DNA of 64,000 bases from assembly GCA_020723405.1 (NCBI GenBank), contig DYIY01000009.1:110427-174426 (forward strand), in the 5' to 3' direction. The notes under the pieces are model-generated. The model had not been told where the DNA came from, made no database searches, and saw only the letters and a program-made list of their open reading frames with translations. Shown here one piece after another: positions 1 through 64,000 of this stretch. Positions within the stretch are counted from its first letter, which is position 1. Each line of letters begins with the position of its first letter. The stretch is from Thiobacillus denitrificans. Lineage in GTDB: Bacteria; Pseudomonadota; Gammaproteobacteria; Burkholderiales; Thiobacillaceae. A program made the translations under genes and the position numbers.

Positions 1-692
1 TGGTAGATCAGGGCTTCCATGTAGCGGACCATGAGACCGTCCACCACGACCTTGGCTTCCGGCTCGTAGATGTAGTCCCAGTGGTGCTCGGCCTTCTCCA
101 TGGCTTCCTCGGCAGAAAGCGGCAGGAGCTGCTTCAAGGCAGGCTCCTGTTTCATGGTGGAGATGAAGCGGCTGTAGATCAGGAAGAGGGCGTCGATGCG
201 GCCTTCCTTGTAGGCGTCCAGCATCACCTGCACCGGGCCGATGAGCTTTTCCATGTGCGGCGTGTCGCCCATGCCGTGCACCTGGGAGGCCACGTTGCCG
301 CCCATGCGCTGGATGAAACCCAAACCCTTGTTGCCGATGGCGCACACGTCCACCTCGATCTTCTGGTCTTCCCAGCCCTTGAGCTTGCCCACCGCCATGC
401 GCAGGGCATTGGTATTGAGACCGCCGCACAGGCCCTTGTCGGTGGTCACCAGGATGAGGCCCACGCGTTTGATGGTTTCACGTGAAACCACGAAGGGATG
501 GCGATACTCGGGATGGGCCTGGCTGAAGTGGGCCGCCACCCGGCCGATTTTCTCGGCGTAGGGACGGGCGTGCTTCATGCGCTCCTGGGCCTTGCGCATC
601 TTGGCGGCAGCCACCATTTCCATGGCACGGGTGATCTTGCGCGTGTTTTCCACGCTCTTGATCTTGGTGCGGATCTCTTTTCCGGCAGCCAT
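1..692 (-). CDS. atpG: ATP synthase F1 gamma subunit (5' part; C-terminus off window)
   Basis: Minus-strand translation from ATG (complement 690-692) gives [40 protein letters not shown]..., a typical AtpG N-terminus. The ORF runs off the window start. It sits upstream of atpA in the canonical atp operon order. Confidence 0.9.
474..489. promoter_or_regulatory. parS: parS site (GGTTTCACGTGAAACC; 14/16 to consensus TGTTTCACGTGAAACA) inside atpG coding sequence
   Basis: Perfect 16-bp palindrome centred on CACGTG. Intragenic parS sites are common near origins. It encodes VVSRET in atpG. Confidence 0.7.
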
Positions 693-731
693 ATCTCTCT
701 ACTCTCGGCTCTTGGCGTTCGACTCGTCGGC

Positions 732-2273
732 TCAGTAGGCCGCGCTGGCCTTGAAGTCGTCGATGGCGGCGGACAGCTGCTTTTCGGTCTCCGCGTCCAG
801 GTCGCCGGTGCTCTGGATCTTCTCCAGCATGGCAGCGTACTTGCCCTTGAGGAAGGACTGGAGGGAGGCTTCGAAGGCCAGGGCCCGCTTCACTTCCACG
901 TCGTCCATGTAGCCCCGGTTCACGGCAAACAGGGTCACGGCCATTTCGGCCACGGTCATGGGCGAGTACTGGAACTGCTTCATCAGCTCGGTGACCATCT
1001 TGCCCCGCTCCAGCTGCTTGCGGGTGGCGTCGTCCAGGTCGGAGGCGAACTGGGCGAAGGCGGCCAGTTCCCGGTACTGGGCAAGGGCCAGACGGATACC
1101 GCCGCCCAGCTTCTTGATGACCTTGGTCTGGGCCGCACCGCCCACCCGGGACACGGACAGGCCGGCGTTGATGGCGGGACGGATGCCGGCGTTGAACAGG
1201 TCGGATTCCAGGAAGATCTGCCCGTCGGTGATGGAGATCACGTTGGTGGGCACGAATGCGGACACGTCGCCGGCCTGGGTCTCGATCACCGGCAGGGCGG
1301 TCAGGGAACCGGTCTGCCCCTTCACGGCGCCGTTGGTCTTCTTTTCGACGAAGTCGGCGTTGACCCGGGCGGAACGTTCCAGGAGACGGGAGTGCAGATA
1401 GAACACGTCGCCGGGGTAGGCTTCGCGGCCCGGAGGACGGCGCAGCAGCAGGGAGATCTGCCGGTAAGCCCAGGCCTGCTTGGTCAGGTCGTCGTAGACG
1501 ATGAGGGCATCACGGCCGCTGTCGCGGAAATACTCACCCATGGAGCAGCCGGCGTAGGGGGCGATGAACTGCATGGCCGCCGGGTCGGAAGAGGTGGCCG
1601 CCACAACGATGGTGTGGCCCATGGCGCCGTGCTCTTCCAGCTTGCGCACCACGTTGGCCACGGAGGAGGCCTTCTGGCCCACGGCCACGTAGATGCAGAG
1701 CACGCCGGTGCCCTTCTGGTTGATGATGGCATCGATGGCCACGGCGGTCTTGCCGGTCTGACGGTCGCCGATGATCAGTTCACGCTGGCCGCGGCCGATG
1801 GGCACCATGGAGTCGATGGACTTGAGGCCGGTCTGCATGGGCTGGGCCACGGACTGGCGGGCGATCACCCCGGGAGCGATCTTTTCGATGGGCGAGGTGG
1901 CGGCGGCGTTGATGGGTCCCTTGCCGTCGATGGGCTGGCCCAGGGCGTTCACCACGCGGCCCAGCAGACCTTCACCCACGGGCACTTCCAGGATGCGCCC
2001 GGTGCACTTGACGGTGTCGCCTTCAGTGATGTGCTCGTACTCGCCCAGCACCACGGCGCCCACGGAGTCGCGCTCCAGGTTCAGGGCCATGCCGAAGGTG
2101 TTGCCGGGGAACTCCAGCATTTCACCTTGCATGACTTCGGCCAGGCCGTGGACGCGCACGATGCCGTCAGTCACGGATACGACGGTACCCTGGGTGCGCA
2201 GCTCGGTGCCGGCTTCCAGGTTCTGGATGCGGCTCTTGATCAGCTCGCTGATTTCAGACGGGTTGAGTTGCAT
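732..2273 (-). CDS. atpA: ATP synthase F1 alpha subunit
   Basis: 513-aa ORF with Walker A GDRQTGKT and strong alpha-subunit identity ([13 protein letters not shown]...). Confidence 0.97.
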
Positions 2274-2300
2274 GGCTACTCCGATTCTCTTTCAAATCTT

Positions 2301-2840
2301 TCAGGCTTCCAGGGTGACGGCCAAGTTGGCCAACCCGCCGCGCACCGACGCATCCATGACTTCGTCGCCGACCTGGACCACGATGCCACCGATCAGCTCG
2401 CTGTCCACCGACTGGGTGGCGCTGATCTTGCGTCCGAACTTGGCTTCCAGCTTGGCCACGAGGCCTGCCAACTGTTCGGCGGTCAACTCGAAGGCCGTGG
2501 TGACGTGGGCGTCCAGCACCCCTTCCCGGGTGGCTTTCTCGGCCTCGAAGGCCTGGACGATTTCCGGCATGAGGGTCAGGCGCTTGTTTTCAGTCAGCAG
2601 ACCTACCAGATTGGTAGCCTCGGCACCCAGCTTGTCGCCGCACACGGCGAGGATCACCTCGCTGATGCGTTCGGCGGGCACCGCCGGGTTACTGGCCAGG
2701 GACTGGATCTGTTCGTCGCGGGTCACCAGTTCCAGCAGGGCCAGGCGTTCGGACCAGAGGGCCCAGCTGTTGCCTTCGCCGGCCAGTTTGGCCACGGCGT
2801 CGGCATAGGGTCGGGCAAGCGTCGCGCGTTCCATGGTCAC
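2301..2840 (-). CDS. atpH: ATP synthase F1 delta subunit
   Basis: 179 aa with OSCP/delta-like sequence. Placement between atpF and atpA. Confidence 0.9.
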
Positions 2841-3307
2841 AGTTCGTTCTTGATGGCTTCCAGCAGATCAGCGTGGGCCTGGGGATTGACCTCGCGGCGC
2901 AGCACCTTGCCGGCACCGGCCACCACCAGAGCGGCCACGTCACCGCGCAGGGCTTCCCGGGCGCGGTGGCTTTCCTGCTCGATCTCGGCCTTGGCGGCAG
3001 CGATCATGCGATCGCCCTCGTCCTTGGCTTCGTTCTTGGCTTCCTCAATGAGCTGGGTGGAGCGCTTCTCGGCCTGGGCGATGATGTCGGCGGCTTTCTG
3101 CTTGGCGTCCACCAGGGTTTCACTGGCGCGCTTGGCGGCCAGCTCCAGCTCATGCTTGCCCCGGTCGGCGGCGGCCAGGCCGTCGGCGATCAGCTTCTTG
3201 CGGGCTTCCAGGGCAGCAATGATGGGCGGCCACACGTACTTCATGCAGAACCACACGAACAGGGCGAACATGATCGCCTGCGCGAGGAGGGTTGCATTGA
3301 TATTCAT
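2837..3307 (-). CDS. atpF: ATP synthase Fo b subunit
   Basis: 156 aa with an N-terminal TM helix followed by a long charged coiled-coil ([15 protein letters not shown]...). Overlaps the atpH start by 4 nt. Confidence 0.9.
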
Positions 3308-3344
3308 GCCAAACCTTTCTTGCGGTTTGCGGAGGGTTCAGCGC

Positions 3345-4545
<1,201 letters not shown>

Positions 4546-4920
4546 TTACTCAAACTTGCGGGTCGCTGCCAGGAACACCCAGGCGATCTGCCCCGCGATA
4601 AAACCTATCAATAACGGCGGTGGGTCCAGATGCAACCCGGCAATGCCCGCCGCCAGCAAAAGTCCGACAACAAAAAACCGCTCCAGAGCGGAACGGTGAA
4701 ACGCGCGAAGATGGCGTTGGCCGTCGCAGTGATAGTCCCTGCGGCCCTGATGCCAGCGCCAGACCAGCAGGACGCCGTTCAACACTGCCACCGCACCACC
4801 ATAAGCCGCCGCCAGCGCTGCCGCGCCGTCCTGGCGTAACCCATAGACCAGGACCACCAACAAAACCACGGCAGCTTGTAGACCAAGGCCAAAAAACATT
4901 AGCGGATAATCATATAGCAA
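4546..4920 (-). CDS. atpI: ATP synthase protein I
   Basis: Small hydrophobic 124-aa ORF (TTG start at 4920; alternative ATG at 4899) immediately upstream of atpB. Confidence 0.7.
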   Translation of the reverse strand: MLYDYPLMFFGLGLQAAVVLLVVLVYGLRQDGAAALAAAYGGAVAVLNGVLLVWRWHQGRRDYHCDGQRHLRAFHRSALERFFVVGLLLAAGIAGLHLDPPPLLIGFIAGQIAWVFLAATRKFE

Positions 4921-4991
4921 TTAGTGGGACTAATGCAATCATCAAAGGGTTTGATGATTTTGGACCATGGACTCCGTTTGTCATCATCCCA

Positions 4992-5831
4992 CTATTTGAT
5001 GCGGCGCAGCAATTCATCCAGTTGATCGAGACTGGCGAATTCGATGCTCAGTCTGCCCACGCCCTTGCGGTTGGCCTGGATGCGCACCCCGGCCCCCAGA
5101 CGCTCCGCCAGTTCCTCTTCCAGGCGCACCACGTCCCGATCGCGCCTTTCCTCGGCCTTCTTTTCCGGCGGTTTGGCCAGTTTCGCTGCCAGACGCTCGG
5201 TCTCCCGCACCGACAGATCCCGGCGCAGCACTTCCCGGGCGGCTTCCACCTGTTTGGCGTTGCCCAGAGGCAGCAGGGCCCGGGCGTGGCCCATGTCCAA
5301 CTGGCCATCCATGAGCATGGCCTGGACCGGTTTGGCCAGATTGAGCAGGCGCAGCAGGTTCGACACGGCCACCCGGGAACGGCCCACCGACTCGGCGGCG
5401 GTCTGGTGGGTCATGGTGAATTCCTGGATGAGCCGGTGGATGCCCTGGGCCTCTTCCAGGGGGTTCAGGTTTTCCCGCTGAATGTTCTCGATGAGGGCCA
5501 TCTTCAGGGCCGCAGCGTCTTCCACCACCCGCACCAGCACCGGCACCTGGGTGAGGCCGGCCAGTTGGCTGGCCCGCCAGCGCCGCTCCCCGGCGATGAT
5601 CTCGTAACGCCCGCCGGGAATGGCCCGGGCCAGGATGGGTTGCATCAGGCCCTGGGCGCGGATGGAGTCGGCCAGTTCGGCCAGTGCTTCCTCGTCCATA
5701 CGGGTGCGGGGCTGGTACTTGCCTGGCACCAGGCTTTCCACGGGCAGGGTGAGCAGACGCTCCCCGTCCTCGGTTTCGCCTTCTCCCAGCAGGGCGTCCA
5801 GCCCCCGTCCCAGTCCCTTGAGCTTAGCCAT
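4992..5831 (-). CDS. parB: Chromosome partitioning protein ParB
   Basis: 279 aa starting MAKLKGLGRGLDALLG with ParB box motifs (GERRWRA). Start overlaps the parA stop. Confidence 0.95.
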   Translation of the reverse strand: MAKLKGLGRGLDALLGEGETEDGERLLTLPVESLVPGKYQPRTRMDEEALAELADSIRAQGLMQPILARAIPGGRYEIIAGERRWRASQLAGLTQVPVLVRVVEDAAALKMALIENIQRENLNPLEEAQGIHRLIQEFTMTHQTAAESVGRSRVAVSNLLRLLNLAKPVQAMLMDGQLDMGHARALLPLGNAKQVEAAREVLRRDLSVRETERLAAKLAKPPEKKAEERRDRDVVRLEEELAERLGAGVRIQANRKGVGRLSIEFASLDQLDELLRRIK

Positions 5832-6603
5832 GCCGCTTTCCTTCCTGTTTTTCCATGAGTTCCTTCGCCATCTGCAGATACGCCTGGGCGCCCCGGGAGC
5901 CCCGGTCGTATTGCAGAGCCGCCAGACCGTGGCTGGGGGCCTCGGCCAGACGCACGTTGCGCGGCACCAGGGTGTCGAACACCTTGGCGCCGAAGTGGGC
6001 CTTGAGTTGATCGGAGACGTGCTGGGCCAGGGTGTTGCGGTTGTCGAACATCACCCGCACCACGCCGTCTATGACCAGCCCCGGATTGAGGCGGGCCTTG
6101 ATCTTCTTGATGGTGTTGACCAGATCGGCCAGACCTTCGATGGCGAAATACTCGCACTGCATTGGGATGATGACCGCATCGGCCGCAGTAAGGGCGTTCA
6201 CCGTGAGCAGATTGAGGGCCGGCGGGCAGTCGATGAGTACGTAGTCGTAGTCCCCCAGGTTGCCGGCCAGGGCCGACTTGAGGCGGAACTCCCGTTGCTT
6301 TTCCTCCACCAGTTCCACCTCGGCGCCAGCCAGATCCCGGTTGGCGGGGATCAGGTCGAAGCCGCCGGACTCGGCGCGCACCCGGGTGGCAGGCAGGTCG
6401 GCCTGGGCCAGCAGCAGGTGATATACGGTGCGGCTCAGCCCCTGCTTGCTGACGCCGCTGCCGGTGGTGGCGTTGCCCTGGGGATCCAGGTCCATGAGCA
6501 GCACCCGGCTGCCCAGGCTGGCCAGACTGGCGGCCAGATTGACGGCCGTGGTGGTCTTGCCCACTCCGCCCTTCTGGTTGGTGATGGCGATGACGCGGGC
6601 CAT
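5824..6603 (-). CDS. parA: Chromosome partitioning ATPase ParA
   Basis: Start chosen at [28 protein letters not shown] (deviant Walker A). The track ORF is extended upstream to 7227 by read-through. The start overlaps the rsmG stop by 1 nt. Confidence 0.93.
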   Translation of the reverse strand: MARVIAITNQKGGVGKTTTAVNLAASLASLGSRVLLMDLDPQGNATTGSGVSKQGLSRTVYHLLLAQADLPATRVRAESGGFDLIPANRDLAGAEVELVEEKQREFRLKSALAGNLGDYDYVLIDCPPALNLLTVNALTAADAVIIPMQCEYFAIEGLADLVNTIKKIKARLNPGLVIDGVVRVMFDNRNTLAQHVSDQLKAHFGAKVFDTLVPRNVRLAEAPSHGLAALQYDRGSRGAQAYLQMAKELMEKQEGKRHG

Positions 6604-7223
6604 TAGGCAGGCTCCATGATGATGAGATGACGTTCGGCATCCAGTTCCGGGACGGCCAGGGGCAGGCAGTCCACCACCCGGACGCCTTCCAGGCGGGCCA
6701 TTTCTTCCCGGGGCAGCACGCCTTTCATGGCCAGCCAGCGGCCGCCGGGGGCCAGCAGGTGGCGGGTGAGGGCGACGAACTCCGCCAGATCCGAGAAGGC
6801 CCGGGAAACGATGCACGGAAAGGGGAGGGCGGGCTGGTAGCGTTCCACCCGGCCGTGAATGACTTCCAGGCTGGCCAGCCGCAGCTCGATGGCCACCTGG
6901 CGCATGAAGCTGCACTTCTTCTCGCTGGCGTCCAGGGTGGTCACCGCCAGGCCGGGGTGCAGGATGGCCAAGGGGATGCCCGGCAGGCCGGCGCCAGCCC
7001 CCACGTCCAGTAAGCGGTCGGCATCCACATGGGGCGCCACGGCGAGACTGTCCAGCAGATGATGGGTGAACATCTTCTCCGGATCGTCGATGGCAGTAAG
7101 GTTGTAGGTGCGGTTCCACTTGCCCAGCAGGGCCAGATAGGCGAGGAGGCCGCGCCGGGCTTCGGGACCAGCTTCCAGACCCAGGATTTCCAGGGCCTTG
7201 GCAAGCCTGACGTCCTGGCTCAC
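6603..7223 (-). CDS. rsmG: 16S rRNA (guanine527-N7)-methyltransferase RsmG (GidB)
   Basis: 206 aa with SAM-MTase motifs ([17 protein letters not shown]). Position between mnmG and parA. Confidence 0.93.
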
Positions 7224-9109
7224 GCACCCTCCTTCAAGGCCCGGTTGCGCTTGAGATGGACCATGAGCACGGAAATGGCCGCCGGGGTCACGCCGGACAC
7301 CCGGGCGGCCTGCCCCAGGGTGGCAGGGCGGGCCTGGGCCAGCTTCTGGCGCACTTCCTTGGACAGGCTGTCCAGGGCCAGATAGTCGAAGTCGGCCGGC
7401 ATGGGCTGGTCCTCCAAAGCCTTTTGCCGTTCGATTTCGTCCTGTTGGCGGACCACGTAGCCGGCGTACTTGGCGTCGATCTCCACCTGTTCCCGGGCCT
7501 CTTCATCCTCCAGTCCAGGGCCGACGCCGGGAAGGGTCATGAGAATCGGATAATCCACCTCCGGTCGACGCAGCAGATCGAACAGGCAGTATTCCCGCTC
7601 GATGCCCTTGCCCAGGACACGCTCCGCTTCGGCCGCCGCAAGAGTGGTGGGGTTGACCCAGGTGGAACGCAGGCGCTCCTCCTCCCGGGCGATGGCTTCC
7701 TGCTTGGCGCAGAAGCGGGCCCAGCGGGCTTCGTCCACCAGTCCCAGCTCCCGGCCCATGGGGGTGAGCCGCTGGTCGGCGTTGTCCTCGCGCAGGCTCA
7801 GCCGGTACTCGGCCCGGCTGGTGAACATGCGATAGGGATCCTGGACCCCCCGGGCGGTCAGGTCATCGGCCATGACCCCCAGGTATGCCTGGTCGCGGCG
7901 TGGCCACCAGGACTCCAGGTCCCGACAGCGCCGGGCGGCGTTGACCCCGGCCAGCAGGCCCTGGGCGGCGGCCTCCTCGTAGCCGGTGGTGCCGTTGATC
8001 TGGCCGGCCATGAACAGGCCGGCGATGTGCTTGCTTTCCAGGCCGGGGGTGAGGCCCCGGGGATCATAGAAATCGTATTCGATGGCGTAGCCGGGGCGCA
8101 GCAGGTGGGCCTTCTCCAGGCCCCGGATGGAGCGCACCAGTTCCAGTTGCACGTCGAAGGGCAGGCTGGTGGACACCCCGTTGGGATAGAACTCGTGGGT
8201 ATGCAGGCCTTCCGGCTCAAGGAACACGTTGTGGGCGTCCTTGTCGGCGAAGCGGCTGATCTTGTCCTCGATGCTCGGGCAATAGCGGGGCCCCACGCCC
8301 TCGATGACCCCGGTGTAAAGGGGCGAGCGGTCCAGGCCCCGGCGGATGATGTCGTGAGTGCGTTCGTTGGTCTGGGTGATCCAGCAGGGCAACTGCCGGG
8401 GATGCATGTCCCGCCGGCCCAGGAAGGAAAACACCGGTTCCGGGTCGTCGCCAGGCTGTTCCTGCAGCACCGAAAAGTCGATGCTGCGTCCGTCGATGCG
8501 CGGTGGTGTGCCGGTTTTCAGCCGGCCGGCAGGCAATTGCAATTCCCGCAGCCGGGCCGCCAGGGTGGCGGCGGGGGGGTCGCCCATACGCCCGGCGCGG
8601 AAGTTCTCCAGCCCCACGTGGATCAGGCCGGCCAGGAAGGTGCCGGTGGTCAACACCACCGCCCGCGCCCGAAACTCGATGGCCAACTGGGTACGCACCC
8701 CGGCCACCGCATCCCCTTCCAGCAGCAGGTCGTCCACGGCCTGCTGGAACAGGGTCAGATTGGGCTGGCTTTCCAGACGGCCGCGGATGGCCTGCTTGTA
8801 CAGCAGCCGGTCTGCCTGGGCCCGAGTGGCCCGCACGGCGGGGCCCTTGGAGGCATTGAGGGTACGGAACTGGATGCCGGCTTCGTCCGTGGCGATGGCC
8901 ATGGCCCCGCCCAATGCGTCCACTTCCCGCACCAGATGGCCCTTGCCGATGCCGCCGATGGACGGATTGCAGGACATGGCTCCCAGGGTTTCGATGTTGT
9001 GTGTCAGCAGCAGGGTATCCAGACCCATGCGCGCCGCAGCCAGGGCCGCCTCGCTGCCGGCGTGCCCGCCTCCCACCACGATCACATCGAATTTGTCCGG
9101 AAAAATCAT
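7220..9109 (-). CDS. mnmG: tRNA uridine-5-carboxymethylaminomethyl modification enzyme MnmG (GidA)
   Basis: 629 aa with an FAD-binding N-terminus ([22 protein letters not shown]) and high identity to MnmG. Confidence 0.97.
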
Positions 9110-9172
9110 TGACTTGGCGCCGCCTTGGGCAAACTGGAACCAGGCGGCGGATTCTACGCCATGCAGCCGGTT

Positions 9173-9188
9173 GTTTCACGTGAAACAA
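9173..9188. promoter_or_regulatory. parS: parS site, exact consensus TGTTTCACGTGAAACA (within a 24-bp perfect palindrome at 9169-9192)
   Basis: Exact match to the canonical ParB-binding site in the mnmG/ppc intergenic region. Confidence 0.85.
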
Positions 9189-9199
9189 CCGCAAGGGAC

Positions 9200-11992
9200 T
9201 CAACCGGTGTTGCGCATCCCGGCCGCGATGGCGTTGATGGAACGCAGCAGGGGCTCCAGCCAGGGGCTGGTGGGCTGCCCTTCCGCCGGGGTGTGGCGCA
9301 GCCGGCGCAGCAGCACGACCTGGATGGAGTTCAGGGGATCCAGATAGGGATTGCGGCTGGCCAGGGACTGGGCAAGGGCCAGGTTTTCTTCCAGCAGGGT
9401 TTTACTGTCCGCCACATTGAGGATCTGTTCCCTGGCACGCAGAAATTCCCCCCGGATGGTCTCGTGGATGTGCCGCCCTGCCTTGGGTTGCTCACACAGA
9501 TCCGCGTATTCGCCGGCAATGCCCATGTCGGTCTTGGCCAGGGCCATCTGGGCGTTGGACAACAGGGTGCGGAAGAAGGGCCACTCCTGGTACATGCGTT
9601 GCAATTTCGCCAGTCGGGCGGGGTCACCGCCACGCCAGTTTTCCAGGGCAGTGCCAATGCCGTACCAGGCGGGGAGGGCATGGCGGGACTGGCCCCAGGC
9701 GAACACCCAGGAGATGGCTCTTACCGAGGACTTGGAACGATCGCCGGCCTTGCGATGGGAAGGGCGGGAGCCGATGTTCAGCCAACCGATCTCCCGTACG
9801 GGAGTGGCCTCATAGAAGTAATCCAGGAAGCCTTCGGTGCGTTCGGTGAGCTGGCGGTAATGGGCTTCCCCCAGCCTGGCGATCTCATCCATGATCCCCA
9901 AGTAGTCCAGGCGGTCCTCCCGGGCATCGCGCACGAGATGGACACTGGACTTGAGCAGCCCGGTTACTCCCATGGTCAACTCGTAGATGGCCGTTTCCAT
10001 GTTGTTGTATTTGTAGAACAGCACTTCGCCCTGCTCCGTGAATTTGATCTCGCCGCTTACGGTGCCGGGAGGCTGTGCCAGGATGGCTTCGTGGGTGGGG
10101 CCCCCACCCCGGCCCACGGTGCCGCCCCGGCCATGGAACAAGCGGCAGGGAATGCCCTCGGCCTGGGACAGGGCGACGATCTTCTTCTGGGCTTCGTACA
10201 GGCCCCAGGTGGAGGCCAGGATGCCGCCATCCTTGCAGGAATCGGAATAGCCCAGCATCACTTCCTGTCCCTCGCGGAATGCTGCGAGCAACTGGCGGTA
10301 GACCGGAAGGTGGTAGAGACGGGAGAGTACCGCCTCCACCTGGGAGAGATCCTCGATAGTCTCGAACAGGGGACTCACACCCAAGTGGCAGAACCATCTT
10401 CCGGCCATGCGGCCGGCCAGTTCTGCCAGTGCCGCCAGGCAAATCACCTCCAGAACGTGGGAAGCGGAATGGGTCATGGAGATGACGTAACGCCCGAAAC
10501 ACTCCGGGCCCAGAGAGCGACGCATGTGGGCGATGAGTTGGAACACCCGCAACACCTCCTGGGTGTCGGCGGAAAGACGGGCCAGATCGAACTGCAGGGC
10601 GTTGGGGTTGCTGATGGCGTCGCTCAGGACTTCCAGGCGGCGGGCCTCGTCCAGGGCCGGGTAATCCATGCCCAGGGAGAGGAAAAGGATTTCCGCCACG
10701 GCCTCGCTGTGCCGGGTGGATTCCTGACGCACGTCCAGTTGCAGCAAATGGAAGCCAAAGGTGCGCACCAGCAGGATCAGGTCCTCCAGTTCCCGTTCTG
10801 CCACCTCGCCATCGCCGTGGCTGGCCAGGGAGTCTCGGATGAGCAGCAGTTCTCCCAGGAAGGCCTGGGCGCTGGCGTAGCCCGGCGTCTCGAAGGACAC
10901 CTCACCGCCGTCGATGGCCCGCTGGATCAGTTCCAGGTTGCGGGCCAGACGCCGGCGCATGAAGGCCAGCTTGCGCCGGTAGGGTTCCTGGCCGTAACGG
11001 ATGGTCAGACCTTCACCAGCCCCCTCGGTCTCATCCGCCACCAGGCTGTCCATGAACGCGGGTGAGGGTTGGCACAGGCGTGTGGAGTAGGAAAGTTGTT
11101 CGCTCAACTGCTCCAGGCGACGCAGGTATTCCGTGCAGGCGGTTCGAGCCTGCATGCGCCAGGCCAGGGCAGTCAACTCGGCGGTGACGAAGGGGTGGCC
11201 ATCCCGGTCACCTCCTATCCAGGAGCCAAAACGGAGGAAATCCGGTGTACCTGCCTGGTCGGCCACGCTCCGCCCGTAGGTATCGCGCAGGGATTTGCGG
11301 AAATTGCGGTACACCCCCACCACCGCCTGGAACAGGGATTGGGGGAAGTAGGACAGGCCAGCCCGGATTTCATCCCTGACTTCCAGCTTGCTGGCCCGCA
11401 CCTCGTCGGTCTTCCACAGGATCTGGATCTGGTTGGACAGGCGTTCCACGGCCTCGTCACGGAACATGCCAGTGCGCCGGGGATCGTCCAGAGCTTCCAG
11501 GCTGACGAAGATGTCACGCAGTGCACCCTTGATGGTGCGGCGCTTGGCCTCCGAAGGATGGGCTGTGATCACCGGCATGAAGCGCAGGCGGTTGAGCAAG
11601 GGGATCAGTTCGGTCGCCTCCACCCCGCTGTCGCGCAGGGCCAGCAGGGTGTCATGGAAGGATCCGCTCCACATATGGCCTCCGGCGCCCACGGCCCGGC
11701 GCCGTTCGGCCAGGTTGTGGGATTCCTCGGAGATGTTCACCAGGCTGAAGTAGATGTTGTAGGCACGGATGATCTGGCCCAGGGCTTCCGGGCCCAGATC
11801 ATCGATGCGCGCCATGAGCGCATCCCGTTCCGCCTCGTCGTCCTGCTGGCGCAGGGCGATGAAGCCCAGGCGCAGGGCTTTCAGTGCGGCGTAGGTGGCC
11901 GGGTCAAGCTGGCGCTTCAGGACCCGGCTGAGAAGGAGGACGAGGAGCTTGGTGCGCCGGTTGTGGCGCGCAGGCAGGGGATCAGGGTGCAT
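9200..11992 (-). CDS. ppc: Phosphoenolpyruvate carboxylase
   Basis: 930-aa ORF. The C-terminus ends ...MRNTG, typical of Ppc, and conserved Ppc blocks are present. Confidence 0.93.
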   Translation of the reverse strand: MHPDPLPARHNRRTKLLVLLLSRVLKRQLDPATYAALKALRLGFIALRQQDDEAERDALMARIDDLGPEALGQIIRAYNIYFSLVNISEESHNLAERRRAVGAGGHMWSGSFHDTLLALRDSGVEATELIPLLNRLRFMPVITAHPSEAKRRTIKGALRDIFVSLEALDDPRRTGMFRDEAVERLSNQIQILWKTDEVRASKLEVRDEIRAGLSYFPQSLFQAVVGVYRNFRKSLRDTYGRSVADQAGTPDFLRFGSWIGGDRDGHPFVTAELTALAWRMQARTACTEYLRRLEQLSEQLSYSTRLCQPSPAFMDSLVADETEGAGEGLTIRYGQEPYRRKLAFMRRRLARNLELIQRAIDGGEVSFETPGYASAQAFLGELLLIRDSLASHGDGEVAERELEDLILLVRTFGFHLLQLDVRQESTRHSEAVAEILFLSLGMDYPALDEARRLEVLSDAISNPNALQFDLARLSADTQEVLRVFQLIAHMRRSLGPECFGRYVISMTHSASHVLEVICLAALAELAGRMAGRWFCHLGVSPLFETIEDLSQVEAVLSRLYHLPVYRQLLAAFREGQEVMLGYSDSCKDGGILASTWGLYEAQKKIVALSQAEGIPCRLFHGRGGTVGRGGGPTHEAILAQPPGTVSGEIKFTEQGEVLFYKYNNMETAIYELTMGVTGLLKSSVHLVRDAREDRLDYLGIMDEIARLGEAHYRQLTERTEGFLDYFYEATPVREIGWLNIGSRPSHRKAGDRSKSSVRAISWVFAWGQSRHALPAWYGIGTALENWRGGDPARLAKLQRMYQEWPFFRTLLSNAQMALAKTDMGIAGEYADLCEQPKAGRHIHETIRGEFLRAREQILNVADSKTLLEENLALAQSLASRNPYLDPLNSIQVVLLRRLRHTPAEGQPTSPWLEPLLRSINAIAAGMRNTG

Positions 11993-12069
11993 GGCTATGT
12001 ATCCGCGGCTTCATTGGCCCGCAACTTACCATCCATGGGGCGCGGGTGAAATCCACCCATGGAGTAGCG

Positions 12070-12085
12070 TGTTCCACGTGGAACA
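12070..12085. promoter_or_regulatory. parS: parS-like site TGTTCCACGTGGAACA (14/16, symmetric substitutions)
   Basis: Palindrome in the ppc/ABC-exporter intergenic region. Confidence 0.6.
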
Positions 12086-12099
12086 TGGAGTCCGGGCCC

Positions 12100-13887
12100 T
12101 CAGGCCTGGGCATAGAGCTTGTGGTACAAGCCGCCCCGGTCCATGAGGCTGGCATGGTCGCCCTCCTCCACCACCCGCCCGTTTTCGAAGACCAGGATGC
12201 GATCCGCCTGACGGACAGCAGACAGCCGATGGGCGATGATCAAGGTGGTCCGGCCGATGAGAAAGCCCGCCATGGCATCGTGCAGATGACGCTCGGTGGC
12301 GCTGTCGAGGGCTGAGGTGGCTTCGTCCAGGATCACCACCTTGGGCTTGCTCAAAACCATGCGGGCGATGGCCAGACGCTGGCGCTGGCCACCGGACAGG
12401 CGCACGCCATTCTTGCCCACCATGCTGTCCAGCCCATCGGGCAGATCTGCCACGAATTCCTTGAGCTGGGCAATGTCCAGGGCGTGCCAGAGCGACTCAT
12501 CCTGAAACGGCCTGCCCAGGCCCAGGTTTTCCCGCAGGCTGGCATTGAACAGAACCGGATGCTGCAACACCACACCCACGTTGTCCCGCACCGTGGCCCA
12601 GCCGATGTCTGCCACATCGATGCCACCGTAGCGGATGGACCCGGCGCGCGGCGGATAGAGTCCCAGCAGGGCCTGAACCAGTGTGGATTTGCCGCCCCCG
12701 GAGGCGCCCACCAGGGCCACTTTCTCGCCTGGGGCAACGCGCATGTGCACGTCATCCAGGATGGCGTCCCCCTCGCCGTAGGCGAAATCCACTCCGTCCA
12801 GCTCCAGGCCGACGGTTTCCCGCCCGGCGAAGGGGTCCTGCCCGCCGCTTCCGTCCCGGGCCGGCTCCAGGGCCAGCAATCCGTTGACCCGCCCCAGGGC
12901 GGCATTGGCCGCATACCAGGCGTACTGGATATTGATGATCTCCTGGACAGGACCCATCATGAACCACAGATAGCCGAACACGGCCAGCATCTCGCCGATG
13001 CTCAGGTCGGAGAACACCACCATGAGCATGGCCCCGGCCCGGAAGGCATCGAAGCCGGTGAGGAAGACGAAGAAGGACAGGCGGTTCATGGCATCCGATT
13101 GCCAGGCATAGGCGGCCGCATGGCGGCGTATCTCCCCAGCCTTGTCGGCCACCCGGGCCAGGTAATGGCGTTCCCGGTTCATGGCGCGGATCTGGTTGAG
13201 GGCGTCCAGGGTTTCCGTCAGCGCCTCCTGGAAGGCCTCAAAGGCGGCGTTCTCCCGCTTCTTCAGTTCCTTCACCTTCTTGCCCAGCCGGGTGGAGAAC
13301 AGGATCACCAGGGGATTGAGCAGGAGGATGAACAGCGCCAGTTGCCAATTCATCCACATCAGCACACCCGCCACCCCCAACAGGGACAGGACCGCCACCA
13401 GCAAGCCGGAGATGGACGCTCCCAGAAAGCCGTCCACAGCGTTCAGGTCCGTCACGAAGTGGGAGGCGACCCGGCCAGAGCCCAGGGTCTCGTACTGGGA
13501 CAGAGCGATGCCGGCCAGGCGATCCAACATGCGGGCGCGGATGCGGTACACCACCTCCTTGGAAACCAGGGAAAAGGTGCGTGCCTGCCAGACATTGAGG
13601 AGGATGGAGGCCAGGCGCAAACCCACGGATAGGAGAAAGGCCAGCATCACGAACAGCACCGGCCCATGCCAGCCGGGCGGAAACAGGGGGGAGAAGAAGG
13701 CAATGAAGGCCCCCGGCTTGTGCAGCAGCACCTCATCCACCAGCACCGGAAGGAAGAGGGGGACAGGCACCGAGCAGGCCACGGCCAGCAAAGCGATGAG
13801 GTTGCCCTTCACCAGGCGGGTACGGTGCCGTCTCACCTCCGCCAGTACGGCGGGCCAGTCCAGAAGGTCGCGGTGGGGCTCGGCCAT
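12100..13887 (-). CDS. ABC transporter, fused permease/ATP-binding protein (MsbA-like exporter)
   Basis: 595 aa with an N-terminal 6-TM domain. Walker A GASGGGKST, signature LSGGQRQRLAIAR and Walker B VVILDEATSALD are present. Confidence 0.9.
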   Translation of the reverse strand: MAEPHRDLLDWPAVLAEVRRHRTRLVKGNLIALLAVACSVPVPLFLPVLVDEVLLHKPGAFIAFFSPLFPPGWHGPVLFVMLAFLLSVGLRLASILLNVWQARTFSLVSKEVVYRIRARMLDRLAGIALSQYETLGSGRVASHFVTDLNAVDGFLGASISGLLVAVLSLLGVAGVLMWMNWQLALFILLLNPLVILFSTRLGKKVKELKKRENAAFEAFQEALTETLDALNQIRAMNRERHYLARVADKAGEIRRHAAAYAWQSDAMNRLSFFVFLTGFDAFRAGAMLMVVFSDLSIGEMLAVFGYLWFMMGPVQEIINIQYAWYAANAALGRVNGLLALEPARDGSGGQDPFAGRETVGLELDGVDFAYGEGDAILDDVHMRVAPGEKVALVGASGGGKSTLVQALLGLYPPRAGSIRYGGIDVADIGWATVRDNVGVVLQHPVLFNASLRENLGLGRPFQDESLWHALDIAQLKEFVADLPDGLDSMVGKNGVRLSGGQRQRLAIARMVLSKPKVVILDEATSALDSATERHLHDAMAGFLIGRTTLIIAHRLSAVRQADRILVFENGRVVEEGDHASLMDRGGLYHKLYAQA

Positions 13888-14009
13888 TGTTGTTATTTCA
13901 TCAGGTGTGTCGGCCCGAGATTAGACGGCGAATCCACTCCACCGCAACCACGCTGCCCAATTCGGATATATGTCATTGATTATATAGATATATGAACCAG
14001 TCAAAGACT

Positions 14010-14025
14010 TGGCATGCCTTTTGCG
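14010..14025 (+). promoter_or_regulatory. Candidate sigma54 -24/-12 promoter (TGGCAT-N5-TTGCG)
   Basis: GG and GC elements separated by 10 nt, about 35 nt upstream of the ATG at 14061. Preceded by an unusually AT-rich stretch with GATATATG direct repeats (13950-13990). Confidence 0.4.
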
Positions 14026-14060
14026 GGTATGGGGTACACCCTGACTTTCTGGAGTTCGCC

Positions 14061-14402
14061 ATGAATGTGACCGCCATCGGTTACCGCGCGCTCCGCCCCT
14101 GCGAGGCGGAGCCCGAGTCCGCCATCGAACGCCGCTTTCCGCGCATTGCCCGGGAACTCATGGCACGTTGGCATGGACGGGACATCGACACCTATCTGGA
14201 CAGCCTGCTCATCGACGAACGGGGCGACCGCATGGGCTTTCCCGCCGACGTGCTGGAAGAACTCATGTTCCTGGCCGGTGTGCGCTGGCACATGACCCGG
14301 TATGTGGAAACCGACACCATGGAAAGCCCGAAGGACGAATTCAGCTTCGAAACCGACGCTCTTCGCCGCTGCGGCACCACGGGCTCCTGGGTCCTGATCT
14401 GA
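14061..14402 (+). CDS. Hypothetical protein (113 aa)
   Basis: ORF with GGAG RBS 6 nt upstream (MNVTAIGYRALRPCEAEPESAIERRF...). No recognisable family. Convergent with mnmE. Confidence 0.4.
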   Translation: MNVTAIGYRALRPCEAEPESAIERRFPRIARELMARWHGRDIDTYLDSLLIDERGDRMGFPADVLEELMFLAGVRWHMTRYVETDTMESPKDEFSFETDALRRCGTTGSWVLI

Positions 14403-14557
14403 ATCGGAGTAGCCGGCCGTGACCGCCGCCCATCGCCTTCCCGCCGAAGCTGCCGTCAGGCTGCTTCTTCCCTTTGCCGGGGAACGGCGGGGTTCGGTCC
14501 GGCCCGCCCACCGGCGGGTCCGGCCCTGCCGGCGTTCGTGGCCCGGCCTGGCGTCCG

Positions 14558-15895
14558 TCACTTTCCGATACAGAACTGGCTGAAGATCACCCCCAGCAGA
14601 TCATCGGCGGTGAATTCCCCGGTGATTTCCCCCAAGGCATCCTGGGCCAGACGCAGTTCCTCGGCGAAAAATTCCAGTTGCCGGCCCGCCTGACGGGCGG
14701 CCGCCAGGTGGCCAGCGGCCCGCTTGAGGGCATCCAGATGACGGGCTCGGGCGGTGAACTGGCCCTCCCCGGCGCTTTGCCAGCCAGCCAGTTCCAGCAG
14801 GCGCCGACGGAGTAGATCCAGTCCCAGTCCGCTGCGGGCCGACAACCACACTTCCTGACCTTCCCCTGCCAGCCGGGGCGATTCGCCCGTCAGGTCGATC
14901 TTGTTGTGCACCGTGAGCACCGGGATGTCCGGCAGGCGACCGAGGATGTCCGCCTCGCTTTCCCCCACCCCATGCTGGGCATCGGTCAGCAGCACCGCCA
15001 CATCGGCCTTCTCCAGGGCCGCCCAGGTACGCTGGATCCCTAGCTGTTCCACCGGGTTGTCGGTCTCCCGCAGGCCGGCCGTATCCAGGATGTGCAGAGG
15101 CACCCCCTCGATCTGGATGGCCTCCTTCAAGGTATCCCGCGTAGTGCCGGCGATGTCCGTGACAATGGCCGCCTCGTAGCCCGCCAACTGGTTGAGCAGG
15201 CTGGATTTGCCCACGTTGGGCTGGCCGATGAGCACCACGGTCAGGCCTTCCCGCAGCAGGGCGCCCTGGCGGGCCTGGGTCTGGATGGCGGCCAGATTCC
15301 CGTCCAGGACCGCCAATTGGCCCCAGGCATCGGCCGCCTCCAGAAAATCAATGTCCTCCTCGGGAAAATCCAGGGTGGCTTCCACCAGCATGCGCAAGTG
15401 GATGAGGCCGTCGCGCAGGGCCCTGATGCGGCTTGAGAAGGCCCCCTCCAGGGAGCGCAAGGCACCCCGGGCAGCTTCCCGGCTGCCCGCATCGATCAGG
15501 TCGGCGATGGCTTCGGCCTGGGCCAGGTCCAGCTTGCCGTTGAGGAAGGCCCGGCGGCTGAACTCCCCCGGCTGGGCCAAGCGGGCGCCCAATTCCTGGC
15601 AGCGTTCCAGCAGGCCTTGCAATACCAGGGGTCCACCGTGGCCTTGCAGTTCCAACACATGCTGGCCAGTGAAGGAATGGGGGGCGGGAAACCACAGGGC
15701 AATGCCCTCGTCCAGGGCCTGGCCCGCAGCGTCGTGGAAGGCTGTGTAGGTAGCCCGGCGGGGAAGCAGTTCCCTGCCGATCAAGCCTTGGATGAAAGAT
15801 GCCGGATCAGGACAGGAGATGCGCACCACGCCGATGCCGCCCCGACCCGGAGCGGTGGCAATGGCGGCAATGGCCTCGTCAAGCAGGGACGCCAT
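14558..15895 (-). CDS. mnmE: tRNA modification GTPase MnmE (TrmE)
   Basis: 445 aa. Contains the G-domain ([23 protein letters not shown]) and ends with C-terminal CIGK. Confidence 0.96.
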
Positions 15896-15915
15896 GCCGC
15901 CCTAGGCCGCGTAAG

Positions 15916-17592
15916 TCAGTGCTTGCTATCGTTGGCAGCGGCGCCACCAGCCTCGATGACCTTGTTGATGCGCCACTGCTGGGCGATGGACAGCACGTTG
16001 TTGACCAGCCAGTAGAGCACCAGACCGGCGGGGAAGAAGAGGAACATGACCGAAAAGATGACGGGCATGGCCATCATGATTTTCTGTTGTACCGGATCGG
16101 GAGAAGCGGGAGACAGCTTCACCTGGATGAAGGACGTGATGGCCATGACGATGGGCAGCACGTAGAACGGGTCCGGCTCGGACAGGTCGGTGATCCACAA
16201 GGCGAAGGGGGCCTGACGCAGTTCCACGGCGCCCAGCAGCACCCAGTAGAGGGCGATGAACACGGGAATCTGGACCAGGATGGGCAGGCAACCGCCCAGG
16301 GGATTGATCTTCTCCTCCGAGTAGATCTTCATCATGGCCTCATGCATCTTCTGCCGGTCATCGCCGTAGCGCTCCTTCAGACTTTGCAGGCGCGGCGCCA
16401 GCTTGCGCATCTTGGCCATGGATTTGTAACTGGCGGCCGACAGGGGATAGAAGGCGCCCTTGATCAGCACGGTGAGCAGGATGATGGCCGTACCCCAGTT
16501 GTGCACCAGGTTGTTCAGCCAGTTGAGCACCACGAACAGGGGATAAGCCAGCACGGTGAGCCAGCCGTAGTCCACCACCAGGTCCAGGCCGGTTGCCAGT
16601 TCCTTGATCTTCTCCAATTCCTGGGGGCCGGCGTAGAGGCGCATGGACACGGTCTTTTCTTCACCGGGAGCCAGTTTCACGGCGGGCTGGATCACCCCGG
16701 CGGTGAATTCGTCGTTGCCCAGGGAACGGGTATAGAACTCCCGGGCCGAGGCATCGGCCGGATCCTTGCCCAGCCAGGCAGCGAAGAAGTGATGCTGGAT
16801 GAGGCCGACCCAACCATCCTTGGCTTCCTTGGCATGTTCCGTCTTGCCCTTGGCGATGTCGTCAAAGGGGACTTTCTGGAACTTGCCCGCATCGGTATAG
16901 ACCACCGGGCCGGTGAAGGTCTGGATGAAGGCCGATTCACCCTCCGGGGGTTGGCCGTGGCGTTGCAGCTGGTAATAGGGGAACCCCTCCAGGGCCGTGC
17001 TTCCGGCGTTCTTCACCCGGGTGTCCAGATCCACCACGTAACCGCCCCGGTGGAAGGTATAGGTGCGCACTACCTCGGCGCCGTTGACGACTGCCCGCAG
17101 GCTCACCTTGAGCTGATCCTCCCCATCCTTCAGCCGGTATTCCCCGGGCACCAGTTCGAACACGGTCTTGTGGGTGGGGAGGGCACCGCCGATGAAACCC
17201 ATCTGGGCGAAATAATTGCGTCCGGCCCGCTCCTCGAACAAGCGCAAGGGGCTGCCCGCAGCATCATTCTGTTTGTAGTTAGTAAGCACCAACTCGCGCA
17301 GATCGCCCCCATTGGCGTCGATCTCGGCGATCAGCACATCGGTGACGATACGGGCCCGGGCGCCCTTCACAATGGCGCCGTCGGTGCTCACCTTGGCTTG
17401 GCCGTTCAGACTCTGGCCAGGCTGGGGGAGGGCGGCGGGCTGGCCGGCGACTCCGGGGGTGGCGGGTGCGGCTGCCTGACTGGGAGCCGCTTCCACTGCC
17501 GCTTTGGGATTGGAATAGTCCTGCCAGGATTCCCACAACAAGAGCAGCGAGAAGGAGAAGACGATGAACGCGATGATGCGTTGGGTATCCAT
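15916..17592 (-). CDS. yidC: Membrane protein insertase YidC
   Basis: 558 aa with an N-terminal TM, a large periplasmic domain and a C-terminal 5-TM Oxa1 core. Position next to rnpA. Confidence 0.96.
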   Translation of the reverse strand: MDTQRIIAFIVFSFSLLLLWESWQDYSNPKAAVEAAPSQAAAPATPGVAGQPAALPQPGQSLNGQAKVSTDGAIVKGARARIVTDVLIAEIDANGGDLRELVLTNYKQNDAAGSPLRLFEERAGRNYFAQMGFIGGALPTHKTVFELVPGEYRLKDGEDQLKVSLRAVVNGAEVVRTYTFHRGGYVVDLDTRVKNAGSTALEGFPYYQLQRHGQPPEGESAFIQTFTGPVVYTDAGKFQKVPFDDIAKGKTEHAKEAKDGWVGLIQHHFFAAWLGKDPADASAREFYTRSLGNDEFTAGVIQPAVKLAPGEEKTVSMRLYAGPQELEKIKELATGLDLVVDYGWLTVLAYPLFVVLNWLNNLVHNWGTAIILLTVLIKGAFYPLSAASYKSMAKMRKLAPRLQSLKERYGDDRQKMHEAMMKIYSEEKINPLGGCLPILVQIPVFIALYWVLLGAVELRQAPFALWITDLSEPDPFYVLPIVMAITSFIQVKLSPASPDPVQQKIMMAMPVIFSVMFLFFPAGLVLYWLVNNVLSIAQQWRINKVIEAGGAAANDSKH

Positions 17593-17634
17593 GGTGTTGG
17601 GCTGTCGTTGTAGCCGCCTCTGGGAAGAAGCTGG

Positions 17635-18027
17635 CTATTGGATGGGATTGGAACCCGGGTTGTCCACCGCAGTGCGTTTCATGACGCAATCCAGGGCCCG
17701 GGGAAGGCCGTTATCGGCCATTTTGAGCAGGTTCACTTCGGCCAGCCGGCCCTTCAGACGGAAGACCACGTCCAGTCCGGCCAGTTCCTTCTGACGCAGG
17801 CGGAATACTTCCCGCAGCAGACGCTTGATTCGATTGCGACCCACGGCCGTGGCCACCACTTTCTTGGGAATGATCAGACCCAGGCGGGCATGGTCCAGCC
17901 CGTTTGGCGCGGCCAGTACATCCAGCCCCCCTCCGCCCCCCAGGCAACGCAAACGAAAAACGGATGAGAACTCATCCGTTTTGCGCATCTTCATGTCACG
18001 CCCGAAGGCGAAGGGGTGGTCGCCCAA
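17635..18027 (-). CDS. rnpA: RNase P protein component
   Basis: Contains LGLIIPKKVVATAVGRNRIKRLLREVFRL (RNR motif). The true start may be the internal Met at 17994. Confidence 0.9.
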   Translation of the reverse strand: MGDHPFAFGRDMKMRKTDEFSSVFRLRCLGGGGGLDVLAAPNGLDHARLGLIIPKKVVATAVGRNRIKRLLREVFRLRQKELAGLDVVFRLKGRLAEVNLLKMADNGLPRALDCVMKRTAVDNPGSNPIQ

Positions 18028-18044
18028 ACCGGGTGGCGGCGTGC

Positions 18045-18179
18045 TCAGACGGCCAAGCGCTTGCGGCCTTTGGCGCGGCGGGCGTTGATGACGGCGCGGC
18101 CGCCTTTGGTCTTCATGCGCGCGCGGAAGCCGTGGGTGCGCTTGCGGCGGACGACGGAAGGTTGGAAGGTGCGTTTCAT
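18045..18179 (-). CDS. rpmH: 50S ribosomal protein L34
   Basis: Manual translation gives [44 protein letters not shown] (44 aa). It is not in the ORF track because it is short. Confidence 0.97.
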
Positions 18180-18332
18180 GGCAAATCCTCGGACAAAAAG
18201 TCGGCTGCGAAAAAGCGCCGTATTAGACTGCTAGCCCTCTGATTTGTCAAACTTTTCCAGCTCTTGGCCGAGGCTTCGCCGAGGGGTGCTAGAATGCGCG
18301 CTTCCCCCCACCGGCCTCGAATCCCGCTGCTC

Positions 18333-19748
18333 ATGGACGATTTCTGGAGCCATTGTCTCGCCCATTTCGAGCGTTCCTTGAACGCCCAGCAGCTCAACAC
18401 CTGGATCAAGCCCCTGGTCGTGGTGGTGACGAATGGCAGCGTGGTGGTCAACGCACCCAACCGCTTCGTGGCCAGTTGGGTACGCGACAAGTTCCTGCCC
18501 CAGATCGACCTCCTGGCACGCAATTATTTTCCCGAAGCCCCCGAAGTGGTGTTGTCCATCGCCGACCAACGCCAGGAGGGCCGGTCCGATCCCCAATCCA
18601 CCAGCGTCTCCGTCCCACCGGCCCCCCGCACCGATACGAAACCCAGGGCAGAAGCCCCACCGGCCAAGCCCGCTCCGGACAAGGTCAACCGGGGAAATGG
18701 CAAAGCGGAAAAACCGGTCAGCGTGGACGAAAGCCGGCTCAACGCCCTGTTCTCCTTCGATTCCTTCGTGCCCGGCAAGGCCAACGACCTGGCCCGGGCC
18801 GCCGCATTGCAGGTGGCCGACAACCCGGGGGCCGGCTACAACCCCCTGTTCGTCTATGGCGGCGTGGGTCTGGGCAAGACCCACCTGGTGCAAGCCATCG
18901 GCAACCGCATGGTGCTGCACAACCCCAAGGCCCGGGTACGCTACATCCATGCCGACCGTTACGTGTCCGACATGGTGCGGGCGGTTCGGGCCAAGACCTT
19001 CGACGACTTCAAGCGCCGCTACGATTCCCTTGATCTGCTGCTCATCGACGACATCCAGTTCTTCGCCGGCAAGGAAGGCACACAGGAGCAGTTCTTCTAC
19101 ACCTTCAACACCCTCATTGAAGAACACAAGCAGGTCATCATCACCAGCGACACCTTCCCCAAGGACATGGAAGGCATCGAGGAACGCCTGAAATCCCGTT
19201 TCAGCTGGGGCCTCACCGTCATGCTGGAACCGCCGGAGCTGGAAATGCGGGTGGCCATCCTGCTGGACAAGGCCCGCCTGGAAAAGGCCGAACTGGGCGA
19301 AGACACCGCCTTCTTCATCGCCAAGCAGGTGCGCTCCAACGTACGGGAGCTGGAAGGCGCCCTGAAGCGGGTCATTGCCTTTGCCCGCTTCAACAAGCGG
19401 CCCATCAGCGTGGAGTTGGCCAAGGAGGCACTGAAGGACCTCCTGGCCGTGCAGAACCGGCAGGTTTCCATCGAGAACATCCAGAAGACCGTGGCCGACT
19501 ACTACAAGATCAAGGTGGCCGACATGTATTCGAAAAAGCGCACCCGGGCACTGGCCCGGCCCCGGCAGATGGCCATGTGCCTGGCCCGGGAACTGACCGA
19601 CCTTTCCTATCCGGAAATCGGCCAGTCCTTCGGCGGGCGGGACCACACCACCGTGCTCTATGCCGTGGAGAAGATCGATGAATTGAAAAGCGCAGATGCC
19701 ACCCTGCGCAAGGATTACAGCCTGCTCATCCAGGTTCTGACAGGTTGA
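18333..19748 (+). CDS. dnaA: Chromosomal replication initiator DnaA
   Basis: The DnaA N-terminus is MDDFWSHCLAHFERSLNAQQLNTWIKPL. The AAA+ domain (GGVGLGKTHL) and C-terminal DnaA-box-binding helix are present. The ORF track starts at 18264; alternative in-frame Met at 18294. Confidence 0.93.
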   Translation: MDDFWSHCLAHFERSLNAQQLNTWIKPLVVVVTNGSVVVNAPNRFVASWVRDKFLPQIDLLARNYFPEAPEVVLSIADQRQEGRSDPQSTSVSVPPAPRTDTKPRAEAPPAKPAPDKVNRGNGKAEKPVSVDESRLNALFSFDSFVPGKANDLARAAALQVADNPGAGYNPLFVYGGVGLGKTHLVQAIGNRMVLHNPKARVRYIHADRYVSDMVRAVRAKTFDDFKRRYDSLDLLLIDDIQFFAGKEGTQEQFFYTFNTLIEEHKQVIITSDTFPKDMEGIEERLKSRFSWGLTVMLEPPELEMRVAILLDKARLEKAELGEDTAFFIAKQVRSNVRELEGALKRVIAFARFNKRPISVELAKEALKDLLAVQNRQVSIENIQKTVADYYKIKVADMYSKKRTRALARPRQMAMCLARELTDLSYPEIGQSFGGRDHTTVLYAVEKIDELKSADATLRKDYSLLIQVLTG

Positions 19749-19958
19749 GCGGGTGGATAAACCTGTGCGCAACCCCGGGACACGTTGTGGACAAAGAGCC
19801 GTTATTTTCGTGGCCGAAACTTATCCCCAATCCCTACCGCTCTTGCCCACAGACTTGCCAACGGATTTTTCCACAGCTTAACTGGATGATTTTGATAAAC
19901 TTTCACCGTTTATCCGGAACCCACCCCCTGACTCATCACCATCATCAGGAATAAATAA
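19749..19958. promoter_or_regulatory. oriC: DnaA-box cluster / candidate oriC with AT-rich unwinding element (dnaA-dnaN spacer)
   Basis: Five boxes within 1-2 mismatches of TTATCCACA: GTGGATAAA (19753-61), TGTGGACAA (19786-94), TTATCCCCA (19821-29), TTTTCCACA (19867-75) and TTTATCCGG (19908-16). There is also an AT-rich GGATGATTTTGATAAACTTTCACCGTTTATCC stretch. Confidence 0.5.
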
Positions 19959-21065
19959 ATGCTTGTACTGAAATCCTCCAAGGACGCCTTGCTCAAGCCC
20001 CTGCAAGCAGTGGCCGGTGTGGTCGAACGCAAGCACACCCTGCCCATCCTTTCCAACGTGCTGGTGGAAGTAGTGGGTGGCCGGGCCGCTTTCGTCTCCA
20101 CGGATCTGGAAATCCAGATCACCACCTGGGCCGAGGAACAAGGCACGGCGGATGCCTCCCTCACGGTATCTGCCCGCAAGTTCCTGGACATCTGCCGCTC
20201 CCTGCCTGACCTGGAACCCATTTCCCTGGACCTTTCCGGTGAGCAGCTCAAGGTCCAGTCCGGGCGCAGCCGCTTCAGCCTGCAAACCCTGCCGGCCCGG
20301 GATTTCCCCAAGCTGCAGATTCCCGAGGGCCAGGGCCTGTCCTTCAGCCTGCCCCAGGGCAAGGTCAGGCAACTGCTCTCCCGGGTTCAGTACGCCATGG
20401 CCGTGCAAGACATCCGCTACTACCTGAACGGCATGCTCTTCTCGGTGCAGGGCAAGCGCCTCACCGTGGCCGCCACCGACGGCCATCGCCTGGCCGTGGA
20501 CGGCACCGACCTGGAAGAAGATCCTGGCCAATCGGTGGACGTGATCCTGCCACGCAAGACCGTGCTGGAACTTGGCAAGCTCCTGGGCGATAGCGACGAT
20601 CCGGTGCACATCCAGGTGAACCAGAACCAGGTGGTGTTCCGCCGCCCCGACTTCGAACTGCGCAGTAAAGTGGTGGACGGCAAGTTCCCCGACTGGCAAC
20701 GGGTCATTCCCGTGGGCCACGACAAGGTGTTCACCATCCAGCGCCAGCGCCTGTCCCAGTCCCTCACCCGGGCCGCCATCCTCACCAACGACAAATACCG
20801 GGGCGTGCGCATCGCCCTCACCAGCGGCAGCCTGCGCATTGCGTGCAGCAACAACGAGCAGGAAGAAGCCCAGGAGGAACTGGACATCGACTACAGCGGC
20901 GAACCCCTGGACATCGGTTTCAACGTCCAGTACCTGCAGGACGTACTCGGCAATCTGAGCACCGAAGCCGTCAATTGCAGCTTCGGCGACCCCACCAGTT
21001 CCCTGCTCATCACCGTGGCCGGTGAAGAGAACTTCCGCTACGTCGTCATGCCGATGCGCATCTGA
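19959..21065 (+). CDS. dnaN: DNA polymerase III beta sliding clamp
   Basis: 368 aa, MLVLKSSKDALLKPLQAVAGVVERKHTLPILSNVLVE, typical DnaN. Confidence 0.96.
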   Translation: MLVLKSSKDALLKPLQAVAGVVERKHTLPILSNVLVEVVGGRAAFVSTDLEIQITTWAEEQGTADASLTVSARKFLDICRSLPDLEPISLDLSGEQLKVQSGRSRFSLQTLPARDFPKLQIPEGQGLSFSLPQGKVRQLLSRVQYAMAVQDIRYYLNGMLFSVQGKRLTVAATDGHRLAVDGTDLEEDPGQSVDVILPRKTVLELGKLLGDSDDPVHIQVNQNQVVFRRPDFELRSKVVDGKFPDWQRVIPVGHDKVFTIQRQRLSQSLTRAAILTNDKYRGVRIALTSGSLRIACSNNEQEEAQEELDIDYSGEPLDIGFNVQYLQDVLGNLSTEAVNCSFGDPTSSLLITVAGEENFRYVVMPMRI

Positions 21066-21147
21066 CGGCAGTCGAGAGTCGAGCATGGGGAGCCGCACAA
21101 CAACGCGGCCTGCCCTCTCCACTCTTGACTCACTACTCTCGACTTAA

Positions 21148-23640
<2,493 letters not shown>

Positions 23641-23710
23641 TGCTGTTGTCGGGTGACACACAAAGCGAAATTCTTGCCAAGATAGTGAAATATTGGTGAC
23701 GAAGAAAATG

Positions 23711-23736
23711 AAAAAACTCCCTGGGGAGCTTTTTCA
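23711..23736 (+). terminator. Rho-independent terminator after gyrB
   Basis: GAAAAAACTCCC-TGG-GGGAGCTTTTTC hairpin followed by a T-run, with an A-run on the other side (bidirectional potential). Confidence 0.6.
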
Positions 23737-23907
23737 TTGTGCGTGTACGTTTGCATGTTGGCTTTGAGCAGGGATGCAGAGGGCCTTAGTGGGTCTGTTC
23801 CGGCCCTGATCCCAAATGGCCTTCCTGATCCGCCTGGTTGACGGGATACACCCGGATTCCACCGTGTGGTGGACCACCGGTGTCATGCCTGGGCCGGACG
23901 TCGCGGC

Positions 23908-24267
23908 ATGATCTACGGTCTGCTGGCCGATGCCGTATTGCTCCTGCATCTGGCCTTCATCCTGTTCGTTGTGGTGGGGGGCTTGTTCCTGCTGCGCTGG
24001 CCGGGGTTGCCCTGGCTGCATCTTCCTGCCGTGGTGTGGGGGGTGGCCATCGAGTTGGGCGGTTTCATCTGCCCCCTTACGCCGCTGGAGAATCAACTGC
24101 GCCAGTTGGGTGGCGAATCGGGCTACGGGGGCGGGTTCGTCGAGCACTATCTCCTGGCGGTCATCTATCCGGAGGGCCTGACCCGGGAGGTGCAGGTGGC
24201 CCTGGGTCTCGGGGTGGCGGCGCTCAACCTGGTCGCGTACGTCCGCTGGTGGCGCAGGGGGGGTTGA
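23908..24267 (+). CDS. DUF2784-like small membrane protein
   Basis: Three predicted TM segments (MIYGLLADAVLLLHLAFILFVVVGGLFLL...). Stop is 2 nt before the next ATG. Confidence 0.55.
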   Translation: MIYGLLADAVLLLHLAFILFVVVGGLFLLRWPGLPWLHLPAVVWGVAIELGGFICPLTPLENQLRQLGGESGYGGGFVEHYLLAVIYPEGLTREVQVALGLGVAALNLVAYVRWWRRGG

Positions 24268-24269
24268 CG

Positions 24270-25124
24270 ATGCTGAGGCCTCTCTTGCTGAAATTGATGG
24301 TCGTCGGATTGCTGGTGCTGGGAGGCATCGCCGTGTTTCAGGATCGCTTGCTCTATTTTCCCGAGGGGATTGACTTGCCAAGCTTGCTGGCTCAGACCCA
24401 TCGGGTGAAGCTGCAAGCCTGGCCGGCCGAGGGCGAATTCCGCGGTCTGGTGCGCTCGCCGGAAGGTACCGCCCGGGGGACGCTGGTGATGTTCCACGGC
24501 AATGCCGGCCATGCCGGGCATCGGACCTTCTATGCCGGGCTGGCGCGCTATGGTTTGCGTGTCATCCTGGCGGAATATCCTGGATACGGCCCCCGGACGG
24601 GCAAGCCGGGGGAGACGGTGCTGGTGGCCGATGCGTTGGAAACCCTGGCGCGGGTGCGCCGGGATTTTGGCGGGCCCGTGCTGCTGGCCGGTGAATCCCT
24701 GGGGGCGGGCGTGGCGGCCGCGACTTACGCCCGGGCGCCGGAATCCGTCGCGGGACTCTGGCTGATCACGCCCTGGGACAGCCTGGCCAACGTGGCCCGC
24801 CATCACTATCCCTGGCTGCCGGTGAAATCCCTGCTGCGCGACCGTTATGACAACCTGCGCCATCTGGCCGACGCGAAAGCCCCGGTCGCCATCTTGGTGG
24901 CCGAACGGGACAGCATCATTCCGGCCCGTTTCGGCCGCAATCTCTACGAACAATTGCACGCCCCCAAACGCCTCTGGCAGGTGCCGGGGGCAGAGCACGA
25001 CGACTGGCCGGGCTTCGTGGACGAGGGATGGTGGGCCGAGATGGCAGACCATCTGCTGCAATCCTCCGGTGGGTGGGGGAGCGGGGCTTCGGCCAGGGCG
25101 GAATCCGCGTTGCTGCGGGAATGA
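24270..25124 (+). CDS. Alpha/beta hydrolase
   Basis: 284 aa with an N-terminal TM segment. Contains HGNAGHAGHR and a GESLGAGVAA nucleophile elbow (GxSxG). Confidence 0.8.
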   Translation: MLRPLLLKLMVVGLLVLGGIAVFQDRLLYFPEGIDLPSLLAQTHRVKLQAWPAEGEFRGLVRSPEGTARGTLVMFHGNAGHAGHRTFYAGLARYGLRVILAEYPGYGPRTGKPGETVLVADALETLARVRRDFGGPVLLAGESLGAGVAAATYARAPESVAGLWLITPWDSLANVARHHYPWLPVKSLLRDRYDNLRHLADAKAPVAILVAERDSIIPARFGRNLYEQLHAPKRLWQVPGAEHDDWPGFVDEGWWAEMADHLLQSSGGWGSGASARAESALLRE

Positions 25125-25232
25125 AAGACGGATAACGGGAGGTGGGCAGGGGGCGTTAAGATGCCCCGCTCCGGCCCTCAACCCGCCAGGCCGCTGTCTG
25201 GGGTGGCCGACGTCATCCTCTTCAACACGCCC

Positions 25233-25718
25233 ATGAAAGCCAAGACCATGCCTCGCCTTCTCCGCACCGTTTCCTTCCTCGTCCTCATGGTTGCCAGCGC
25301 CGCCCAGGCCGGCGACGACGCCCGGCTCAACTCGGCCCTGCGCCTGTTGGATGTGATGGACATGCGCGACACCCTGACCCGCACCATCGAGCAGTCCCTG
25401 GAAGTGGAACTGGAAAAGTCTCCGGAGCTGCGGCCGTTTCGCCAGGTGATGCTCACTTTCCTGAACAAGCATATGGGCTTTGACAGCGTGCGCATGGACT
25501 TCGCCCAGATCTATGCCGAAGCCTTCAACGAGAAGGAACTGGCGGAAATGGCCAGCTTCTACGCCACGCCCACCGGCCGCAAGGCCATCGAGAAGCTGCC
25601 TGAACTCACGGCCATGGGTGCCCGCCTGGGCCAGCGCAAGGTGGAAGAGAACGCGGCGGAGTTGCAGGCCATGATCACGGATGAAGCCAGGCGTCTGGAG
25701 GCCCTGCTGAAGAAGTGA
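25233..25718 (+). CDS. DUF2059 domain periplasmic protein
   Basis: Signal peptide (MKAKTMPRLLRTVSFLVLMVASAAQA) followed by helical DUF2059-like repeats. The start is uncertain (25161/25233/25248). Confidence 0.6.
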   Translation: MKAKTMPRLLRTVSFLVLMVASAAQAGDDARLNSALRLLDVMDMRDTLTRTIEQSLEVELEKSPELRPFRQVMLTFLNKHMGFDSVRMDFAQIYAEAFNEKELAEMASFYATPTGRKAIEKLPELTAMGARLGQRKVEENAAELQAMITDEARRLEALLKK

Positions 25719-25751
25719 GGGCGGACGGGATCGCGGCAAGGGTCCGCTTCG

Positions 25752-26012
25752 TTATGTTCGAACCGCCGGGCGGTGAGCTTTCGGCTTGCCACGGGTCGCG
25801 GTTAGCGGGCTGACACCTCCGTTCAGGGCCTCGACCATCCTTGCCAGGGCTTCCAGTGCTGGGTCCGCGGCGGCATCAATCTGGGCCCGGATGATGGCGC
25901 CATCCGTGGCGACGGCCAGGGCCCGGGCGATCTCTGCTTGCTGGGGGCCGCGTGGCAGCAGGGTTGCCATGACGGCACCCATCTCGGCCTTGTGCTTGTG
26001 CGTGCGCTCCAC
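25752..26012 (-). CDS. Hypothetical small protein (86 aa)
   Basis: ORF only, with no homology recognised. It overlaps a plus-strand ORF on the opposite strand. Confidence 0.2.
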
Positions 26013-26342
26013 AGGGGCTCAGCCGTACTGGCCGAAAGCCCCCGGCCATAACCAGCAGCCCTTTCGTACCAACACCCTTTCATACCGGTTGAATGCCGTT
26101 CGCTTTGCCTATGCATGGCACGACGATTCCGGCCAGCGGTTCCGCTCTTACGGCAATGAGAATGGGGAGTTCGATGCCAATGGGCTCATGCTGCGGCGCT
26201 TCGCCAGCATCAACGATCTGCCCATCCCGCCCGAGGCCCGCATGTTCCATTGGCCCCCGGGGCGGCGCCCGGACGCCCAACCGGGCCTGGGCGAACTGGG
26301 TTTGTAAAGCGCGTCCACGCCGGACCAGGCCAGCCACCCCCC

Positions 26343-27302
26343 TCAGTGCAGGCGAAAGAAGTGGGTGTCCGGATGCCGGCGCAGGGCTCGCTGCACGTCC
26401 TTGTCGTCGCTCAGGAAGGCCGGTACTTCCCGGGTCGGGGTGAAGCAGAAGCGTCGGGGCAGGTCGGTGTAGAGGGAACGGGGTGGGGCCGTGCCGGTGA
26501 TTCCCTTGAGCAACTGGCCGCCTCGTTCGCTGTGGTAATAGACCCCGTTGATGCCCAGTTCGTCGCGGATGAAGTGGATGGCGGCCCAGAGCATGGCTTC
26601 GGCCCACAGGGCGCTATAGCGGGTGCGCACGTGGACGCAGTAATCCAGGGTCGTGGCCAGGCTGCATTCCAGGCCGTAGATCTTTGTCGAGGCGCTGGCC
26701 GGGTGACCCGCCGCCAGTTTGCCCCGCGCCCGTTCTTCCAGCCAGGCCACGTTGCGCACCCAGTCGGACTGGATTTCCTCGATGAGGGCACAGTTGGCCG
26801 CCAGATCCACATCCAGGCGGGCCCAGGCCAAGGTGTTGCGTAGACAGGAAACCGGGTGGCCCCAGTAGTTGAAGCGCGACAGGCGGCAGCCCAGAGCCCG
26901 GAAGCGGCGCTCGTGTTCCGTGTTGAAGTTCAGTTGCAGCACCAGGTTGAAACCGGGCCGGGAAATCTGCCGGTGTCGGCGTTCACTGCGTCGCGCGCTG
27001 CCCCACAGGGCCAGGTTGAGAATGAAATGGGACTGCTGGGGATCGTGGTCGTGGAGGGCCAGGTAGGGCGCGTCCAGGGGCCCGTGGCCCCGGCCGGCCA
27101 GCAGGGTGCGCACCCGGGGTTTCTGCAACAGGGGCGCGTAGGGTGTTTGTTTTAGCGCAGCGACGCTGAAGCCCGGGCCAGATGGGCTGCGCTGGCTCAA
27201 GTGCCGCAACAGGCCGATGCTGTAGCGGTCGCGGTAATAGGGAAAGACGGTTCGCTCACCCTGCAGGCAAGCGAGGATTTCCTGGGCAACGTGGAGGTCC
27301 AT
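26343..27302 (-). CDS. Uncharacterised protein (320 aa), downstream of rtcB1 on the same strand
   Basis: Long ORF with no recognised motifs. Start assigned to ATG at 27302 (MDLHVAQEIL...). The ORF track allows a TTG at 27368. Confidence 0.5.
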   Translation of the reverse strand: MDLHVAQEILACLQGERTVFPYYRDRYSIGLLRHLSQRSPSGPGFSVAALKQTPYAPLLQKPRVRTLLAGRGHGPLDAPYLALHDHDPQQSHFILNLALWGSARRSERRHRQISRPGFNLVLQLNFNTEHERRFRALGCRLSRFNYWGHPVSCLRNTLAWARLDVDLAANCALIEEIQSDWVRNVAWLEERARGKLAAGHPASASTKIYGLECSLATTLDYCVHVRTRYSALWAEAMLWAAIHFIRDELGINGVYYHSERGGQLLKGITGTAPPRSLYTDLPRRFCFTPTREVPAFLSDDKDVQRALRRHPDTHFFRLH

Positions 27303-27433
27303 GGGGGAATTCCGTGGTGGTGGTCGGGCATGGGGTAAGGGCGTTGAAGGGGCGGTAATCGCCGGCAAGTGGGGGTTTCATGGCGTTCTCCTTGGGGTGA
27401 AAGTGCCCGCCCCGGTGGGGGCGGGCGGTTGGG

Positions 27434-27628
27434 TCAGTCGATCTCGAATTCGGCTTTGTCACCGTTCAACAAACCGGCGAGGCATTGCCGGGTGCGCTGG
27501 CGCATCTGCTGGCGGATGGCCTTGCCCGTCTTGCCATGGGCACCGGCGCGACGGGTCAGGGCAGCCACCACCAGCGGATTGCGAGGCGTGCTGGGGGGCA
27601 CCAGGGTGGGGGTCTTCTTGCGCGGCAT
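27434..27628 (-). CDS. Small basic protein (64 aa) translationally coupled to rtcB1
   Basis: ATG 4 nt after the rtcB1 stop, with AAGGGG 7 nt upstream. MPRKKTPTLVPPSTPRNPLVVAALTRRAGAHGKTGKAIRQQMRQRTRQ..., with no known family. Confidence 0.4.
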   Translation of the reverse strand: MPRKKTPTLVPPSTPRNPLVVAALTRRAGAHGKTGKAIRQQMRQRTRQCLAGLLNGDKAEFEID

Positions 27629-27631
27629 GGC

Positions 27632-28840
27632 CTACCCCTTCACGCACAGGACCTGTTTCAGGGTATGGACGGGCTCCACCAGATCCCGCTGGTTTTCCAT
27701 CACCTGATCGATGTCCTTGTAGGCGGCCGGAATTTCGTCCACCACCCCGCCGTCCTTGCGGCACTCCACGCCGGCCGTCTGGGCTTCCAGATCGAACCGG
27801 TCGAAGCGGCGCTTGGCGGCGCTGCGGCTCATGCGCCGCCCCGCCCCGTGGGAGCAGGAACAGAAGGACGCCGGGTTGCCCAGCCCGCGCACGATGTAGG
27901 AGCGGGCCCCCATGCTGCCGGGGATGATGCCCAGTTCCCCGGCCCGGGCCGAGATGGCGCCCTTGCGGGTGATGAACAGACGCTCACCGAAGTGCTCCTC
28001 CCGGGCCACGTAGTTGTGGTGGCAGTTGATGGCCTCTTCCTCCAGGCGAAAGCCCGGCAGCAGGGGTTTCATGGCCTCCACGATGGCCGCCATCATGCGG
28101 CTGCGGTTGAGCAGGGCGTAGTCCTGGGCCCATTCCACCGCTTCCACGTAGTCGTCGAACAGATCCGAGCCTTCAGAAAAATAGGCCAGGTCCTGGTCCG
28201 GCAGGCGGATCTGATGGCGGCGCATGTCCTTCCGCGCCGCTTCGATGAAATAGCGGCCCAGCACGTTGCCGATGCCCCGGGAACCGGAGTGCAGCATGAT
28301 CCAGACCCGGTCCGCCTCGTCGAGACAGAGCTCGATGAAGTGGTTGCCGCCCCCCAGGGTGCCGATCTGGCACAGCCAGGTTTCGTTGAAGCGGCGCTGC
28401 ATCTTCATCAGGCCCGGATGCTTGCCGACGATTACGTCCAGCCGGTCGTTAAGCGACCGCCCGATGCGTTGCAGGGCGCTGCCCCGCATGCGGCTGGCCG
28501 CGTGCTGGTTGAAGCCCACCGGGATGGCCGCCTCGATGGCCAGGCGCAGCCCGCGCAGGTTGTCGGGCAGATCGCCGGCCACCAGCGAGGTGCGCACCGC
28601 GTTCATGCCGCAGCCGATGTCCACCCCCACCGCCGCCGGGATGATGGCGTGGAGGGTGGGGATGACGCTGCCCACCGTGGCGCCGATGCCCGCATGCACG
28701 TCGGGCATGGCGGCCACGTGGCCGTGCACGATGGGCAGATCGGCGATGTTGAGCAACTGCCGGAGGGCCTCCGGTTCGATGTCGCGGGTCCAGATCTTGA
28801 CCGGTACGCGACCCTTGTTCAGTTCAATGTAATTTCCCAT
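27632..28840 (-). CDS. rtcB: RNA-splicing ligase RtcB (divergent paralog 1)
   Basis: 402 aa with the RtcB hallmark motifs MPDVHAGIGATVGSVIPT, GNHFIELC, HSGSRGIG and CSHGAGR. More diverged from E. coli RtcB than the second copy at 33068. Confidence 0.93.
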   Translation of the reverse strand: MGNYIELNKGRVPVKIWTRDIEPEALRQLLNIADLPIVHGHVAAMPDVHAGIGATVGSVIPTLHAIIPAAVGVDIGCGMNAVRTSLVAGDLPDNLRGLRLAIEAAIPVGFNQHAASRMRGSALQRIGRSLNDRLDVIVGKHPGLMKMQRRFNETWLCQIGTLGGGNHFIELCLDEADRVWIMLHSGSRGIGNVLGRYFIEAARKDMRRHQIRLPDQDLAYFSEGSDLFDDYVEAVEWAQDYALLNRSRMMAAIVEAMKPLLPGFRLEEEAINCHHNYVAREEHFGERLFITRKGAISARAGELGIIPGSMGARSYIVRGLGNPASFCSCSHGAGRRMSRSAAKRRFDRFDLEAQTAGVECRKDGGVVDEIPAAYKDIDQVMENQRDLVEPVHTLKQVLCVKG

Positions 28841-29194
28841 GATGATTCCAAAACGGTTGCGGCAAGGCCGCGGTTGTTGGAATCCGGGAGGGGAGGCGAG
28901 GCAGGAAAATGCATCGCCAAAAACAAAAACCCCCGGCTCATGGCCAGGGGTTCTCTGCTACCCGGCCCGGATTCGCCTTGCGCGAAATCCGGGCAACGTC
29001 ATGCCGGCGGACTTAGCGCGTTGTTTCCTTCAAGTTGTCAGCTGGCATGGGGTTCTCCTTGCAAAATGGGTTGAAAAAATCAGGGGGCGGATTCTGGTGA
29101 TCGGCCTTGGGGCTGTCAATGGGTTTGCCCAAGCGCGATGGCCTCGCGCCCGGAGAAGGGTTGAGTGTGTGGCGCGGAAGACACATTGTTGGAT

Positions 29195-30784
29195 TCAGCC
29201 CGCCTTCACCGCCTCAAAGTTCAACGCAAAACGCGCCAGGTATTTGCGCAGCCGATCTGCATCATTGGCCGACTTCTTGCCCTGGCGGGAAACGGCATAG
29301 AGCTGCCGACCCGCTTCCGACAAGGTGCCACAGCGGCGGCAGGTCTCGATGACGAAGGCCAGTTGGTGGCGATCAAAGAGGTCCAGTTCGTCGGCCTGGT
29401 CACCCAGCAGTTCCGCCACCGGGTCGGGCAGGGGGGTAGCCCTCCAGGTGCGGCGCAGGCGGTCGATCTCTTCGGCCACGTTGGCTTCGTTGATGCGCCC
29501 GGCGGTGCTCAGGGTGGCCATGCGCGTCACCGAGGCGCCCAGCTCGCGGAAATTGCCCCGCCATTGGGCCTGGTGGCTGGCGGCGAAGGCCAGGTAACGG
29601 CGCCGGGCCTCCAGGTTGAAGCGCACCTGCTGGCCCTGTTCCCGGGCGTGGCGTTCCAGTTCGAAATCCAGGTTGGGTTCAATGTCCTCCGGCCGCTGGG
29701 CCAGGCCCGGCAGATCGAAGGTCCACAGGTTGATGCGGGCGAACAGGTCTTCCCGGAAACGGCCTTCCGCCACCCATAGGCGCAGATCCCGGTGGGTGCC
29801 GGCGATGAGCTGGAATTCGCTGTCCACTTCCCGGTCGGCGCCAAAGGGGAAGAAGCGCTTCTCCTCGATGGCCTTGAGCAGCATGGCCTGTTCGTCCAGG
29901 CCCAGCTCGCCGATTTCATCCAGGAACAGCAGGCCCCCGTGGGCGGCCCGCAGCAGCCCGGGCCGTTCGGTCTGGGCGCCGGTGAAGGCGCCCTTCACGT
30001 GACCGAACAGGGTGGACATGGCCGAGTCGCCGCGCAGGGTGGCGCAGTTCACCTCGATGAAGCGGCCGGCCAGCCGTTGCCGCTGGCGCTTCAGTTCGTA
30101 CACCCGGCGGGCCAGGAAGGATTTGCCGGCGCCGGTGGGCCCCACCAGCAGCATGGGGGCCCGGGAGCGCCCGGCCACCTGTTCGATGCGCTCGATCATG
30201 CGGTTGAAGGCCGGGTTGCGGGTGGCGATGCCGGATTTCAGCAGGGACACGTTGTCCGTGTGTTCCCGGGCGAAGCGTTGGGCGATCTTGTCGTAGCGGG
30301 ACAGGTCCAGGTCGATGATCTCGTAGCTGCCGATGCTGTTTGCGATCTCTTTCTTGCGCGGCGGCGAAGTCTGCACCAGCCGGGCTGGCAGGGTGCGGGC
30401 TTCGGCCAGGAGGAACCAGCAGATCTGCGCCACGTGGGTGCCGGTGGTGATGTGGATCAGGTAGTCCTCGTGTTCCGGGTCGAAGGGGTAGGCCTGGGCG
30501 AAATCCAGCAGGCTGGTGTAGACCTCCTGGAAGTCCCAGGGGTCGCGCAGCTCCCGTTCCACCCGATTCACCTGGGTCTCCGGGGACACCGCGCCGATGT
30601 CCAGACGGACCCGTTCGGCCAGGCCCCGGCTGCGGGCGTCATGCATCAGCTCCAGGCGATGGACCACCAGGTTCTCCTGCTGACAGAGAGCCACGCTGGG
30701 CCGCCACTTGTCCCAACGGCCCGCGCCTTTGCCGCCGTAGTCCAGCTGGGTGCCGAGGAAGCCGAAAACCACGGTGCGCTTCAT
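29195..30784 (-). CDS. rtcR: Sigma54-dependent transcriptional regulator RtcR (CARF-domain enhancer-binding protein)
   Basis: 529 aa, collinear with E. coli RtcR. The CARF-like N-terminus is MKRTVVFGFLGTQLDYGG...WRPSVALCQQE. AAA+ Walker A GPTGAGKS and GAFTGA motif HVKGAFTGA are present. C-terminus is ...NDADRLRKYLARF. Confidence 0.93.
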   Translation of the reverse strand: MKRTVVFGFLGTQLDYGGKGAGRWDKWRPSVALCQQENLVVHRLELMHDARSRGLAERVRLDIGAVSPETQVNRVERELRDPWDFQEVYTSLLDFAQAYPFDPEHEDYLIHITTGTHVAQICWFLLAEARTLPARLVQTSPPRKKEIANSIGSYEIIDLDLSRYDKIAQRFAREHTDNVSLLKSGIATRNPAFNRMIERIEQVAGRSRAPMLLVGPTGAGKSFLARRVYELKRQRQRLAGRFIEVNCATLRGDSAMSTLFGHVKGAFTGAQTERPGLLRAAHGGLLFLDEIGELGLDEQAMLLKAIEEKRFFPFGADREVDSEFQLIAGTHRDLRLWVAEGRFREDLFARINLWTFDLPGLAQRPEDIEPNLDFELERHAREQGQQVRFNLEARRRYLAFAASHQAQWRGNFRELGASVTRMATLSTAGRINEANVAEEIDRLRRTWRATPLPDPVAELLGDQADELDLFDRHQLAFVIETCRRCGTLSEAGRQLYAVSRQGKKSANDADRLRKYLARFALNFEAVKAG

Positions 30785-30790
30785 GGGCGC

Positions 30791-30841
30791 TTATCCAAAT
30801 AGATAAATGACGAGTGCAAATTCTACGGATGTTGGAATTTG
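30791..30841. promoter_or_regulatory. Candidate RtcR upstream activating sequences (inverted repeats)
   Basis: TTATC-N6-GATAA (30791-30806) and CAAATTC-N11-GAATTTG (30817-30841), in an atypically AT-rich divergent region between rtcR and the sigma54 promoter. Confidence 0.35.
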
Positions 30842-30883
30842 TCAGGGCATGTTTTTTACCGGCAAGAGAAATTAATAATGTTT

Positions 30884-30896
30884 AATCAATGCGTTA
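30884..30896 (+). promoter_or_regulatory. Candidate IHF site (AATCAATGCGTTA; WATCAANNNNTTR)
   Basis: Matches the IHF core. Located between the candidate UAS and the sigma54 -24 element, the usual geometry for EBP-dependent promoters. Confidence 0.4.
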
Positions 30897-30924
30897 GAGA
30901 TTTGTTGCCGGCTGCCGCCCGGGT

Positions 30925-30941
30925 TGGCACGGTCCTCGCAA
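30925..30941 (+). promoter_or_regulatory. Sigma54 promoter -24/-12 (TGGCACG-GTCC-TCGCA)
   Basis: GG-N10-GC spacing is exact, with a strong match to TGGCACG-N4-TTGCW. Divergent from rtcR. Predicted TSS about 30951. Confidence 0.75.
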
Positions 30942-31059
30942 TACCTGTCCCGATCGCTGAATTGCTGCAATGGCCCACGGGCCGGGGTTTCCAGGCCCCG
31001 CCGGTGCGGTGGGACCGGGCTCAGGCCCGTCGTCGTGCCGTATGCCGCCGCAAGGAGGA

Positions 31060-31210
31060 GGCGGTTGTTGCGAGCCTGGGTGGCTCGCCGGGTTCGATTC
31101 CCGGCTCGCAAGCCTTGGATAGCTCAGAGGGTAGAGCAACCGTGCAAACGGTGTGTCGCGGGTTCGACTCCCGCTCCAAACCTGTCCTGATAAGACAGAT
31201 CGTGTCATTG
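31060..31210 (+). ncRNA. Tandem tRNA-like elements in the 5' leader (candidate Y-RNA/YrlA-like tRNA mimic)
   Basis: Module 1 (31068-31109): acceptor-like GCGAG/CTCGC stacked on T-arm CCGGG-TTCGATT-CCCGG (a minihelix). Module 2 (31113-31181): 5-bp acceptor (TTGGA/TCCAA), D-arm GCTC-AGAGGGTA-GAGC, anticodon arm replaced by ACCGT-GCAA-ACGGT (GNRA-capped stem), and T-arm GCGGG-TTCGACT-CCCGC. A CTGTC-CUGAUAA-GACAG hairpin follows (31184-31200). Confidence 0.5.
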
Positions 31211-31426
31211 CAGTACCCGCCGGTTGCGGCATGCGCAAGCACCCGCCACCGGTTCCGCCGGTTCCCGGTCCGCAAGGACGGCAAGGAACGGGCGGGCCGG
31301 GCACCCCGCCCTCCGGCCCCCGGGTCGGGCGGAGGGTGAACCGGCCCCCCGAACCTCCCCGCCCCTGTCGCCCGAAGGGCTCGTGGGACCGGTGCCCGCC
31401 GGCCACTTCAGAAAAAGGAACAAGTC

Positions 31427-32575
31427 ATGTTGAAGCGTTTTGTGGTGAAGAAGAACGAACGGGGCGCCCTGCTGAAGGACGGCGACTTCGAGCGCATCCT
31501 GGATGCCGGCCGCCACTATTTCTGGGACCCCTTGAACCACCTGTCCCTGGTGGTGTGGAAGCTGGACGCGCCCATGGATGACCGGGACGTGGTGGATTAC
31601 CTGGTCCGCCACGATCCCCAGACGGCCGACGCCTGCTTCGAAAAAATGGAACTGGGCGAGGACGAGGCCGGCCTGCGCTATGAGAACGACGTGCTGGTGG
31701 AGGTGCTGCCCCCGGGAACCCGGCGTTATCACTGGAAAGGCGTGATCGTCCATCGCCTGGATAAAGTGGACCTGCGCCAGGGGTACGGCGTGGCGCCGGA
31801 ACTGGCCGCCCGTCTGCTCCAGCCGGCCTTGCACGGACGGGCCGTGGCGGGCCTGGCCGGCTTGCTGATCGCCCAGGTGCCCGCCTACCACGTGGGCGTG
31901 CTCAAGGTGGATGGCCGGGTGGAGCGGCTCCTGGGACCGGGCGTGGAAGCCTTCTGGCGGTTCAACCGGGATGTCCAGGTGGAGCTGGTGGATACCCGCC
32001 TGCAGAACATGGAAGTCACCGGCCAGGAAATCCTCTCCCGGGACAAGGTGAGCCTGCGTCTGAACCTGGCGGCCACCTGGCGTTACAGCGACGTGGAGCG
32101 GGCCCACGGCCAACTGGTGAAACCGGCGGAACACCTGTACCGGGAACTCCAGTTCGGCCTGCGCGCCGCGGTAGGCACTCGCGACCTGGATGCGCTGCTG
32201 GAAAACAAGCAGGTCATCGACGAGGTGGTGGGTCAGCACGTGCGCAGCAAGCTGGCCGGCTTCGGCATGGAAGTGGGTAGCGTGGGCGTGAAGGACATCA
32301 TCCTGCCCGGCGAGATGAAGACCATCCTGGCCCAGGTGGTGGAAGCGGAGAAGTCCGCCCAGGCCAACGTCATCCGCCGCCGGGAGGAAACGGCCGCCAC
32401 CCGTTCCCTGCTCAACACCGCCAAGGTGATGGAGGACAACCCCGTCGCCCTGCGCCTGAAGGAACTGGAAACCCTGGAAAGGGTGGCTGAACGCATCGAC
32501 CGCATCTCCGTGTTCGGCGGCCTGGACCAGGTGTTGAGCGGGTTGGTGAATCTGCGTTCGCCGTCCTCGGGTTAG
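31427..32575 (+). CDS. SPFH/band-7 (stomatin/prohibitin-like) domain protein, cytoplasmic, no TM segment
   Basis: 382 aa with the SPFH core GVKDIILPGEMKTILAQVVEAEKSAQANVIRRREETAATRSLLNTAKVMEDNPVALRLKELETL. AAGGAA RBS present. Confidence 0.85.
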   Translation: MLKRFVVKKNERGALLKDGDFERILDAGRHYFWDPLNHLSLVVWKLDAPMDDRDVVDYLVRHDPQTADACFEKMELGEDEAGLRYENDVLVEVLPPGTRRYHWKGVIVHRLDKVDLRQGYGVAPELAARLLQPALHGRAVAGLAGLLIAQVPAYHVGVLKVDGRVERLLGPGVEAFWRFNRDVQVELVDTRLQNMEVTGQEILSRDKVSLRLNLAATWRYSDVERAHGQLVKPAEHLYRELQFGLRAAVGTRDLDALLENKQVIDEVVGQHVRSKLAGFGMEVGSVGVKDIILPGEMKTILAQVVEAEKSAQANVIRRREETAATRSLLNTAKVMEDNPVALRLKELETLERVAERIDRISVFGGLDQVLSGLVNLRSPSSG

Positions 32576-32577
32576 TC

Positions 32578-33063
32578 ATGCACGCCTGCCCCGCCGGGGC
32601 AGGCGTGGGGGAGAATGAAGTGAAGACATACAAGAGCGGAAAACAGCGTCGCGCTGAAATCAAGGCCGCACGGCTGAGCAAGCAGCATCGCGCATCCCAC
32701 CGGGTTGATGGCTTCAGGGTCCGACCCGAGGGAACCGAGCCGGTGAACCCGGCACGACTGCGCCCCAACAACAGCTACGGCGTACCCGACTTCGTCTGGC
32801 GCGGGTACTACAAGGACATGGCGTTCCGTTGCGTGGATTGTGGCGTCGAGCAGGTCTGGACCGCCCAGCGCCAGCGCTGGTGGTATGAAGTGGCCCAGGG
32901 AGACGTATACAGCACGGCTCGCCGTTGCGCCCCCTGCAGGCTCAAGGAGCGCCAGCGGAAGGAGGATGCACGCCGTGCCTGGAGGGAAGGCCTGGAAAGA
33001 AAGGCGGCGCGGCAGTTACGACCAGGGTGGGCAGGAATGGCCCCCAAGAACTTGGATAGGTGA
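32578..33063 (+). CDS. Zinc-ribbon (2x CxxC) basic protein
   Basis: FRCVDCGVEQVW...ARRCAPCRLKERQRK, Arg/Lys-rich. Alternative GTG start at 32620 lies just after the hairpin and RBS. The stop is 4 nt before rtcB2. Confidence 0.5.
   Translation: MHACPAGAGVGENEVKTYKSGKQRRAEIKAARLSKQHRASHRVDGFRVRPEGTEPVNPARLRPNNSYGVPDFVWRGYYKDMAFRCVDCGVEQVWTAQRQRWWYEVAQGDVYSTARRCAPCRLKERQRKEDARRAWREGLERKAARQLRPGWAGMAPKNLDR
32581..32607 (+). other. Perfect 12-bp GC-rich hairpin (CACGCCTGCCCC-GCC-GGGGCAGGCGTG) between the SPFH and zinc-ribbon genes
   Basis: Directly observed. There is no U-tract, so it is not a canonical terminator. It abuts a GGGGGAG RBS. Confidence 0.6.
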
Positions 33064-33067
33064 AAAG

Positions 33068-34285
33068 ATGGAACATCAGATTCTCGAAGTCGAAAACGGC
33101 AAGCCCATCAAGCTGTGGACCCAAGGCGTCCCGGTGGAGGACGCTGCCCGCCAGCAACTGATCAACACCGCCCGCATGCCCTTCATCTTCCGCCACCTGG
33201 CGGTGATGCCCGACGTGCACCTGGGCAAGGGTTCCACCATCGGCAGCGTCATCCCCACCCAGGGGGCCATCATCCCCGCCGCCGTCGGCGTGGACATCGG
33301 CTGCGGCATGATGGCCGCCCGGACCACCCTGAGCGCCACGGATTTGCCGGACAACCTGCACGGCCTGCGTACAGCCATCGAAAAGGCCGTGCCCCACGGC
33401 CGCACGGTGGGCCGCGGCAAGCGTGATGCCGGAAGCTGGGAAAACCCGCCCGAGAAGGTGGACGACATGTGGGCCGCCCTGTTGCCCGGCTTCGAGCGCA
33501 TCGTGGCCAAGTACCCGCGCCTGAAGAACACCAACCAGTACAAGCACCTGGGTACCCTGGGCACCGGCAACCACTTCATCGAAGTCTGCCTGGACGAGGC
33601 CGACCGGGTCTGGTTCATGCTGCACACCGGTTCCCGCGGCGTGGGCAACGCCATCGGCAGCCTGTTCATCGAACTGGCCCAAGCCGACATGCGCGGCCAC
33701 CTGGCCAACCTGCCGGACAAGGATCTCGCCTATTTCGAGGAAGGCAGCCCCCACTTCGACGACTACGTGGAAGCCGTGGGCTGGGCCCAGGATTTTGCCC
33801 GCCGCAACCGGGCAGTGATGATGGACCACGTCATCGCCGCCGCCCGCAGCATCATCGACAAGCCCTTCAGCGCCGACGTGGAAGCGGTGAACTGTCACCA
33901 CAACTACGTCCAGCGGGAGACCCACTTCGGCGCCGAAGTACTGGTGACGCGCAAGGGCGCCGTGTCGGCGAAGAAGGGCGAACTGGGCATCATCCCCGGC
34001 TCCATGGGCGCCAGGAGCTACATCGTGCGCGGCCTGGGCAACGAGGAAGCGTTTTGCTCATGCAGCCACGGCGCCGGTCGCACCATGAGCCGCAACGAAG
34101 CCAAACGCCGCTTCACGGTGGAAGACCAGATCCGCGCCACGGAAGGCGTGGAATGCCGCAAGGACAAGGAAGTCATCGACGAGATCCCCATGGCCTACAA
34201 GGACATCGACGCGGTGATGCACGCCCAGCGGGAGCTGGTGGAAGTGGTGCATACCTTGCGGCAGGTGGTGTGTGTGAAAGGGTGA
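33068..34285 (+). CDS. rtcB: RNA-splicing ligase RtcB (E. coli-type paralog 2)
   Basis: 405 aa, near-collinear with E. coli RtcB. MEHQILEVENGKPIKLWTQGVPVEDAARQQLINTARMPFIFRHLAVMPDVHLGKGSTIGSVIPT... and ends ...YTLRQVVCVKG. Confidence 0.96.
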   Translation: MEHQILEVENGKPIKLWTQGVPVEDAARQQLINTARMPFIFRHLAVMPDVHLGKGSTIGSVIPTQGAIIPAAVGVDIGCGMMAARTTLSATDLPDNLHGLRTAIEKAVPHGRTVGRGKRDAGSWENPPEKVDDMWAALLPGFERIVAKYPRLKNTNQYKHLGTLGTGNHFIEVCLDEADRVWFMLHTGSRGVGNAIGSLFIELAQADMRGHLANLPDKDLAYFEEGSPHFDDYVEAVGWAQDFARRNRAVMMDHVIAAARSIIDKPFSADVEAVNCHHNYVQRETHFGAEVLVTRKGAVSAKKGELGIIPGSMGARSYIVRGLGNEEAFCSCSHGAGRTMSRNEAKRRFTVEDQIRATEGVECRKDKEVIDEIPMAYKDIDAVMHAQRELVEVVHTLRQVVCVKG

Positions 34286-34372
34286 GGGGGGATTGACGAC
34301 CGGGATCCAGGCATCCGCCGGTGCAGAGAACCGGTCGATCCATGCCCCACGTACGAATAGAAAGACAAGGAA

Positions 34373-35407
34373 ATGATTGAAATCGATGGCGCCGCCGGGG
34401 AAGGCGGCGGCCAGATTCTGCGCACCGCCCTGACCCTGGCCATGATCACCGGCCAGGCCATCCGTATGGTGGCTATCCGTGCCCGACGGCCCAAGCCCGG
34501 TTTGCTGCGACAACACCTGACTGCGGTGGAGGCGGCGACGGCCATTTGCCGTGCCCGGGTGGAGGGGGCCGCGGTGGGCAGCCAGACCCTGGAGTTTCAT
34601 CCGGGCCCAATCCGTGGTGGCGACTATCGCTTCGCCATCGGCACCGCGGGCAGTTGCACCCTGGTGTTGCAGACCGTGTTGCCCGCCCTGTGGTTTGCCG
34701 ACGGCCCCAGCACCTTTGCGGTGAGCGGCGGCACCCACAATCCGGCCGCCCCACCGGCCGACTTTCTGCGGCGGTCCTGGCTGCCCGTGGTGGCGGCCAT
34801 GGGCGTGGACATGGAACTGGAGCTGCTGCGCCATGGTTTCTACCCCGCTGGAGGGGGCGAGATGTTGGCCCGGGTGCGCCCCGCGTCCCCCCTGACGCCC
34901 TGGCAGGCGCCCGCCCGGGCGCCTGCCGGCAAACCCCGCGCCGTCGCCGTGGTGGCGGGCGTCCCGGTGGATGTGGCGCGGCGGGAACTGGCCCGGCTCC
35001 AGCAGCACCTGGGTGACATGGAAACCGAGGTCCGCGTCCTGTCTTCCCGGGAAGGCCCCGGCAACGCGCTGCTGGTGGAAATTCCCTTGTCCGCCCACGG
35101 CGAAGTGTTCACTGGCCTTGGCGAACGGGGCCTGCCCGCCGAGACCGTGGCCGACCGGCTGGCCCGTACGGTGCGGGGCTTCCTGGACAGCGACGCCAGC
35201 GTGGGCGAGCACCTGGCCGACCAGTTGCTCCTGCCCCTGGCTTTGGCGGGGGGCGTTGGTTTCACGGCACCGGTGTTGTCGTCCCACGCCCGCACCAATA
35301 TGGCGGTGATCCAGCGCTTTTTGCCTGTGGAATTTGCGGTGGAAGAAAGGGAGGGCGTTGTGAAGGTGGGCGTGGTGCGACACGCGTTAACCGTGGCGGG
35401 GCCGTAA
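34373..35407 (+). CDS. rtcA: RNA 3'-terminal phosphate cyclase RtcA
   Basis: 344 aa. MIEIDGAAGEGGGQILRTALTLAMITGQ...LLRQHLTAVEAATAIC...DYRFAIGTAGSCTLVLQTVLPALWFA matches RtcA including the active-site His region. Confidence 0.95.
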   Translation: MIEIDGAAGEGGGQILRTALTLAMITGQAIRMVAIRARRPKPGLLRQHLTAVEAATAICRARVEGAAVGSQTLEFHPGPIRGGDYRFAIGTAGSCTLVLQTVLPALWFADGPSTFAVSGGTHNPAAPPADFLRRSWLPVVAAMGVDMELELLRHGFYPAGGGEMLARVRPASPLTPWQAPARAPAGKPRAVAVVAGVPVDVARRELARLQQHLGDMETEVRVLSSREGPGNALLVEIPLSAHGEVFTGLGERGLPAETVADRLARTVRGFLDSDASVGEHLADQLLLPLALAGGVGFTAPVLSSHARTNMAVIQRFLPVEFAVEEREGVVKVGVVRHALTVAGP

Positions 35408-35716
35408 TGTTCCGGTTACCTGCTACCCAACTGAGAATTGCGTTGAAGGGTTGGTACCGACTCGAAAGAGACATAAACCGGCAAGAAGCCTGGACGGCAT
35501 GTTTCTGATTGGAGCCGCCGTTCAGAGCGGTGACTGAATGCGAACTTGTCGGCCGGAGCGGACGTTCGTGTTGGATGCGGTTACAGTGTGCAATGAACCA
35601 GTTGCTGACTCTCGCCACCCTGGAAGGCTACTCCCGTTGTCGGCAGTAAGCTGCCAACTACTTACAAATTTTCCGTAGTTGTACGGCCTACACCACCTGG
35701 CCTGTATATTCTCGGC

Positions 35717-37678
35717 ATGCCCCGCATTGCTTACTACGAAGCCAACATTCAGGATTTTTTGGTTGCTGATGAAGATGCAATTCTCGGCGCGTTGTCTATG
35801 CAACATGGCTTTGCCTTGGAACACCTGCAAAAGCATGCGTGGCAGGGCCAGATTCGGATTCTGCGCAGCATTCTTTCTCCCACCCAGTTGGGCTGGATCT
35901 ACTTCGAGTTTTCGATTCCCAGGATGGGCAAAAGGGCCGATGTTGTTTTACTGACAGGCGGCGTGGTGTTCGTCATTGAGTTCAAAGTCGGTTCGCACAG
36001 CTTTGATAGCTACGCGGTTGAACAGGCGCATGACTACGCGCTTGATCTCAAGAACTTTCACCGAGGCAGTCACAATCTCCCAATTGTTCCGATTCTGATT
36101 CCTACAGCAGCGCCGCTTCAGCCAGTACCGGCGATAAAATGGGCTGCCGACCAGGTCGCCGAACCGCTGTGCCTTTCTGCCGCAAACTTGCCTGAAGCGA
36201 TTGAGATGGCAGAAAAACAATGGTCGGCAGAACCTATTGATGCCATTGCCTGGTCGCAATCGGGCTATCAACCTACCCCCACCATCGTCGAAGCCGCTCT
36301 GGCTTTGTATCGACAGCACGATGTCAAAGAAATTACCCGATCAGAAGCAGGCGCAGACAACCTTGGTCTGACAGCAAGGCGCGTTGAGCAGATCATTGAG
36401 CATGCCAAGTCAAACAGCCGTAAAGCCATCTGCTTTATTACTGGCGTACCAGGCGCAGGAAAGACGCTAGCAGGCCTAAACATCGCGACATCGCGTGCCG
36501 AGAGACACTCTGACGAGCACGCGGTTTTCCTGTCCGGCAATGGGCCACTGGTCGATGTCCTCCGGGAGGCACTTGCTCGGGACAAGGCCGAGCGGGAGGA
36601 TATCCCGCGAACACGTGCGTACCGGGAAGTCTCAACCTTCGTGCAAAACATCCATCATTTCCGGGATGAGGCTCTCGAAAGCAGGAACCCACCGATCGAG
36701 AAGGTGGTGATATTCGATGAGGCCCAGCGGGCCTGGAACCGCGACATGGCGAGCAAGTTCATGCAGCAAAAGCGCGGGCATGCCACCTTCAATATGTCTG
36801 AGCCGGCTTTTCTCCTTGACGCGATGAACCGCCACAGAGACTGGTGTGTGGTGGTCTGTCTAATTGGCGGTGGCCAAGAGATCAATACGGGTGAGGCTGG
36901 CCTAGCCGAATGGATAACTGTGTTGCGCGACCAGCATCCAGACTGGGACGTTCATGTTTCAAGCCGTCTGGACGACCGTGATTACATCTGGGACAAAGAA
37001 CTGTCCATGGAGTTGTCGAAGGGTTCGGCACAATGGGATGAATCCCTGCACCTCGGGGTATCAATCAGGTCGTTCCGCGCGGAGGCCTTGTCTGAATTCG
37101 TTGGGCATGTGGTGGACAACAGGCCTGATCAGGCATGCGTGACCTACCAGGCGATAGCGGACAAGTACCCGATCATTCTGACGCGCAGTTTGGCGGAGGC
37201 CCGTTCTTGGCTGCAGGCCAAGTCTCGCGGCAGTGAGCGTTATGGCCTTACAGCCTCATCTGGAGCAAATCGTCTGCGACCAGATGGTATCTGGATCAAG
37301 TCAAAGATAGATGCCCCTGTATGGTTTTTGAATGATAAGACGGATGTCCGTTCGTCGTACTACCTCGAAGAAACTGCGAGTGAATTCGACATCCAGGGAC
37401 TTGAGCTTGACTGGGCCTGCGTTGGTTGGGATGCCGACTTTCGTCGCGGTGATGATGAGTGGCAATACTTCAGTTTTCGAGGCACAAAGTGGCAGCGAAT
37501 GAATTCGCCAGATCGCCAGCTTTATCTCAAGAACGCCTATCGGGTACTGCTGACCCGCGCTCGTCAAGGCATGGCGATCTTTGTTCCACCTGGCGACCCT
37601 TCCGATCCGACAAGAGCGCCGCAGGTCTATGACCGTATCTATGAGTATCTCCAGCTTTGTGGAATTTCCAGTAGTTGA
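35717..37678 (+). CDS. DUF2075-type protein: N-terminal PD-(D/E)xK-like nuclease plus SF1-helicase/Schlafen-like P-loop ATPase
   Basis: 653 aa. N-terminal GKRADVVLLTGGVVFVIEFK (D...ExK nuclease-like motif), central Walker A ITGVPGAGKT, Walker B-like VVIFDEAQ, and C-terminal RVLLTRARQGMAIFVP. GC content (about 50-52%) is clearly lower than the surroundings. Confidence 0.7.
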   Translation: MPRIAYYEANIQDFLVADEDAILGALSMQHGFALEHLQKHAWQGQIRILRSILSPTQLGWIYFEFSIPRMGKRADVVLLTGGVVFVIEFKVGSHSFDSYAVEQAHDYALDLKNFHRGSHNLPIVPILIPTAAPLQPVPAIKWAADQVAEPLCLSAANLPEAIEMAEKQWSAEPIDAIAWSQSGYQPTPTIVEAALALYRQHDVKEITRSEAGADNLGLTARRVEQIIEHAKSNSRKAICFITGVPGAGKTLAGLNIATSRAERHSDEHAVFLSGNGPLVDVLREALARDKAEREDIPRTRAYREVSTFVQNIHHFRDEALESRNPPIEKVVIFDEAQRAWNRDMASKFMQQKRGHATFNMSEPAFLLDAMNRHRDWCVVVCLIGGGQEINTGEAGLAEWITVLRDQHPDWDVHVSSRLDDRDYIWDKELSMELSKGSAQWDESLHLGVSIRSFRAEALSEFVGHVVDNRPDQACVTYQAIADKYPIILTRSLAEARSWLQAKSRGSERYGLTASSGANRLRPDGIWIKSKIDAPVWFLNDKTDVRSSYYLEETASEFDIQGLELDWACVGWDADFRRGDDEWQYFSFRGTKWQRMNSPDRQLYLKNAYRVLLTRARQGMAIFVPPGDPSDPTRAPQVYDRIYEYLQLCGISSS

Positions 37679-37896
37679 AAGCCTTTGAGGCCCCAGGGGA
37701 TCGTCCGCATTACATCGGTTGCTGACGCACATCGCCCTACCTTGTGGGGCAGCTACGAGGCGTTAGCGGTCATCCAGTCGGCCTGAACTGATCGGCCGCT
37801 CAGGCCGAGTAGTGTGAATTGACCTTCCGGCAGCTTCCGAAGTAAAGCGGCAGTTCAAGCGCCTGCCTTCCCGGAGCATCGAATGGCCGCAACTGA

Positions 37897-38076
37897 CCGA
37901 CTGCCGCAGTTCGATCTGGTGACCGAAAGCCGCCGGTGGACGATGTGCCGGTGAGGTGCCACGCAAACAGCCCGGTGGATTGGCCGTATTCCTCGTTTCA
38001 CCGTTTCGTCGCCGCCGGCATCCTGCCAGCGGATTGGGGCGCGGAAGGAAATACGGCGCGGGGTTTTGGCAAGTGA
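37897..38076 (+). pseudogene. Remnant of REP-associated tyrosine transposase (RAYT/IS200-like) C-terminus
   Basis: A 59-codon ORF fragment, bounded upstream by an in-frame TGA, encoding ...CHANSPVDWPYSSFHRFVAAGILPADWG, which resembles the conserved NPV...DWP(W/Y)SS tail of COG1943 transposases. A nested hairpin lies immediately downstream. Confidence 0.3.
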
Positions 38077-38079
38077 AGG

Positions 38080-38162
38080 CGTAGGTTGGGCTGAGGCACG
38101 AAGCCCAACAAGAGGGTGGCGCCGCCGGGCCGTTGGGCTTCCTGGCGTCAGCCCAACCTACG
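38080..38162. repeat. Nested imperfect hairpin (REP-like): outer 15-bp arms CGTAGGTTGGGCTGA/TCAGCCCAACCTACG, inner GAAGCCCAAC/GTTGGGCTTC
   Basis: Directly observed inverted repeats, upstream of the SDR gene and adjacent to the RAYT remnant. Confidence 0.6.
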
Positions 38163-38245
38163 GGGTTGACCATGGGCCGGCCGCGTGGCCGCCGCCATCC
38201 GCCGGGCGTTAACATGGGGCCACACGCATCCCTACGCAAACCCTC

Positions 38246-38935
38246 ATGACCGCCAAAACCATATTCCTCACCGGCGCCACCCGGGGCCTGGGCCGGGCCC
38301 TTACCGCCGAATTCGTCGCCCGGGGCCACAAGGTGGCGGGCTGCGGCCGCAATGCCGCCGCCATCGCCGAACTTCAGGCCGCCCATGGGCCCGGGCACGA
38401 TTTCGCCGTGCTGGACGTGGCCGATGACGCCGCCGTGGGCGCCTGGGCCCGGCGGGTGCTGGCGCGCTTCGGGCCGCCGGATCTGCTGCTCAACAATGCC
38501 GCCGTCATCAACCGCAACGCGCCGCTTTGGCAGGTGCCGGCGGCCGAGTTCGACGCCCTGGTGGACATCAACATCAAGGGGGTGGCCAACGTGATCCGCC
38601 ACGTCCTGCCCGCCATGGTGGCCCGCAGGAAGGGCGTGGTGGTGAATTTCAGCTCCGGCTGGGGCCGGGGCACCGACCCGGAAGTGGCCCCCTACTGCGC
38701 CAGCAAGTGGGCCATGGAGGGCCTGACCAAGGCCCTGGCCCAGGAGCTGCCCAAGGGCATGGCCGCCGTGCCCCTGTCGCCGGGCATCATCGACACGGAC
38801 ATGTTGCGTTCCTGCTTCGGTTGCGGCGCCCGGGATTACCCGGGCCCGGAGGAATGGGCCCGCACCGCCGCCCCCTACCTGCTGGACCTGGGGCCGGAAG
38901 ACAACGGCCGCTCCCTCACCGTGGGCGACCGTTGA
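38246..38935 (+). CDS. SDR-family oxidoreductase
   Basis: TGATRGLGRAL (TGxxxGxG), NNAA, and a catalytic YCASK (YxxxK) motif. Confidence 0.9.
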   Translation: MTAKTIFLTGATRGLGRALTAEFVARGHKVAGCGRNAAAIAELQAAHGPGHDFAVLDVADDAAVGAWARRVLARFGPPDLLLNNAAVINRNAPLWQVPAAEFDALVDINIKGVANVIRHVLPAMVARRKGVVVNFSSGWGRGTDPEVAPYCASKWAMEGLTKALAQELPKGMAAVPLSPGIIDTDMLRSCFGCGARDYPGPEEWARTAAPYLLDLGPEDNGRSLTVGDR

Positions 38936-38938
38936 TCC

Positions 38939-39490
38939 ATGCGCGTGCATCTGCTCCGCCATGGCGAGAGCGAGGCCAACGTGGGTGGCTTCATCAATGA
39001 CGATCCGGCCCGGCCGGTACACCTTACCGAGCGGGGCCGGGCCCAGGCCCGCGCGGCGGCGGAAGCCCTGGCGGGGACGGCCTTCGATCGGGTCTTCTGT
39101 TCCCGTTTTCCCCGCGCCCGGGAGACGGCGGAAGTCCTGATGGCGGGGTTGGGCCTGGACCTGCCCCTGCAGGTGGACGCCCGCCTGGACGAGCGGCGCT
39201 CGGGCCTGGACGGGCAACCGGTGGAGGCCTTCAACGGCCTGGTGCGGCCGGACCCGGTGCGCATCCGGCCGCCGGCCGGGGAGTCGTTCCTGGAGACCAT
39301 GGACCGCGTGAAGGGGTTTATGGACGAAGTGGTTGCTCACTTTCCAGAGGCCCGGGTGTTGCTGGTGAGCCATGAGAACCCCATCCAGGCGGTGTTGGCC
39401 TGGACCATGGCGCCGGAGCAGGCGGTGATTCTGCCGGTGGAGAATTGCGGGTGGCGGGTGGTGGAATGGCCGGGTGAATGTGGCCGATAG
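38939..39490 (+). CDS. Histidine phosphatase family protein (phosphoglycerate mutase-like)
   Basis: N-terminal LLRHGESEAN (RHG motif) and C-terminal ...LVSHENPIQ. Confidence 0.85.
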   Translation: MRVHLLRHGESEANVGGFINDDPARPVHLTERGRAQARAAAEALAGTAFDRVFCSRFPRARETAEVLMAGLGLDLPLQVDARLDERRSGLDGQPVEAFNGLVRPDPVRIRPPAGESFLETMDRVKGFMDEVVAHFPEARVLLVSHENPIQAVLAWTMAPEQAVILPVENCGWRVVEWPGECGR

Positions 39491-39520
39491 GGGGCGGGGG
39501 GCGGTAGGGAGGGGGCATCG

Positions 39521-39614
39521 AAATCCCCCCTAGCCCCCCTTTAAGAAAGGGGGGAACCCCCGGGCGTCATCTGGTGCTTTCCCCCCTTTCTTAAAGGGGG
39601 GTAGGGGGGGATTT
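39521..39614. repeat. REP/MITE-like element, locus A: two inverted copies of a 36-nt unit AAATCCCCCCTAGCCCCCCTTTAAGAAAGGGGGGAA
   Basis: Unit at 39521-39556 and its inverted copy at 39578-39614. Lies between convergent genes. Confidence 0.8.
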
Positions 39615-39656
39615 GCTACGGCCGGCATACCCACCCACCCCCAGCAAAGTCAGTAC

Positions 39657-39917
39657 TCACTCCCGTCGCATATGGCTCACCTTCAGCCCCAGCACCGTCC
39701 CCGCCAGCACCAGGGTGACGCCGTTGGCGAGGATCACCGGCCAGCTTTCCAGGAACAAGCCGTAGACCAGCCAGAGGGCCACCCCCAGGGTGAACAGGCT
39801 GTACATGCCCAAAGAGATGCCGGACAGGTCCCGGCTGGTCCAGGACTTGAGGGCCTGGGGGACGAAGGCGGCGGTGGTGAGGGCGGCGGCGGAGTAGCCG
39901 ATGAGGTCGGGGATCAT
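39657..39917 (-). CDS. SemiSWEET (PQ-loop) sugar transporter
   Basis: 86 aa with 3 TM segments and PQ motif FVPQALKSW. The ORF track extends it to 39983. Confidence 0.75.
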   Translation of the reverse strand: MIPDLIGYSAAALTTAAFVPQALKSWTSRDLSGISLGMYSLFTLGVALWLVYGLFLESWPVILANGVTLVLAGTVLGLKVSHMRRE

Positions 39918-39985
39918 GGGGGTATCGGTGATGGGGGTTAGGCGGGACAATTCGCGCCTTGAAGGATAAGCCCTGACGTCCACCC

Positions 39986-41602
39986 ATGTTGCGCATCACC
40001 GAAGTCAAACTCCCCCTGGACCACCCGGAAGCCGCCCTCAAGGCCGCCATCCTGGATCGCCTGGGCATCCCGGAACACGAGCTGATCCGCTACCAGATCC
40101 ACCGTCGCGGCTACGACGCCCGCAAGCGCAGCCAGATCAGCCTGGTCTATACCCTGGACGTGGAACTGACCCGGGAAGCTGCCGTGCTCAAGCGGCGCAA
40201 GGACGACAAGCACCTGGGCCCGACCCCGGACATGACCTACCGCTTCGTGGCCCGGGCGCCGGAAGGCATGAAGCACCGGCCGGTGGTGGTGGGGGCCGGT
40301 CCCTGCGGCCTGCTGGCCACCCTGATCCTGGCCCAGTCGGGCTTCCGACCCCTGCTCCTGGAACGGGGCAAGGCGGTGCGGGAACGCACCAAGGACACCT
40401 GGGGCCTGTGGCGCAAGGGGGTGCTGAACCCGGAATCCAACGTCCAGTTCGGCGAAGGCGGGGCGGGGACCTTCTCCGACGGCAAGCTCTACAGCCAGAT
40501 CAAGGATCCCCACCACCACGGCCGCAAGGTGCTGGAGGAGTTCGTGAAGGCCGGGGCGCCGGAGGAGATCCTCTATGTCAGCAAACCCCACATCGGCACC
40601 TTCAAGCTGGTGACCATGGTGGAGCACATGCGCGCCACCATCCAGGATCTGGGGGGTGAGATCCGCTTCGAGAGCCGGGTGACGGACCTGGACATCGCCG
40701 ACGGCCAGGTGCGGGGCCTGACCCTGGCCGACGGGGAGCGCATCGAAGCCGACCACGTGATCCTGGCCCTGGGCCACAGTGCCCGGGACACCTTCGCCAT
40801 GCTCCACGCCCGGGGCGTGCACATCGACCCCAAGCCCTTCTCCGTGGGCTTCCGCATCGAGCATCCCCAGTCCCTCATCGACCGCTGCCGCTTCGGCGAC
40901 ACCGCCGGCCATCCCCTGCTGGGGGCCGCCGATTACAAGCTGGTGCACCACGCCAGCACCGGCCGCACCGCCTACAGCTTCTGCATGTGCCCGGGGGGCA
41001 CGGTGGTGGCCGCCACCTCGGAGGAAGGCCGGGTGGTCACCAACGGCATGAGCCAGTATTCCCGCAACGAACGCAACGCCAACGCCGCCATCGTGGTGGA
41101 CGTGAATCCGGCGGATTTCCCCGGTGACGTGGCAGCCAACCCCCTGGCCGGCATGGAATTCCAGCGCCTGTGGGAATCCCGGGCCTTCGAAGCCGGCGGC
41201 GGCACCTATGCAGCCCCGGCCCAGAAGGTGGGGGACTTCCTGGCCGGCCGGCCCTCCACCGGCCCCGGGGCGGTGATTCCCTCCTACACCCCCGGGGTCC
41301 ACTGGACCGACCTGTCCGGCTGCCTGCCCGACTACGTCATCGCCACCATCCGCGAAGCCATCCCCGCCTTTGACCGGCAGATCCGCGGCTTCGCCATGGC
41401 GGATGCGGTGTTGACCGGGGTGGAGACCCGCACCTCGTCGCCCATCCGCATCACCCGGGGGGAGGATTTCCAGAGCCTCAACGTGCGGGGCCTGTATCCG
41501 GCCGGGGAGGGTGCGGGCTATGCCGGCGGCATCCTGTCGGCGGCGGTGGACGGGATCAAGGTGGCCGAGGCGGTGGCCTTGAGTGTGGCGGGTGGGGAAT
41601 AG
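39986..41602 (+). CDS. NAD(P)/FAD-dependent oxidoreductase (COG2509-type)
   Basis: 538 aa. Rossmann VVVGAGPCGLLATLILA; C-terminal FAD-dependent domain. Confidence 0.8.
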   Translation: MLRITEVKLPLDHPEAALKAAILDRLGIPEHELIRYQIHRRGYDARKRSQISLVYTLDVELTREAAVLKRRKDDKHLGPTPDMTYRFVARAPEGMKHRPVVVGAGPCGLLATLILAQSGFRPLLLERGKAVRERTKDTWGLWRKGVLNPESNVQFGEGGAGTFSDGKLYSQIKDPHHHGRKVLEEFVKAGAPEEILYVSKPHIGTFKLVTMVEHMRATIQDLGGEIRFESRVTDLDIADGQVRGLTLADGERIEADHVILALGHSARDTFAMLHARGVHIDPKPFSVGFRIEHPQSLIDRCRFGDTAGHPLLGAADYKLVHHASTGRTAYSFCMCPGGTVVAATSEEGRVVTNGMSQYSRNERNANAAIVVDVNPADFPGDVAANPLAGMEFQRLWESRAFEAGGGTYAAPAQKVGDFLAGRPSTGPGAVIPSYTPGVHWTDLSGCLPDYVIATIREAIPAFDRQIRGFAMADAVLTGVETRTSSPIRITRGEDFQSLNVRGLYPAGEGAGYAGGILSAAVDGIKVAEAVALSVAGGE

Positions 41603-41630
41603 GAAAGGTGGAGGGGTGGGCCGCCGGCTG

Positions 41631-41737
41631 GAATCCCCCCCAGCCCCCCTTTACGAAAGGGGGGAGAAGATTGTGGATCCCCTCGCCATTCCGCGAGCTG
41701 TTCCCCCCTTTCGTAAAGGGGGGCCAGGGGGGATTTG
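41631..41737. repeat. REP/MITE-like element, locus B (same family; inverted unit pair)
   Basis: GAATCCCCCCCAGCCCCCCTTTACGAAAGGGGGGAG at 41631-41666 and its inverted copy at 41701-41737. Confidence 0.8.
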
Positions 41738-41762
41738 AACCCCTCTCCCAATCCACACCCCC

Positions 41763-42974
41763 ATGACTCCCCACCTCATCCTCATCGGCGGCGGCCCCGC
41801 CGGCCTCATGGCCGCCGAAACCCTGCTGGCCGGCGGCGTCCAGGTGGACCTCTACGACCGCATGCCGTCCCTGGGGCGCAAGTTCCTCCTGGCCGGCCGG
41901 GGTGGCCTGAACCTGACCCATTCCGAACCCCTGCCCGATTTCCTGACCCGTTATGGCGCGCGACAGGCGGAGCTGGAACCCCTGATCGCCGCCTTCGGCC
42001 CGGCCGAACTGCGGGCCTGGGCCGTCGACCTGGGGGTGGAAACCTTCATCGGCAGCTCCGGCCGGGTGTTTCCCAAAGAGATGAAGGCGGCGCCCCTGCT
42101 GCGGGCCTGGCTGCACCGCCTGCGTCAGGCGGGGTTGCGCATCCACGCCGGGCAGCGCTGGCTGGGCTGGCAAGACAATGACCTGCTGTTCAGGGGGCCG
42201 GAAGGGAAACGGACCGTCCGGGCCGACGCGGTGATCCTGGCCCTGGGCGGGGGAAGCTGGTCGAAATTCGGCTCCGACGGGGCCTGGGTGCCCCTGCTAT
42301 CCCAGCGGGGGGTGGCGGTGGCGCCCCTGAAGCCTGCCAACTGCGGTTTCGACGTGGGCTGGAGCGAGCATTTCCGCCAGCGTTTCGCCGGCCAGCCGGT
42401 GAAGCCGGTGGTGGCCGAGTGGGCGGGCACCCGTCGCCAGGGGGAATTCGTCGTCACCGAAACCGGGGTGGAAGGCAGCCTGATCTACGCCTTCTCGGCC
42501 CCCCTGCGCGAGGCCATCACGGAACAGGGGGCCGCCGTCCTCCACCTGGACCTGATGCCGGACTGGCCTCTGGAACGCCTGCTGGGGGAAATCGCCCGGC
42601 CCCGGGGCGCCCGTTCCCTGTCCAGCCACCTGCAAAGCCGGCTGGGCCTGAAGGGGGTGAAGACCGGCCTGCTGCGGGAAGTGCTGGGCGCCGAGGCCCT
42701 GGCCGACCCGGCCCGCCTGGCCGCCGCCATCAAGGCACTGCCCCTGGTCATCCGGGCGCCCCGCCCCCTGGAGGAAGCCATCAGCAGCGCCGGCGGGGTG
42801 GACTTCGCCGGCCTGGATGAGCGGCTCATGATCCAAGCCCTGCCCGGGGTGTTCTGCGCCGGGGAGATGCTGGATTGGGAAGCCCCCACCGGGGGCTACC
42901 TGCTCACCGCCTGTTTCGCCAGCGGCAAGGCGGCGGGGCAGGGCGCCCTGGCCTGGCTGAAGGAGAAGGGCTGA
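41763..42974 (+). CDS. HI0933/BaiN-like flavoprotein (NAD(P)/FAD-dependent oxidoreductase)
   Basis: 403 aa. [15 protein letters not shown]; family-typical C-terminal ...[18 protein letters not shown]. Confidence 0.85.
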
Positions 42975-43420
42975 TGCACATCTGGGTGGACGCCGATGCC
43001 ACGCCGGCCGTGGTGAAAGACATCCTGTTCCGGGCTGCGGAGCGCAAGAAGATCCCCATGACCCTGGTGGCCAACCGCCTGCTGCGGGTGCCGCCCTCGC
43101 CCTACATCACTGCCCTGCAGGTGCCCCAGGGCTTCGACGTGGCGGACAACGAAATCGCCCGCCGGGTGCAAGCGGGGGACCTGGTCATCACCGCCGACAT
43201 CCCCCTGGCCGCCCAGGTCATCGAGGCCGGCGGCCACGCCCTGAATCCCCGGGGGGAGTTCTACAGCCAGGAGAACATCCGGGAAGCCCTGAACCTGCGG
43301 GATTTCATGACCGGCCTGCGCGACGCGGGCCTCAACAGTTCCGGCCCGCCGGCCTTTTCCCAGGCGGACCGGCAGGCCTTCGCCAACCAGTTGGACCGCT
43401 TCCTGGCGAAACTGGGCTGA
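42974..43420 (+). CDS. YaiI/DUF188 (UPF0178) family protein
   Basis: 148 aa, [24 protein letters not shown]... The ATG overlaps the upstream stop (TGATG). Confidence 0.75.
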
Positions 43421-43424
43421 GCGG

Positions 43425-43526
43425 GATTCCCCCCTTTGAAAAAGGGGGGCTAGGGGGGATTTGACGACGCTGGCCTTAGCGAGCCGGCCAAAATCCCCCT
43501 CGATCCCCCTTTACGAAAGGGGGAAG
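43425..43526. repeat. REP/MITE-like element, locus C (same family; unit order reversed and second unit degenerate)
   Basis: Inverted unit at 43425-43463 and a forward degenerate unit (5 C instead of 6) at 43491-43526. Confidence 0.75.
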
Positions 43527-43538
43527 TACGACGGGAGC

Positions 43539-44468
43539 TCAGAACGCTGCCGCCTCGATCTCCAGGTAGGCCTTGTTGATGTTGCCGCCCATCTGTTCGT
43601 CGAAGTGCTTGAGGGTTTTCCACTCGGTCAGGTCCAGCTTCTGGCGGATCTCGCCATCGGTGAGGCCAGCCTTGTAGCCGGCTTCGATGCCGGCGTAGAG
43701 GCTGGCCATGCGCTGGTGCATGGCGGCGGCGTCTGCCTTGCCCATGACCGGACCGTGGCCGGGGACGATGGTCTTCACCGGCAGGGTCTGCACCTCGGCC
43801 AGGGTGTTGATCCATTCCTTGACCTTGGCGTCGCGGAAGTTGGGGGTGATCTTGTTGACGATCACGTCGCCGGACAGCAGCACCTGGTCGTCGGGCAGCC
43901 AGATCATCAGGTCTCCCAGGGTATGGGCGGCATCGGGCACCCAGAACACCATCTTCACGCCGTGGATGACCACTTCGGTCTTGCTGCTCTTGGGATAGAC
44001 CTGGCTGGCGGGCACGGATCGGGTGTTGGGGAACTTGCGCCCGGTGAGGGATTCGATGAGGGCGATCCACTCGGGGCCGGTGGCTTCCACCAGCTTGCGG
44101 CATTCCTCGGAACTCAGCACCTTGGCGCCGGGGAAGGCGGTGTTGCCCAGGCTGTGGTCGCCGTGGTGGTGGGTGTTGATGACGTGGGTGATCGGCTTCC
44201 TGGTGAGCTTGGCCATGTTCTTCGCCAGCATGCTGCCGATCTCGTCGGTGAAGCCGGTATCCACCACGATGGCGCCGCTGTCGCCCACCAGCAGCACGCT
44301 GTTGACCATGTATCCCATGTTCTTTCTGTCCGGCAGTTCCATGGGGCCCAGCAGGGCGAAGACGCGTTCGTTGACCTTCACCACTTTGGGCTCGGGCAGT
44401 TTGGCGGGGGCGGCCAGAGACTGGAAGTTCAGGACCAGACCAAGCAGCAGGGGCAGCAGGTATTTCAT
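43539..44468 (-). CDS. MBL-fold metallo-hydrolase, secreted
   Basis: Signal peptide MKYLLPLLLGLVLN plus HxHxDH motif (NTHHHGDHS). AAGGAGA RBS. The track ORF extends to 44519. Confidence 0.85.
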   Translation of the reverse strand: MKYLLPLLLGLVLNFQSLAAPAKLPEPKVVKVNERVFALLGPMELPDRKNMGYMVNSVLLVGDSGAIVVDTGFTDEIGSMLAKNMAKLTRKPITHVINTHHHGDHSLGNTAFPGAKVLSSEECRKLVEATGPEWIALIESLTGRKFPNTRSVPASQVYPKSSKTEVVIHGVKMVFWVPDAAHTLGDLMIWLPDDQVLLSGDVIVNKITPNFRDAKVKEWINTLAEVQTLPVKTIVPGHGPVMGKADAAAMHQRMASLYAGIEAGYKAGLTDGEIRQKLDLTEWKTLKHFDEQMGGNINKAYLEIEAAAF

Positions 44469-44547
44469 GGCGGGAGTCTCCTTTCCGGGGGGCAGGCGCT
44501 GCGCCATGTTAGCCGTCACCGCAGGGAGCGCCTATGTGACGTTTGCA

Positions 44548-45264
44548 TCACCCCCCGCCGGCCAGGGCGTCCAGGTCCGCCTTCTCCAGCCAGCGCCATT
44601 GGCCCGGTCCCAGCTCTGCGGGGAGATCCAGGTTGCCCACCCGGTACCGGTGCAGGGCTTCCACCCGGTTGCCGGCGGCGGCCACCATGCGTTTCACCTG
44701 GTGGTACCTGCCCTCGGCGATGACCAGTTCCAGGCGGTGTTCGTCCAGCCGTTGGCAGGCCAGGGCCGCCACCGGCACCGGGTCATCGTGGAGCTGCACG
44801 CCGGCCAGCAGGCGCCCGGCCAGGCCGTCGTCGATGGGGTGTTTGCAGGTGACCCGATAGGTCTTGGCCACGTGGCGGCGGGGGGAGGTGTAGTGGTGGA
44901 CGAATGCGCCATCGTCGGACAGCAGCAACAGACCGGTACTGTCCTGGTCCAACCGGCCCACGGGTTGGATGCTCCGGTTCACCAGGGGCAAAGGCAGCAG
45001 GGAGAACACGGATGGATGGTGCCGGGTCTGACGGGAACACTCGTAGCCGGCCGGCTTGTGCAACATCAGGTAGGCCTTGTCGCGCCAGACCCAGGTCTGG
45101 CCGTCCACGCCCAGCAACCGTCCGGGGCCGGAAAAGGCCGCATCCGGATCAAGGCAGGGCCTGCCGTCCACCGTCACCCGGCCGGCAAGCACCTGTTCCC
45201 GGCACGCCTTGCGGCTGCCGAAGCCCTGGGATTGGAGCAGGCGGAACAGGGGCAGGGGGGTCAT
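44548..45264 (-). CDS. rsuA: Pseudouridine synthase, RsuA/RluB family
   Basis: S4 domain N-terminus and catalytic PVGRLDQDSTGLLLLSDDG. Confidence 0.85.
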   Translation of the reverse strand: MTPLPLFRLLQSQGFGSRKACREQVLAGRVTVDGRPCLDPDAAFSGPGRLLGVDGQTWVWRDKAYLMLHKPAGYECSRQTRHHPSVFSLLPLPLVNRSIQPVGRLDQDSTGLLLLSDDGAFVHHYTSPRRHVAKTYRVTCKHPIDDGLAGRLLAGVQLHDDPVPVAALACQRLDEHRLELVIAEGRYHQVKRMVAAAGNRVEALHRYRVGNLDLPAELGPGQWRWLEKADLDALAGGG

Positions 45265-45273
45265 CGCGTCACG

Positions 45274-45501
45274 TCACAGGGCCTGGCCGGCCTTGCGGCA
45301 CTCGCAATTCAGGGTGATGCCCTCGCCGGGCCGGGCGCTGCAACTGAAGGCCTGGACTCCGGCGTTGCCGCACACGGCCTGGCATTGCTGTTCCTTGTTG
45401 GCGCAGGCGTTGGCGTACTCGGGGTTGGGGGTCTCGCTGGAATTGAAGGAGATGCAGCCGGCCAGGGGCAGTGCCAGGATGAGGACAAGGAAGAATTTCA
45501 T
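45274..45501 (-). CDS. Small Cys-rich lipoprotein (75 aa)
   Basis: MKFFLVLILALPLAGC lipobox and GGAGG RBS. The track ORF extends to 45618. Confidence 0.5.
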   Translation of the reverse strand: MKFFLVLILALPLAGCISFNSSETPNPEYANACANKEQQCQAVCGNAGVQAFSCSARPGEGITLNCECRKAGQAL

Positions 45502-45676
45502 GATGGCCTCCAAGCGTGAAGAGGCCTCAAGTTTGCCAGCAAGCTCTCGTAAATGAAGGAGATTGATCACAGTGTACGCAGGGTCCGTCGCGCCCGGTGG
45601 ATCAAAAACCTTGATCATGCTGGCCTGGGCGCGGCGGGATAATTTTCAATTTTGTGACACGAAGAAGGTGAACCCC

Positions 45677-46762
45677 ATGGTCATGCGTAAGACAGCCAGC
45701 GAAACCACGCCCGCCCCCCGTCGTCGCCGTTCCCCCGGAAAACCCGTTGTTGCTGCCGACGCCACGGTGCCGCCCGTTGCCGAAACGGTGGTGGAAGTCC
45801 CGGCCGAGGCCGGGGTGGTGGCCATTCCCCAAACCCCGCCCGGCCACGACGCCAACCCGGCGGCTGTGGCGGAAATCGAGGCTGTGAGCCACGAACCGGT
45901 GGCCATGGCAGTGGCCCACGCCCCCCATGGCAGCAGCGAGGAAAGTGATTACGCGGCCCTGCCCGCCAGCTATCCCTATCGGACCCGCCTGCGCCGGGCG
46001 GATTACGAAGCCCAGAAGGAAAAGCTGCAGATCGAGCTGCTCAAGGTGCAGAGCTGGGTGAAGGAGACGGGCCAGAAGGTCGTCATCCTCTTCGAGGGAC
46101 GGGACGCGGCGGGCAAGGGCGGCACCATCAAGCGCTACATGGAGCATCTCAATCCCCGGGGCGCCCGGGTGGTGGCCCTGGACAAGCCCTCGGAACGGGA
46201 GCGGGGCCAGTGGTATTTCCAGCGCTACATCCAACACCTGCCCACCAGCGGCGAAATGGTCTTCTTCGACCGCTCCTGGTACAACCGGGCCGGGGTGGAA
46301 CGGGTGATGGGCTTCTGCTCGCCCCACGAATACCTGGAGTTCATGCGCCAGACACCGGAGTTCGAGCGCATGCTGGCCAACGCCGGGGTGCGCCTCTACA
46401 AGTTCTGGTTCTCGGTGAGCCGGGAGGAGCAGTTGCGCCGCTTCATCTCCCGCCGGGACGATCCCCTCAAACACTGGAAGCTTTCGCCCATCGACATCAA
46501 GTCCCTGGACATGTGGGACCAATACACCGATGCCAAGAACGCCATGTTCTTCCACACCGACACGGCGGACGCCCCCTGGGTGGTGATCAAGTCGGACGAC
46601 AAGAAGCGGGCCCGCCTCAATTGCATGCGCCACTTCCTGCACAGCCTGCCCTACCCGGGCAAGGACGAGCACGTGGCCCACGCCCCGGATCCCCTGCTGG
46701 TGGGCACGGCCCAGCAGGTGCTGGCGGGAGAGGAGAACCTGCTGCCCCGCTTCACCACCTGA
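45677..46762 (+). CDS. ppk2: Polyphosphate kinase 2
   Basis: PPK2 Walker A FEGRDAAGKGG, Walker B DRSWYNRAGVE and lid motifs. AAGGTG RBS. Confidence 0.9.
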   Translation: MVMRKTASETTPAPRRRRSPGKPVVAADATVPPVAETVVEVPAEAGVVAIPQTPPGHDANPAAVAEIEAVSHEPVAMAVAHAPHGSSEESDYAALPASYPYRTRLRRADYEAQKEKLQIELLKVQSWVKETGQKVVILFEGRDAAGKGGTIKRYMEHLNPRGARVVALDKPSERERGQWYFQRYIQHLPTSGEMVFFDRSWYNRAGVERVMGFCSPHEYLEFMRQTPEFERMLANAGVRLYKFWFSVSREEQLRRFISRRDDPLKHWKLSPIDIKSLDMWDQYTDAKNAMFFHTDTADAPWVVIKSDDKKRARLNCMRHFLHSLPYPGKDEHVAHAPDPLLVGTAQQVLAGEENLLPRFTT

Positions 46763-46774
46763 GGGCCGGCGGGC

Positions 46775-47347
46775 TCAGCGGACTTCCCAGGTGCCCGGCG
46801 CGGTCTGGCAGGCTTCGCCCTGGCGGGTCTTGCCGGCCACGGTCAGTTCGAAGGTGCGGCAGGGCAGGCCGTTCCGGGTGCTGCCGCGCAGGGGCTTGAG
46901 GCGGTAGGCAGTACCGGCGTCGTCCTTCCAGGACACCTTCTGGCCGTCCCGGGCCAGTTCCAGGGCGTGGCCGATGCAGGCTGCGTCGTTGCGGTCCATG
47001 TCGCGCCCCACCTGGGCGCCGAGGAGGGCGCCCAGGGCGGTGCCCACCACGATGGCCACCTTGTTGCCGTCGCCCTTGCCGATCTGGCTGCCCACGGCGC
47101 CCCCCACCACGGCCCCCAGCACCGCGCCCACCGCTTCCCGGTGGCAGGTGCCGGCGGTGATGCCGTAGTCCTGATCCCATTTCTTGCCGGTATAGCCCTG
47201 GTAGGACGGGTCGTGCTGCTTGCGCCAGCCGTGGGCCGGGGCATGGGAGGGCGGGGTGGCCAGGGCGGCCGCCTGGCAGGCGAGCAACAGGGCGGCCAGC
47301 AGGCTACGGGTTCCGAAGCGCGGAAGGGTCATGGCGGAGCTCCTCAT
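46775..47347 (-). CDS. Glycine-zipper / 17-kDa-antigen-like outer-membrane lipoprotein
   Basis: Signal peptide plus lipobox (LLLACQ) and a glycine-zipper stretch (VGAVLGAVVGGAVGSQIG...VGTALGALLGAQVG). Confidence 0.6.
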   Translation of the reverse strand: MRSSAMTLPRFGTRSLLAALLLACQAAALATPPSHAPAHGWRKQHDPSYQGYTGKKWDQDYGITAGTCHREAVGAVLGAVVGGAVGSQIGKGDGNKVAIVVGTALGALLGAQVGRDMDRNDAACIGHALELARDGQKVSWKDDAGTAYRLKPLRGSTRNGLPCRTFELTVAGKTRQGEACQTAPGTWEVR

Positions 47348-47351
47348 CTTG

Positions 47352-47879
47352 TCAAAGGAAAAAGCCCAGGATACCCAGGATCATCACCACCATGCCCGCA
47401 GTGACGATGGTGCTGTCCGGTTCGTGGAGGTGCTGGCGCACTTCCAGTTCCATCCGGTCCAGCTTGATGTCGGGCTCGGCGGCGGGGCTGATTTCCACAT
47501 GATAGGTGCCGGCCTGGACCACCTGGAAGAAAAGCAGGTGCTCCTTGAAGGCCGGGTTGGAGTCGGCCACGTTCTTCACCCCCAGGCTGATGTTGAGGGG
47601 TTTGGCCGCCTGGCCGTCCCGGAACAGGGTGACGGCGTAGCCATCCTTGGGGGGCTGGCTCTCGTGCATGTTGGGGGAGAAGCTGCCGGTGGCGTGGAGA
47701 ATCAGGCCCACCGGCGCCATGTCGGGGCTGAGCCTGAAATCGGCCGACCGCCAGCCCGTTCCGGCCCGGTCGAGTTTCAGCAGGGCAGCCTGGGAGCCGG
47801 TGTAGAACTTGGCATAGACCCAGTAGGCGGGACCGGCGATGAGGCCGGCGATGAGCAGCAGCAGGGAGAGGTTCTTCAT
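47352..47879 (-). CDS. Hypothetical membrane-anchored protein
   Basis: N- and C-terminal TM segments. Overlaps the hybrid HK stop. No family recognised. Confidence 0.5.
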   Translation of the reverse strand: MKNLSLLLLIAGLIAGPAYWVYAKFYTGSQAALLKLDRAGTGWRSADFRLSPDMAPVGLILHATGSFSPNMHESQPPKDGYAVTLFRDGQAAKPLNISLGVKNVADSNPAFKEHLLFFQVVQAGTYHVEISPAAEPDIKLDRMELEVRQHLHEPDSTIVTAGMVVMILGILGFFL

Positions 47880-49864
47880 TGGGTGGTCGTGGCTTTGGCG
47901 GGCCGGCCGGCTTCGCCGGACAGCAGGTGGGAGAGGAAGGCCCGCAGTTTGGCGGGCTTCAGGGGTTTGTGCAGCACCGGCAGATGGCTGGCGTTGATGG
48001 CCTGGATGGTGTCCGGCGCCGTGTCGCCGGTCAACAGGGCGGCAGCAATGTCCTGGCCGAAGGCGTCCCGCAGCAGGCTTACCGCTTCGATGCCGTTGCG
48101 GCCGTCGCGCAGCCGATAGTCACACAGGATGATGTCCGGCCGGCGGCCCAATTCCAGCAATTCCTGTTTTACCTGTTCGGCGTTCTCTCCCACCGCCAGG
48201 GCGACACCCCAGTGGTCGAAGACTTCCACCATGGCACCCAGGATGGCCTCGTCGTCATCGATGAAGGCCACCAGGGCATTCTCCAGGGGCAGGGCAAAGC
48301 CGGGCGAGACGGGCACCGCCTGGGCCATCTGCTGGGTGGCCGGGGCACAGCGCGACACCTGGAGGCTGAAACAGGACCCCTTGCCCAGGGTGGAGCGGAC
48401 ACTCACCCGGCTGCCCAACAGTTGCGCCGTCCGGGAGACGATGGCCAGGCCCAGACCCAGGCCTTTGTCCCGGTGGCGTTCCGGGTTCTCCATCTGGAAA
48501 TACTCCTCGAAGATGCGCCCGAGGAATTCCTGGGGAATGCCCCGGCCCGTGTCCCAGACCTCCAGGCGCAGCCATTCCTTGTGGATGCGCCGGACGCCGA
48601 TGAGCACCCGGCCCTGGTCGGTATAGCGCAGGGCGTTGGACAGGAGGTTGGCCAGGATGCGCTCCAGCAGGGCCGGGTCGGAAAATACCCAGAGCTCGCT
48701 GGAACGGACCTTGAGTTGCAAGCCCTTCTCCTGGGCCAGGGGGGTGAACTGGCGCTCCAGGCTTTTCAGGACCCGCTCCACCGGGAAGCAGACCGGACGG
48801 GCTTCCACCACCCCGGCGTCCAGCCGGGACAGGTCCAGCAGGGCGTTGAGCAGGCTTTCCATGGCGCTGGCCGAAGCTTCGATGTGCTCGGCCAGGCGTT
48901 TCGATTCCTTCTCCCAGACCCGCTCCTTGAGGGCGGTGACCAGCAGGGTGAGGGCGTGCAGGGGCTGGCGCAGGTCATGGCTGGCCGCCGCCAGGAAGCG
49001 GGATTTGGCCAGCACGGCGGCCTCCGCCGCCTGCTTCTGGCCCAGCAGTTCGGCGGTGGCTTCCGTGATGCGCCGTTCCAGGGTGCGCTGGTTTTCCTCC
49101 AGGGCGCTGGCCATGCTGTTGACGCCCCGTTCCAGGCGGCCGATCTCGCCGGGGGAGCCTTCCGGCACCCGTTGCGCCAGATCGCCGTCCGCCAGGGTGC
49201 CCACGGCGCGGGTCAGGGCATGCAGGGGGGAACTGACGCCGCCGGCCAGCCGCCAGGCCAGCACCAGGGCCAGGAGAATGCTCAGGCCGGCCATGCCGGC
49301 GGCGGCCAGGCCGATCTCGGAGCGGGTCAGTTCCACCTTGGAACGGTCCAGCACCAGCACCAGATAGGCCTTGGGCTGCTCCAGAGCGGTACTGGGCAGG
49401 TAAGGATCCATCTCCGAGCTGGCGCTGAGCTTCACGGCGTTCATGAAATAGAGCATGGTGCCCCGGCGCCATTGGCTTGGATGCTGGGCGGGGGTGGGCG
49501 AAGGGAGCACGCTGGCCCGGCCGCTGACGATGAGCCAGTCCCGACCGTCGCTCACGGCGATGGCCAGGATGTTGCGGGTGGAGCGTTCGAAATCCAGCAG
49601 CCGCTTGACGTTGGGCAGATTGTCGGTGAACAGGTCGTAGGCGATGGCTTCGGCCAGATGCCGGGAGGAATCGTGGCCCGTCTCCAGCAGATCCCGCTCG
49701 GCTTCGCTGACCCCCCGGTGGGCGAAGTAGGCGGCGAACAGGCCCACTGCCACCAGCAGGGGGAGCAGGGCCACGATCAGGATGCGCAGCCGCAGGTTGA
49801 GATAGGGCCTGAAACTGCTCACCGGTCGGCCAGCACCCGCTTGCGCGGGTGCCTCAGTCACCAT
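47876..49864 (-). CDS. Hybrid sensor histidine kinase (HAMP-HisKA-HATPase-REC)
   Basis: H-box AASHDLRQPLHAL, ATPase N/G boxes, and a C-terminal receiver (ILCDYRLRDGRNG). Confidence 0.9.
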   Translation of the reverse strand: MVTEAPAQAGAGRPVSSFRPYLNLRLRILIVALLPLLVAVGLFAAYFAHRGVSEAERDLLETGHDSSRHLAEAIAYDLFTDNLPNVKRLLDFERSTRNILAIAVSDGRDWLIVSGRASVLPSPTPAQHPSQWRRGTMLYFMNAVKLSASSEMDPYLPSTALEQPKAYLVLVLDRSKVELTRSEIGLAAAGMAGLSILLALVLAWRLAGGVSSPLHALTRAVGTLADGDLAQRVPEGSPGEIGRLERGVNSMASALEENQRTLERRITEATAELLGQKQAAEAAVLAKSRFLAAASHDLRQPLHALTLLVTALKERVWEKESKRLAEHIEASASAMESLLNALLDLSRLDAGVVEARPVCFPVERVLKSLERQFTPLAQEKGLQLKVRSSELWVFSDPALLERILANLLSNALRYTDQGRVLIGVRRIHKEWLRLEVWDTGRGIPQEFLGRIFEEYFQMENPERHRDKGLGLGLAIVSRTAQLLGSRVSVRSTLGKGSCFSLQVSRCAPATQQMAQAVPVSPGFALPLENALVAFIDDDEAILGAMVEVFDHWGVALAVGENAEQVKQELLELGRRPDIILCDYRLRDGRNGIEAVSLLRDAFGQDIAAALLTGDTAPDTIQAINASHLPVLHKPLKPAKLRAFLSHLLSGEAGRPAKATTTQ

Positions 49865-50495
49865 CCAGGCCCATCTTCTGGGCCACCAGAACCGCCTCGG
49901 TGCGGTTGTTCACCTTGAGGATCTTGAATATCTGGGCCAGGTGCAGCTTCACCGTGCCTTCCGTCACGTCCAGGGCATAACCGATCTGCTTGTTGCTCTG
50001 GCCCTTGGCCAACTCCCGCAGAACCTGGATCTGCCGGTAGGACAGGGCCGGATAACGGCTGCACACCGGCATGCCGGAACTGCCGTCCTCCTGGGGCGGA
50101 AACAGTTCGGGCGGGGCGTAGATGCTCCCTGCCAAAACCTGCTTCAGGGCGCTGAGGATGGTCTCGCTGGGGGAGGCCTTGGAAATGAAGCCCAGGGCAC
50201 CGGCGCCGAGGAGTTGCTGGATGTCTTCCCGCTGTTCCGAAGCGGAAAGCACCACCAGGGGCACGTCGGGATAGGTGGCGCGGAAGCGGACGATGCCTTC
50301 GATGCCCGACATGCCGGGCATGTAGAGATCCATGAGGACCAGATCCACTTCCCCCGCCTGGCGCATGGTGTCGAAGGCGGAGGGATAGTCCACTGCCTCG
50401 TGGATGGTGACGTGCCGTTCCAGTTTCTCCAGGACGGGTTTGACCCCGGCCCGGAACAAGGGGTGATCGTCAGCCAGCAGAATCTTCAAGGGCAC
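49854..50495 (-). CDS. LuxR/NarL-family response regulator
   Basis: REC domain (ILLADDHPLFRAG...DLVLMDLYMPGMSG) plus a LuxR HTH. Overlaps the HK start by 11 nt. Confidence 0.9.
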   Translation of the reverse strand: MPLKILLADDHPLFRAGVKPVLEKLERHVTIHEAVDYPSAFDTMRQAGEVDLVLMDLYMPGMSGIEGIVRFRATYPDVPLVVLSASEQREDIQQLLGAGALGFISKASPSETILSALKQVLAGSIYAPPELFPPQEDGSSGMPVCSRYPALSYRQIQVLRELAKGQSNKQIGYALDVTEGTVKLHLAQIFKILKVNNRTEAVLVAQKMGLDGD

Positions 50496-50513
50496 CTCCC
50501 GATGCGTGTGTGC

Positions 50514-51365
50514 TTATTCACTCTGCAAGCCCAGGCGCTGCCACAGGGTCGTGGTCAGGCCGGCCTGGTTCAGGGCATAGAAGTGCAGGCCCGGCGCGCC
50601 GCCGGCCAGCAGCCGCTCGCACATGCCGGCGACGAAATCCAGGCCGAAGGCGCGGATGGACTCCACGTCGTCCAGGTAGCTCTCCATCTTGCGGCTGAAC
50701 CAGCGGGGAATTTCCGCCCCGCAGGCGGCCGAGAAGCGGGACAACTGGCTGAAGTTGGAGATGGGCATGATGCCCGGCACGATGGGCAGGGTCACTCCCA
50801 GCCGGGCACAGTCCTCGACGAAATTGAAGTAGGCGTCGGCGTTGTAGAAATACTGGGTGATGGCCGCATTGGCGCCGGCCTCCACCTTGCGCTTGAAGTT
50901 GGCCAGATCGTCCCGGTAGTTGCGTGCCTGGGGATGGGTCTCCGGATAGGCGGCCACCTCGATCTGGAACCAGTCGCCGGTTTCCTGGCGGATGAAACTC
51001 ACCAGTTCGTTGGCGTAGCGGAATTCCCCCGGCTCGGCCATGCCCGAGGGCAGGTCGCCGCGCAGGGCGACGATGTGGCGGATGCCGTTGGCCTTGTAGG
51101 TCTCCAGGATCTCCCCCAGGTTGTCCCGGGTGGAGCCCACGCAGGACAGGTGGGGGGCGGCGGCCAGGCCCTCGGCCTGGATCTCCAGCACGGTTTCCAG
51201 GGTCCGGTCCCGGGTGGAGCCACCGGCGCCGAAGGTCACCGAGAAGAAGCGGGGCTTCAGCAGGGCCAGTTGCCGGCGGGTCTCGCGCAGCTTGGCCACC
51301 CCCTCCGGCGTCTTGGGCGGAAAGAACTCGATGCTGTAGATGGGCTGGGCCATGGTATGAATCAA
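50514..51365 (-). CDS. metF: 5,10-methylenetetrahydrofolate reductase
   Basis: Collinear with E. coli MetF (FEFFPPKT, GIRHIVALRGD, ITQYFYN). Confidence 0.93.
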   Translation of the reverse strand: MIHTMAQPIYSIEFFPPKTPEGVAKLRETRRQLALLKPRFFSVTFGAGGSTRDRTLETVLEIQAEGLAAAPHLSCVGSTRDNLGEILETYKANGIRHIVALRGDLPSGMAEPGEFRYANELVSFIRQETGDWFQIEVAAYPETHPQARNYRDDLANFKRKVEAGANAAITQYFYNADAYFNFVEDCARLGVTLPIVPGIMPISNFSQLSRFSAACGAEIPRWFSRKMESYLDDVESIRAFGLDFVAGMCERLLAGGAPGLHFYALNQAGLTTTLWQRLGLQSE

Positions 51366-51386
51366 CTGGGTCGGAAGGGGGCGATT

Positions 51387-52421
51387 CTATCCCAGGGCCA
51401 CGCCCAGGGCGCCGCCGATGAGCCAGGTGGCCAGCCCGGCGGCGCCGCCGATGAGGAGCATGCGCAACCCGCCCAGGAGCGCGTGGCGGCCGGTGAACAG
51501 GCTGAGGGCCGCGCCCACCCCGAACAGGCTGATGCCGCTGGCCAGCAGGGTGCCGGCGAAGGCCCGCTCGCCGGACAGCAGCACGTAGGGCAGCAGGGGC
51601 ACCAGGGCACCCAGGGAAAAGGCCAGGAAGGAGGAGATGGCCGCACCCCAGGGGGACCCCAGTTCCTCAGGGTTCAGGCCCAGTTCCTCCCGGGCCAGGG
51701 TATCCAGGGCCTGGTCCGGATCCTGCAACAGGGTGTCGGCCATGCGCCGGGCCTCCTCCGCCGACACCCCCTTGGCCTGGTAGATGAGGGCCAGTTCCGC
51801 CGCTTCCTCCTTGGGGTACTGCTCCAGCTCCTCCCGTTCCAGGGTGATCTGGTATTCGTGGAACTCCCGCTGGGAGCGCACCGACACGTACTCCCCGGCG
51901 GCCATGGAAAAGGCCCCGGCCAGCAGGCCCGCCGTGCCGGACAGCAGGATCACGTCGCCTGCCGCCCCGGCGCCGGCCACCCCCAGGATCAGACTGGCGT
52001 TGGATACCAGCCCGTCGTTGACCCCGAACACCGCCGCCCGCAGGTTGCCGCCCCCCCCGGTCTTGTGATCCTCGCCACGCATCTGTTCCAGGTTCACCGG
52101 CATGCCGTGGGGCCGGACGGCGGTGTGGTAGAGGCTCATGCCCCGCACCTTCATGGCCGCCAGCACGTGGCGCAGGGGGCGCACACCCAGGCGGGGCACC
52201 AGCCAGCCCACCAGCCGGCAACGGGCATCGGGCACGAAGCGTTGCGGCACGGCCAGCCCGGCCTTGGCCATCTCTGCTTCCCACAACCCCGCCTGCCGCT
52301 CCGCCGCCTGGGCCAGTTCCAGGAACAACACCTGGCGGGGGCTGCCCGACTCCGCATCCGACACGATGCGGTAGAGCCAGGCGGAACGCTTCTCTTCAGT
52401 CCAGCTTTCCAGGGCGTCCAT
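51387..52421 (-). CDS. MbfA-like erythrin-VIT1/CCC1 family iron exporter
   Basis: N-terminal ferritin-like region plus C-terminal VIT1 TM domain (GVNDGLVSNASL...). Confidence 0.7.
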   Translation of the reverse strand: MDALESWTEEKRSAWLYRIVSDAESGSPRQVLFLELAQAAERQAGLWEAEMAKAGLAVPQRFVPDARCRLVGWLVPRLGVRPLRHVLAAMKVRGMSLYHTAVRPHGMPVNLEQMRGEDHKTGGGGNLRAAVFGVNDGLVSNASLILGVAGAGAAGDVILLSGTAGLLAGAFSMAAGEYVSVRSQREFHEYQITLEREELEQYPKEEAAELALIYQAKGVSAEEARRMADTLLQDPDQALDTLAREELGLNPEELGSPWGAAISSFLAFSLGALVPLLPYVLLSGERAFAGTLLASGISLFGVGAALSLFTGRHALLGGLRMLLIGGAAGLATWLIGGALGVALG

Positions 52422-52481
52422 GATGGGTGCGTGAGACGGGATGCCCGGGATTATCGCGGATTTCGCCTCCCGCTTCCGGGG

Positions 52482-53978
52482 TCAGCCGACCCCCCGCCGA
52501 TACTGGATGGCCTCGGCCACGTGGCCTGCCAGAATCGTGTCTGACCCGCCCAGGTCGGCCACCGTCCGAGCCACCCGCAACACCCGGTGGTAGGCCCGGG
52601 CCGACAGGCCCAGGCGGCTGATGGCCTGCTTGAGCAGGGCTTCAGCCGAGGCCTCGGCGGCACAGAAGCGGTCGATGTCCCGCCCGGCCAACTGGGCGTT
52701 GGCCTTGCCCTGGCGGGCCAGTTGCCGATCCCGCGCGCTGGCCACCCGCTGGCGGACGGTCGCCGACGCTTCACCTGGCCGGGCGCTGGTCAGGTCTGCC
52801 TCCGGCAGGGCGGGCACCTCCACGTGCAGGTCGATGCGGTCCAGCAGGGGGCCGGACAGCTTGCTGCGATAACGCGCCACCTGATCCGGGGTGCAGCGGC
52901 AACGCTGGGCCGGGTGGCCCAGGAAACCGCAGGCGCAGGGATTCATGGCCGCCACCAGTTGGAAGCGGGCGGGAAAGTCCGCCTGGCGCGCCGCCCGGGA
53001 AATGGTGATGTGCCCCGCCTCAAGAGGCTCGCGCAGGGCTTCCAGGGCCTTGCGGTCGAACTCGGGCAGTTCATCGAGGAACAGCACGCCGTGGCTGGCC
53101 TGGCTCACCTCCCCGGGCCGGGGCGGATTGCCGCCCCCCACCAGGGCCACGCCGGAGGCCGAGTGATGGGGGCTGCGCAGGGGCCGCACCCCCCACAGTT
53201 CGGGCCGGAACAGGCCGGCCAGGGACAGCACGGCGGCCGATTCCAGGGCCTCGTCCCGGGCCATGGGGGGCAGGATGCCGGGCAGCCGGGCAGCCAGCAT
53301 GGATTTGCCGGTGCCCGGCGGCCCGCTCATGAGCAGGGAATGGCCCCCGGCCGCCGCCACTTCCAGGGCCCGCCGGGCCCCCTGCTGGCCCTTCACGTCG
53401 GCCAGATCGGGATAGGCCGGGGCACCCGCCACGGCAGGGGGAGACACCCGGTGCAGAGGCGCCCGCTCCAGCAGGTGGGCACACACCGCCAGCAGGCTGT
53501 CGGCCGCGAAGACCCGGGCATCCTCCACCCGGGCCGCTTCCTCGGCGCTGGCCCGGGGCAGGATGAAGGCCCGGCCGCTGTCGGCCGCCCCCAGCAGCAT
53601 GGCCAGGGCACCGCGGATGGGGCGCAACTGCCCGCCCAGGGCCAGTTCTCCGGCGAACTCGTAGTCCTTGAGCTTCTCCCCGGGAATCTGGCCGGAGGCC
53701 GCCAGCAGGCCCAGGGCGATGGGCAGGTCGAAGCGGCCGGACTCCTTGGGCAGGTCCGCCGGGGCCAGGTTCACGGTGATGCGCCGCTGGGGAAACTCGA
53801 AGCCGGATTGGAGGAGGGCGGCCCGCACCCGGTCCCGGGCTTCCTTCACCTCGGCCTCGGCCAGGCCCACCAGGGTGAAGGCCGGAAGCCCGTTGGCCAG
53901 GTGGCATTCCACGGCCACCTCCGGCGCATCCATGCCGGCCAGGGCCCGGCTGGCGACGACGGCCAGGGTCATGATCAC
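52482..53978 (-). CDS. comM: YifB/ComM family Mg-chelatase-like AAA+ ATPase
   Basis: 498 aa with a Lon-protease-like N-terminus, Walker A GPPGTGKSM, and a C-terminal ChlI-like region. Confidence 0.9.
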   Translation of the reverse strand: MIMTLAVVASRALAGMDAPEVAVECHLANGLPAFTLVGLAEAEVKEARDRVRAALLQSGFEFPQRRITVNLAPADLPKESGRFDLPIALGLLAASGQIPGEKLKDYEFAGELALGGQLRPIRGALAMLLGAADSGRAFILPRASAEEAARVEDARVFAADSLLAVCAHLLERAPLHRVSPPAVAGAPAYPDLADVKGQQGARRALEVAAAGGHSLLMSGPPGTGKSMLAARLPGILPPMARDEALESAAVLSLAGLFRPELWGVRPLRSPHHSASGVALVGGGNPPRPGEVSQASHGVLFLDELPEFDRKALEALREPLEAGHITISRAARQADFPARFQLVAAMNPCACGFLGHPAQRCRCTPDQVARYRSKLSGPLLDRIDLHVEVPALPEADLTSARPGEASATVRQRVASARDRQLARQGKANAQLAGRDIDRFCAAEASAEALLKQAISRLGLSARAYHRVLRVARTVADLGGSDTILAGHVAEAIQYRRGVG

Positions 53979-54046
53979 TCCCTATGGTTTTGATTGCCCC
54001 CATCTTCGGGCTTGTGCACCGATCGGACAAGACCGCAGCCGCTGCT

Positions 54047-54952
54047 TCAGCGCTTCCCCCCCAGTCCCCGGCGCCCCACCCAGTCCCGGGCGAACTGCTG
54101 GGCCACCCGGCCGGAGCGGCCGCCCCGCTGGATGGCCCATTGCAGGGCTTCCCGGCGCATGGCTTCGCCGGCGTCACCGCCCAGGGCGGCCACCCAGCCG
54201 GCGACGATGGCCAGGTAATCGTCCTGGTTGAAGGGATAGAAGCTGAGCACCAGGCCGAAACGATCCGACAGGCTCACCTTTTCCTCGGTGCTTTCCCCGG
54301 GCCGCACCTCGCCGCCCAGGTGCTGGGTGGCTTCGTTCTCGGCGAAGAACTCGGGCATCAGGTGGCGGCGGTTGGAAGTGGCGCAGATCAGCACGTTGTC
54401 CGGCAGGCCGGCCACGGAACCGTCCAGGGCGGCCTTGAGGGGTTTGTAGGCGGCATCGCCCGGCTCGAAGGAAAGATCGTCGGCGAACAGGATGAAGCGC
54501 CCCGGCTGGCCGGCCAGGCGCTCGGTGATGTCCGGCAGGTCCATGAGATCGTCCCGGTCCACTTCCACCAGGCGCAAGCCCTTCCTGGCGTAGCGGGGCA
54601 GCAGGGCCTTGACGAGGGAGGACTTGCCGCAGCCCCGGCTGCCCGCCAGCAGCACGTTGTTGGCCGGCAGGCCCTTGAGGAACTGGCGGATGTTGCGGTC
54701 CAGGGTGGCCTTCTGTTCGTCGATGCCGGTGAGGGCCGCCCAGGGCGGACAGTTGAGGATGCCCACCGGCGCCAGGGCACCCTGGCCCATCCGGCGCCGC
54801 CAGCGGCAGGCCAGGGTGGTGCGCCAGTCCACCCGGCGGGGCGCCGGGGGCAGCCAGGCGTCCAGGCGGATCAGCAGATCGTTGGCCCGGGCGATGAGCA
54901 GGGCCAGTTCCGGGGAGACCTGGTAGCTGGGGGATTCGTCGTCATCGTTCAT
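54047..54952 (-). CDS. AAA-family ATPase (DUF815-like)
   Basis: 301 aa starting MNDDDESPSYQV..., with P-loop LLAGSRGCGKSSL. The track ORF is extended upstream by read-through. Confidence 0.6.
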   Translation of the reverse strand: MNDDDESPSYQVSPELALLIARANDLLIRLDAWLPPAPRRVDWRTTLACRWRRRMGQGALAPVGILNCPPWAALTGIDEQKATLDRNIRQFLKGLPANNVLLAGSRGCGKSSLVKALLPRYARKGLRLVEVDRDDLMDLPDITERLAGQPGRFILFADDLSFEPGDAAYKPLKAALDGSVAGLPDNVLICATSNRRHLMPEFFAENEATQHLGGEVRPGESTEEKVSLSDRFGLVLSFYPFNQDDYLAIVAGWVAALGGDAGEAMRREALQWAIQRGGRSGRVAQQFARDWVGRRGLGGKR

Positions 54953-55003
54953 GGCGGGTCCTCGCGTGTGACGCGCCATTCTAGCCCGGGCATACTTGGG
55001 ACC

Positions 55004-55453
55004 ATGGCTGCCCGGCACCCCACCTCCTACCGACCCGTCACTCCCGTCCGTGACCTGCTGGCCCGTTCCGGCGCCCGCATCACTCCGGCCCGGGAAACCG
55101 TGCTGGCCATCCTGCTGGAGGCGCCCCGGGCCCTGAGCCACCTGGAAGTGGAGCAGGCTGCCCGGCAGCGGGGCCTGACGGCGGACCGGGTGACCCTTTA
55201 CCGGGTGCTGGACTGGCTGGTGGGGCAGGGACTCGCCCACCGCATCGAGGGCCAGGACCGGGTGCGCCGCTTCAACGCCGAAGCAGCCGTGGAACACGCT
55301 CACGCCCACTTCCACTGTACCCGCTGCGGCCAGGTGTTCTGCCTGGAACAGCCTTTGCCGCGCCATAAGCCCCAGCTTCCGGAAGGTTTCCGGTTCGAGG
55401 GCATGGAATTGACCATCCGGGGGCTGTGCCCCACCTGTTCCACCCAGACCTGA
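55004..55453 (+). CDS. zur: Fur-family regulator, probable Zur
   Basis: 149 aa with a Fur fold (LTPARETVLAIL...HFHCTRCGQV...CPTC). Adjacent to zinc-uptake genes. Confidence 0.8.
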   Translation: MAARHPTSYRPVTPVRDLLARSGARITPARETVLAILLEAPRALSHLEVEQAARQRGLTADRVTLYRVLDWLVGQGLAHRIEGQDRVRRFNAEAAVEHAHAHFHCTRCGQVFCLEQPLPRHKPQLPEGFRFEGMELTIRGLCPTCSTQT

Positions 55454-55492
55454 AGCCATCCGGTCCGACAGGAAACCGGCAGGATTGAAACC

Positions 55493-55543
55493 ATGCAATG
55501 TGCAACAAGGTTGCATTTTGACTATGATGCAACTCAATTGCAT
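55493..55543. promoter_or_regulatory. Candidate Zur operator(s): palindromes TGCAAC-AAG-GTTGCA (55501-55515) and ATGCAA-CTCAA-TTGCAT (55527-55543)
   Basis: Two adjacent perfect-arm palindromes overlapping the zupT promoter region. Confidence 0.5.
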
Positions 55544-55557
55544 TTGTGGTTCCGTCC

Positions 55558-56331
55558 ATGACCCTGTTCTCCATCCTACTGGCCACCCTGGCTGCCGGCG
55601 TGATCTCCGTCCTCCTGGCCGGCGGCCTGGCCCTCACCTGGCTACCCCGTTTTGCCGATCGGATGCTGGCCTATGCCGTGGGGGTGCTGTTGGCCTTCGC
55701 CCTGACCGATCTACTGCCCGAGGCGGTGGACTTGGGCCTGGAACCGGGCCAGGCGGGGCAGGTTCTGCTGGTGGCCATCATGGCCTTCTTCCTGCTGGAG
55801 AAGGCGGCCCTCTGGCGCCACGACCATCACCACGGCCACGCCGGCGCCCATGATGGCCACTCCCACGGCGGCCACCCGCCCCAGGTGGCCATGATCGTGC
55901 TGGGGGACGGCCTGCACAACTTCGTGGACGGCGTGCTCATCGCCGCCGCCTTTCTCACCGATCCGCTGCTGGGCTGGAGCACCGCCGTGGCCGTGCTGGC
56001 CCACGAGCTGCCCCAGGAGATCGGCGACTTCATGATCCTGCTGGGGGCTGGTTTGTCCCGGGGCCGGGCTCTGGCCCTCAACGCCCTGTCCGGCGGCGGC
56101 ATGGTGCTGGGCGGGGTGGCGGGCTATTTCACCCTGGCCGACGCCCAGGCGGCGGTACCCTACGTGCTGGTCACCGCTGCGGCCAGCTTCATCTACATCG
56201 CCGTGGCCGACCTGGTCCCGGAACTCCATCGCCGCCGCCGCCTGGCCGATGCCGCCAGCCAGTTCCTGTTGTTGCTGGCGGGGGTGGGCACGGTACAGTT
56301 GGTAGGACTGTTTGCCGGACACAGCCATTGA
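55558..56331 (+). CDS. zupT: ZIP-family zinc transporter
   Basis: Eight TM segments and a His-rich loop (HDHHHGHAGAHDGHSHGGH). Confidence 0.88.
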   Translation: MTLFSILLATLAAGVISVLLAGGLALTWLPRFADRMLAYAVGVLLAFALTDLLPEAVDLGLEPGQAGQVLLVAIMAFFLLEKAALWRHDHHHGHAGAHDGHSHGGHPPQVAMIVLGDGLHNFVDGVLIAAAFLTDPLLGWSTAVAVLAHELPQEIGDFMILLGAGLSRGRALALNALSGGGMVLGGVAGYFTLADAQAAVPYVLVTAAASFIYIAVADLVPELHRRRRLADAASQFLLLLAGVGTVQLVGLFAGHSH

Positions 56332-56397
56332 CGGTGCCATGAACTTTTTCACCCAGGCCGGTCCATTCCGGCCAATCACTGCTCCCGGGAGACCCGC

Positions 56398-56931
56398 ATG
56401 AAAAGGCTACTGCTCTGCCTCATCCCCGCCTTGGCCCCGTCGGCGCCGGCCCTTGCCGCTGACCACGGCCACAGCCACGGCGCCCACCAGCACGGCAGCG
56501 CCAAGCTGGAAGTGGTCATCGACGGCACCGCATTGCATATCCGTCTGGAATCCCCCCTGGACAGCGTGCTGGGCTTCGAACACGCGCCGGGCAATGCCAA
56601 GGAGAAAGCTGCCGTGGCCCGCATGAAGGAATTGCTGGGCCAGGGTGACAAGCTGTTCGGCCCCACCACGGCCGCCCAGTGCCGATTTGCCGGTGCCACG
56701 GTGGAGGCCCCGGTGCTGGAGGGCCAATCCGTTGCCGCCAAGGGTGACGGCCACGGCGATCTGGACGCTGATTTCCGCTTCATCTGCGCCCAGCCGGGCA
56801 AGCTCACCGGCATGGAAGTGCGCCTGCCCGAGCATTTCCCGCGCATGCGCGGCATCGACGCCCAGGTGGCCGGACCCCGGGGCCAGTCGGCGAAGCGCCT
56901 GAGCGGGAAGATGCGCTTCCTGAACTGGTAG
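56398..56931 (+). CDS. zrgA: DUF2796 periplasmic zinc-binding protein (ZrgA-like)
   Basis: Signal peptide plus His-rich DHGHSHGAHQHG. Leads an ABC operon, as in Vibrio zrgABCDE. Confidence 0.7.
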   Translation: MKRLLLCLIPALAPSAPALAADHGHSHGAHQHGSAKLEVVIDGTALHIRLESPLDSVLGFEHAPGNAKEKAAVARMKELLGQGDKLFGPTTAAQCRFAGATVEAPVLEGQSVAAKGDGHGDLDADFRFICAQPGKLTGMEVRLPEHFPRMRGIDAQVAGPRGQSAKRLSGKMRFLNW

Positions 56932-56976
56932 CATTCCGCCGGTTCCCTTACCCGGCAGGTCCCTGCTGCCCCCATC

Positions 56977-57681
56977 TTGGCCCCACCCCTGCTCAGTCTG
57001 GCTGACCTGGCCTTTACCTGGCCCGGCCAGCCCGTCCCCTGCCTGGACATCCCCGCCTTCGCGGTGGGGGCCGATGAACAGGTGTTCCTGCACGGCGAGA
57101 GCGGTAGCGGCAAGAGCACCCTGCTCAACCTGCTGGCCGGGGTGCTGGTGCCGCAACGGGGCCGGCTGGAGGCCCTGGGCCAGCCCCTGCCCGGCCTGTC
57201 CGCCGCCGCCCGGGACCGTTTCCGGGTGGACCACGTGGGCCTCATCTTCCAGCAGTTCAACCTGATTCCCTACCTGTCGGTGCTGGACAACGTGCTGTTG
57301 CCCTGCCGGTTCTCCAGCCGCCGCCGGCAGCGGGCCCTGGAGAACGCGCACGATCTGAGGGCCGCCGCCGGCCAGCTCCTGGCCCATCTGGACCTGGGCG
57401 AAGACCTCTGGAAACGCCCCGCCGCCCAGCTTTCCGTGGGCCAGCAGCAACGGGTGGCCGCTGCCCGGGCCCTGATCGGCCGGCCGGAGATCGTCATCGC
57501 CGACGAGCCCACCTCGGCCCTGGACGCCAGCCGCCAGGACGCCTTCCTGGACCTGCTGCGCCGGGAGTGCACCGCCGCCCGGGCCGCCCTGTTGTTCGTC
57601 AGCCACGACCAGCGCCTGGCCGAAGGTTTCGCCCGGCGGGTGGCCATGCAGGACATCAACCGGTCCGGCGGGGCTGCCTGA
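56977..57681 (+). CDS. ABC transporter ATP-binding protein (ZrgB-like)
   Basis: TTG start. Walker A GESGSGKST, signature LSVGQQQRVAAAR and Walker B IVIADEPTSALD. Confidence 0.88.
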   Translation: MAPPLLSLADLAFTWPGQPVPCLDIPAFAVGADEQVFLHGESGSGKSTLLNLLAGVLVPQRGRLEALGQPLPGLSAAARDRFRVDHVGLIFQQFNLIPYLSVLDNVLLPCRFSSRRRQRALENAHDLRAAAGQLLAHLDLGEDLWKRPAAQLSVGQQQRVAAARALIGRPEIVIADEPTSALDASRQDAFLDLLRRECTAARAALLFVSHDQRLAEGFARRVAMQDINRSGGAA

Positions 57682-58943
57682 TGGGCCATCTGTTCCCCCT
57701 GGCCTGGAAGAGCGCCTGGAACCGCCGCTACAGCCTGGGTCTCACCGTGCTGGCCATCGCCCTGTCGGTGACCCTGCTGCTGGGCATCGAACGGCTGCGC
57801 CAGGACGCCCGGGCCGGCTTCGAACAGTCCATTTCCGGCACCGACCTGGTGGTGGGGGCCCGCTCCAGCCCGGTGCAGCTCATGCTCTACAGCGTCTTCC
57901 GCATGGGTGAAGCCACCCAGAACATGGGCTGGCAGAGCGCCCGGGAACTGGCCGCCCACCCGGCGGTGGCCTGGAGCATTCCCCTCTCCCTGGGCGACTC
58001 CCACCAGGGCTACCCGGTGGTGGGCACCAGCCAGGACTACTTCCGCCATTTCCACTATGGCGAAGGGCTGGCCCTGGCCTTCGCCCAGGGCCAGCCCTTC
58101 GCCGGCCTGTGGGACGCCGTGCTGGGCGCCGAAGTGGCCCGCGGCCTGGGCTACAAACTGGGTGACCCCATCACCCTGAGCCATGGCCTGGGTGGGGAAG
58201 GCATGGCCGAACACGGCGACAAACCCTTCCGGGTGGTGGGCATCCTGGCCCCTACCGGCACGCCGGTGGACCGCAGCGTGCACATCCAATTGGAATCCCT
58301 GGAAGCCATCCATCTGGACTGGCAAGGCGGCGCCCCCCTGCCCGGGCTGAACATCCCCCCGGACCTGGTGAAGAAATTCGACCTCACCCCCAAGAGCATC
58401 ACCGCCCTGCTGGTGGGCCTGCACAGCCGGGCCCGGGTTTTCGCCATGCAAAGGCAGATCGCCGCCTATCCGGACGAAGCCCTCATGGCCGTGCTGCCCG
58501 GCGTGGCCCTGTCCCAGCTCTGGGACGTGGTGGGGGTGGTGGAAAAGGCTCTGCTGGCCATTTCCGCCCTGGTGGTGGCCGTGGGTCTGGCCGGCCTGGT
58601 GGCCGTGGTGCTCTCCGGCCTGGACCAGCGCCGCCGGGAACTGGCCATCCTGCGCGCCAACGGGGCCCGGCCCCGGGACATCTTCCTGCTCCTGGCCCTG
58701 GAAGGGGGCCTGCTCACCCTGGCCGGCCTGGTCCTGGGGATCAGCCTGCTGGCCGGTCTGGTGTTCTTCCTGGCACCCTGGGTGCAGGCCCACTATGGCC
58801 TGGTCCTGGGCCACACCCCCCCGGGCCTGGCGGAACTCCGGCTGCTGGGCTGGGTCCTGGGGGTGGGCCTGGCCGCCAGCCTGTTTCCCGGCTGGCGGGC
58901 CTACCGGCTTTCCCTGGCCGACGGCCTGACTCCCCGTACATGA
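57681..58943 (+). CDS. ABC transporter permease, FtsX-like (ZrgC-like)
   Basis: Start overlaps the ATPase stop (TGATG). FtsX-type 4-TM topology with a large periplasmic loop. Confidence 0.85.
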   Translation: MGHLFPLAWKSAWNRRYSLGLTVLAIALSVTLLLGIERLRQDARAGFEQSISGTDLVVGARSSPVQLMLYSVFRMGEATQNMGWQSARELAAHPAVAWSIPLSLGDSHQGYPVVGTSQDYFRHFHYGEGLALAFAQGQPFAGLWDAVLGAEVARGLGYKLGDPITLSHGLGGEGMAEHGDKPFRVVGILAPTGTPVDRSVHIQLESLEAIHLDWQGGAPLPGLNIPPDLVKKFDLTPKSITALLVGLHSRARVFAMQRQIAAYPDEALMAVLPGVALSQLWDVVGVVEKALLAISALVVAVGLAGLVAVVLSGLDQRRRELAILRANGARPRDIFLLLALEGGLLTLAGLVLGISLLAGLVFFLAPWVQAHYGLVLGHTPPGLAELRLLGWVLGVGLAASLFPGWRAYRLSLADGLTPRT

Positions 58944-58950
58944 GGCAAGC

Positions 58951-59520
58951 ATGAAACCCTGGATTCCTCTTCTTCTCCTCCTGGCCGCCCTGGGCGCCCG
59001 GGCCGCCGACGACTACAAGGTGGGCGATCGCCTGCCCACACCCGCCAAGGCTGAAACCGCCAAGGCGAAGTTCAAGGAAACAAGCTGGGACGATCTCCTG
59101 CCCAAGGGCTGGGACCCCATGGCTTCGTTCAAGGGGATCGACCTGAACAAGCTCAACGATTCGGACCCGCGGGCCGACGAAGCCTTGCGCAATCTGCGCA
59201 AGGCCTGGGATGCCGCCCCTGCCAATGAGGCCATGAACGGCGCCCCGATCCGCATCGCCGGCTTCCTGGTGCCCCTGGAATGGGGCGACAAGGCCATGAA
59301 GGAATTCCTGCTGGTACCCTACTTCGGCGCCTGCATCCACGTGCCACCGCCCCCCGCCAACCAGATCATCCACGTCATCGCCGACCAGCCCGCCAAAGAC
59401 GTGAAGGCCATGGAAGCCGTGTGGGTCGAAGGCACCCTGGAACTGGGGCTGGCCGATACCGCCATGGGCCGTTCCAGTTACCGCATGAAGGCCCGCAGCG
59501 TCGCCAAGTACAAGAAGTGA
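58951..59520 (+). CDS. DUF3299 periplasmic protein (ZrgD-like)
   Basis: Signal peptide MKPWIPLLLLLAALGARA and DUF3299-like sequence. Last gene of the zinc ABC operon. Confidence 0.7.
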   Translation: MKPWIPLLLLLAALGARAADDYKVGDRLPTPAKAETAKAKFKETSWDDLLPKGWDPMASFKGIDLNKLNDSDPRADEALRNLRKAWDAAPANEAMNGAPIRIAGFLVPLEWGDKAMKEFLLVPYFGACIHVPPPPANQIIHVIADQPAKDVKAMEAVWVEGTLELGLADTAMGRSSYRMKARSVAKYKK

Positions 59521-59573
59521 CGGGTGGGGCGGCGCAAGGGCGGAACCCGCGACTGCACAGTGCCCGGGCAGAC

Positions 59574-59789
59574 ATGACGCCTCCCCGGATAAACCAGGCC
59601 CGGCCCGGCGACATGCCGGCCATCGCCGCCCTGGCTCCGGCCGCCTTCGGCCCGGACGAAGGGCCGGTGATCGTGCAGTTGCTGGACGACCTGATGCGGG
59701 ATGCCACCGCCCGGCCTGCCTACCCCTGGTTCAACGGCGGTACACTTGGCTCCATCCGTTTTCGATACGCCGCTCACCCATCGGCCTGA
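59574..59789 (+). pseudogene. Truncated GNAT N-acetyltransferase (N-terminal about 55 aa only)
   Basis: MTPPRINQARPGDMPAIAALAPAAFGPDEGPVIVQLLDDLMRDATARPAY, then the sequence diverges into an unrelated short tail and stop. Confidence 0.4.
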
Positions 59790-59945
59790 TCGCTCGGATT
59801 TCAGGCGGGATCAAAGCCAGGATGAGCGCGGAAAAATCCGCTGGAGAGAGGGAATCCCCAAGCTGCGATTGTTCACCCTCTGATGAAATCGGCATGTTCT
59901 CCCCCGAAAGAAGGGCACCCAGGTCGAGGAAACAGGAGCACCTTC

Positions 59946-61430
59946 ATGTTGTCCGTAGTCGAGCAGCACAGGTTGCACATTTCACGTAATACCGAGGCGG
60001 CCAAAAAGTCCCGGCTGGGGCAGTTCCTTACCCCGGAAAGCACAGCCAGATTCATGGCGAGTCTCTTCCCGGAGGCCGGGGGACAGGGCCGTTTGCTGGA
60101 TGCGGGGGCGGGAATCGGCTCCCTCTGCGCAGCCTTTCTGGCGCGCTGGCGCAGCGGCGGATTCCAATTCCAGCAGGTGGACGTGGATGCCTTTGAAATC
60201 GACCCCACCCTGCATGCCTGCCTGGCGCAAACCCTCGGGAAATTCGCCCGGGGTGAAACCCTCACCACCCGGATCCACGGCGAGGATTTCATCCATGCCG
60301 CCGTCGATTCCCTTTCCGGCAATCTGTTTGGTGAACGACTGGGCCACTACACCCACGCGATCCTCAATCCGCCCTACAAGAAGATCAACAGCCGGTCGGC
60401 CCACCGCTTGGCCCTGCGTGCGGTGGGCATTGAAACCGTCAACCTGTATTCAGCCTTCGTGGCCCTGGCCCTGGCCCAGTTGGCGCCCGGCGGACAGATG
60501 GTGGCCATCATCCCGCGCAGCTTCTGCAACGGCCCCTACTACCGCCCGTTCCGGGATTTCATCCTGGCCCGGGCCGCCATCCGCCAGATCCACCTGTTCG
60601 AGTCCCGCAACCAGGCCTTCAAGGATGATGAAGTGCTGCAGGAGAACATCATCATTCGTCTGGAGCGGGCCGGTCAGCCTGGGCCGGTCACGGTATCCAC
60701 CTCCACCGACGACAGCTTTTCCGACCTGGCCGATCATCTGCACCCATTCGAGCGGATCGTCTTCCCGGAAGATCCGGAGCGATTCATCCACGTGCCCACG
60801 TCACCCGACCCGAACACCCTCGAATTGTCTGCCGCCGTGCGCTACACCCTGGCCGACCTGGGCCTGCAGGTATCCACGGGGCCGGTGGTCGATTTCCGTC
60901 TGAAGGACCATCTGCGCGACCTGCCCGGTCCGGATTCGGTGCCCTTGCTCTACCCCGGCCACTTCAGCGAAACCGGGCTGGTCTGGCCCATCCCCGGCAT
61001 GAAAAAGCCCAATGCGCTCCAGCGCAACGACGCCACTGAAAAGTGGTTGTACCCCAACGGCTTTTACTGCGTGGTCCGCCGCTTCTCCTCCAAAGAAGAA
61101 CGGCGGCGCATCGTCGCCAGCGTGGTGGATCCCGCCCTCTTTGCCGGACAATCCTGGCTGGGCTTCGAGAACCACCTGAACCTGTTCCACGAACGTAAAC
61201 GCGGACTGCCCGAATCCCTGGCCAGGGGGCTGGCCGCCTACCTGAACACCACTGCCGTGGATGAACACTTTCGCCGTTTCAACGGCCATACCCAGGTCAA
61301 TGCCACCGACCTCAAACTGATCAAGTACCCCAGCCGCGCGGCACTGATCGCCCTGGGCCAATGGGCCGGGGAAAACCCGGCACCCACCCAGGCCATGCTG
61401 GATGAACAACTGGGCAAACTGACGCCATGA
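59946..61430 (+). CDS. N6-adenine DNA methyltransferase, Eco57I/PstI-type (R-M modification subunit)
   Basis: 494 aa with a SAM-binding region and NPPY catalytic motif (ILNPPYKK). Confidence 0.85.
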   Translation: MLSVVEQHRLHISRNTEAAKKSRLGQFLTPESTARFMASLFPEAGGQGRLLDAGAGIGSLCAAFLARWRSGGFQFQQVDVDAFEIDPTLHACLAQTLGKFARGETLTTRIHGEDFIHAAVDSLSGNLFGERLGHYTHAILNPPYKKINSRSAHRLALRAVGIETVNLYSAFVALALAQLAPGGQMVAIIPRSFCNGPYYRPFRDFILARAAIRQIHLFESRNQAFKDDEVLQENIIIRLERAGQPGPVTVSTSTDDSFSDLADHLHPFERIVFPEDPERFIHVPTSPDPNTLELSAAVRYTLADLGLQVSTGPVVDFRLKDHLRDLPGPDSVPLLYPGHFSETGLVWPIPGMKKPNALQRNDATEKWLYPNGFYCVVRRFSSKEERRRIVASVVDPALFAGQSWLGFENHLNLFHERKRGLPESLARGLAAYLNTTAVDEHFRRFNGHTQVNATDLKLIKYPSRAALIALGQWAGENPAPTQAMLDEQLGKLTP

Positions 61431-62386
61431 CCGACCAAGGGGAGATCATCGAGGCAGCCCGGCAGGCCATCATGGCCCTCGGCTTGCCCAGAGCCCAGCA
61501 CAACGAGCGTTCAGCCTTGTGCCTGCTGGCTTTGTTGAACCTCACTCCGGACAAGTCCTGGAGCAAAGCAGGCAACCCCTTGCTGGGCATCACCCCCATC
61601 ATGGATTGGCTCCGGGAACACTATGGTAAGGACTACGCCCCCAATACCCGCGAAACCATCCGGCGCCAGACCATGCATCAGTTCTGCGCCGCCGGCGTCG
61701 CGCGATACAACCCCGACAAGCCGGACCGTCCCGTCAACAGCCCCCAGGCCGTGTACCAGATCGAACCCGGCACCTTGGCCCTGCTGCGGTCCTATGGCAC
61801 CGCGAAATGGGAAGGCAAACTCAAGGCTTATCTGACCAAAAGGGTGACCTTGGTCGCCAGGTACGCCAAGGAACGTGACCAGACGCGGATACCAGTTGCC
61901 ATCGGCCCGGGCAAGCGAATTGACCTCAGCCCGGGTGAGCATAGCGAATTGATCCGCGCCATCATCGAGAGCTTCGCCCCCCGCTTTGCGCCGGACAGCA
62001 CCCTGGTCTACGCCGGAGATACCGGTGAGAAATGGGGCTATTTCGACGAAGACTTGCTGATGAATCTGGGCGTGAAAGTCGATGCCCACGGCAAGATGCC
62101 GGATGTGGTGTTGTACTACGCCGACAAACATTGGCTTCTACTGGTGGAATCCGTCACCAGCCACGGACCGGTGGATGGCAAGCGACACCTGGAGTTGGCG
62201 GAACTCTTTGCCGGATCAAAGGCGGGACTGGTCTTCGTCACAGCGTTTCCGAATCGGTCCCTCATGGGCCGGTACCTGAGTGAGATCGCCTGGGAAACGG
62301 AAGTGTGGGTGGCTGATGCGCCGTCGCACCTGATTCATTTTGATGGGGAGCGGTTTTTGGGGCCTTATGGAAAGCCAGGCGAATAG
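61427..62386 (+). CDS. BsuBI/PstI-family type II restriction endonuclease
   Basis: 319 aa. Start overlaps the MTase stop (ATGA). Resembles the PstI/BsuBI REase family. M.PstI-type enzymes pair with NPPY gamma-class MTases. Confidence 0.7.
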   Translation: MTDQGEIIEAARQAIMALGLPRAQHNERSALCLLALLNLTPDKSWSKAGNPLLGITPIMDWLREHYGKDYAPNTRETIRRQTMHQFCAAGVARYNPDKPDRPVNSPQAVYQIEPGTLALLRSYGTAKWEGKLKAYLTKRVTLVARYAKERDQTRIPVAIGPGKRIDLSPGEHSELIRAIIESFAPRFAPDSTLVYAGDTGEKWGYFDEDLLMNLGVKVDAHGKMPDVVLYYADKHWLLLVESVTSHGPVDGKRHLELAELFAGSKAGLVFVTAFPNRSLMGRYLSEIAWETEVWVADAPSHLIHFDGERFLGPYGKPGE

Positions 62387-62494
62387 GGAGACGACAGAAT
62401 CTGCGTTTCCAGAGGAGATGCTGAAAGTTCCATTTATCTGGTGCTGGTCACGAGCGGTACTTGCCCAAACGAAACCCGCGACTGCGCAGCACCT

Positions 62495-63868
62495 TCATTT
62501 TTGTGGGGCAAGGAGGGTGACAGGCAGGAACAGGATCCCGTCCCGCCGCCGGATCATGACCGGTACCGGCTGGCCCACCGGCAGGGCTTCACCGGCCTGA
62601 GCCAGTTGTTCCACCGTATCCAGCCGTTGCCGGCCCAGTTGCAGCAGGATGTCGCCGGGCAGGATGCCCGCTTCGGCGGCGGGGCCGGGACCCAGTTCCC
62701 GGACCAGGAGGCCGGTGGTGATGCCCAGCACCTTGCGGGTGGCTTCGTCGGTGGGCGCCACGCTCAGGTTCAGGCGGGCCACCCGTTCGCCGGCGGCCTT
62801 GCCCTTGCCGGCCAGGGCGCCGTCCTGCAGGTCTCCCACCACCAGATTCAGGCGGCCCAGTTGGCCGCCCCGCAGCACCGTCAGCACCCGGGTCTGGCCG
62901 GGCAGAGTGACGCCCACCAGGGGCGGCATGTCGGCGCTGTTCACCAGGGGTTTGTCGTCCAGGGCCAGGATGATGTCGCCCGGTTCCAGGCCCGCCTTGG
63001 CGCCCGGGCTGCCCGGGGTGACCTCGGTGACCAGGGCCCCCTGGGGCAGGGGCAGGCCGAAGGCCCGGGCCAGGTCCTGGCTGAGTTCCTGGGTGGCGAT
63101 GCCGGCCCAGCCGTGGCGGGCCTGGCCGGTTTCGATGATCTGCCGGGCCATGGCCATGGCGGTGTTGATGGGAATGGCAAACGACAGGCCCATGTAGCCG
63201 CCGCTCTTGCTGAAGATCTGTGAGTTGATGCCCACCACCCGGCCCTGGGTGTCGAACAGGGGGCCGCCGGAATTGCCCGGGTTGATGGGCACGTCGGTCT
63301 GGATGAAAGGCACATAGGCGTCGCCGGGCAGGGCCCGGTTCAGGGTGCTGATGATGCCCTGGCTGGCGCTGCGTTCCAGGCCGAAGGGGGCGCCGATGGC
63401 CAGCACCCACTGGCCCACCAGCAACTGGTCCGAGTCGCCCAGGGTGGCCACCGGTAGGTTGCGGGCTTCCACCTTGAGCACGGCCACGTCGGTGGCGGCG
63501 TCCACGCCCACCACCCGGGCCGGCAGTTCCAGCTTGTTGATGAACTTGACGGTGATCTTGTCGGCGCCGTCCACCACGTGGCGGTTGGTGAGGATCAGGC
63601 CGTCGGGGCTGATGATGAAGCCGGAACCCACGCTGGCCTTGTAGCGGGGCAGGCCGGGGGTCTTGTTGTCGCCGTCGCCATCGTCAGCGCTATCGGGCAA
63701 GGCCCGCAACACGTGCAGGTTGACCACCGCCCGGCCCTGGCTGGCGACGATGGCGGAGAAGTCGGGCAGGGCCGCCCCAGCCGATGCGGCGGCCGGCGTG
63801 CCCGGGGATTCGGCAAACACGGGCGTCGCCGCCAGGGCGGCCAGGAGAAGGGGGAAGGCGGGTTTCAT
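62495..63868 (-). CDS. degP: Periplasmic serine endoprotease DegP/DegQ (MucD-like)
   Basis: Signal peptide, trypsin-like catalytic GNSGGPL, and two PDZ domains. AAGGAC RBS. The track ORF extends to 63880. Confidence 0.93.
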   Translation of the reverse strand: MKPAFPLLLAALAATPVFAESPGTPAAASAGAALPDFSAIVASQGRAVVNLHVLRALPDSADDGDGDNKTPGLPRYKASVGSGFIISPDGLILTNRHVVDGADKITVKFINKLELPARVVGVDAATDVAVLKVEARNLPVATLGDSDQLLVGQWVLAIGAPFGLERSASQGIISTLNRALPGDAYVPFIQTDVPINPGNSGGPLFDTQGRVVGINSQIFSKSGGYMGLSFAIPINTAMAMARQIIETGQARHGWAGIATQELSQDLARAFGLPLPQGALVTEVTPGSPGAKAGLEPGDIILALDDKPLVNSADMPPLVGVTLPGQTRVLTVLRGGQLGRLNLVVGDLQDGALAGKGKAAGERVARLNLSVAPTDEATRKVLGITTGLLVRELGPGPAAEAGILPGDILLQLGRQRLDTVEQLAQAGEALPVGQPVPVMIRRRDGILFLPVTLLAPQK

Positions 63869-64000
63869 GTCGGGTCCCAAGTCCTTGATAGGTGTGCGGG
63901 TTTGAGAGGGGGAATCTACCCCAGGGTTCCCCGGCCGTCTGTCCGTGCCTTGGGCCAGGCCGGTTGTGGGGGCTTGAGCGGGTAGGGGGTTCCGGACGAT

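Follow-up and report, generated by a model that had tools for sequence, protein, structure and literature searches.

What kind of RNA-repair operon carries a tRNA-like RNA and an SPFH protein ahead of its RNA ligase, and what might that RNA do? The question is raised by positions 30785-35407 of a 64,000-nucleotide stretch of Thiobacillus denitrificans DNA, the whole of which we call the window. Gene calls place rtcR divergently from the remaining features, which follow one another in the order promoter, leader RNA, SPFH gene, zinc-ribbon gene, rtcB, and rtcA. We conclude that the locus is an RNA-repair operon with predicted RtcR/sigma-54 control, and that it is very probably an RtcB RNA-repair operon of the Band-7/SPFH type, in this case governed by RtcR and sigma-54. 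The encoded proteins, with positions counted from the first letter of the window, are as follows.

29195-30784, minus strand: rtcR (Pfam RtcR 284 bits and Sigma54_activat 164 bits)
31427-32575, plus strand: SPFH/Band-7 "slipin family" protein of 382 aa (Band_7 102.8 bits)
32578-33063, plus strand: zinc-ribbon/treble-clef protein of 161 aa (Pfam zf_Tbcl 43.5 bits)
33068-34285, plus strand: RtcB RNA ligase of 405 aa (Pfam RtcB 432 bits, with RtcB ligase matches in the PDB)
34373-35407, plus strand: RtcA RNA 3'-terminal phosphate cyclase (Pfam RTC 272 bits)

Pfam and NCBIfam scores uphold all five gene assignments of a preliminary description of this DNA. RtcR, a sigma-54 activator with an N-terminal RtcR/CARF domain and an AAA+ domain for interaction with sigma-54, scores 841 bits against the NCBIfam RNA_repair_RtcR equivalog (cutoff 650), RtcA reaches 443 bits against its own equivalog (cutoff 352), and the true ATG of RtcB, as read from the sequence, is at 33068. 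The zinc-ribbon gene starts 3 nt past the SPFH stop codon, and its product, with two CxxC motifs and a pI of 10.3, is the basic zinc-ribbon protein that had been described. The SPFH protein has a beta-rich N-terminal region of ~145 aa, followed by an SPFH domain and then a long oligomerisation helix; its fold resembles ring- and cage-forming assemblies, with a structure model of the SPFH domain that is of moderate confidence only (pLDDT 50-70). The protein had been called cytoplasmic, and hydropathy agrees, i.e., no transmembrane segment or N-terminal hydrophobic stretch was found in it, the maximum 19-residue Kyte-Doolittle score being 1.53, in a predicted strand. Likewise, no TROVE-domain Ro60/Rsr was found in the operon, as had been noted, all five genes falling in other families and leaving no space for another.

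The spacer upstream of the rtcR start contains the elements expected to control the operon.

30791-30806, no strand assigned: palindrome TTATC-N6-GATAA, adjoining the rtcR start codon
30884-30896, plus strand: IHF consensus site AATCAATGCGTTA, between the palindrome and the promoter
30925-30940, plus strand: sigma-54 promoter TGGCACGgtccTCGCA with GG-N10-GC spacing; predicted transcription start near 30951

The sigma-54 promoter, from which rtcR diverges as previously stated, is the single match to TGGCAC-N5-TYGCW in a pattern scan of the 64-kb window (0.18 expected), and most rtcR-linked relatives keep such a promoter 460-565 nt 5' of the SPFH ATG. What had been noted as an IHF-like site matches the pattern WATCAANNNNTTR exactly, is one of 2 such matches in the 64-kb window (0.29 expected), and keeps its position in a spacer alignment of relatives. 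The inverted-repeat UAS of the preliminary description stood in part: a repeat finder returned no inverted repeat of at least 8 nt, whereas phylogenetic footprinting picked out the palindrome TTATC-N6-GATAA, ~120-135 bp upstream of the promoter. This is the only copy in the window (0.00 expected), it forms a conserved block in the spacer alignment, and it is exact and identically positioned beside rtcR in 21 rtcR-linked loci. We therefore regard the palindrome, on this sequence evidence, as a candidate RtcR-binding site (UAS).

Between the predicted transcription start and the SPFH gene lies a long RNA with several parts.

30951-31426, plus strand: leader RNA, non-coding and structured, spanning ~476 nt between the predicted start and the SPFH ATG (31427)
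30972-31049, plus strand: leader 5' domain, with closing helix GGC/GCC, a hairpin at 30980-31002 and a long helix at 31003-31046
31068-31111, plus strand: tRNA-like module 1, a minihelix of an acceptor-like stem and a T arm (Alignment A2, columns 145-235)
31113-31182, plus strand: tRNA-like module 2 ("b7a-tRNA"; Rfam tRNA 40.6 bits, GA 29)
31182-31198, plus strand: small hairpin CUGUC-N7-GACAG, 3' of module 2
31219-31403, plus strand: leader 3' domain, with long-range closing helices GCCGG/CCGGC around nested helices

The leader, conserved in sequence and length among relatives, had been described as ~475 nt of highly structured RNA, and two lines of evidence agree. First, single-sequence folding gives a z-score of -2.47. 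Second, an alignment of 39 relatives yields an RNAalifold consensus of 78 pairs, in which 94.3% of cells are paired (35-48% in slid controls) and 58 pairs show compensatory changes (23-35 in slid controls); none of 500 shuffles matched these values. Helices 1-4 of the 5' domain are 92-97% paired, with compensatory changes in 16 of 23 pairs, and helices 10-17 of the 3' domain are 83-99% paired, with such changes in 27 of 32. An alternative fold of the 3' domain, taken from the minimum-free-energy structure of the window sequence, is only 65% paired. The small hairpin is conserved in the alignments, where it varies as CUGYC/GRCAG, and lies outside the RNAalifold consensus. Searches of Rfam 15 gave no family match for either the 5' or the 3' flanking domain, and these domains may be undescribed.

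The middle of the leader consists of one and a half tRNA mimics. Module 1 forms an acceptor-like stem and a T-arm hairpin in the window's own fold, its T arm (31088-31104) shows covariation (helix 5), and a weak mascRNA-like Rfam match aligns its 7-bp stem (UUGCGAG/CUCGCAA) and T arm. Module 2 has a cloverleaf as its minimum-free-energy fold, with canonical D and T arms and with covariation in the acceptor, anticodon, and T stems. Its acceptor stem has 5 pairs only, the first two positions being mismatched, a GCAA tetraloop replaces the anticodon loop, no CCA end follows it in the window sequence, and ARAGORN reports it as tRNA-???, giving it an "anticodon" of 2 nt. Among relatives, the "anticodon" varies across nearly all loci (Met, Ile, Thr, Val, Arg, Ser, Leu, Asn, or none); GNRA or UUCG tetraloops often take the place of its loop, and many other members keep a 7-nt loop. 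Measured against a functional tRNA, module 2 thus has the cloverleaf score and lacks the conserved 7-nt anticodon loop and the 7-bp acceptor stem with CCA. The mimics keep the D-loop/T-loop elbow, as judged from their predicted structures, and are expected to be unable to decode or be charged because of the GCAA tetraloop, the 5-bp acceptor stem, and the missing CCA. Nor is the leader a YrlA by the Rfam covariance model, where it scores only 22.9 bits (gathering score 69), in an alignment that does no more than link the T arm of module 1 with the D arm of module 2.

To see which parts of the locus travel together, we compared the best 80 related loci, from Rhodocyclales, Burkholderia, Pseudomonas, and other Burkholderiales. 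nhmmer places the 5' domain at a constant offset in 76 of these best 80 loci and finds the 3' domain in 56, and module 2 is likewise found in 76, at a fixed offset 5' of the SPFH gene; the leader is thus conserved in orthologous loci, as had been anticipated. In 52 of 63 related loci an RtcB gene follows SPFH at a distance of no more than 2.5 kb, and 50 of 71 have rtcR. Of the other genes in the proposed synteny, a zinc-ribbon gene follows SPFH in 25 of 75 loci and RtcA was found in 18 of 55. Since the SPFH gene, the RNA, and RtcB are often together in relatives, the preliminary description passed the tests that it had put forward for its own refutation. Meanwhile, the RNA and SPFH occur in ~20 of the 80 loci without a nearby rtcR, the pair is also seen without RtcB, and in an alternative arrangement the same RNA and SPFH come after an HNH gene and lack a sigma-54 promoter. 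That the pair survives the absence of rtcR and RtcB identifies RNA and SPFH as the linked core, and makes a specifically RtcR-linked role less likely.

The combination of genes had been thought undescribed, which proved wrong: the operon type is not new, having been predicted through comparative genomics in 2016, and PA4581.1-PA4585 of P. aeruginosa is a member. According to Wang et al. [quoted passage not shown] Our locus shares with that system an SPFH/Band-7 gene beside RtcB and a tRNA-like RNA beside the Band-7 gene, and agrees with it on every point tested.

The P. aeruginosa locus has the same order of divergent rtcR (PA4581), CCA-less tRNA-like RNA, SPFH (PA4582/PaFlo8), rtcB (PA4583), and rtcA (PA4585), and additionally has PA4584 between the last two. 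The 5' and 3' domains and the tRNA modules of the window recur in the Pseudomonas loci of our set, which come from species other than P. aeruginosa; ARAGORN finds two tandem tRNA-likes there, module 1 being a full cloverleaf, and these loci have two full cloverleaves compared with one and a half in the window. PA4581.1, annotated as tRNA-Arg4 or tRNA-Arg, is detectable via qRT-PCR, and its level stays steady despite strong induction of the PA4582-PA4585 proteins (PMC13637947). This steadiness is a poor fit to a simple co-transcribed leader, and might be explained by processing to a stable RNA, by a promoter of its own, or by an assay that cross-reacts. H2O2 induces PA4582 along with pyocin genes (PMC1250226), and a slipin gene of Anabaena shares one translation-stress regulon with rtcB (PMC10272220). 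P. aeruginosa from which the SPFH gene had been deleted showed no phenotype in the growth, virulence, motility, biofilm, and oxidative-stress assays covered in the relevant part of PMC13086221.

Other known systems share only portions of this arrangement. The tRNA-like RNA and SPFH stand where Salmonella-type operons have Y RNA and Ro60, so that the anatomy and the analogy drawn in the preliminary description were right. The Salmonella/Deinococcus-type rsr-yrlBA-rtcBA operons have in common with the window RtcR/sigma-54 control, RtcB, RtcA, and the pairing of a ring-forming protein (here a putative one) with a non-decoding tRNA-mimic RNA; they differ in having Ro60 and YrlA, whereas the window has an SPFH protein of unrelated fold and an RNA that is not YrlA. 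The rtcR/rtcBA locus of E. coli shares the divergent rtcR, the sigma-54 promoter with an IHF site, and short bacterial-type RtcB and RtcA, but the E. coli rtc operon is not known to have a long structured leader, an SPFH gene, or a zinc-ribbon gene. In contrast to stomatin, prohibitin, HflK/C, QmcA, and flotillin, the window SPFH protein has no membrane anchor or NfeD partner, and its ~145-aa beta-rich N-terminal region is additional to what membrane SPFH assemblies possess. Its association with RNA recalls vaults, with a similarity to the shoulder domain of the major vault protein that is at the SPFH level only.

On balance, the best explanation overall appears to be a Band-7/SPFH RtcB operon whose RNA and SPFH protein form a particle for tRNA repair. 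That the particle works as an RNA-protein scaffold in the manner of Ro60-YrlA is an analogy we put forward tentatively, at just under an even chance. RtcR is activated by damaged tRNAs (PMC7790460), and from established RtcR biology we would expect tRNA halves or nicked tRNAs with 2',3'-cyclic phosphate ends to activate its CARF domain. RtcR bound to the palindrome, aided by IHF bending, would then open the sigma-54 promoter, giving a single predicted transcript of the 476-nt structured RNA followed by SPFH, zinc-ribbon, rtcB, and rtcA. In the particle, the leader would supply the RNA component and the soluble SPFH protein, assembled as a ring or cage, the protein component. Its conserved 5' and 3' domains might bind the SPFH scaffold, a purely conjectural assignment of RNA parts to protein, while the tRNA-shaped modules would engage tRNA-recognising partners, namely RtcB, RtcA, and processing enzymes, and broken tRNAs would be captured and then rejoined. 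We suggest that the basic zinc-ribbon protein serves as an accessory RNA binder.

Among the alternatives, a purely cis-acting leader survives best. Such a leader would govern how the operon mRNA is processed or translated, or how stable it is, without any function in trans, for instance through RNase P/RNase Z cuts at the tRNA-like modules or through a factor binding them. The RNA is indeed contiguous with the SPFH coding region, no terminator-like site was found between the leader and the SPFH gene, and the 3' domain stops ~10 nt before the ribosome-binding site, but that site is free rather than sequestered in the consensus structure. Minihelices and cloverleaves are classical RNase P substrates. 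The two modules resemble such substrates, CCA directly follows module 1 in ~1/3 of the 67 loci with a locatable junction, and cleavage of module 2 by RNase P would expose this CCA; however, ~270 nt of additional covarying structure would be unneeded for processing signals alone. The same RNA moreover precedes SPFH after the HNH gene, away from any sigma-54 promoter, and the P. aeruginosa RNA level is similar with or without induction of the Rtc proteins (PMC13637947). We consider a leader acting only in cis unlikely.

Slightly less probable is an uncleavable decoy, with the mimics soaking up anticodon nucleases or tRNA-targeting toxins and SPFH merely stabilising or storing the RNA. The exchange of the anticodon loop, the usual toxin target, for stable GNRA/UUCG tetraloops in many members, with the elbow kept, is what a decoy would call for, but the many members with a 7-nt loop and an arbitrary triplet are potentially cleavable. 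A decoy also leaves the conserved 5' and 3' domains and the tight link to SPFH unexplained, and would require a stress-induced leader to inhibit stoichiometrically against a very large tRNA pool.

We give distinctly lower odds to a built-in regulator, in which induction is tuned by the leader or its fragments acting back on RtcB/RtcA or on the RtcR CARF domain. A tRNA-shaped RNA made from a predicted RtcR-dependent promoter would suit this role, the CARF domain responds to tRNA fragments and nicked tRNAs (PMC7790460), and E. coli RtcA and RtcB bind that domain (PMC9650030); the loci without a nearby rtcR speak against it, the conserved partner being SPFH rather than RtcR. Finally, that an ordinary tRNA gene sits by chance between rtcR and the operon, as the score of module 2 above the Rfam tRNA threshold and the tRNA-Arg annotation of its P. 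aeruginosa homologue (PMC13637947) might suggest, is so improbable as to be nearly negligible, and we rejected a decoding identity for module 2 on account of its tetraloop without an anticodon, its 5-bp acceptor, its lack of CCA, and an "anticodon" that changes in nearly every locus at a fixed position relative to SPFH.

Within the favoured particle-forming operon, the zinc-ribbon protein is an accessory part: only some Pseudomonas loci have its gene, and in two related loci (L076 and L077) it comes after RtcB.

Protein-family searches confirmed the identity of every gene between 29195 and 35407, where rtcR stands divergent from the operon:

29195-30784, minus strand: rtcR (Pfam RtcR/CARF and sigma-54 AAA+ domain; NCBIfam RtcR equivalog, 841 bits against a cutoff of 650)
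rtcR to SPFH gene: non-coding stretch of about 640 nt
31427-32575, plus strand: SPFH/Band-7 protein (Band_7, 102.8 bits)
32578-33063, plus strand: zinc-ribbon protein (zf_Tbcl, 43.5 bits; 161 aa, two CxxC motifs, pI 10.3)
33068-34285, plus strand: RtcB (Pfam RtcB, 432 bits; start codon taken from the sequence)
34373-35407, plus strand: RtcA (NCBIfam equivalog, 443 bits against a cutoff of 352)

The operon is as the preliminary description had it, and none of its genes encodes Ro60/TROVE. Across the whole SPFH protein, sequence analysis found no hydrophobic segment of membrane-spanning length. SPFH residues 1-145 (31427-31860) resemble in sequence the first strands of an SPFH domain and are modelled, at high confidence, as repeated beta-hairpin units; taken alone, they matched no solved structure. 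For the zinc-ribbon protein we found neither a relative of solved structure nor an NCBIfam model, and no PADLOC model matches the SPFH protein, the zinc-ribbon protein, or RtcB.

SPFH homologues number in the thousands and are mostly named "slipin family protein." We scanned one genome per species and obtained more than 560 loci, of which the best 80 (handles L0xx below) were kept. These belong to Rhodocyclales, Burkholderia, Pseudomonas, and other Burkholderiales, and the closest relatives are Rhodocyclaceae and Accumulibacter. Among those of the best 80 of more than 560 loci with enough flanking DNA, a divergent rtcR is present in 50 of 71, RtcB within 2.5 kb downstream in 52 of 63, the zinc-ribbon gene in 25 of 75, and RtcA in 18 of 55.

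The sigma-54 promoter (TGGCACGgtccTCGCA, 30925-30940) has the canonical GG-N10-GC spacing, and no other site in the 64 kb fits TGGCAC-N5-TYGCW (0.18 matches expected); most rtcR-linked relatives have a sigma-54 element 460-565 nt 5' of the SPFH start. An exact IHF consensus (AATCAATGCGTTA) lies at 30884-30896, and its position is kept in relatives. Both elements had been proposed in the preliminary description and both hold, and the inverted-repeat upstream activating sequence (UAS) proposed there survives in a different form. A repeat finder detected no inverted repeat of at least 8 nt in the rtcR-promoter spacer, and a 7-nt repeat seen by eye (CAAATTC-N11-GAATTTG) was rejected as the UAS, being not conserved. 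When 21 spacers (the window and 20 relatives) were aligned, a palindrome emerged that is only a few bases away from the start codon of rtcR: TTATC-N6-GATAA (30791-30806). An exact copy in this position is present in 21 rtcR-linked loci, and the palindrome occurs once in the window (0.00 expected), with no matches to an N7-spaced variant. We infer that this palindrome is a candidate activator binding site, a role that its distance of about 120-135 bp 5' of the sigma-54 promoter fits. We consider it very likely that the locus is a Band-7/SPFH-type RtcB RNA-repair operon under RtcR/sigma-54 control.

Transcription is predicted to begin near 30951, which gives a leader RNA of about 476 nt ahead of the ATG at 31427. 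Folded as a single sequence, the whole leader has a z-score of only -2.47, and the main support for its structure is comparative. We aligned 39 leaders and derived an RNAalifold consensus of 78 pairs, which comprises the following elements:

30972-31049, plus strand: 5' domain
Within module 1, a reduced tRNA mimic, plus strand: T arm
Module 2, a full tRNA mimic, plus strand: full cloverleaf
31219-31403, plus strand: 3' domain, closed by long-range GCCGG/CCGGC helices

As controls for covariation, the pairing partner was slid by 1-3 columns, and 500 shuffles were made. Across the 39 leaders, 94.3% of cells were paired (35-48% in slid controls), 58 pairs showed compensatory changes (23-35), and the covariation score was 0.455 (0.065-0.104); 0 of 500 shuffles matched the observed values. 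The highly structured leader RNA of the preliminary description is thus borne out. Two features of the window's own fold were not retained: its minimum-energy fold for the 3' domain is 65% paired across relatives versus 94% for the consensus model, and a stem that would close the 5' leader (UGCUGCAAUG) onto a conserved GCAGUA block is unsupported by the consensus structure. In profile searches, the 5' domain and tRNA mimic were found at fixed offsets in 76 of the 80 loci and the 3' domain in 56. Rfam 15, searched with the window and five relatives, has no family for the flanking domains.

Rfam (40.6 bits against a threshold of 29) and ARAGORN both identify one tRNA-like element in the window, module 2 or "b7a-tRNA" (31113-31182). 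Its fold is a cloverleaf whose D and T arms are normal, a 4-nt GCAA tetraloop replaces the anticodon loop, and no CCA follows its 3' end. ARAGORN places such an element 250-330 nt 5' of SPFH in 59 of 80 upstream sequences, and its "anticodon" is different nearly every time, or absent. Directly 5' of module 2, module 1 (31068-31111) consists of an acceptor-like stem and a canonical T arm. Pseudomonas loci (L027, L035, L040, L049, L052, L053, L055-L058, L062, L066, and L079) have a tandem of two full cloverleaves, against one and a half in the window, and in the alignment module 1 of the window is a reduced form of their upstream cloverleaf.

Two side observations concern these modules. Of the 67 loci with a locatable junction, about a third (L002, L004, L005, L008, L009, L011, L018, L034-L037, L040, L049, and others) have a CCA that directly follows module 1 and abuts module 2, and an RNase P cut at module 2 would give module 1 a tRNA-like CCA end in these loci; the window junction (31109-31115) has GCC only. 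YrlA has a permuted order, T then D, and a weak Rfam match to YrlA (31067-31165; 22.9 bits, E 0.027) spans the full model by taking the T arm from module 1 and the D arm from module 2. This match may be due to chance, or may hint at kinship between YrlA-type RNAs and tandem tRNA mimics.

About 20 of the best 80 loci lack rtcR. Those inspected (L047, 4916-7131; L034, L036, L037, L039, L043, L050, L054, L059, L064, and others) carry an HNH-endonuclease gene, then the leader RNA, then SPFH, with HNH on the same strand. This arrangement occurs in Sphaerotilaceae- and Comamonadaceae-type loci and has neither rtcR nor a sigma-54 promoter; a "TGGC..GCCTGCC" motif considered as a variant promoter is the 3' end of the HNH-endonuclease gene. 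In L047, the locus with a gene-by-gene annotation, RtcB is absent from the vicinity, and some other rtcR-less loci keep RtcB downstream. A weakly ClpP/SDH-protease-like gene follows SPFH in L047. Since the RNA-SPFH pair persists in rtcR-less loci, and in L047 without RtcB, the leader RNA is tied to SPFH and not to RtcR or the ligase. Hence, the RNA-SPFH pair is the conserved core.

The interpretation in the preliminary description, in which a tRNA-mimic leader acts as ligand, decoy, substrate reservoir, or scaffold in an undescribed gene combination, is partly supported overall; the claim that the combination is undescribed is not borne out. Wang et al. (bioRxiv 10.1101/312249) credit Burroughs & Aravind 2016 for predicting this operon type, and note an apparent functional redundancy with YrlA and a lack of experimental validation. 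Full-text literature searches on RtcB with SPFH and tRNA-like, and on "b7a-tRNA," returned nothing beyond this preprint. The same locus exists in Pseudomonas aeruginosa, in the order rtcR PA4581, PA4582, rtcB, PA4584, and rtcA (PMC8619066). PA4582 is PaFlo8; its place within the rtc locus has been noted, and deleting it produced no phenotype in standard assays (PMC13086221). H2O2 induces PA4582 along with pyocin genes (PMC1250226), and one translation-stress regulon of Anabaena includes both a slipin gene and rtcB (PMC10272220). The intergenic tRNA-like gene of P. aeruginosa, annotated tRNA-Arg4 (PA4581.1), lacks CCA; its RNA is detectable by qRT-PCR, at a level unchanged when Rtc proteins are induced (PMC13637947). 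The PAO1 annotation as an ordinary tRNA-Arg is probably a misannotation. A possible novelty is how far the RNA extends: two covarying domains enclose one or two tRNA mimics, with no Rfam entry.

How might these parts work together? In Salmonella, activation of RtcR by damaged tRNAs is established (PMC7790460), and by RtcR biology tRNA damage would induce the operon through RtcR, IHF, and sigma-54. By analogy with Ro60-YrlA, and given the RNA-SPFH linkage, the leader RNA and a soluble SPFH oligomer would form a particle. The flanking RNA domains would bind the SPFH scaffold, the tRNA-shaped modules would engage tRNA-specific partners so that RtcB and RtcA mend broken tRNAs, and the basic zinc-ribbon protein would be an optional RNA-binding accessory. 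We offer this whole particle mechanism tentatively, at a little under an even chance. One rival, to be set beside the GCAA tetraloop, makes the leader an uncleavable decoy for anticodon nucleases; another makes it a purely cis-acting processing or stability leader, and no terminator-like site was found between 30951 and the ATG. A third, feedback on RtcR, has to accommodate the rtcR-less loci. That module 2 is a real tRNA is effectively excluded: besides its tetraloop and missing CCA, it has an acceptor stem of only 5 pairs, and the tRNA mimics cannot decode. One observation above all is not cleanly accounted for by any proposed reading, namely the constant RNA level in P. aeruginosa while Rtc proteins are induced.

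An extension of the particle mechanism, which we regard as rather unlikely, would make "b7a-tRNA" the core of a larger, undescribed class of 450-500-nt RNAs, in which one or two tRNA mimics lie between 5' and 3' domains that covary. Such an RNA and a soluble SPFH cage would together make up a vault-like particle in the cytoplasm and capture broken tRNAs for RtcB, a second, independent bacterial answer to the problem solved by Ro60-Y RNA, and the same core would also have been recruited into HNH-nuclease, ligase-free loci. Operons of this type are found widely among Beta- and Gammaproteobacteria, P. aeruginosa included. If true, SPFH-RNA pairing would offer a bacterial counterpart to Ro60-Y RNA and vault particles that is tractable, and a soluble SPFH protein with a structured RNA would extend the known roles of SPFH scaffolds. 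The full leader is absent from Rfam 15, and our alignment and consensus structure could seed a family.

The wider window holds further genes of interest. Downstream of rtcR, and on its strand, is a second RtcB paralogue (27632-28840, minus strand) that shares 59% identity with the RtcB of the operon. An equally placed and oriented RtcB copy occurs in Ralstonia pickettii (L032); in two further loci, L028 and L075, an extra RtcB lies upstream, in an arrangement that differs from the window's. Directly after rtcA, a Schlafen-group-3-like helicase (35717-37678, plus strand) matches PDC-S41, a PADLOC candidate defence protein, nearly end to end (953 bits). G+C over 35400-38000 is 0.555-0.583 versus about 0.65, and this stretch may be a small defence-gene insertion beside the repair operon. 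Because dnaN and gyrB (19959-23640) precede the rtc genes by about 6-10 kb, the window is probably near the chromosomal replication origin. Finally, a strong terminator-like hairpin (28955-28925) separates rtcR from the second RtcB, and between it and the rtcR stop is an 11-codon ORF (MPADNLKETTR; 29015-29050, minus strand) with a good ribosome-binding site.

Follow-up and report, generated by a model that had tools for sequence, protein, structure and literature searches.

The rtc locus and its genes

The RNA element described here lies in the leader of an rtc operon controlled by RtcR and sigma-54: a divergent gene for a CARF/sigma-54 activator and a -24/-12 promoter precede rtcB and rtcA in the window (the whole 64,000-nt stretch of DNA that was analysed), and the Pfam scan gives the gene order rtcR (minus strand), leader, Band_7, zf_Tbcl, RtcB and RTC (Table 1). 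Transcription from the promoter TGGCACGGTCCTCGCA is predicted to start near 30951, and the tRNA-like element, at 31068-31198 of the window, lies approximately 120 nt downstream of this promoter. The leader was also searched for a sigma-70-like promoter and for a terminator on the plus strand, and neither was found, which speaks for transcription of the element together with the genes. A previous reading of this stretch, made from the sequence only, had placed the element in the position of a Y RNA, and rightly so, as it occupies the transcribed leader of the RtcR/sigma-54 operon in the same way as Y RNAs do in Salmonella-type operons.

The first gene of the operon encodes a slipin with more than 7,800 homologues; its gene we take to be the marker of the association with b7a-tRNA, discussed below. 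The structure model of the protein has an SPFH fold with N-terminal beta repeats and a long helix, and its DSSP read-out contained no predicted transmembrane helix. The model resembles cage-forming SPFH proteins and also matches the major vault protein. A phage origin was considered and rejected: only one of 2.9 million viral contigs encodes the slipin, cut at the contig end.

The locus was compared with 80 orthologous slipin loci of beta- and gammaproteobacteria. The rtcR gene is located divergently upstream in 52 of them, RtcB is encoded downstream of slipin in most, wherever the locus extends far enough, and zf_Tbcl follows slipin in approximately 30. Since many loci that keep the RNA have no zf_Tbcl or rtcA gene, these two are not obligatory partners of the RNA. 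Neither was a consistent link found in the slipin loci between the presence of zf_Tbcl and the type of loops in the RNA: Burkholderia loci, which are without zf_Tbcl, have tetraloops, while several Rhodocyclales, also without it, have 7-nt loops. The box TGGCAYG-N4-YYGCW of the sigma-54 promoter recurs in 48 loci, where its distance to the tRNA-like element downstream is 65-154 nt, in most cases 120-150 nt; in the 48 promoter-bearing loci measured, 214-280 nt separate the end of the element from the slipin ATG.

Table 1. Genes and RNA features of the rtc locus (window coordinates)
Feature	Coordinates	Strand	Details and basis
rtcR, CARF-domain sigma-54 activator, divergent from leader	29195..30784	-	Pfam RtcR 4.7e-85, Sigma54_activat 2.8e-48
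Sigma-54 (-24/-12) promoter	30925..30940	+	TGGCACGGTCCTCGCA; pattern match
5' hairpin A	30977..31005	+	Helix with GGGG/CCCC tip; RNAalifold, 25 loci
5' hairpin B	31006..31041	+	15 bp, conserved GUCG bulge; RNAalifold
Conserved single-stranded motif	31042..31049	+	AUGCCGCC; nearly invariant in alignments, all clades
Module 1, tRNA-derived element without anticodon arm	31068..31111	+	
Module 1 acceptor	31068-74 / 31105-11		TTGCGAG / CTCGCAA, up to 7 bp
Module 1 T-arm	31088-31104		CCGGG-TTCGATT-CCCGG
Module 2, four-arm tRNA-like domain	31115..31179	+	Rfam tRNA, ARAGORN, model R1, covariation
Module 2 acceptor	31115-19 / 31175-79		TTGGA / TCCAA, 5 bp
Module 2 D-arm	31120-37		TAGCTCAGAGGGTAGAGC, canonical
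Module 2 anticodon stem	31139-43 / 31148-52		ACCGT / ACGGT; capped by GCAA tetraloop, 31144-47
Module 2 variable loop			GTGTC (5 nt)
Module 2 T-arm	31158-74		GCGGG-TTCGACT-CCCGC
Anticodon-stem-loop-like hairpin, directly 3' of module 2	31182..31198	+	CTGTC-CTGATAA-GACAG; 5/5 pairs covary
Conserved GCAGUA motif	31210..31215	+	Rhodocyclales, Burkholderia and Pseudomonas loci
3' domain, long irregular helix	31219..31403	+	185 nt; RNAalifold
Slipin / Band-7 (SPFH) gene	31427..32575	+	Pfam Band_7, 3e-29
zf_Tbcl (treble-clef zinc) protein gene	32578..33063	+	Pfam PF13451, 3.1e-11
RtcB RNA ligase gene	33068..34285	+	Pfam RtcB, 4e-129
RtcA RNA 3'-phosphate cyclase gene	34373..35407	+	Pfam RTC, 4e-81

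The tRNA-like modules

All features named in the sequence-only reading are present, none displaced by more than 2 nt (the hairpin 3' of module 2 occupies 31182-98 and not 31184-31200). Module 2 has the cloverleaf, standard D- and T-arms and 5-nt variable loop of a tRNA and matches the Rfam tRNA model RF00005: its 40.6 bits exceed the gathering score (29), with an E-value of 3.9e-05 for the 64-kb window. Three anticodon-loop positions are deleted in this alignment, and ARAGORN calls the module 'tRNA-???' with a 2-nt anticodon. From a canonical tRNA it differs by the 4-nt anticodon loop, by the acceptor of 4-5 bp, by the lack of a CCA after the acceptor in the window, by an anticodon that varies among orthologues and by being embedded in an mRNA leader. 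Of the sequence GGTTCGANTCC the window contains two copies, both of them in this element, while 0.17 are expected and none of 100 shuffles reached two.

The covariance model R1, which scores 123.8 bits at this locus and has no second match in the window, detects the same arrangement in 77 of the 80 slipin loci, always on the strand of the genes. In the alignment of the tRNA-like core 97.2% of cells are paired, compared with 81.4% after shuffling and 34-47% in slid controls, and compensatory (double) changes are found at 20 of 29 pairs. Within module 2 all five pairs of the anticodon stem covary, as do four of five in the acceptor and three of five in the T stem, the D stem being invariant; four acceptor pairs are robust across the loci, and the fifth is paired in 50 of 76. 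The nucleotides of the tRNA elbow and core (U8, A14, the D-loop GG, the T-loop UUCRA and the 5-nt variable loop) are conserved as well. Covariation had been set beforehand as the test by which the claim of deliberate, tandem tRNA mimicry could be refuted; it was strongly positive, and together with the conservation in 77 loci it upholds this claim.

The module was also claimed to be non-decoding because of its GCAA-capped anticodon stem, which agrees with the orthologous loci: only 42 of 77 have an anticodon loop of 7 nt, whose triplet takes many forms, and elsewhere there are tetraloops. Since the "anticodon" varies between loci or gives way to tetraloops, the module is neither a decoding nor a decayed tRNA; the decayed tRNA, put forward earlier as the alternative, is excluded by the conservation in orthologous loci. 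That the two modules are a pair of true tRNA genes, or tRNA pseudogenes decaying in the wake of an integrated element, is accordingly most improbable. Such an origin would account for the Rfam tRNA score exceeding the threshold, for the names Ile, Met, Thr or Phe that ARAGORN gives to 7-nt-loop orthologues (others are '???') and for the tRNA-Arg annotation in PAO1, but it agrees neither with the noncanonical loop and acceptor and missing CCA of module 2 in the window, nor with anticodon identities that shift between loci while compensatory changes keep the stems, nor with the fixed position relative to slipin in 77 loci of two proteobacterial classes.

Module 1 had been taken for an acceptor/T-arm minihelix. 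Both arms are present; the minihelix is, however, not a bare one, as a small D-like hairpin with a GG loop lies between them. Three of the five T-arm pairs covary. The acceptor sequences differ greatly between loci though they remain paired, and these stems, too variable for an in-register MAFFT alignment, were assessed by a best-7-mer analysis with a swapped-locus control: all seven pairs form in 28 of 67 loci and six or more in 66 of 67, the corresponding figures in the control being 5.7% and 50%. Of 67 loci, 20 have N-CCA after module 1, and 8 more have the CCA one nucleotide earlier; the window has G-CCU instead. The minimum free energy (MFE) fold of the window favours a GAGCC-UGGGU-GGCUC hairpin over acceptor pairs 4-7 (-22.7 vs -15.5 to -17.1 kcal/mol). 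The lack of a CCA after module 1 in the window and the preference for this alternative local fold both count against the role as partner RNA proposed below. Rfam matches at module 1 are weak, 17.3 bits for a mascRNA-type model and 14 bits for the tmRNA T-arm, all below threshold.

The hairpin directly 3' of module 2 is real, to judge by its covariation. Its resemblance to the anticodon arm of tRNA-Ile(GAU), which the sequence-only reading had pointed out, is coincidental, since the loop triplet varies among loci. The loop is a 7-nt one of anticodon type in 46 of 77 loci, mostly YU-NNN-A-(A/C), and Burkholderia has a GCAA tetraloop at this position.

The larger structured leader

The whole leader, approximately 450-480 nt long, is a structured RNA supported by covariation and without an Rfam family. 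It comprises, in this order, two 5' hairpins, the motif AUGCCGCC, two tRNA elbows, the anticodon-arm-like hairpin, the GCAGUA motif and the 185-nt 3' domain, and its conservation, backed by covariation, extends from Rhodocyclales to Pseudomonas; over its approximately 480 nt there is no ORF-level conservation and strong base-pair covariation. Helices 1-2 (hairpin A) are 94-95% paired, with double changes at 8 of 10 pairs, while in hairpin B 91.8% of cells are paired and both sides have changed at 12 of 15 pairs. The 3' domain is closed by the pairs of GCCGGU (31219-24 with 31398-31403), has 94.2% of cells paired vs 79.7% in shuffled alignments, double changes at 24 of 34 pairs and a helix (31247-55/31386-94) with covariation at 9 of 9. 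In other Burkholderiales a GGUC-GCAA-GACC hairpin takes the place of GCAGUA. Pairing partners were sought for AUGCCGCC and GCAGUA, and none were found; a permissive Rfam search of 30700-31500 gave no other match above noise.

A Y-RNA-like terminal stem (30969-78/31206-15) was rejected: it forms in the MFE fold of the window only and, as seen in a manual check of the alignments, is lost in loci L005, L008, L019 and L026.

As Rfam has no model of this RNA, the alignment and covariance model obtained here could seed one, and experiments on b7a-tRNA should consider the much larger structured leader around the tRNA-like part.

Possible role of the RNA

RtcB/RtcA repair operons are widespread, but little is known of the substrates and cofactors that they have in bacteria. 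An operon-encoded, conserved tRNA look-alike that replaces the Ro-Y RNA pair is for this reason a direct handle on the targeting of the ligase. By analogy with Y RNA and Ro, its most likely role would be that of an RNA partner of the slipin-RtcB repair system. The RNA would be made when RtcR switches the operon on, and its two L-shaped elbows would serve as protein-binding surfaces and not as decoders. The candidate partners are the slipin, a presumed soluble former of SPFH rings or cages, the basic treble-clef zinc protein and RtcB. By presenting or mimicking tRNA, the RNA may serve to assemble the ligase complex on damaged tRNA-like substrates, to target it to them or to gate it for them. 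Modules 1 and 2 probably recruit tRNA-processing enzymes (RNase P, 3' trimming), by which small RNAs would be excised from the leader. In the sequence-only reading the element was likewise a candidate substrate of RNase P, CCA-adding enzyme or TruB, or a putative ligand of the CARF domain of RtcR.

The leader could also act mainly in cis, as a structured 5' UTR controlling the operon after initiation, with the modules as sites of RNase P and 3' processing (like mascRNA on MALAT1 or tRNA-like punctuation), with cleavage setting the stability of the mRNA and the 3' domain tuning slipin translation. We consider this rather unlikely. The modules do lie in the transcribed leader with no terminator ahead of the first gene, the whole leader is structured, its 185-nt domain ends approximately 10 nt before the Shine-Dalgarno sequence, many loci have N-CCA after module 1, and the weak mascRNA-type match points the same way. 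However, loci with neither rtcR nor a sigma-54 promoter still retain the tRNA-like core, conservation of the nucleotides of elbow and core goes far beyond what a cleavage signal would require, and the closing helix of the 3' domain excludes the Shine-Dalgarno sequence and the start codon. Control in cis is, moreover, compatible with a role in trans: as the RNA is joined to the mRNA unless processed, the two are inseparable from sequence alone.

[quoted passage not shown] Against it, at least one of the two loops is a GNRA or UUCG tetraloop in Burkholderia, in Pseudomonas and in the window, the triplets vary, the RNA is apparently made only once RtcR is already active, and Salmonella YrlA stays uncleaved under inducing conditions (PMC7790460).

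Returning to the RNA as a partner of the slipin-RtcB system, there is a more far-reaching and rather less probable reading, in which the tRNA-like pair would be only the core of a larger, undescribed structured RNA of approximately 450-480 nt. Together with a soluble SPFH protein, the model of which (beta repeats, SPFH domain, long helix) also matches the major vault protein, this RNA would form a bacterial vault-like RNA-protein particle for RNA repair.

Comparison with known RNAs

Like mascRNA/MALAT1 and the tRNA-like domain of tmRNA, the element mimics acceptor and T-arm without decoding and may be recognised by RNase P; it differs from them in lacking the alanine identity pair (G3:U70) and, in the window, a CCA, and in belonging to an unrelated group of organisms and an unrelated context.

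With YrlA (RF02553) it shares a D/T elbow with conserved tertiary-contact nucleotides, the RtcR-controlled repair operon and the non-decoding character; the sequence-only reading had called it 'YrlA-like'. As a statement of family membership this label fails: in the proposed check against Rfam models YrlA reaches 22.9 bits (E-value 0.027 for the region of 801 nt), far under the gathering score of 69. In YrlA the acceptor stem ends in a closed loop, there is no anticodon loop, and the stem on the anticodon side continues into the helix that binds Ro (bioRxiv 10.1101/312249); the topology here is reversed, the anticodon stem being closed by a loop and the acceptor end opening into the rest of the RNA, and there are two modules. 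The long stem of 5' and 3' ends that in YrlA carries the Ro-binding site is not retained in other loci, and no TROVE domain (TROVE/Rsr gene) was found in the eight proteins scanned at the locus. That the element is nevertheless a bacterial Y RNA binding an Ro60 (Rsr) orthologue encoded elsewhere is thus very improbable, although its weak YrlA match spans T-arm 1 and D-arm 2, its operon position is that of yrlA in Salmonella, and occasional swaps between b7a-tRNA/YrlA and Rsr/Band-7 are mentioned in the description by Wang et al. (bioRxiv 10.1101/312249).

In Pseudomonas aeruginosa, PA4581.1, annotated as 'tRNA-Arg4', lies between rtcR (PA4581) and PA4582, has no CCA and an odd D-loop, and was detected by qRT-PCR at an equal level with or without induction of the Rtc proteins (PMC13637947). 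Situated between rtcR and a slipin-rtcB-rtcA cluster, it is the apparent counterpart of our element, orthology being judged only from position, and it differs in being annotated as an ordinary tRNA. Related Pseudomonas loci have the module 2 loops CCACGAA and CCACGAU, with ACG as the 'anticodon', and a full four-arm tRNA-like structure in the position of module 1, i.e., two full four-arm modules vs a module 1 without anticodon arm in the window. The unchanged level of PA4581.1 is not readily explained by synthesis driven purely by RtcR, unless the RNA, once processed, is very stable or, in P. aeruginosa, is transcribed from a promoter of its own. Genome annotations that list such an RNA as an ordinary tRNA distort counts of tRNA genes and mislead experiments (PMC13637947).

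The closest known RNA is b7a-tRNA; our match to it relies on a secondary description. Burroughs and Aravind reportedly gave an alignment of b7a-tRNA in 2016, and Rfam 15 contains no b7a-tRNA family. In the secondary description of Wang et al. (2018, bioRxiv 10.1101/312249), b7a-tRNA is a predicted non-coding RNA closely resembling tRNA and located beside a Band-7/SPFH gene and RtcB, where b7a-tRNA and Band-7 take the place of the YrlA and Rsr of other rtc operons; Salmonella-type operons have Rsr and Y RNAs rather than slipin and b7a-tRNA. Compared with that description, our element revealed no difference. It is on balance probable that the element is the local copy of b7a-tRNA, a non-decoding RNA 5' of the slipin-(zf_Tbcl)-rtcB-(rtcA) operon and RNA partner of the operon proteins: it lies beside the Band-7/SPFH gene of an RtcB repair operon, with the same synteny in 77 loci, and its resemblance to tRNA is backed by the RF00005 score and by a cloverleaf supported by covariation.

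tRNA-like core in the rtc leader

The tandem tRNA-mimic modules that a sequence-only reading had placed at 31060-31210 have the features it described when the sequence is read again; the observation holds, at a level far beyond chance. Module 2 combines a 5-bp acceptor (TTGGA/TCCAA), U8 and A14, the D-arm GCTC-AGAGGGTA-GAGC, a 5-bp anticodon stem capped by GCAA, the variable loop GTGTC and the T-arm GCGGG-TTCGACT-CCCGC. The Rfam tRNA model, proposed as a check by that reading, gives it 40.6 bits, above its gathering score of 29, treating three positions of the anticodon loop as deleted, and ARAGORN reports "tRNA-???" with an anticodon of 2 nt. In module 1, the T-arm CCGGG-TTCGATT-CCCGG is flanked by TTGCGAG/CTCGCAA; its acceptor/T-arm structure stands, but it is not the bare minihelix supposed earlier, as a short hairpin whose loop contains GG lies between the two. 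In the window, this hairpin (GAGCC-UGGGU-GGCUC) is an alternative to acceptor pairs 4-7 and is thermodynamically favoured over them. In both modules, the D-type loop retains GG and the T-loop UUCRA, and the T-box 11-mer GGTTCGANTCC occurs within the 64 kb only in these modules (0.17 expected).

Features of the rtc locus and its leader (window positions)
Feature	Position	Strand	Description
rtcR	29195-30784	-	RtcR/CARF and sigma-54 activator domains
Sigma-54 box TGGCACGGTCCTCGCA	30925-30940	+	pattern match
Two 5' hairpins	30977-31005, 31006-31041	+	RNAalifold
Module 1	31068-31111	+	T-arm and flanking acceptor strands
Module 2	31115-31179	+	four-arm tRNA-like
Downstream hairpin	31182-31198	+	CTGTC-CTGATAA-GACAG
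185-nt 3' domain	31219-31403	+	RNAalifold
slipin/Band_7	31427-32575	+	first gene of operon
zf_Tbcl	32578-33063	+	operon gene
RtcB	33068-34285	+	operon gene
RtcA	34373-35407	+	operon gene

Operon context

The element occupies the 642-nt intergenic gap between rtcR and the slipin operon. Since this gap carries the sigma-54 box, while neither a sigma-70-like promoter nor a plus-strand intrinsic terminator was found in it, the modules would most simply be part of a ~480-nt 5' leader of the RtcR-dependent transcript. The loose sigma-54 pattern has two matches in the window against 1.27 expected, i.e., chance level; the second one is TGGCACCCTGGGTGCA at 58771-58786 (+).

Downstream of rtcR, on the same strand, lies a second RtcB paralogue (27632-28840, -), 57-61% identical at the tblastn level to the RtcB of most related loci, and after it a 341-aa ORF (26343-27368, -) without a Pfam match. 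Directly after rtcA, a Schlafen group-3-like DNA/RNA helicase is encoded (PF09848, 4.5e-78; 35717-37678, +). Schlafen relatives are linked to tRNA cleavage, and for this reason the gene may be part of the same conflict island.

Conservation and covariation

Slipin has thousands of close homologues, and a genome scan with it provided 80 loci (61-79% identity) from Rhodocyclales (Accumulibacter, Azoarcus, Dechloromonas, Azonexus), Burkholderia, Ralstonia and other Burkholderiales, as well as from Pseudomonas, Chitiniphilus, Formivibrio and Silanimonas. In nearly all of them, a motif scan revealed two T-boxes with a spacing of ~70-75 nt, located 240-440 nt before the slipin ATG. R1, a covariance model built from 20 loci and comprising the module 1 T-arm, the whole of module 2 and the downstream hairpin, matched 76 loci and the window at E ≤ 1e-11, on the gene strand every time and in a single copy in the window; one further locus, L043, came up only in a wider search.

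The covariation that the sequence-only reading had named as a check is present: in the 77-sequence alignment, which is fitted to R1 and so favours the structure, 97.2% of pair cells are standard against 81.4% after shuffling (none of 500 shuffles reached 97.2%), 20 of 29 pairs change on both sides, and sliding the partners by 1-3 columns lowers pairing to 34-47%. RNAalifold found the same helices on a plain MAFFT alignment. Covariation extends to every pair of the anticodon stem and of the downstream hairpin; the D stem, being invariant, is uninformative. Four pairs of the module 2 acceptor are solid, with G-C swapped to C-G in 28 loci, and a fifth is present in 50/76 loci.

The acceptor sequences of module 1 are unrelated from clade to clade. 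Of 67 loci, 28 have this acceptor paired 7/7 and 66 have 6/7 or better, as compared with 5.7% and 50%, respectively, when 3' strands were exchanged among loci. In Pseudomonas, the inferred 5' strand of module 1 is followed by TA-GCTC… at canonical spacing, a complete D-arm and an anticodon arm capped by a tetraloop, so both modules are four-arm tRNA-likes there. The 7-bp acceptor with its T-arm and the N-CCA 3' of it in 20/67 loci (e.g., L004, 3' of 3669, L005, L008, L009, L011, L019, L034 and L036; in 8 more, CCA is one nt earlier) suggest that the tRNA maturation machinery may process module 1. The CCA may be left over from a tRNA ancestor or mark the true 3' end after processing; neither Pseudomonas nor Burkholderia has it, and the window reads G-CCU at 31112-31115.

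As to a decoding function, the anticodon-arm loop has 7 nt in 42/77 loci with varied triplets (CAU, GAU, AAU, GGU, UAU, AGU, CGU, ACG and others), whereas in the remaining loci it is a GNRA/UUCG tetraloop, often with a sixth closing pair. The ARAGORN labels of orthologous copies differ accordingly (Ile, Met, Thr, Phe or "???"). Module 2 is, as had been argued, no decoding tRNA, and the decayed tRNA gene raised as an alternative is rejected as well: compensatory changes keep the stems while the loop drifts, which is the signature of a structural RNA rather than of a decoder or of decay. The downstream hairpin, previously likened to tRNA-Ile(GAU), does possess an anticodon-type loop (7 nt in 46/77 loci, mostly YU-NNN-A-(A/C); GCAA in Burkholderia), but the "Ile" identity is coincidental, since the stem is maintained and the loop varies, as in the anticodon arm.

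The leader as a structured RNA

The rest of the leader (30951-31067 and 31199-31426), analysed by RNAalifold on plain MAFFT alignments of 25 loci, is a conserved structured RNA with strong covariation, for which no Rfam family was found. Pairing is 93.0% against 78.4% shuffled in the two 5' hairpins (double changes in 20/25 pairs) and 94.2% against 79.7% in the 3' domain (24/34 pairs; one 9-bp helix covaries in all pairs); because the alignments tested also yielded the structures, the difference from the controls is overstated, yet the margin is large. Two nearly invariant unpaired motifs, AUGCCGCC (31042-31049) and GCAGUA (31210-31215), lie on either side of the tRNA-like core; no pairing partner emerged for either, and other Burkholderiales have a GGUC-GCAA-GACC hairpin in place of GCAGUA. 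This extension beyond the core of b7a-tRNA (the published Band-7-associated tRNA-like RNA) may be previously undescribed.

Proposed role

With conservation, structure, synteny, promoter and non-decoding nature established, we suppose that the tRNA-like RNA would be made together with the operon, that its two tRNA elbows could act as protein-binding surfaces, and that it could partner the slipin–RtcB system in the way that Y RNA partners Ro. The rival explanations are a cis-acting processing or translation leader, which is compatible with such a partnership, and a ribotoxin decoy or source of RtcR ligand. The partner role is loosely backed by the predicted slipin structure (pLDDT 68.6 overall, 80-90 over residues 1-190), with confident N-terminal beta repeats, an SPFH domain and a long helix; no transmembrane helix was predicted in its DSSP read-out. 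Foldseek matched it to the cage- or ring-forming stomatin, HflK/C, prohibitin, erlin and flotillin (E 1e-11 to 1e-7) and, more weakly, to major vault protein (E 2.9e-8; TM 0.34 and 0.19; 430 alignment columns), a low-TM resemblance at the level of architecture.

In Burkholderiales slipin–RtcB loci without rtcR and the sigma-54 promoter, the tRNA-like element is preceded, at a distance of ~1-3 kb, by an array of 2-10 canonical tRNA genes on the same strand (Glu, Asp, Phe, Asn, Pro, His, Lys, Leu, Gln, Arg and others; loci L043, L060, L059, L054, L063, L064, L037, L075, L070, L065, L072, L076, L034, L036). The order in L070 is tRNA array, HNH endonuclease, b7a RNA, slipin, RtcB, AAA ATPase. In Anabaena, a 26-tRNA operon, rtcB, a slipin gene, an HNH endonuclease and an AAA ATPase are co-repressed by TrcR (PMC10272220).

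Comparison with known tRNA-like RNAs

PA4581.1 of Pseudomonas aeruginosa PAO1 is an apparent orthologue of the window RNA. Located between rtcR (PA4581) and PA4582, it was treated in 2026 as an odd "tRNA-Arg4", without mention of b7a-tRNA; it lacks CCA, has G at position 20 and, by qRT-PCR, reaches about half the canonical tRNA level irrespective of Rtc induction (PMC13637947). In related Pseudomonas loci, module 2 has the loop CCACGAA or CCACGAU, from which the "Arg" label would follow. Many genomes probably carry the RNA mis-annotated in the same way, as tRNA-Ile, Met, Thr or Phe.

The abstract of Burroughs and Aravind (2016) reportedly couples "SPFH/Band-7 modules" with "a novel tRNA-like molecule". 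Wang et al. (bioRxiv 10.1101/312249) summarise that work on b7a-tRNA, regarding it as apparently interchangeable in function with YrlA/Rsr, with no experimental validation at that time, and the window locus agrees with their description on all points. Going by this secondary description, the window RNA most likely belongs to the already published b7a-tRNA class; it is not a YrlA. Rfam 15 yielded no family for it. The earlier interpretation holds in the spirit of tRNA mimicry, but its "YrlA-like" assignment fails: with the Rfam YrlA model the RNA reaches 22.9 bits where the gathering score is 69, the Rsr gene is absent from the locus (no TROVE/Rsr domain in any of the eight proteins scanned), and the topology is reversed. 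A YrlA-type 5'/3' stem appears in the window's own fold and is unconserved in the multi-locus alignments. In YrlA, the acceptor is a closed loop and the anticodon side opens into the Ro-binding stem (bioRxiv 10.1101/312249), whereas here the anticodon stem is closed and the acceptor side is open; what the two share is operon-encoded tRNA mimicry rather than family membership.

Follow-up and report, generated by a model that had tools for sequence, protein, structure and literature searches.

The product of the gene that lies 3' of rtcA in this Thiobacillus denitrificans genome is probably a defence enzyme of the Nhi-like / PDC-S41 type, a single polypeptide directed against phages (or mobile DNA). 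The gene is carried on a horizontally transferred cassette and appears to stand beside the rtc operon by position only. We give this reading a probability of about 0.75. The full-length match to PDC-S41, the invariant motifs and the proxy homology to a verified Nhi-like protein together point to anti-phage defence.

The open reading frame (35717-37678, plus strand) is located in the window, the 64,000-nucleotide stretch of DNA analysed here. It starts with ATG and encodes a protein of 653 residues. A gap of 309 bp separates the start codon from the end of rtcA, confirming an earlier note, made from the letters alone, that had placed a 653-residue gene on the 3' side of rtcA. On the other side, adh_short is followed by a His_Phos_1 gene on the plus strand (gene call, 38939-39490). 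No further credible reading frame is found within the island. A minus-strand frame of 536 codons (37763-39373) was rejected as a shadow ORF, having no Pfam match and overlapping two plus-strand genes that do match Pfam.

Sequence and structure model support a protein in which a DUF2075 (PF09848) helicase of SF1 type is fused to an N-terminal nuclease of the PD-(D/E)xK fold. This architecture had been proposed from the motifs D...IEFK, GVPGAGKT and DEAQ, and all three are present (D75 and E88-F-K90, residues 243-250, and residues 334-337, respectively). The predicted catalytic core maps to strands beta2 and beta3 of the modelled nuclease fold, and its counterpart in the Bacillus Nhi-like homologue reads RRPD ... 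VIECK. Residues E64, D75, E88 and K90, the Walker A motif, DEAQ and TRARQG show no variation in an alignment of 70 homologues of 64-94% identity, the set across which invariance was scored. The same alignment reveals an invariant motif in the linker region, formed by W179 and G183-Y-x-P-T-P188. Close to the C-terminus, we read VLLTRARQG as motif VI by comparison with the known motifs of SF1 helicases. Model quality in the helicase region is only moderate (pLDDT 50-70), and the best Foldseek matches of this region, human SLFN11, Upf1, MrfA and SLFN14, have low TM-scores.

Residues 1-235 give zero Pfam matches even at E<=10. A profile of the nuclease domain, which is thus without a Pfam family, recovers 3,373 clusters at 50% identity. 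No NCBIfam model matches the protein, and searches of the PDB by sequence, using phmmer with the full protein and hmmsearch with the N-domain profile, returned nothing useful. In PHROGs, a weak match to the Zot P-loop is the only one observed. The features of the locus are collected in Table 1.

Table 1. Features of the nuclease-helicase locus, in window coordinates.
Feature	Position	Strand	Description	Basis
rtcA	34373..35407	+	left core flank, last gene of the rtc operon	Pfam RTC, E=4e-81
Strain-specific segment	35380..38224		bounded by core genes, rtcA on the left and adh_short on the right	
Transferred cassette	35590..37755	+	gene flanked by 127 bp on its 5' side and 77 bp on its 3' side	Azonexus comparison
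GTATATT, conserved -10-like motif	35704..35710	+	ends 6 nt before the ATG	
PD-(D/E)xK (restriction-endonuclease-fold) nuclease domain	35717..36256	+	N-terminal, aa 1-180	
Predicted catalytic core D75 ... E88-x-K90	35939..35986	+	RADVV ... VIEFK	invariant in 70 homologues
Linker	36257..36421	+	aa 181-235; low to moderate pLDDT	
DUF2075 / Schlafen group-3-type SF1 helicase	36422..37588	+	aa 236-624	Pfam PF09848, E=4.5e-78
Walker A	36443..36466	+	GVPGAGKT, aa 243-250	invariant
Walker B / motif II	36716..36727	+	DEAQ, aa 334-337	D334, E335, Q337 invariant
SF1 motif VI-like	37544..37570	+	VLLTRARQG, aa 610-618	T613, R614, A615, R616, Q617, G618 invariant
Nested inverted repeat (hairpin)	38080..38162		spacer downstream of the cassette	
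adh_short (SDR)	38246..38935	+	right core flank	gene call and Pfam

The candidate defence gene of the earlier note finds its family in PADLOC, where the protein matches PDC-S41 with E=1.5e-287, residues 5-651 aligning with positions 4-651 of the 657-position profile. Nhi-like is system SG141 of Bacillus cereus FSL H8-0482, experimentally verified against phages, and members from Rhodocyclaceae appear in the family table of the same study (Millman et al. 2022). The only printed part of the verified sequence being its N-terminal 95 residues, our comparison runs through a proxy, a B. cereus plasmid homologue (L095:5881-7713) whose first 95 residues are 94.7% identical to that fragment. This homologue is 28% identical to the nuclease-helicase over 610 residues (BLASTP, E=3e-64) and is also recognised as PDC-S41 (E=1.6e-115). 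The PDC-S41 match and the proxy homology thus make the protein more than a candidate, placing it in the family of the verified Nhi-like protein. Judged by its sequence, it is an ordinary further member of a known, already described defence family. Furthermore, PADLOC's unvalidated PDC-S41 candidate is now tied to a verified system; a literature search found no paper text naming PDC-S41.

The homologues stand alone, partner-less and with differing neighbours in every context examined. The same enzyme might mainly exclude plasmids or other mobile elements, or be a selfish, addiction-like gene. The solitary and highly mobile nature of the cassette is compatible with such a role, as are the presence of family members on Bacillus megaplasmids and Persicobacter plasmids and the lack of any relative in a scan of viral contigs. 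Against it stand the verified activity of the Bacillus member against phages and the lack of a toxin-antitoxin-like partner gene, and we regard this role as unlikely, although it is the most credible of the alternatives to anti-phage defence.

The gene is marked by a deviating base composition. The interval 35408-37740 has a GC content of 54.35%, compared with a window mean of 65.3% (z = -4.2 versus the rest of the window), and is the lowest among all windows of 2,333 bp. The low-GC island described earlier is therefore a real trough in a non-uniform profile, but its GC content is about 54% and not about 50%, and only its upstream flank is GC-poor (53.7% in 35408-35716, versus 64.2% in the downstream spacer 37679-38245). 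The GC3 of the reading frame is 0.587, against 0.82-0.91 in rtcR, the SPFH gene, rtcB, rtcA and the FAD gene. The family gene is also poorer in GC than its flanking DNA in all seven host contexts compared (7/7).

The nuclease-helicase gene arrived by horizontal transfer on a cassette roughly 2.2 kb long and occupies a variable slot between rtcA and adh_short. This is established by the lack of the gene in a 99%-identical strain and by a 90%-identical cassette in an unrelated Azonexus locus; together with the low GC content, these comparisons bear out the horizontal origin suggested in the earlier note. The strain is the conspecific relative GCA_040752475.1 (L177/L182), which is 99.1% identical at the nucleotide level across 7.7 kb of flanking DNA. 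Its alignment with the window breaks at 35344 and resumes at 38225, with 98% nucleotide identity in rtcA up to the break and 98.1% in 38225-43411. The nuclease-helicase is absent from this strain, but the site is not empty: about 26.7 kb of other genes lie between the same rtcA and adh_short. The 3' end of rtcA in the window matches a relative of 81% identity (L179) up to 35379, which shows that the window retains the ancestral end and that the altered one belongs to L177. The edges of the strain-specific segment are located within 35380-35590 on the left and at 38224/38225 on the right.

The cassette itself aligns with a locus in an Azonexus metagenome-assembled genome (L083) at 89.8% nucleotide identity over 2,167 bp, and the neighbouring genes at that locus are unrelated. 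Elsewhere, homologues are found next to PemK, TacA, NERD-UvrD, AAA_11/12-MTES and Bro-N genes. These observations bear on a housekeeping role, in which the protein would be a nuclease-helicase of DNA repair or recombination, comparable to Dna2, AddAB or NucS, with no part in immunity. The gene is no conserved core gene, being missing from the 99.1% relative; its composition is foreign in each of the seven hosts; its neighbourhoods are unrelated in every genome examined, often with toxin-antitoxin or defence-like genes; and its family includes an experimentally verified defence protein. We consider a housekeeping role very improbable.

An integrase, att-like direct repeats and a tRNA gene were sought at the island edges, and nothing convincing was found. 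An imperfect 24-nt repeat (35326-35349 / 37658-37681, 79%) was rejected as an island boundary, as it is probably due to chance. The insertion could in principle be an old one and its gene an inactive relic, and the lack of these three marks of insertion is in line with this, as are the GC-poor stretch of approximately 180 bp (35408-35589) and the 470-bp spacer (37756-38224) that flank the cassette. The reading frame, however, is intact over its full length, every catalytic motif is conserved, and homologues in other genera share 93-94% protein identity. A relic is the least probable of the readings considered here.

The slot is a natural allelic hotspot, in which a 2.2-kb single-gene defence cassette and a 26.7-kb island alternate between strains that are 98-99% identical on both sides. 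The alternative cargo of GCA_040752475.1 includes PIN and YoeB RNase toxins, and a 78%-similar copy of the hairpin in the window's spacer is observed within that island. PADLOC recognises one weak PDC-S62 match in this cargo and nothing else, and the label of defence hotspot was dropped for this reason.

Upstream of the gene, GTATATT is kept in 7 of 10 homologous loci, while the rest of the upstream DNA is unrelated. No Shine-Dalgarno sequence precedes the ATG. The motif is possibly the cassette's own promoter, which would give a leaderless mRNA. A scan of 35300-38300 for sigma-70 consensus sites and terminators found sites no more numerous than in shuffled sequence and did not flag GTATATT. 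Since no terminator is predicted between rtcA and the nuclease-helicase, some read-through from the rtc promoter is conceivable.

The juxtaposition with the rtc operon had been considered potentially functional, and this part of the earlier note is not supported. Among 80 rtcA loci in other species, not one contains a DUF2075 homologue within 10 kb of rtcA. Likewise, no rtcA, rtcB, rtcR or SPFH gene occurs near the family member in any of the 92 loci compared. The two closest relatives, of 99% and 81% identity, carry other genes 3' of rtcA and no nuclease-helicase there. The adjacency therefore looks like an accident of the landing site. As a conflict effector coupled to Rtc, the nuclease would damage tRNA or rRNA, with RtcB and RtcA repairing or buffering the damage, or RtcR would co-induce the two. 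In addition to the two counts, this is opposed by the intact rtc operon that the 99%-identical strain maintains without the nuclease-helicase, and by the conserved upstream motif that the cassette appears to bring with it. The protein has V at position 83 and lacks the Ex4ExK motif of Schlafen RNases (PMC13056530), and the characterised Nhi, of the same architecture, acts on DNA. We judge such coupling highly unlikely.

Scarcely more credible is the proposal that conflict genes whose products interact with RNA repair land preferentially in the 3' flank of rtcA in this lineage, where the conspecific strain carries the PIN and YoeB toxins, the nuclease-helicase being read through from the RtcR/sigma-54 promoter. 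If this were true, a DNA-targeting defence would be induced along with the rtc operon when infection damages RNA. In a stronger version, the PD-(D/E)xK domain of this clade may cut RNA, with Rtc buffering the self-damage. The locus serves as a worked negative example: a defence gene beside an rtc operon does not amount to functional coupling in the absence of evidence from conservation.

The preferred reading, a DNA-targeting defence enzyme, suggests the following mechanism. The N-terminal PD-(D/E)xK nuclease would be metal-dependent, and the C-terminal DUF2075 domain would act as an SF1 helicase/ATPase. By homology, the ATP-driven helicase is expected to load onto invading DNA and to translocate along it or unwind it, thereby licensing or delivering the nuclease, which would nick or cleave this DNA and block phage replication. 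The cue that separates self from non-self may be a foreign DNA modification, as in type IV restriction, or a feature of phage replication, as for Nhi. Either cue is suggested by the lack of a partner methyltransferase and by the Bacillus member, from which phages escape through loss of a phage DNA methylase (bioRxiv 2022.08.27.505566). Phage resistance in this family is verified for the B. cereus member only, which is about 28% identical to the protein described here.

Several known systems invite comparison. The ATP-dependent or modification-dependent PD-(D/E)xK restriction nucleases McrBC/McrC and HsdR, as well as the nuclease-helicase defences Upx, Hna and Shedu, have no sequence homology to the nuclease-helicase. 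The motor here is an SF1 DUF2075 helicase on a single polypeptide, in contrast to the GTPase/AAA+ or SF2 motors of that group. Human Schlafen proteins of group 3 (SLFN11, SLFN5, SLFN13 and SLFN14) share the PF09848 helicase, and SLFN11 and SLFN14 are among its best Foldseek matches. In bacteria, a pSlfn defence protein has by definition a Schlafen core RNase domain with the Ex4ExK motif (PMC13056530). The N-terminus of our protein is instead a classical PD-(D/E)xK domain by prediction, with no Pfam match to AlbA_2/SLFN-core. In agreement with residue 83, the helicase domain alone is in common, and the protein falls outside the Schlafen nucleases.

Nhi (SERP2475) from Staphylococcus epidermidis has the same single-gene layout of PD-(D/E)xK nuclease and DUF2075 SF1 helicase (Bari et al. 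2022), and nicks and unwinds phage DNA (bioRxiv 776245; PMC12904381). Outside the P-loop it has no meaningful sequence similarity to our protein: the PADLOC Nhi model matches residues 227-352, the P-loop region, only (E=2e-4, 18 bits), which places the protein outside Nhi sensu stricto. The triggers may also differ, being phage SSB variants for Nhi (PMC12904381) and a phage DNA methylase for Nhi-like (bioRxiv 2022.08.27.505566).

The closest likeness is with Nhi-like (SG141), grouped as a nuclease-NTPase system of PD-(D/E)xK nuclease and SF1 helicase (bioRxiv 2025.07.10.664194). It has the same single-gene, two-domain build, with the E...D...ExK motif and DUF2075, and the PDC-S41 model covers both our protein and the Bacillus plasmid homologue over their full length. 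The two differ in sequence (about 28% identity), in host (Betaproteobacteria here, Bacillota there) and in setting, a chromosomal slot here and a megaplasmid there. With PDC-S41 tied to Nhi-like, PDC-S41 calls in Proteobacteria can be read as Nhi-like.

The 653-aa ORF that, as stated in the earlier note, lies directly 3' of rtcA belongs to a defence family already known, of which one member has been verified; this new member sits in a variable chromosomal slot (Table). Its proposal as a candidate anti-phage gene agrees with a PADLOC search, in which the PDC-S41 profile spans the protein over its full length (E=1.5e-287). Matches to the PADLOC Nhi and AbiO profiles are confined to the P-loop. 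A literature search found no mention of the name PDC-S41 in paper texts. The N-terminal residues of SG141, the verified Nhi-like protein from B. cereus FSL H8-0482, are printed in the supplement to Millman et al. 2022, whose family table lists members from Rhodocyclaceae and from many phyla. Searching plasmids with tblastn gave 44 homologues on Bacillus cereus-group megaplasmids, with ~28% identity over aa 38-632. One of these, encoded at L095, is 94.7% identical to the printed fragment over 95 aa. Its alignment to the window protein extends for 610 aa (28% identity, E=3e-64) and keeps the nuclease motif, and it too matches PDC-S41 (E=1.6e-115). Together with the family table, these matches identify PDC-S41 by sequence with the Nhi-like family and place the window protein in it, through the plasmid homologue as proxy. 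The family is large, with at least 8,000 candidates from homology search. A profile of the N-domain only recovers 3,373 clusters at 50% identity, 722 of them at E<=1e-30. In ~135 of the 150 best matches (~15 exceptions), the N-domain begins within the first ~25 residues. Apparently full-length proteins measure ~645-830 aa.

Pfam PF09848 (SLFN-g3_helicase, formerly DUF2075) covers aa 236-624 (E=4.5e-78). The Walker A motif GVPGAGKT (aa 243-250), DEAQ (aa 334-337), GGGQE (aa 384-388) and TRARQG (aa 613-618) are invariant in 70 homologues with 64-94% identity to the window protein. The top Foldseek matches of the full-length structure model, of which the helicase part is the weaker portion, are SLFN11, Upf1, MrfA and SLFN14, with low TM-scores. 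The domain profile, the motifs and the structural matches thus show that the initial reading as a DUF2075 nuclease-helicase was correct.

The deviant base composition described in the earlier note is confirmed. The interval 35408-37740 has 54.35% GC versus 65.3% for the whole window, the minimum among all 2,333-bp windows (z = -4.2), and GC3 of the ORF is 0.587 versus 0.82-0.91 for rtcR, SPFH, rtcB, rtcA and the FAD gene. Low GC had also been assigned to both flanks; this holds for the upstream spacer 35408-35716 (53.7%) but not for the downstream spacer 37679-38245 (64.2%). Pfam and gene calls give the order rtcR (-), tRNA-like element, SPFH, zf_Tbcl, rtcB, rtcA, Nhi-like gene, adh_short, His_Phos_1, PQ-loop (-) and FAD-dependent protein. 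A 536-aa reading frame on the opposite strand was rejected as a high-GC shadow ORF, with no family match and overlapping real genes.

Feature coordinates (window positions unless prefixed by L, which marks comparison loci; L177 and L182 belong to GCA_040752475.1, L179 to the 81% relative)
Feature	Location	Strand	Remark
Second RtcB paralogue	~27632-28840	-	upstream of rtcR
Sigma-54-type -24/-12 element	30925-30940	+	TGGCAC-N5-TCGCA
tRNA-like element	31112-31183	+	between rtcR and SPFH/rtcB
tRNA-like element copies	L004:6770-6843, L005:6334-6408, L009:4512-4586, L013:6188-6261, L021:7260-7329, L025:8541-8613, L038:6799-6869, L177:4500-4571, L179:7092-7164
rtcA	34373-35407		309 bp upstream of Nhi-like ORF
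24-nt direct repeat	35326-35349 / 37658-37681		3' ends of rtcA and Nhi-like ORF
Cassette	35590-37755		compared with Azonexus locus
Nhi-like ORF	35717-37678	+	653 aa
Shadow ORF	37763-39373	-	rejected
Nested inverted repeat	38080-38162		spacer, cassette to adh_short
Inverted repeat copy	L182:7771-7848		within relative's island
adh_short	38246-38935	+	real gene under shadow ORF
His_Phos_1	38939-39490	+	real gene under shadow ORF
HEAT-repeat and RlaP genes	L177:7677-9952		between relative's rtcB and rtcA
Alternative slot cargo	L177:11071-21032 + L182:1-9975		26.7-kb cargo: PIN-domain gene pair; DUF2170, PspA; 1,745-aa DUF3686/DUF7902 AAA ATPase; DUF5691 / AAA_5 (MoxR-like) / DUF5682 / VWA cluster; YefM-YoeB, DUF7336
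CBM96/PEP-CTERM gene	L182:15165-16101		~120 bp in window (43412-43532)
19-tRNA-gene array	L036:13679-19430		Burkholderiales MAG
Plasmid Nhi-like homologue	L095:5881-7713		Bacillus cereus

Among species representatives, none is close to the host; the best RtcA match (67% identity) is in a Rhodocyclaceae MAG. The conspecific MAG GCA_040752475.1 shares 99.1% identity with window 26613-34283 and, from 38225 onwards, 98-99.6%. In the window, rtcA and adh_short are 2.8 kb apart with the Nhi-like gene as the sole gene between them; in the MAG they lie ~26.7 kb apart on one contig. The 99% relative thus lacks the gene, and its slot is filled with other cargo. In the 81% relative, LysR, RsmB and PLD genes follow rtcA. 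Since the cargo differs in all three, the slot is a site of variable accessory genes. Because the alternative cargo is almost entirely missed by PADLOC (one weak PDC-S62 match), we withhold the label of proven defence hotspot. The 3' end of the window rtcA agrees with that of the 81% relative, which makes the window version the ancestral one.

In the spacer downstream of the cassette, an inverted repeat whose 18-nt arms are 94% complementary has inner 13-nt arms nested within it; a 78%-similar copy lies in the relative's island, and the window has no further copies. Another indel between the two genomes involves a 229-aa CBM96/PEP-CTERM gene.

Horizontal acquisition, also put forward earlier, is borne out by the differing content of the rtcA-adh_short slot and by the cassette itself, which has 89.8% nucleotide identity to an Azonexus locus with unrelated neighbours. 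In 7/7 host contexts, GC content is lower in the gene than in the DNA on either side. Among the matches listed, the closest protein relatives (93-94% identity) come from Ferrovum, Azonexus and other betaproteobacterial MAGs. The sequence GTATATT, 6 nt upstream of the ATG, is kept in 7/10 loci whose upstream DNA is unrelated in other respects, and no Shine-Dalgarno sequence precedes the window ATG, hinting at a cassette-borne promoter and a leaderless mRNA. No integrase, att repeats or tRNA gene was found flanking the insertion. A 24-nt imperfect direct repeat (79%), whose first copy spans position 35344, where homology to the 99% relative stops, is probably due to chance.

The functional link to RNA repair suggested in the earlier note is not supported in either direction. 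No DUF2075 homologue occurs within 10 kb in 80 rtcA loci from other species, and rtcA, rtcB, rtcR and SPFH are all missing from each of the 92 loci that encode a family member, 55 of which have flanks of at least 5 kb. In five well-resolved contexts, the family members are solo genes beside PemK, TacA, NERD-UvrD, AAA_11/12-MTES_1575, Bro-N or HTH/M78 genes. As no terminator is predicted between rtcA and the Nhi-like gene, transcription may read through from one into the other.

The leader of the rtc operon contains a tRNA-like element (Rfam tRNA, 40.6 bits) to which ARAGORN assigns an abnormal 2-nt 'anticodon'. Ten or more rtc loci, mostly Rhodocyclales-type, have it at this position. The D- and T-arms are common to all copies, the anticodon stem shows compensatory changes, and the anticodon loop varies in length. 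The element is reminiscent of the tRNA-like Y RNAs of the Salmonella rsr-yrlBA-rtcBA operon, although the Ro gene is absent from the window locus. It may serve RtcR/RtcB as a decoy or sensor substrate. A sigma-54-type element, read from the sequence ahead of both the tRNA-like element and the SPFH gene, fits RtcR-dependent transcription that would place the tRNA-like RNA in the operon leader.

Between strains whose flanking rtc genes are 98-99% identical, operon content differs: HEAT-repeat (476 aa) and RlaP (270 aa) genes of the relative are absent from the window (34285 to 34373). An interval of 1-2.3 kb also separates rtcB from rtcA in several further rtc loci, among them L003, L006 and L007. 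The divergent second RtcB has ~58% aa identity to the operon RtcB and is followed by 64-aa and 319-aa genes. In a Burkholderiales MAG, a tRNA-gene array lies 2.7-8.4 kb downstream of rtcA.

The Ex4ExK motif of Schlafen RNases is missing from the window protein, which is therefore not a bacterial Schlafen as the 2026 papers use the term (PMC13056530). With Nhi it shares the architecture, but the sequences are unrelated except for the P-loop. Nhi combines bipolar helicase activity with nuclease activity, nicking and unwinding phage DNA (bioRxiv 776245, PMC12904381), and its activity hinges on phage SSB variants (PMC12904381). Phages escape Nhi-like through loss of a phage DNA methylase (bioRxiv 2022.08.27.505566), suggesting that methylated phage DNA sensitises them. 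A 2025 preprint places Nhi-like among the PD-(D/E)xK + SF1 helicase 'nuclease-NTPase' systems (bioRxiv 2025.07.10.664194). By analogy with these systems, we propose that the window protein would cleave invading DNA by helicase-coupled action, for which a DNA modification or a replication intermediate could be the non-self signal.

Follow-up and report, generated by a model that had tools for sequence, protein, structure and literature searches.

Six repeat units in three inverted pairs as probable gene-less members of the BoxC/PIT class of three-block repeats, with a link to DUF559 genes

Six 36-nt units of the form AAAT-C6-N3-C6TTT-N3-AAAG6, read from the sequence as three inverted pairs (Table 1), are probably three gene-less copies of a three-block repeat of the BoxC/PIT/intrastrand-triplex-motif class, which has a DUF559-linked module. 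We rate the repeats of the window (the whole 64-kb stretch of DNA analysed) as ordinary representatives of a repeat class already on record; the DUF559 link is new and testable. The first-pass annotation had reported six copies in three inverted pairs; all of them were found, with ends agreeing within 1-2 nt. Its intergenic placement was also confirmed, since all three pairs lie between genes and E1 and E3 separate convergent ones. The density that it gave, one per about 2 kb, applies inside the cluster, whereas no further unit copies were found in the remaining 60 kb of the window. Matches to the 21-nt core CCCCCCTTTMNGAAAGGGGGG with at most three mismatches were confined to the six sites (12 hits over both strands) in the window, compared with 0.07 expected by shuffling, and 12 was reached in none of 100 shuffles. 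The outer arm G6-N3-G6ATTT was likewise restricted to the six unit sites in the window.

Table 1. Positions, sequences and neighbouring genes of the three inverted pairs and their six units
Feature	Position	Strand or arrangement	Subtype	Sequence	Neighbouring genes
E1	39521-39614	head-to-head (-> 22-nt spacer <-)	A + A	36-nt arms, 92% complementary	convergent: His_Phos_1 (stop 39490) / PQ-loop gene (minus strand, stop about 39657)
Unit 1 (E1)	39521-39556	+		AAATCCCCCC-TAG-CCCCCCTTT-AAG-AAAGGGGGG-AA	
Unit 2 (E1)	39579-39614	-		reverse complement AAATCCCCCCC-TA-CCCCCCTTT-AAG-AAAGGGGGG-AA	
E2	41631-41736	head-to-head (-> 34-nt spacer <-)	A + A		co-directional: FAD-dependent gene (stop 41602) / HI0933-like gene (start 41763); 160-nt gap
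Unit 3 (E2)	41631-41666	+		GAATCCCCCCC-AG-CCCCCCTTT-ACG-AAAGGGGGG-AG	
Unit 4 (E2)	41701-41736	-		reverse complement AAATCCCCCC-TGG-CCCCCCTTT-ACG-AAAGGGGGG-AA	
E3	43427-43526	tail-to-tail (<-A, 28-nt spacer, B->)		minus-strand reading: (C5TTTcgtAAAG5-ATCGA-G5ATTTT)(spacer)(AAATC6-TAG-C6TTTTTCAAAG6)	convergent: DUF188 (stop 43420) / metallo-beta-lactamase-fold gene (stop 43539)
Unit 5 (E3)	43427-43462	-	A	reverse complement AAATCCCCCC-TAG-CCCCCCTTT-TTC-AAAGGGGGG-AA	
Unit 6 (E3)	43491-43526	+	B	AAATCCCCC-TCGAT-CCCCCTTT-ACG-AAAGGGGG-AAG; 5/5/5 runs, 5-nt internal loop	

The G-rich strand of a unit has the order C6T3 - loop - A3G6 - loop - G6(A)T3, in which blocks 1 and 2 pair as a 9-bp hairpin and block 3 mirrors block 2. 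The internal C6/G6 hairpin described at first pass is therefore present, whereas the extra C6 plus AAAT, a mirror-symmetric third block, had been overlooked. Because it mirrors block 2, block 3 could add G.GC, A.AT and T.AT triads onto the hairpin; alternatively, within an inverted pair, it may pair with the AAATC6 arm of the partner. For the TM repeats, no triplex was detected either in vivo or in duplex DNA (Holder et al. 2015, PMC4666352). Run lengths co-varied over the three blocks (6-6-6 in 88 distinct units and 5-5-5 in 44), which could reflect subfamily ancestry. Units split into subtypes A and B, and A+B heterodimers made up 47 of the 76 pairs, compared with about 32% expected. Head-to-head pairs were as frequent as tail-to-tail (E3-type) pairs, and the spacers of the latter (n = 37) ranged from 13 to 82 nt, with 36 of them at 13-47 nt. 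As RNA, the window pairs folded much better than shuffles (-57 to -89 kcal/mol, z -4.1 to -9.5), and so they did as DNA (-32 to -44 kcal/mol, z -5.5 to -9.3); E3 as ssDNA was predicted to form three hairpins in succession.

The family had been presented as novel, but its design, A and B types, A+B pairs, intergenic location and local instability were already published (PMC4666352). BoxC, PIT elements and TM_ECO repeats are known from E. coli and other Proteobacteria (Bergler 1992; Hoyne 2000; Holder et al. 2015, PMC4666352), and similar G/C-rich motifs are reported to abound in cyanobacteria, Neisseria and Pseudomonas (PMC4666352). Like the window family, they have a unit of ~35 nt composed of a C-stem, a 3-6-nt loop, a G-stem, a 3-nt loop and a mirrored G-stem, lie strictly between genes on either strand, join types A and B as A+B inverted pairs, occupy loci that vary more among close strains, and come without an associated transposase. 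However, the blocks of the window family are homopolymeric C6/G6 runs extended by T3/A3, whereas those of TM_ECO are CCCTCNCCC/GGGNGAGGG; therefore, the published TM_ECO sequence pattern is unmatched and the likeness is one of architecture only. The range differs as well: the exact unit was found in more than 10 phyla, among the matches listed, and in Mu-like phage contigs, whereas TM_ECO was reported from 262 genomes of Proteobacteria, with none detected on a phage or plasmid (PMC4666352). Holder et al. 2015 (PMC4666352) mentions neither ycjD nor an endonuclease.

The pattern C6N3C6TTTN3AAAG6 matched 82 stretches in viral contigs and at least 120 in species-representative genomes. The taxa among the matches listed included Desulfobacterota, Nitrospirota, Nitrospinota, Methylomirabilota, Beta-/Gammaproteobacteria, Planctomycetota, Acidobacteriota, Deinococcota, Omnitrophota, Bacillota and others, with GC content spanning 37 to 72%. 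AAT, which the pattern does not demand, directly preceded the C-run in 224 of the 238 matches listed. The proposal of a dispersed, hairpin-forming intergenic repeat family was thus borne out, and a purely local duplication is contradicted by the abundance of the unit outside the window. A family copy was also seen in frame within the hsdS central linker in Gallionellales and Nitrosomonas loci; Rickettsia palindromic elements (RPE) are similarly in-frame insertions in Rickettsia genes. Unlike RPE and MITE-like in-frame elements, the window copies are all intergenic, and the sequences are unrelated.

Comparison of orthologous intergenic regions, which the first-pass annotation had proposed as a check, showed that the copies have inserted between genes and are gained and lost over short time scales. 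A close relative (L297), 98.1-99.66% identical, keeps E1 (at 7760-7852, with SNPs and a G7/G6 indel) and E2 (at 9869-9974) and lacks E3, the 121-bp block 43412-43532 that holds it corresponding to 937 bp. The difference there is a replacement, not a clean insertion. E2 is missing from the ortholog operon of L204 (78% identity), whose two genes overlap at 4989, and the E3 site of L204 is an 11-nt gap. At the E2 site, a third relative, L206, has one degenerate unit, arranged differently. Of 80 homologous loci from metagenomes, 78 lack the unit. Vertical conservation as coding sequence is contradicted by these unit-free orthologous sites. Moreover, a Logan contig (L001) begins within E2 and ends within E3. 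No target-site duplication was visible at E1-E3, and their spacers had no match beyond the orthologous copy. The unmatched spacers, together with E1 and E2 being A+A, unlike the canonical A+B, make cut-and-paste of a whole ~100-bp element unlikely.

The same comparison bears on the idea that the elements are selected by the host as bidirectional terminators, mRNA 3'-end stabilisers or host-factor binding sites regulating the flanking genes. E1-E3 all lie at gene 3' ends, the predicted RNA hairpins of the pairs are extremely stable, L297 retains E1 and E2, and many phage contigs carry the unit a short way 5' of genes. However, the elements are missing at those 78 orthologous loci, a 99%-identical genome can do without E3, E2 separates two genes that overlap in L204, the genes flanking the elements are unrelated in function, and the units matched no Rfam family. 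The terminator role suggested at first pass is not supported: the stems are not followed by a T-run, a terminator scan gave one marginal 5-bp match, inside E1, and E2 lies within an operon. The E. coli counterparts are described, in a statement of PMC4666352 that cites its reference 41, as having neither terminator nor promoter activity, and they show no gene-class bias (PMC4666352). Host selection is thus quite unlikely to explain the elements, and the units are possible mRNA stabilisers or a possible recombination substrate.

The gene-bearing form of the family carries a gene for a 119-aa DUF559 (Vsr-fold, YcjD-like) putative nuclease. Such genes were bracketed by units or lineage-specific equivalents in about 15 independent contexts, with the start codon adjoining one unit (GGGGGATTT-ATG) and the stop codon inside or just before another (AAT CCC CCC TAG). 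Units abutted all four DUF559 genes in motif-ascertained loci. The same held for every locus of the 82-93%-identity clade that was ascertained by protein, across three genomic contexts. Three more loci, picked blind (Thiothrix, Pseudomonas gcc21 and Leptothrix), also had units, and homologs at 40-49% identity had lineage-specific equivalents (Deinococcus, Azospirillum, two cyanobacterial plasmids, N. gonorrhoeae and E. coli ycjD). In a sequence-agnostic architecture test, 10 of 13 DUF559 loci were positive, compared with a background of 0.0006 per 175-nt window. Over-called protein termini turned out to be translated repeat sequence. The protein belongs to Pfam PF04480, and its nearest solved structure is 3HRL (DUF559, N. 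gonorrhoeae; E = 1.4e-18). The nuclease motif D52, E63, D65, H69 was invariant; to our knowledge, DUF559 proteins have no demonstrated activity.

Among ~200 loci, DUF559 was the sole recurrent gene family abutting units; the other recurrent families near units (ORFs within 1.5 kb) were Mu-like phage genes and an ABC transporter, and the genes between neighbouring close units were ordinary ones. No DUF559 gene was found within the 64-kb window. Nevertheless, the minus strand of E3 has the order, orientation and subtypes of the two ends that bracket DUF559 in other genomes (L294 and L155), lacking the gene, and over AAATC6TAGC6TTTTTCAAAG6 unit 5 equals the unit overlapping the DUF559 3' end in these two.

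These loci also bear on the REPIN and MITE readings. The units resemble REPINs (PMC3337134, PMC3116915) in being intergenic palindromes of ~36 nt whose inverted doublets span 94-106 bp and have short spacers. REPIN-RAYT systems further share with this family their dispersal between genes, one or few small nuclease-fold genes per genome flanked by cognate repeats, and a repeat sequence that changes together with the clade to which the associated gene belongs. However, that gene is an HUH Y1 transposase, whereas the one here encodes a PD-(D/E)XK/Vsr-fold DUF559 protein of ~119 aa. The GTAG or CGTC tag (PMC3733652) is absent from the unit ends of E1-E3, and in the ~200 loci no RAYT/Y1_Tnp gene lay between neighbouring units or recurred within 1.5 kb (RAYT being single-copy per genome). 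Furthermore, REPs have nothing equivalent to the mirrored third block, and REPIN/RAYT systems are inherited vertically and specific to a lineage, whereas near-identical units here cross phyla. The earlier suggestion of RAYT substrates is therefore not supported, and it is most improbable that a RAYT from another part of the genome copies these units as classical REP/REPIN doublets.

Hardly more credible are MITEs of a conventional insertion sequence, with the units as terminal inverted repeats for a DDE transposase in trans. E3-type pairs do present inverted ends of ~35 bp around a short core, and presence/absence polymorphism among close relatives and assembly breaks at the elements fit as well. 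Besides the lack of a visible target-site duplication, no transposase was found between inverted units at IS-like distances, where only DUF559 occurred (at 342-366 nt). Head-to-head pairs, whose 'ends' face outwards, equal tail-to-tail pairs in frequency, spacers are unconserved among copies, including inside the window, and the sole IS seen (IS3 family, L316) had landed inside a unit instead of having units as its ends.

DUF559 might instead be a free-standing homing-type endonuclease for which the triplex-motif repeats, already in place, are safe landing sites, the repeats themselves arising and spreading through replication slippage or repair at non-B DNA with no enzyme of their own; we regard this as unlikely but worth weighing. 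Vsr-fold homing endonucleases are known (I-Bth0305I; PMC3239194, PMC2677866), and those of the I-Bth0305I type (Vsr-like, EDxHD), like 3HRL, share the fold superfamily of the unit-associated protein and are small selfish nuclease genes inside their own target. They reside, however, in group I introns or inteins at unique gene targets, whereas here a free-standing DUF559 gene sits within a palindromic repeat that is multicopy. Nitrosomonadales, Sulfuricellaceae and Desulfurivibrionaceae have DUF559 proteins that are 82-93% identical, in differing contexts, and E. coli ycjD replaces the eefRABCD operon in position (PMC12817139). The geometry around DUF559 varies too: (<- gene ->) at most loci, (-> gene <-) in Thiothrix, and downstream only in Pseudomonas gcc21. 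On the other hand, even where the proteins diverge by 40-90%, the units incorporate both the translation start (the G-run serving as Shine-Dalgarno, the ATG abutting ATTT) and the stop codon, and each DUF559 clade has its own version of the repeat sequence, indicating long co-evolution and not opportunistic insertion. In the E. coli sample, 37 ycjD-positive genomes had 15-36 TM places each (median 23) and 22 ycjD-negative genomes 1-19 (median 10.5; Mann-Whitney p = 5e-10, uncorrected for phylogeny), a correlation that is confounded by phylogroup. The highest TM counts were confined to ycjD-positive genomes, whereas the up to 19 TMs kept in ycjD-negative lineages suit a parasite and indicate that the nuclease is not required for persistence.

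Under the preferred reading of gene-less copies, the window elements would be non-autonomous relatives of the DUF559 module, E3 representing both module ends minus the gene. A DUF559 putative nuclease, presumably encoded in another part of the genome, would be the likeliest partner acting in trans, an assignment to which we give close to an even chance. Structure-dependent nicking and repair would then spread, homogenise or destabilise the units. Locally, the elements are presumably mostly passengers that contribute very stable hairpins to transcripts; E2 would uncouple the FAD-gene/HI0933 gene pair, and the elements may mark a stretch prone to rearrangement. For the repeat class as a whole, DUF559 may be the enzyme behind these repeats.

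The 36-nt repeat unit occurs six times in the window, as three inverted pairs (E1, E2 and E3), and the sequence at all three stretches agrees with the first-pass annotation. A search with a 21-nt core, allowing up to three mismatches, returned these six sites only, its 12 two-strand matches comparing with 0.07 expected in 64 kb. E1 and E2 are head-to-head pairs and E3 is tail-to-tail. The intergenic placement described earlier was confirmed for 6/6 units, as was the position of two pairs, E1 and E3, between convergent genes. On the G-rich strand, each of the six units reads C5-6TTT / N3 / AAAG5-6 / N2-5 / G5-7ATTT; in the opposite reading, from the AAAT-C6 side, the units start with AAAT or GAAT and end with G6AA. 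In folding models limited to Watson-Crick and GU pairs, the pairs folded well beyond their shuffles (RNA z-scores from -4.1 to -9.5), and likewise as DNA.

Repeat units, gene contexts and rtc genes in the window
Feature	Position	Strand	Description
Unit 1	39521-39556	+	E1
Unit 2	39579-39614	-	E1
Unit 3	41631-41666	+	E2
Unit 4	41701-41736	-	E2
Unit 5	43427-43462	-	E3
Unit 6	43491-43526	+	E3
E1 gene context			His_Phos_1 / convergent PQ-loop gene
E2 gene context			FAD-dependent gene / co-directional HI0933-like flavoprotein gene
E3 gene context			DUF188 / convergent metallo-beta-lactamase-fold gene
RtcB paralog	27632-28840	-	73-77% nt identity to other RtcB paralog
RtcB paralog	about 33150-34285	+	73-77% nt identity to other RtcB paralog
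RtcR	29195-30784	-	rtc locus

The suggestion that the hairpins serve as terminators is unsupported because the stems lack a T-run: in a terminator consensus scan of 38800-44700, the units continued as AA/GA or ATTTG, and the 6 sites found (3.0 expected) included only one marginal 5-bp stem within E1. No Rfam family matched E1-E3 at the gathering threshold; at E values up to 10 only miRNA hairpin models were matched, at less than half of their thresholds, and these were discarded as spurious. The sole Rfam match at threshold in the window, at 31113-31182, was to a tRNA-like RNA at 31112-31183 (Rfam tRNA, 40.6 bits; weak YrlA-like match, 22.9 bits) with an abnormal anticodon loop, reported by ARAGORN as 'tRNA-???'. 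It lies between rtcR and the operon of an rtc locus (27632-35407) that holds two diverged, inverted RtcB paralogs and also encodes Band_7/SPFH, a treble-clef zinc-finger protein and RtcA.

The window was compared with L297, a contig of GCA_040752475.1, to which it is 98.1% identical over 38225-43411 and 99.66% identical over 43533-52158. L297 carries E1 and E2, with a few SNPs and one G7/G6 length change, and 937 bp of low-GC DNA bearing a PEP-CTERM-type gene stand in place of the 121-bp block that contains E3; for rearrangement of unit loci, this comparison (E3 replaced, E1 and E2 kept) covers one close relative. In the relative L204 (78% amino-acid identity), one base is shared by the FAD-dependent and HI0933-like genes, and the next gene starts 11 nt after the DUF188 gene, so that L204 shows the E2 and E3 sites unoccupied. 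Another relative, L206, carries at the E2 site a unit that is degenerate and arranged differently, and 78 of 80 homologous metagenome loci contain no unit. The comparison of orthologous regions proposed in the first-pass annotation reveals presence/absence polymorphism, for E3 in L297 and for E2 and E3 in L204, and the window copies behave as insertions.

Homology between the window and L297 stops at 38225, 1.3 kb left of E1; given this break and the E3 replacement, the E1-E3 cluster lies between two strain-variable points. To the left of the break (36000-38225), the window has a DUF2075/Schlafen-type helicase (54-58% GC); the same side of L297 carries DUF5691/AAA_5/DUF5682/VWA genes together with a YoeB/YefM pair. 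The sole contig found with the exact HI0933-like protein, L001 (Logan SRR13164373_9242), corresponds to window 41637-43454 (1818 bp); because it begins within E2 and ends within E3, the pattern that repeats breaking an assembly would give, short-read assemblies break at the units. E1, E2 and E3 have spacers that resemble neither one another nor spacers elsewhere, orthologous L297 giving the only match above shuffles. What is conserved is therefore the 36-nt unit rather than an element with a set length of 100 bp, and a fixed ~100-bp MITE was rejected on the same grounds.

A database pattern search showed that the repeat is not a local duplication, since the unit pattern recurs in many other genomes and viral contigs. 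The pattern C6-N3-C6TTT-N3-AAAG6 matched 82 stretches of IMG/VR contigs and at least 120 stretches in one-genome-per-species contigs. Hosts among the matches listed include Desulfobacterota, Nitrospirota, Nitrospinota, Methylomirabilota, Beta- and Gammaproteobacteria, Planctomycetota, Acidobacteriota, Deinococcota, Omnitrophota, Bacillota, Binatia and others, with GC contents from 37 to 72%. The trinucleotide AAT, which was not part of the query, stands directly 5' of the first C-run in 224/238 matches listed. The unit family is thus neither local nor lineage-specific. Among the matches listed, copies occur as compact 45-nt palindromes, 59 head-to-head pairs (38 with 9-147 nt spacers and 21 compact), 37 tail-to-tail pairs (spacers of 13-82 nt, 36/37 at 13-47 nt), short tandem runs and singletons. 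Loop symmetry between partner units is modest (13/38 pairs vs 7.7% at random). Upstream of DUF559 at one shared locus in two Nitrosomonas-type assemblies (L298 and L300, 2880-3000), one has the compact 45-nt palindrome and the other a long form with ~50 extra nt, a difference consistent with deletion between the two inner hairpins.

Two palindromic units inverted around a short spacer, as in these head-to-head and tail-to-tail pairs, also characterize REP/REPIN elements, but the window units have no conserved GTAG or CGTC tetranucleotide at their ends, a tag that is included in the REP definition (PMC3733652). Clustering of the 2023 ORFs that lie no more than 1.5 kb from a unit (~200 loci listed) yielded, as families that recur, Mu-like phage genes (in viral contigs), an ABC transporter and DUF559, a Vsr-fold, YcjD-like nuclease family (PF04480). 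In Pfam scans, the genes between neighbouring units at 0.3-2.6 kb were ordinary (carbamoyltransferase, GGDEF, sigma-54 activator and similar). With the tag absent and phage Mu, ABC transporter, DUF559 and housekeeping genes as neighbours in these ~200 contig stretches (Pfam scan of some ORFs), the idea that the elements are RAYT substrates found no support. A MITE of a DDE insertion sequence found no support either: no direct repeat flanks E1-E3, no target-site duplication is visible, the relatives available for comparison being highly diverged (L204, 78% amino-acid identity) or carrying a replacement at the site (L297), and DUF559 alone recurs as a gene between inverted units. Taken together, the RAYT, IS-MITE and terminator readings of the window elements are not supported.

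Several further associations were dropped. Unit-bearing IMG/VR contigs are often Mu-like (Portal_Mu, GemA, Gam and Gp36), and one 6.2-kb Mu-like viral contig, L077 (IMGVR_UViG_3300035670_001258, with which L017 was grouped), has 15 hairpin cores in 6 kb, some in arrays of 3-5 units in tandem, and also bears a DUF559 gene. The association with Mu-like phages (Portal_Mu, GemA and Gam near units) was attributed to the sampling of prophages from hosts rich in the repeat. The ABC transporter beside units in 5 loci partly reflects orthology (L155 and L294), and an apparent gene between outward-facing units 342 nt apart (L056) proved to be a 448-bp tandem duplication with no gene.

The general unit of the family, on the G-rich strand, is C6T3 / N3 / A3G6 / N3 / G6(A)T3. 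Blocks 1 and 2 are predicted to form the C6/G6 hairpin noted in the first-pass annotation. Block 3 mirrors block 2, reading backwards as G6, A, T, T over G6, A, A, A, and this facing of G, A, T, T with G, A, A, A explains the conserved ATTT/AAAT; block 3 over block 2 could form the triads expected where an intrastrand triplex of the purine-motif type is made. Across 275 distinct units among the matches listed, the run lengths of the blocks change together, as 6-6-6 or 5-5-5, and two subtypes were distinguished: A, with a 1-3-nt internal loop and 6-6-6 runs, and B, with a 5-nt loop such as TCGAT and 5-5-5 runs. A+B heterodimers make up 47/76 pairs among the matches listed, compared with ~32% expected; of the three window pairs, only E3 is of this mixed type, E1 and E2 both being A+A.

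This architecture is that of the published BoxC/PIT/TM class of intrastrand-triplex-motif repeats (PMC4666352), so the description of the family as novel was not borne out. TM repeats are strictly intergenic, have unit types A and B that are always joined as A with B in inverted pairs, lie at loci rearranged more among E. coli strains and have no reported promoter or terminator activity (PMC4666352). Many G/C-rich motifs are also found in cyanobacteria and Neisseria, and Holder et al. did not see the triplex in duplex DNA or in vivo (PMC4666352). In the same work, the most thorough TM study, a transposase, integrase or other mobility-related gene was never found beside the repeats (PMC4666352). 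The three-block architecture is present in 6/6 window units, and both orientations, intergenic position and A+B inverted pairs are also shared by the C6/G6 family. However, the published TM_ECO pattern, CCCTCNCCC-N3-6-GGGNGAGGG-N3-GGGNGAGGG (PMC4666352), is unmatched by the window units, which are homopolymer runs with T3/A3 extensions; the C6/G6 units thus share the architectural class but form a sequence family separate from TM_ECO. E1-E3 are ordinary gene-less copies of a known, if poorly understood, repeat class, not a novel REP/MITE family.

DUF559 was the only recurrent family abutting units (~200 loci listed; Pfam scan of some ORFs and contig stretches), and 4/4 DUF559 genes in motif-ascertained loci were directly abutted by them. 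The converse, protein-ascertained sample was a 119-aa DUF559 clade of 82-93% identity (5725 homologs at E up to 1e-10, mostly on short contigs). At every locus read in this clade, the ATG lies 0-8 nt after ...C5TTTgaaAAAG5-atyga-G5ATTT, the stop codon lies within, or ~20 nt or less from, AAATC6-tag-C6TTTttcAAAG6, and a complete (-> <-) element is often present on each side. Three contexts were represented: hsdR-hsdS, SUI1-ABC transporter gene and Pyr_redox gene-UvrD gene. Units also adjoin 3/3 blind-chosen DUF559 genes (Thiothrix, Pseudomonas sp. gcc21 and Leptothrix). In the last (L316, Leptothrix sp. BB-3, CM132699.1, 5440-6760), an IS3-family element (HTH_Tnp_1 and rve) lies within the -> unit just 3' of DUF559 and parts AAATCCCCCC from the remainder of the unit.

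Additionally, DUF559 homologs at 40-49% identity (Deinococcus, Azospirillum, Picosynechococcus pAQ6, Pseudanabaena and N. gonorrhoeae) have lineage-specific three-block C/G-run repeats at corresponding positions. A regular expression for the architecture only was matched at 10/13 DUF559 loci, compared with 0.0006 per 175-nt background window. Overall, ~15 independent contexts, in hosts as far apart as E. coli, cyanobacteria and Deinococcus, have a DUF559 gene embedded in such repeats, and over-called protein termini translate the repeats (e.g., ...SPFEKGDRGGFDF-MERY and ...NPP*). Four Vsr-like residues (D52, E63, D65 and H69) are invariant, and the nearest solved structure, 3HRL, is uncharacterised. 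PADLOC and NCBIfam gave no functional name for the clade. No paper tying DUF559 to repeats was found in the searchable literature, where the partnership appears to be undescribed; searches with unit sequences or peptides (GGGGGGATTT, the inner hairpins and PPLKKGG) gave no relevant literature, a VarioGold match being to an unrelated tRNA attachment site.

In Gallionellales and Nitrosomonas type I R-M operons (L284-L293 and L298-L312), small modules, namely PIN toxin-antitoxin pairs and the DUF559 module, are stacked in the hsdR/hsdS gap, which looks like a cassette-insertion hotspot. PIN-bearing loci have a duplicated 54-72-aa hsdR C-terminal fragment (EcoEI_R_C) after each PIN pair, and where the surroundings of the DUF559 gene were read, copies of a 25-nt direct repeat, TTGAATGAGGTRTTGGTGRCRTGAT, flank the DUF559 module. 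In type I systems, the spacer between the hsdS target-recognition domains sets the gap in the recognition sequence. In L284 (~4240-4350) and also L308 (~4285-4400), a head-to-head element of the C6/G6 family lies in frame in the central linker of hsdS, where the protein reads ...KSPSVPLLQRGKPTSAATSSPLSSSLAHPPLKKGGRGDLKPK..., and lengthens the spacer between the two domains.

E. coli offers a cross-check. In K-12 (NC_000913.3, 1351040-1351760; L323), the stop codon of ycjD (DUF559) lies within the loop of a BoxC/TM-like hairpin, and published TM_ECO no. 9 (1351204-1351239) lies 168 bp downstream of ycjD. A combined ycjD and TM query of 5426 complete genomes found ycjD in 3377 of them, and an even-step sample of the ranking (59 genomes) was compared. 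The 37 genomes with ycjD had 15-36 TM places (median 23), whereas the 22 without it had 1-19 (median 10.5), a difference (Mann-Whitney p = 5e-10) that is confounded by phylogroup. The TM counts in Table S1 of Holder et al. show the same split (K-12 23, 55989 29 and W 30 vs CFT073 2, UTI89 1 and IHE3034 1; PMC4666352). Phylogroups A, B1 and C have ycjD in place of the eefRABCD operon according to a 2026 study (PMC12817139). Because of this confounding, and because lineages without ycjD keep up to 19 TMs, the correlation is suggestive only.

In the proposed module, the ATG of DUF559 would abut a <- unit (G5-6ATTT; GGGGGATTT) and its stop codon would lie in, or within ~20 nt of, a -> unit (AAATC6...). 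A tblastn search with four DUF559 proteins found no DUF559 gene in the window. On the minus strand, E3 reads [B unit, ATCGA loop][28 nt][A unit AAATC6TAGC6TTTTTCAAAG6], that is, the two ends of a DUF559 module with order, orientation and subtypes agreeing, and its A unit is identical to the counterpart in Sulfurimicrobium lacus and Sulfuricella. With both ends present, 28 nt between them and no DUF559, E3 is at most a gene-less derivative of the module. The most likely account of the window elements is that structure-prone, semi-selfish three-block repeats are inserted into intergenic DNA, with DUF559 as their probable partner. That a DUF559 nuclease encoded elsewhere is the partner of the window repeats is judged close to an even chance, if slightly short of it. 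Rather more tentatively, DUF559 proteins might be the dedicated nucleases of BoxC/triplex-motif-type repeats, each clade recognising its own three-block repeat, sitting in one copy and driving the spread, homogenisation or instability of gene-less copies, including E1-E3.

Locally, E1-E3 are markers of an apparently rearrangement-prone stretch and very stable predicted hairpins within or after transcripts. To our knowledge, 30 years of cataloguing BoxC/PIT/TM repeats have brought no enzyme, mobility mechanism or function, a mechanism having been lacking since 1992. If true, the DUF559-repeat pairing would be a second analogue of RAYT-REPIN, PD-(D/E)XK-based and spread across many phyla. If functional, it would give a role to DUF559, with >24,000 sequence clusters and thousands of YcjD relatives, provide a mechanism for BoxC/PIT/TM repeats and account for strain-to-strain differences in repeat load such as those between E. 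coli with and without ycjD.
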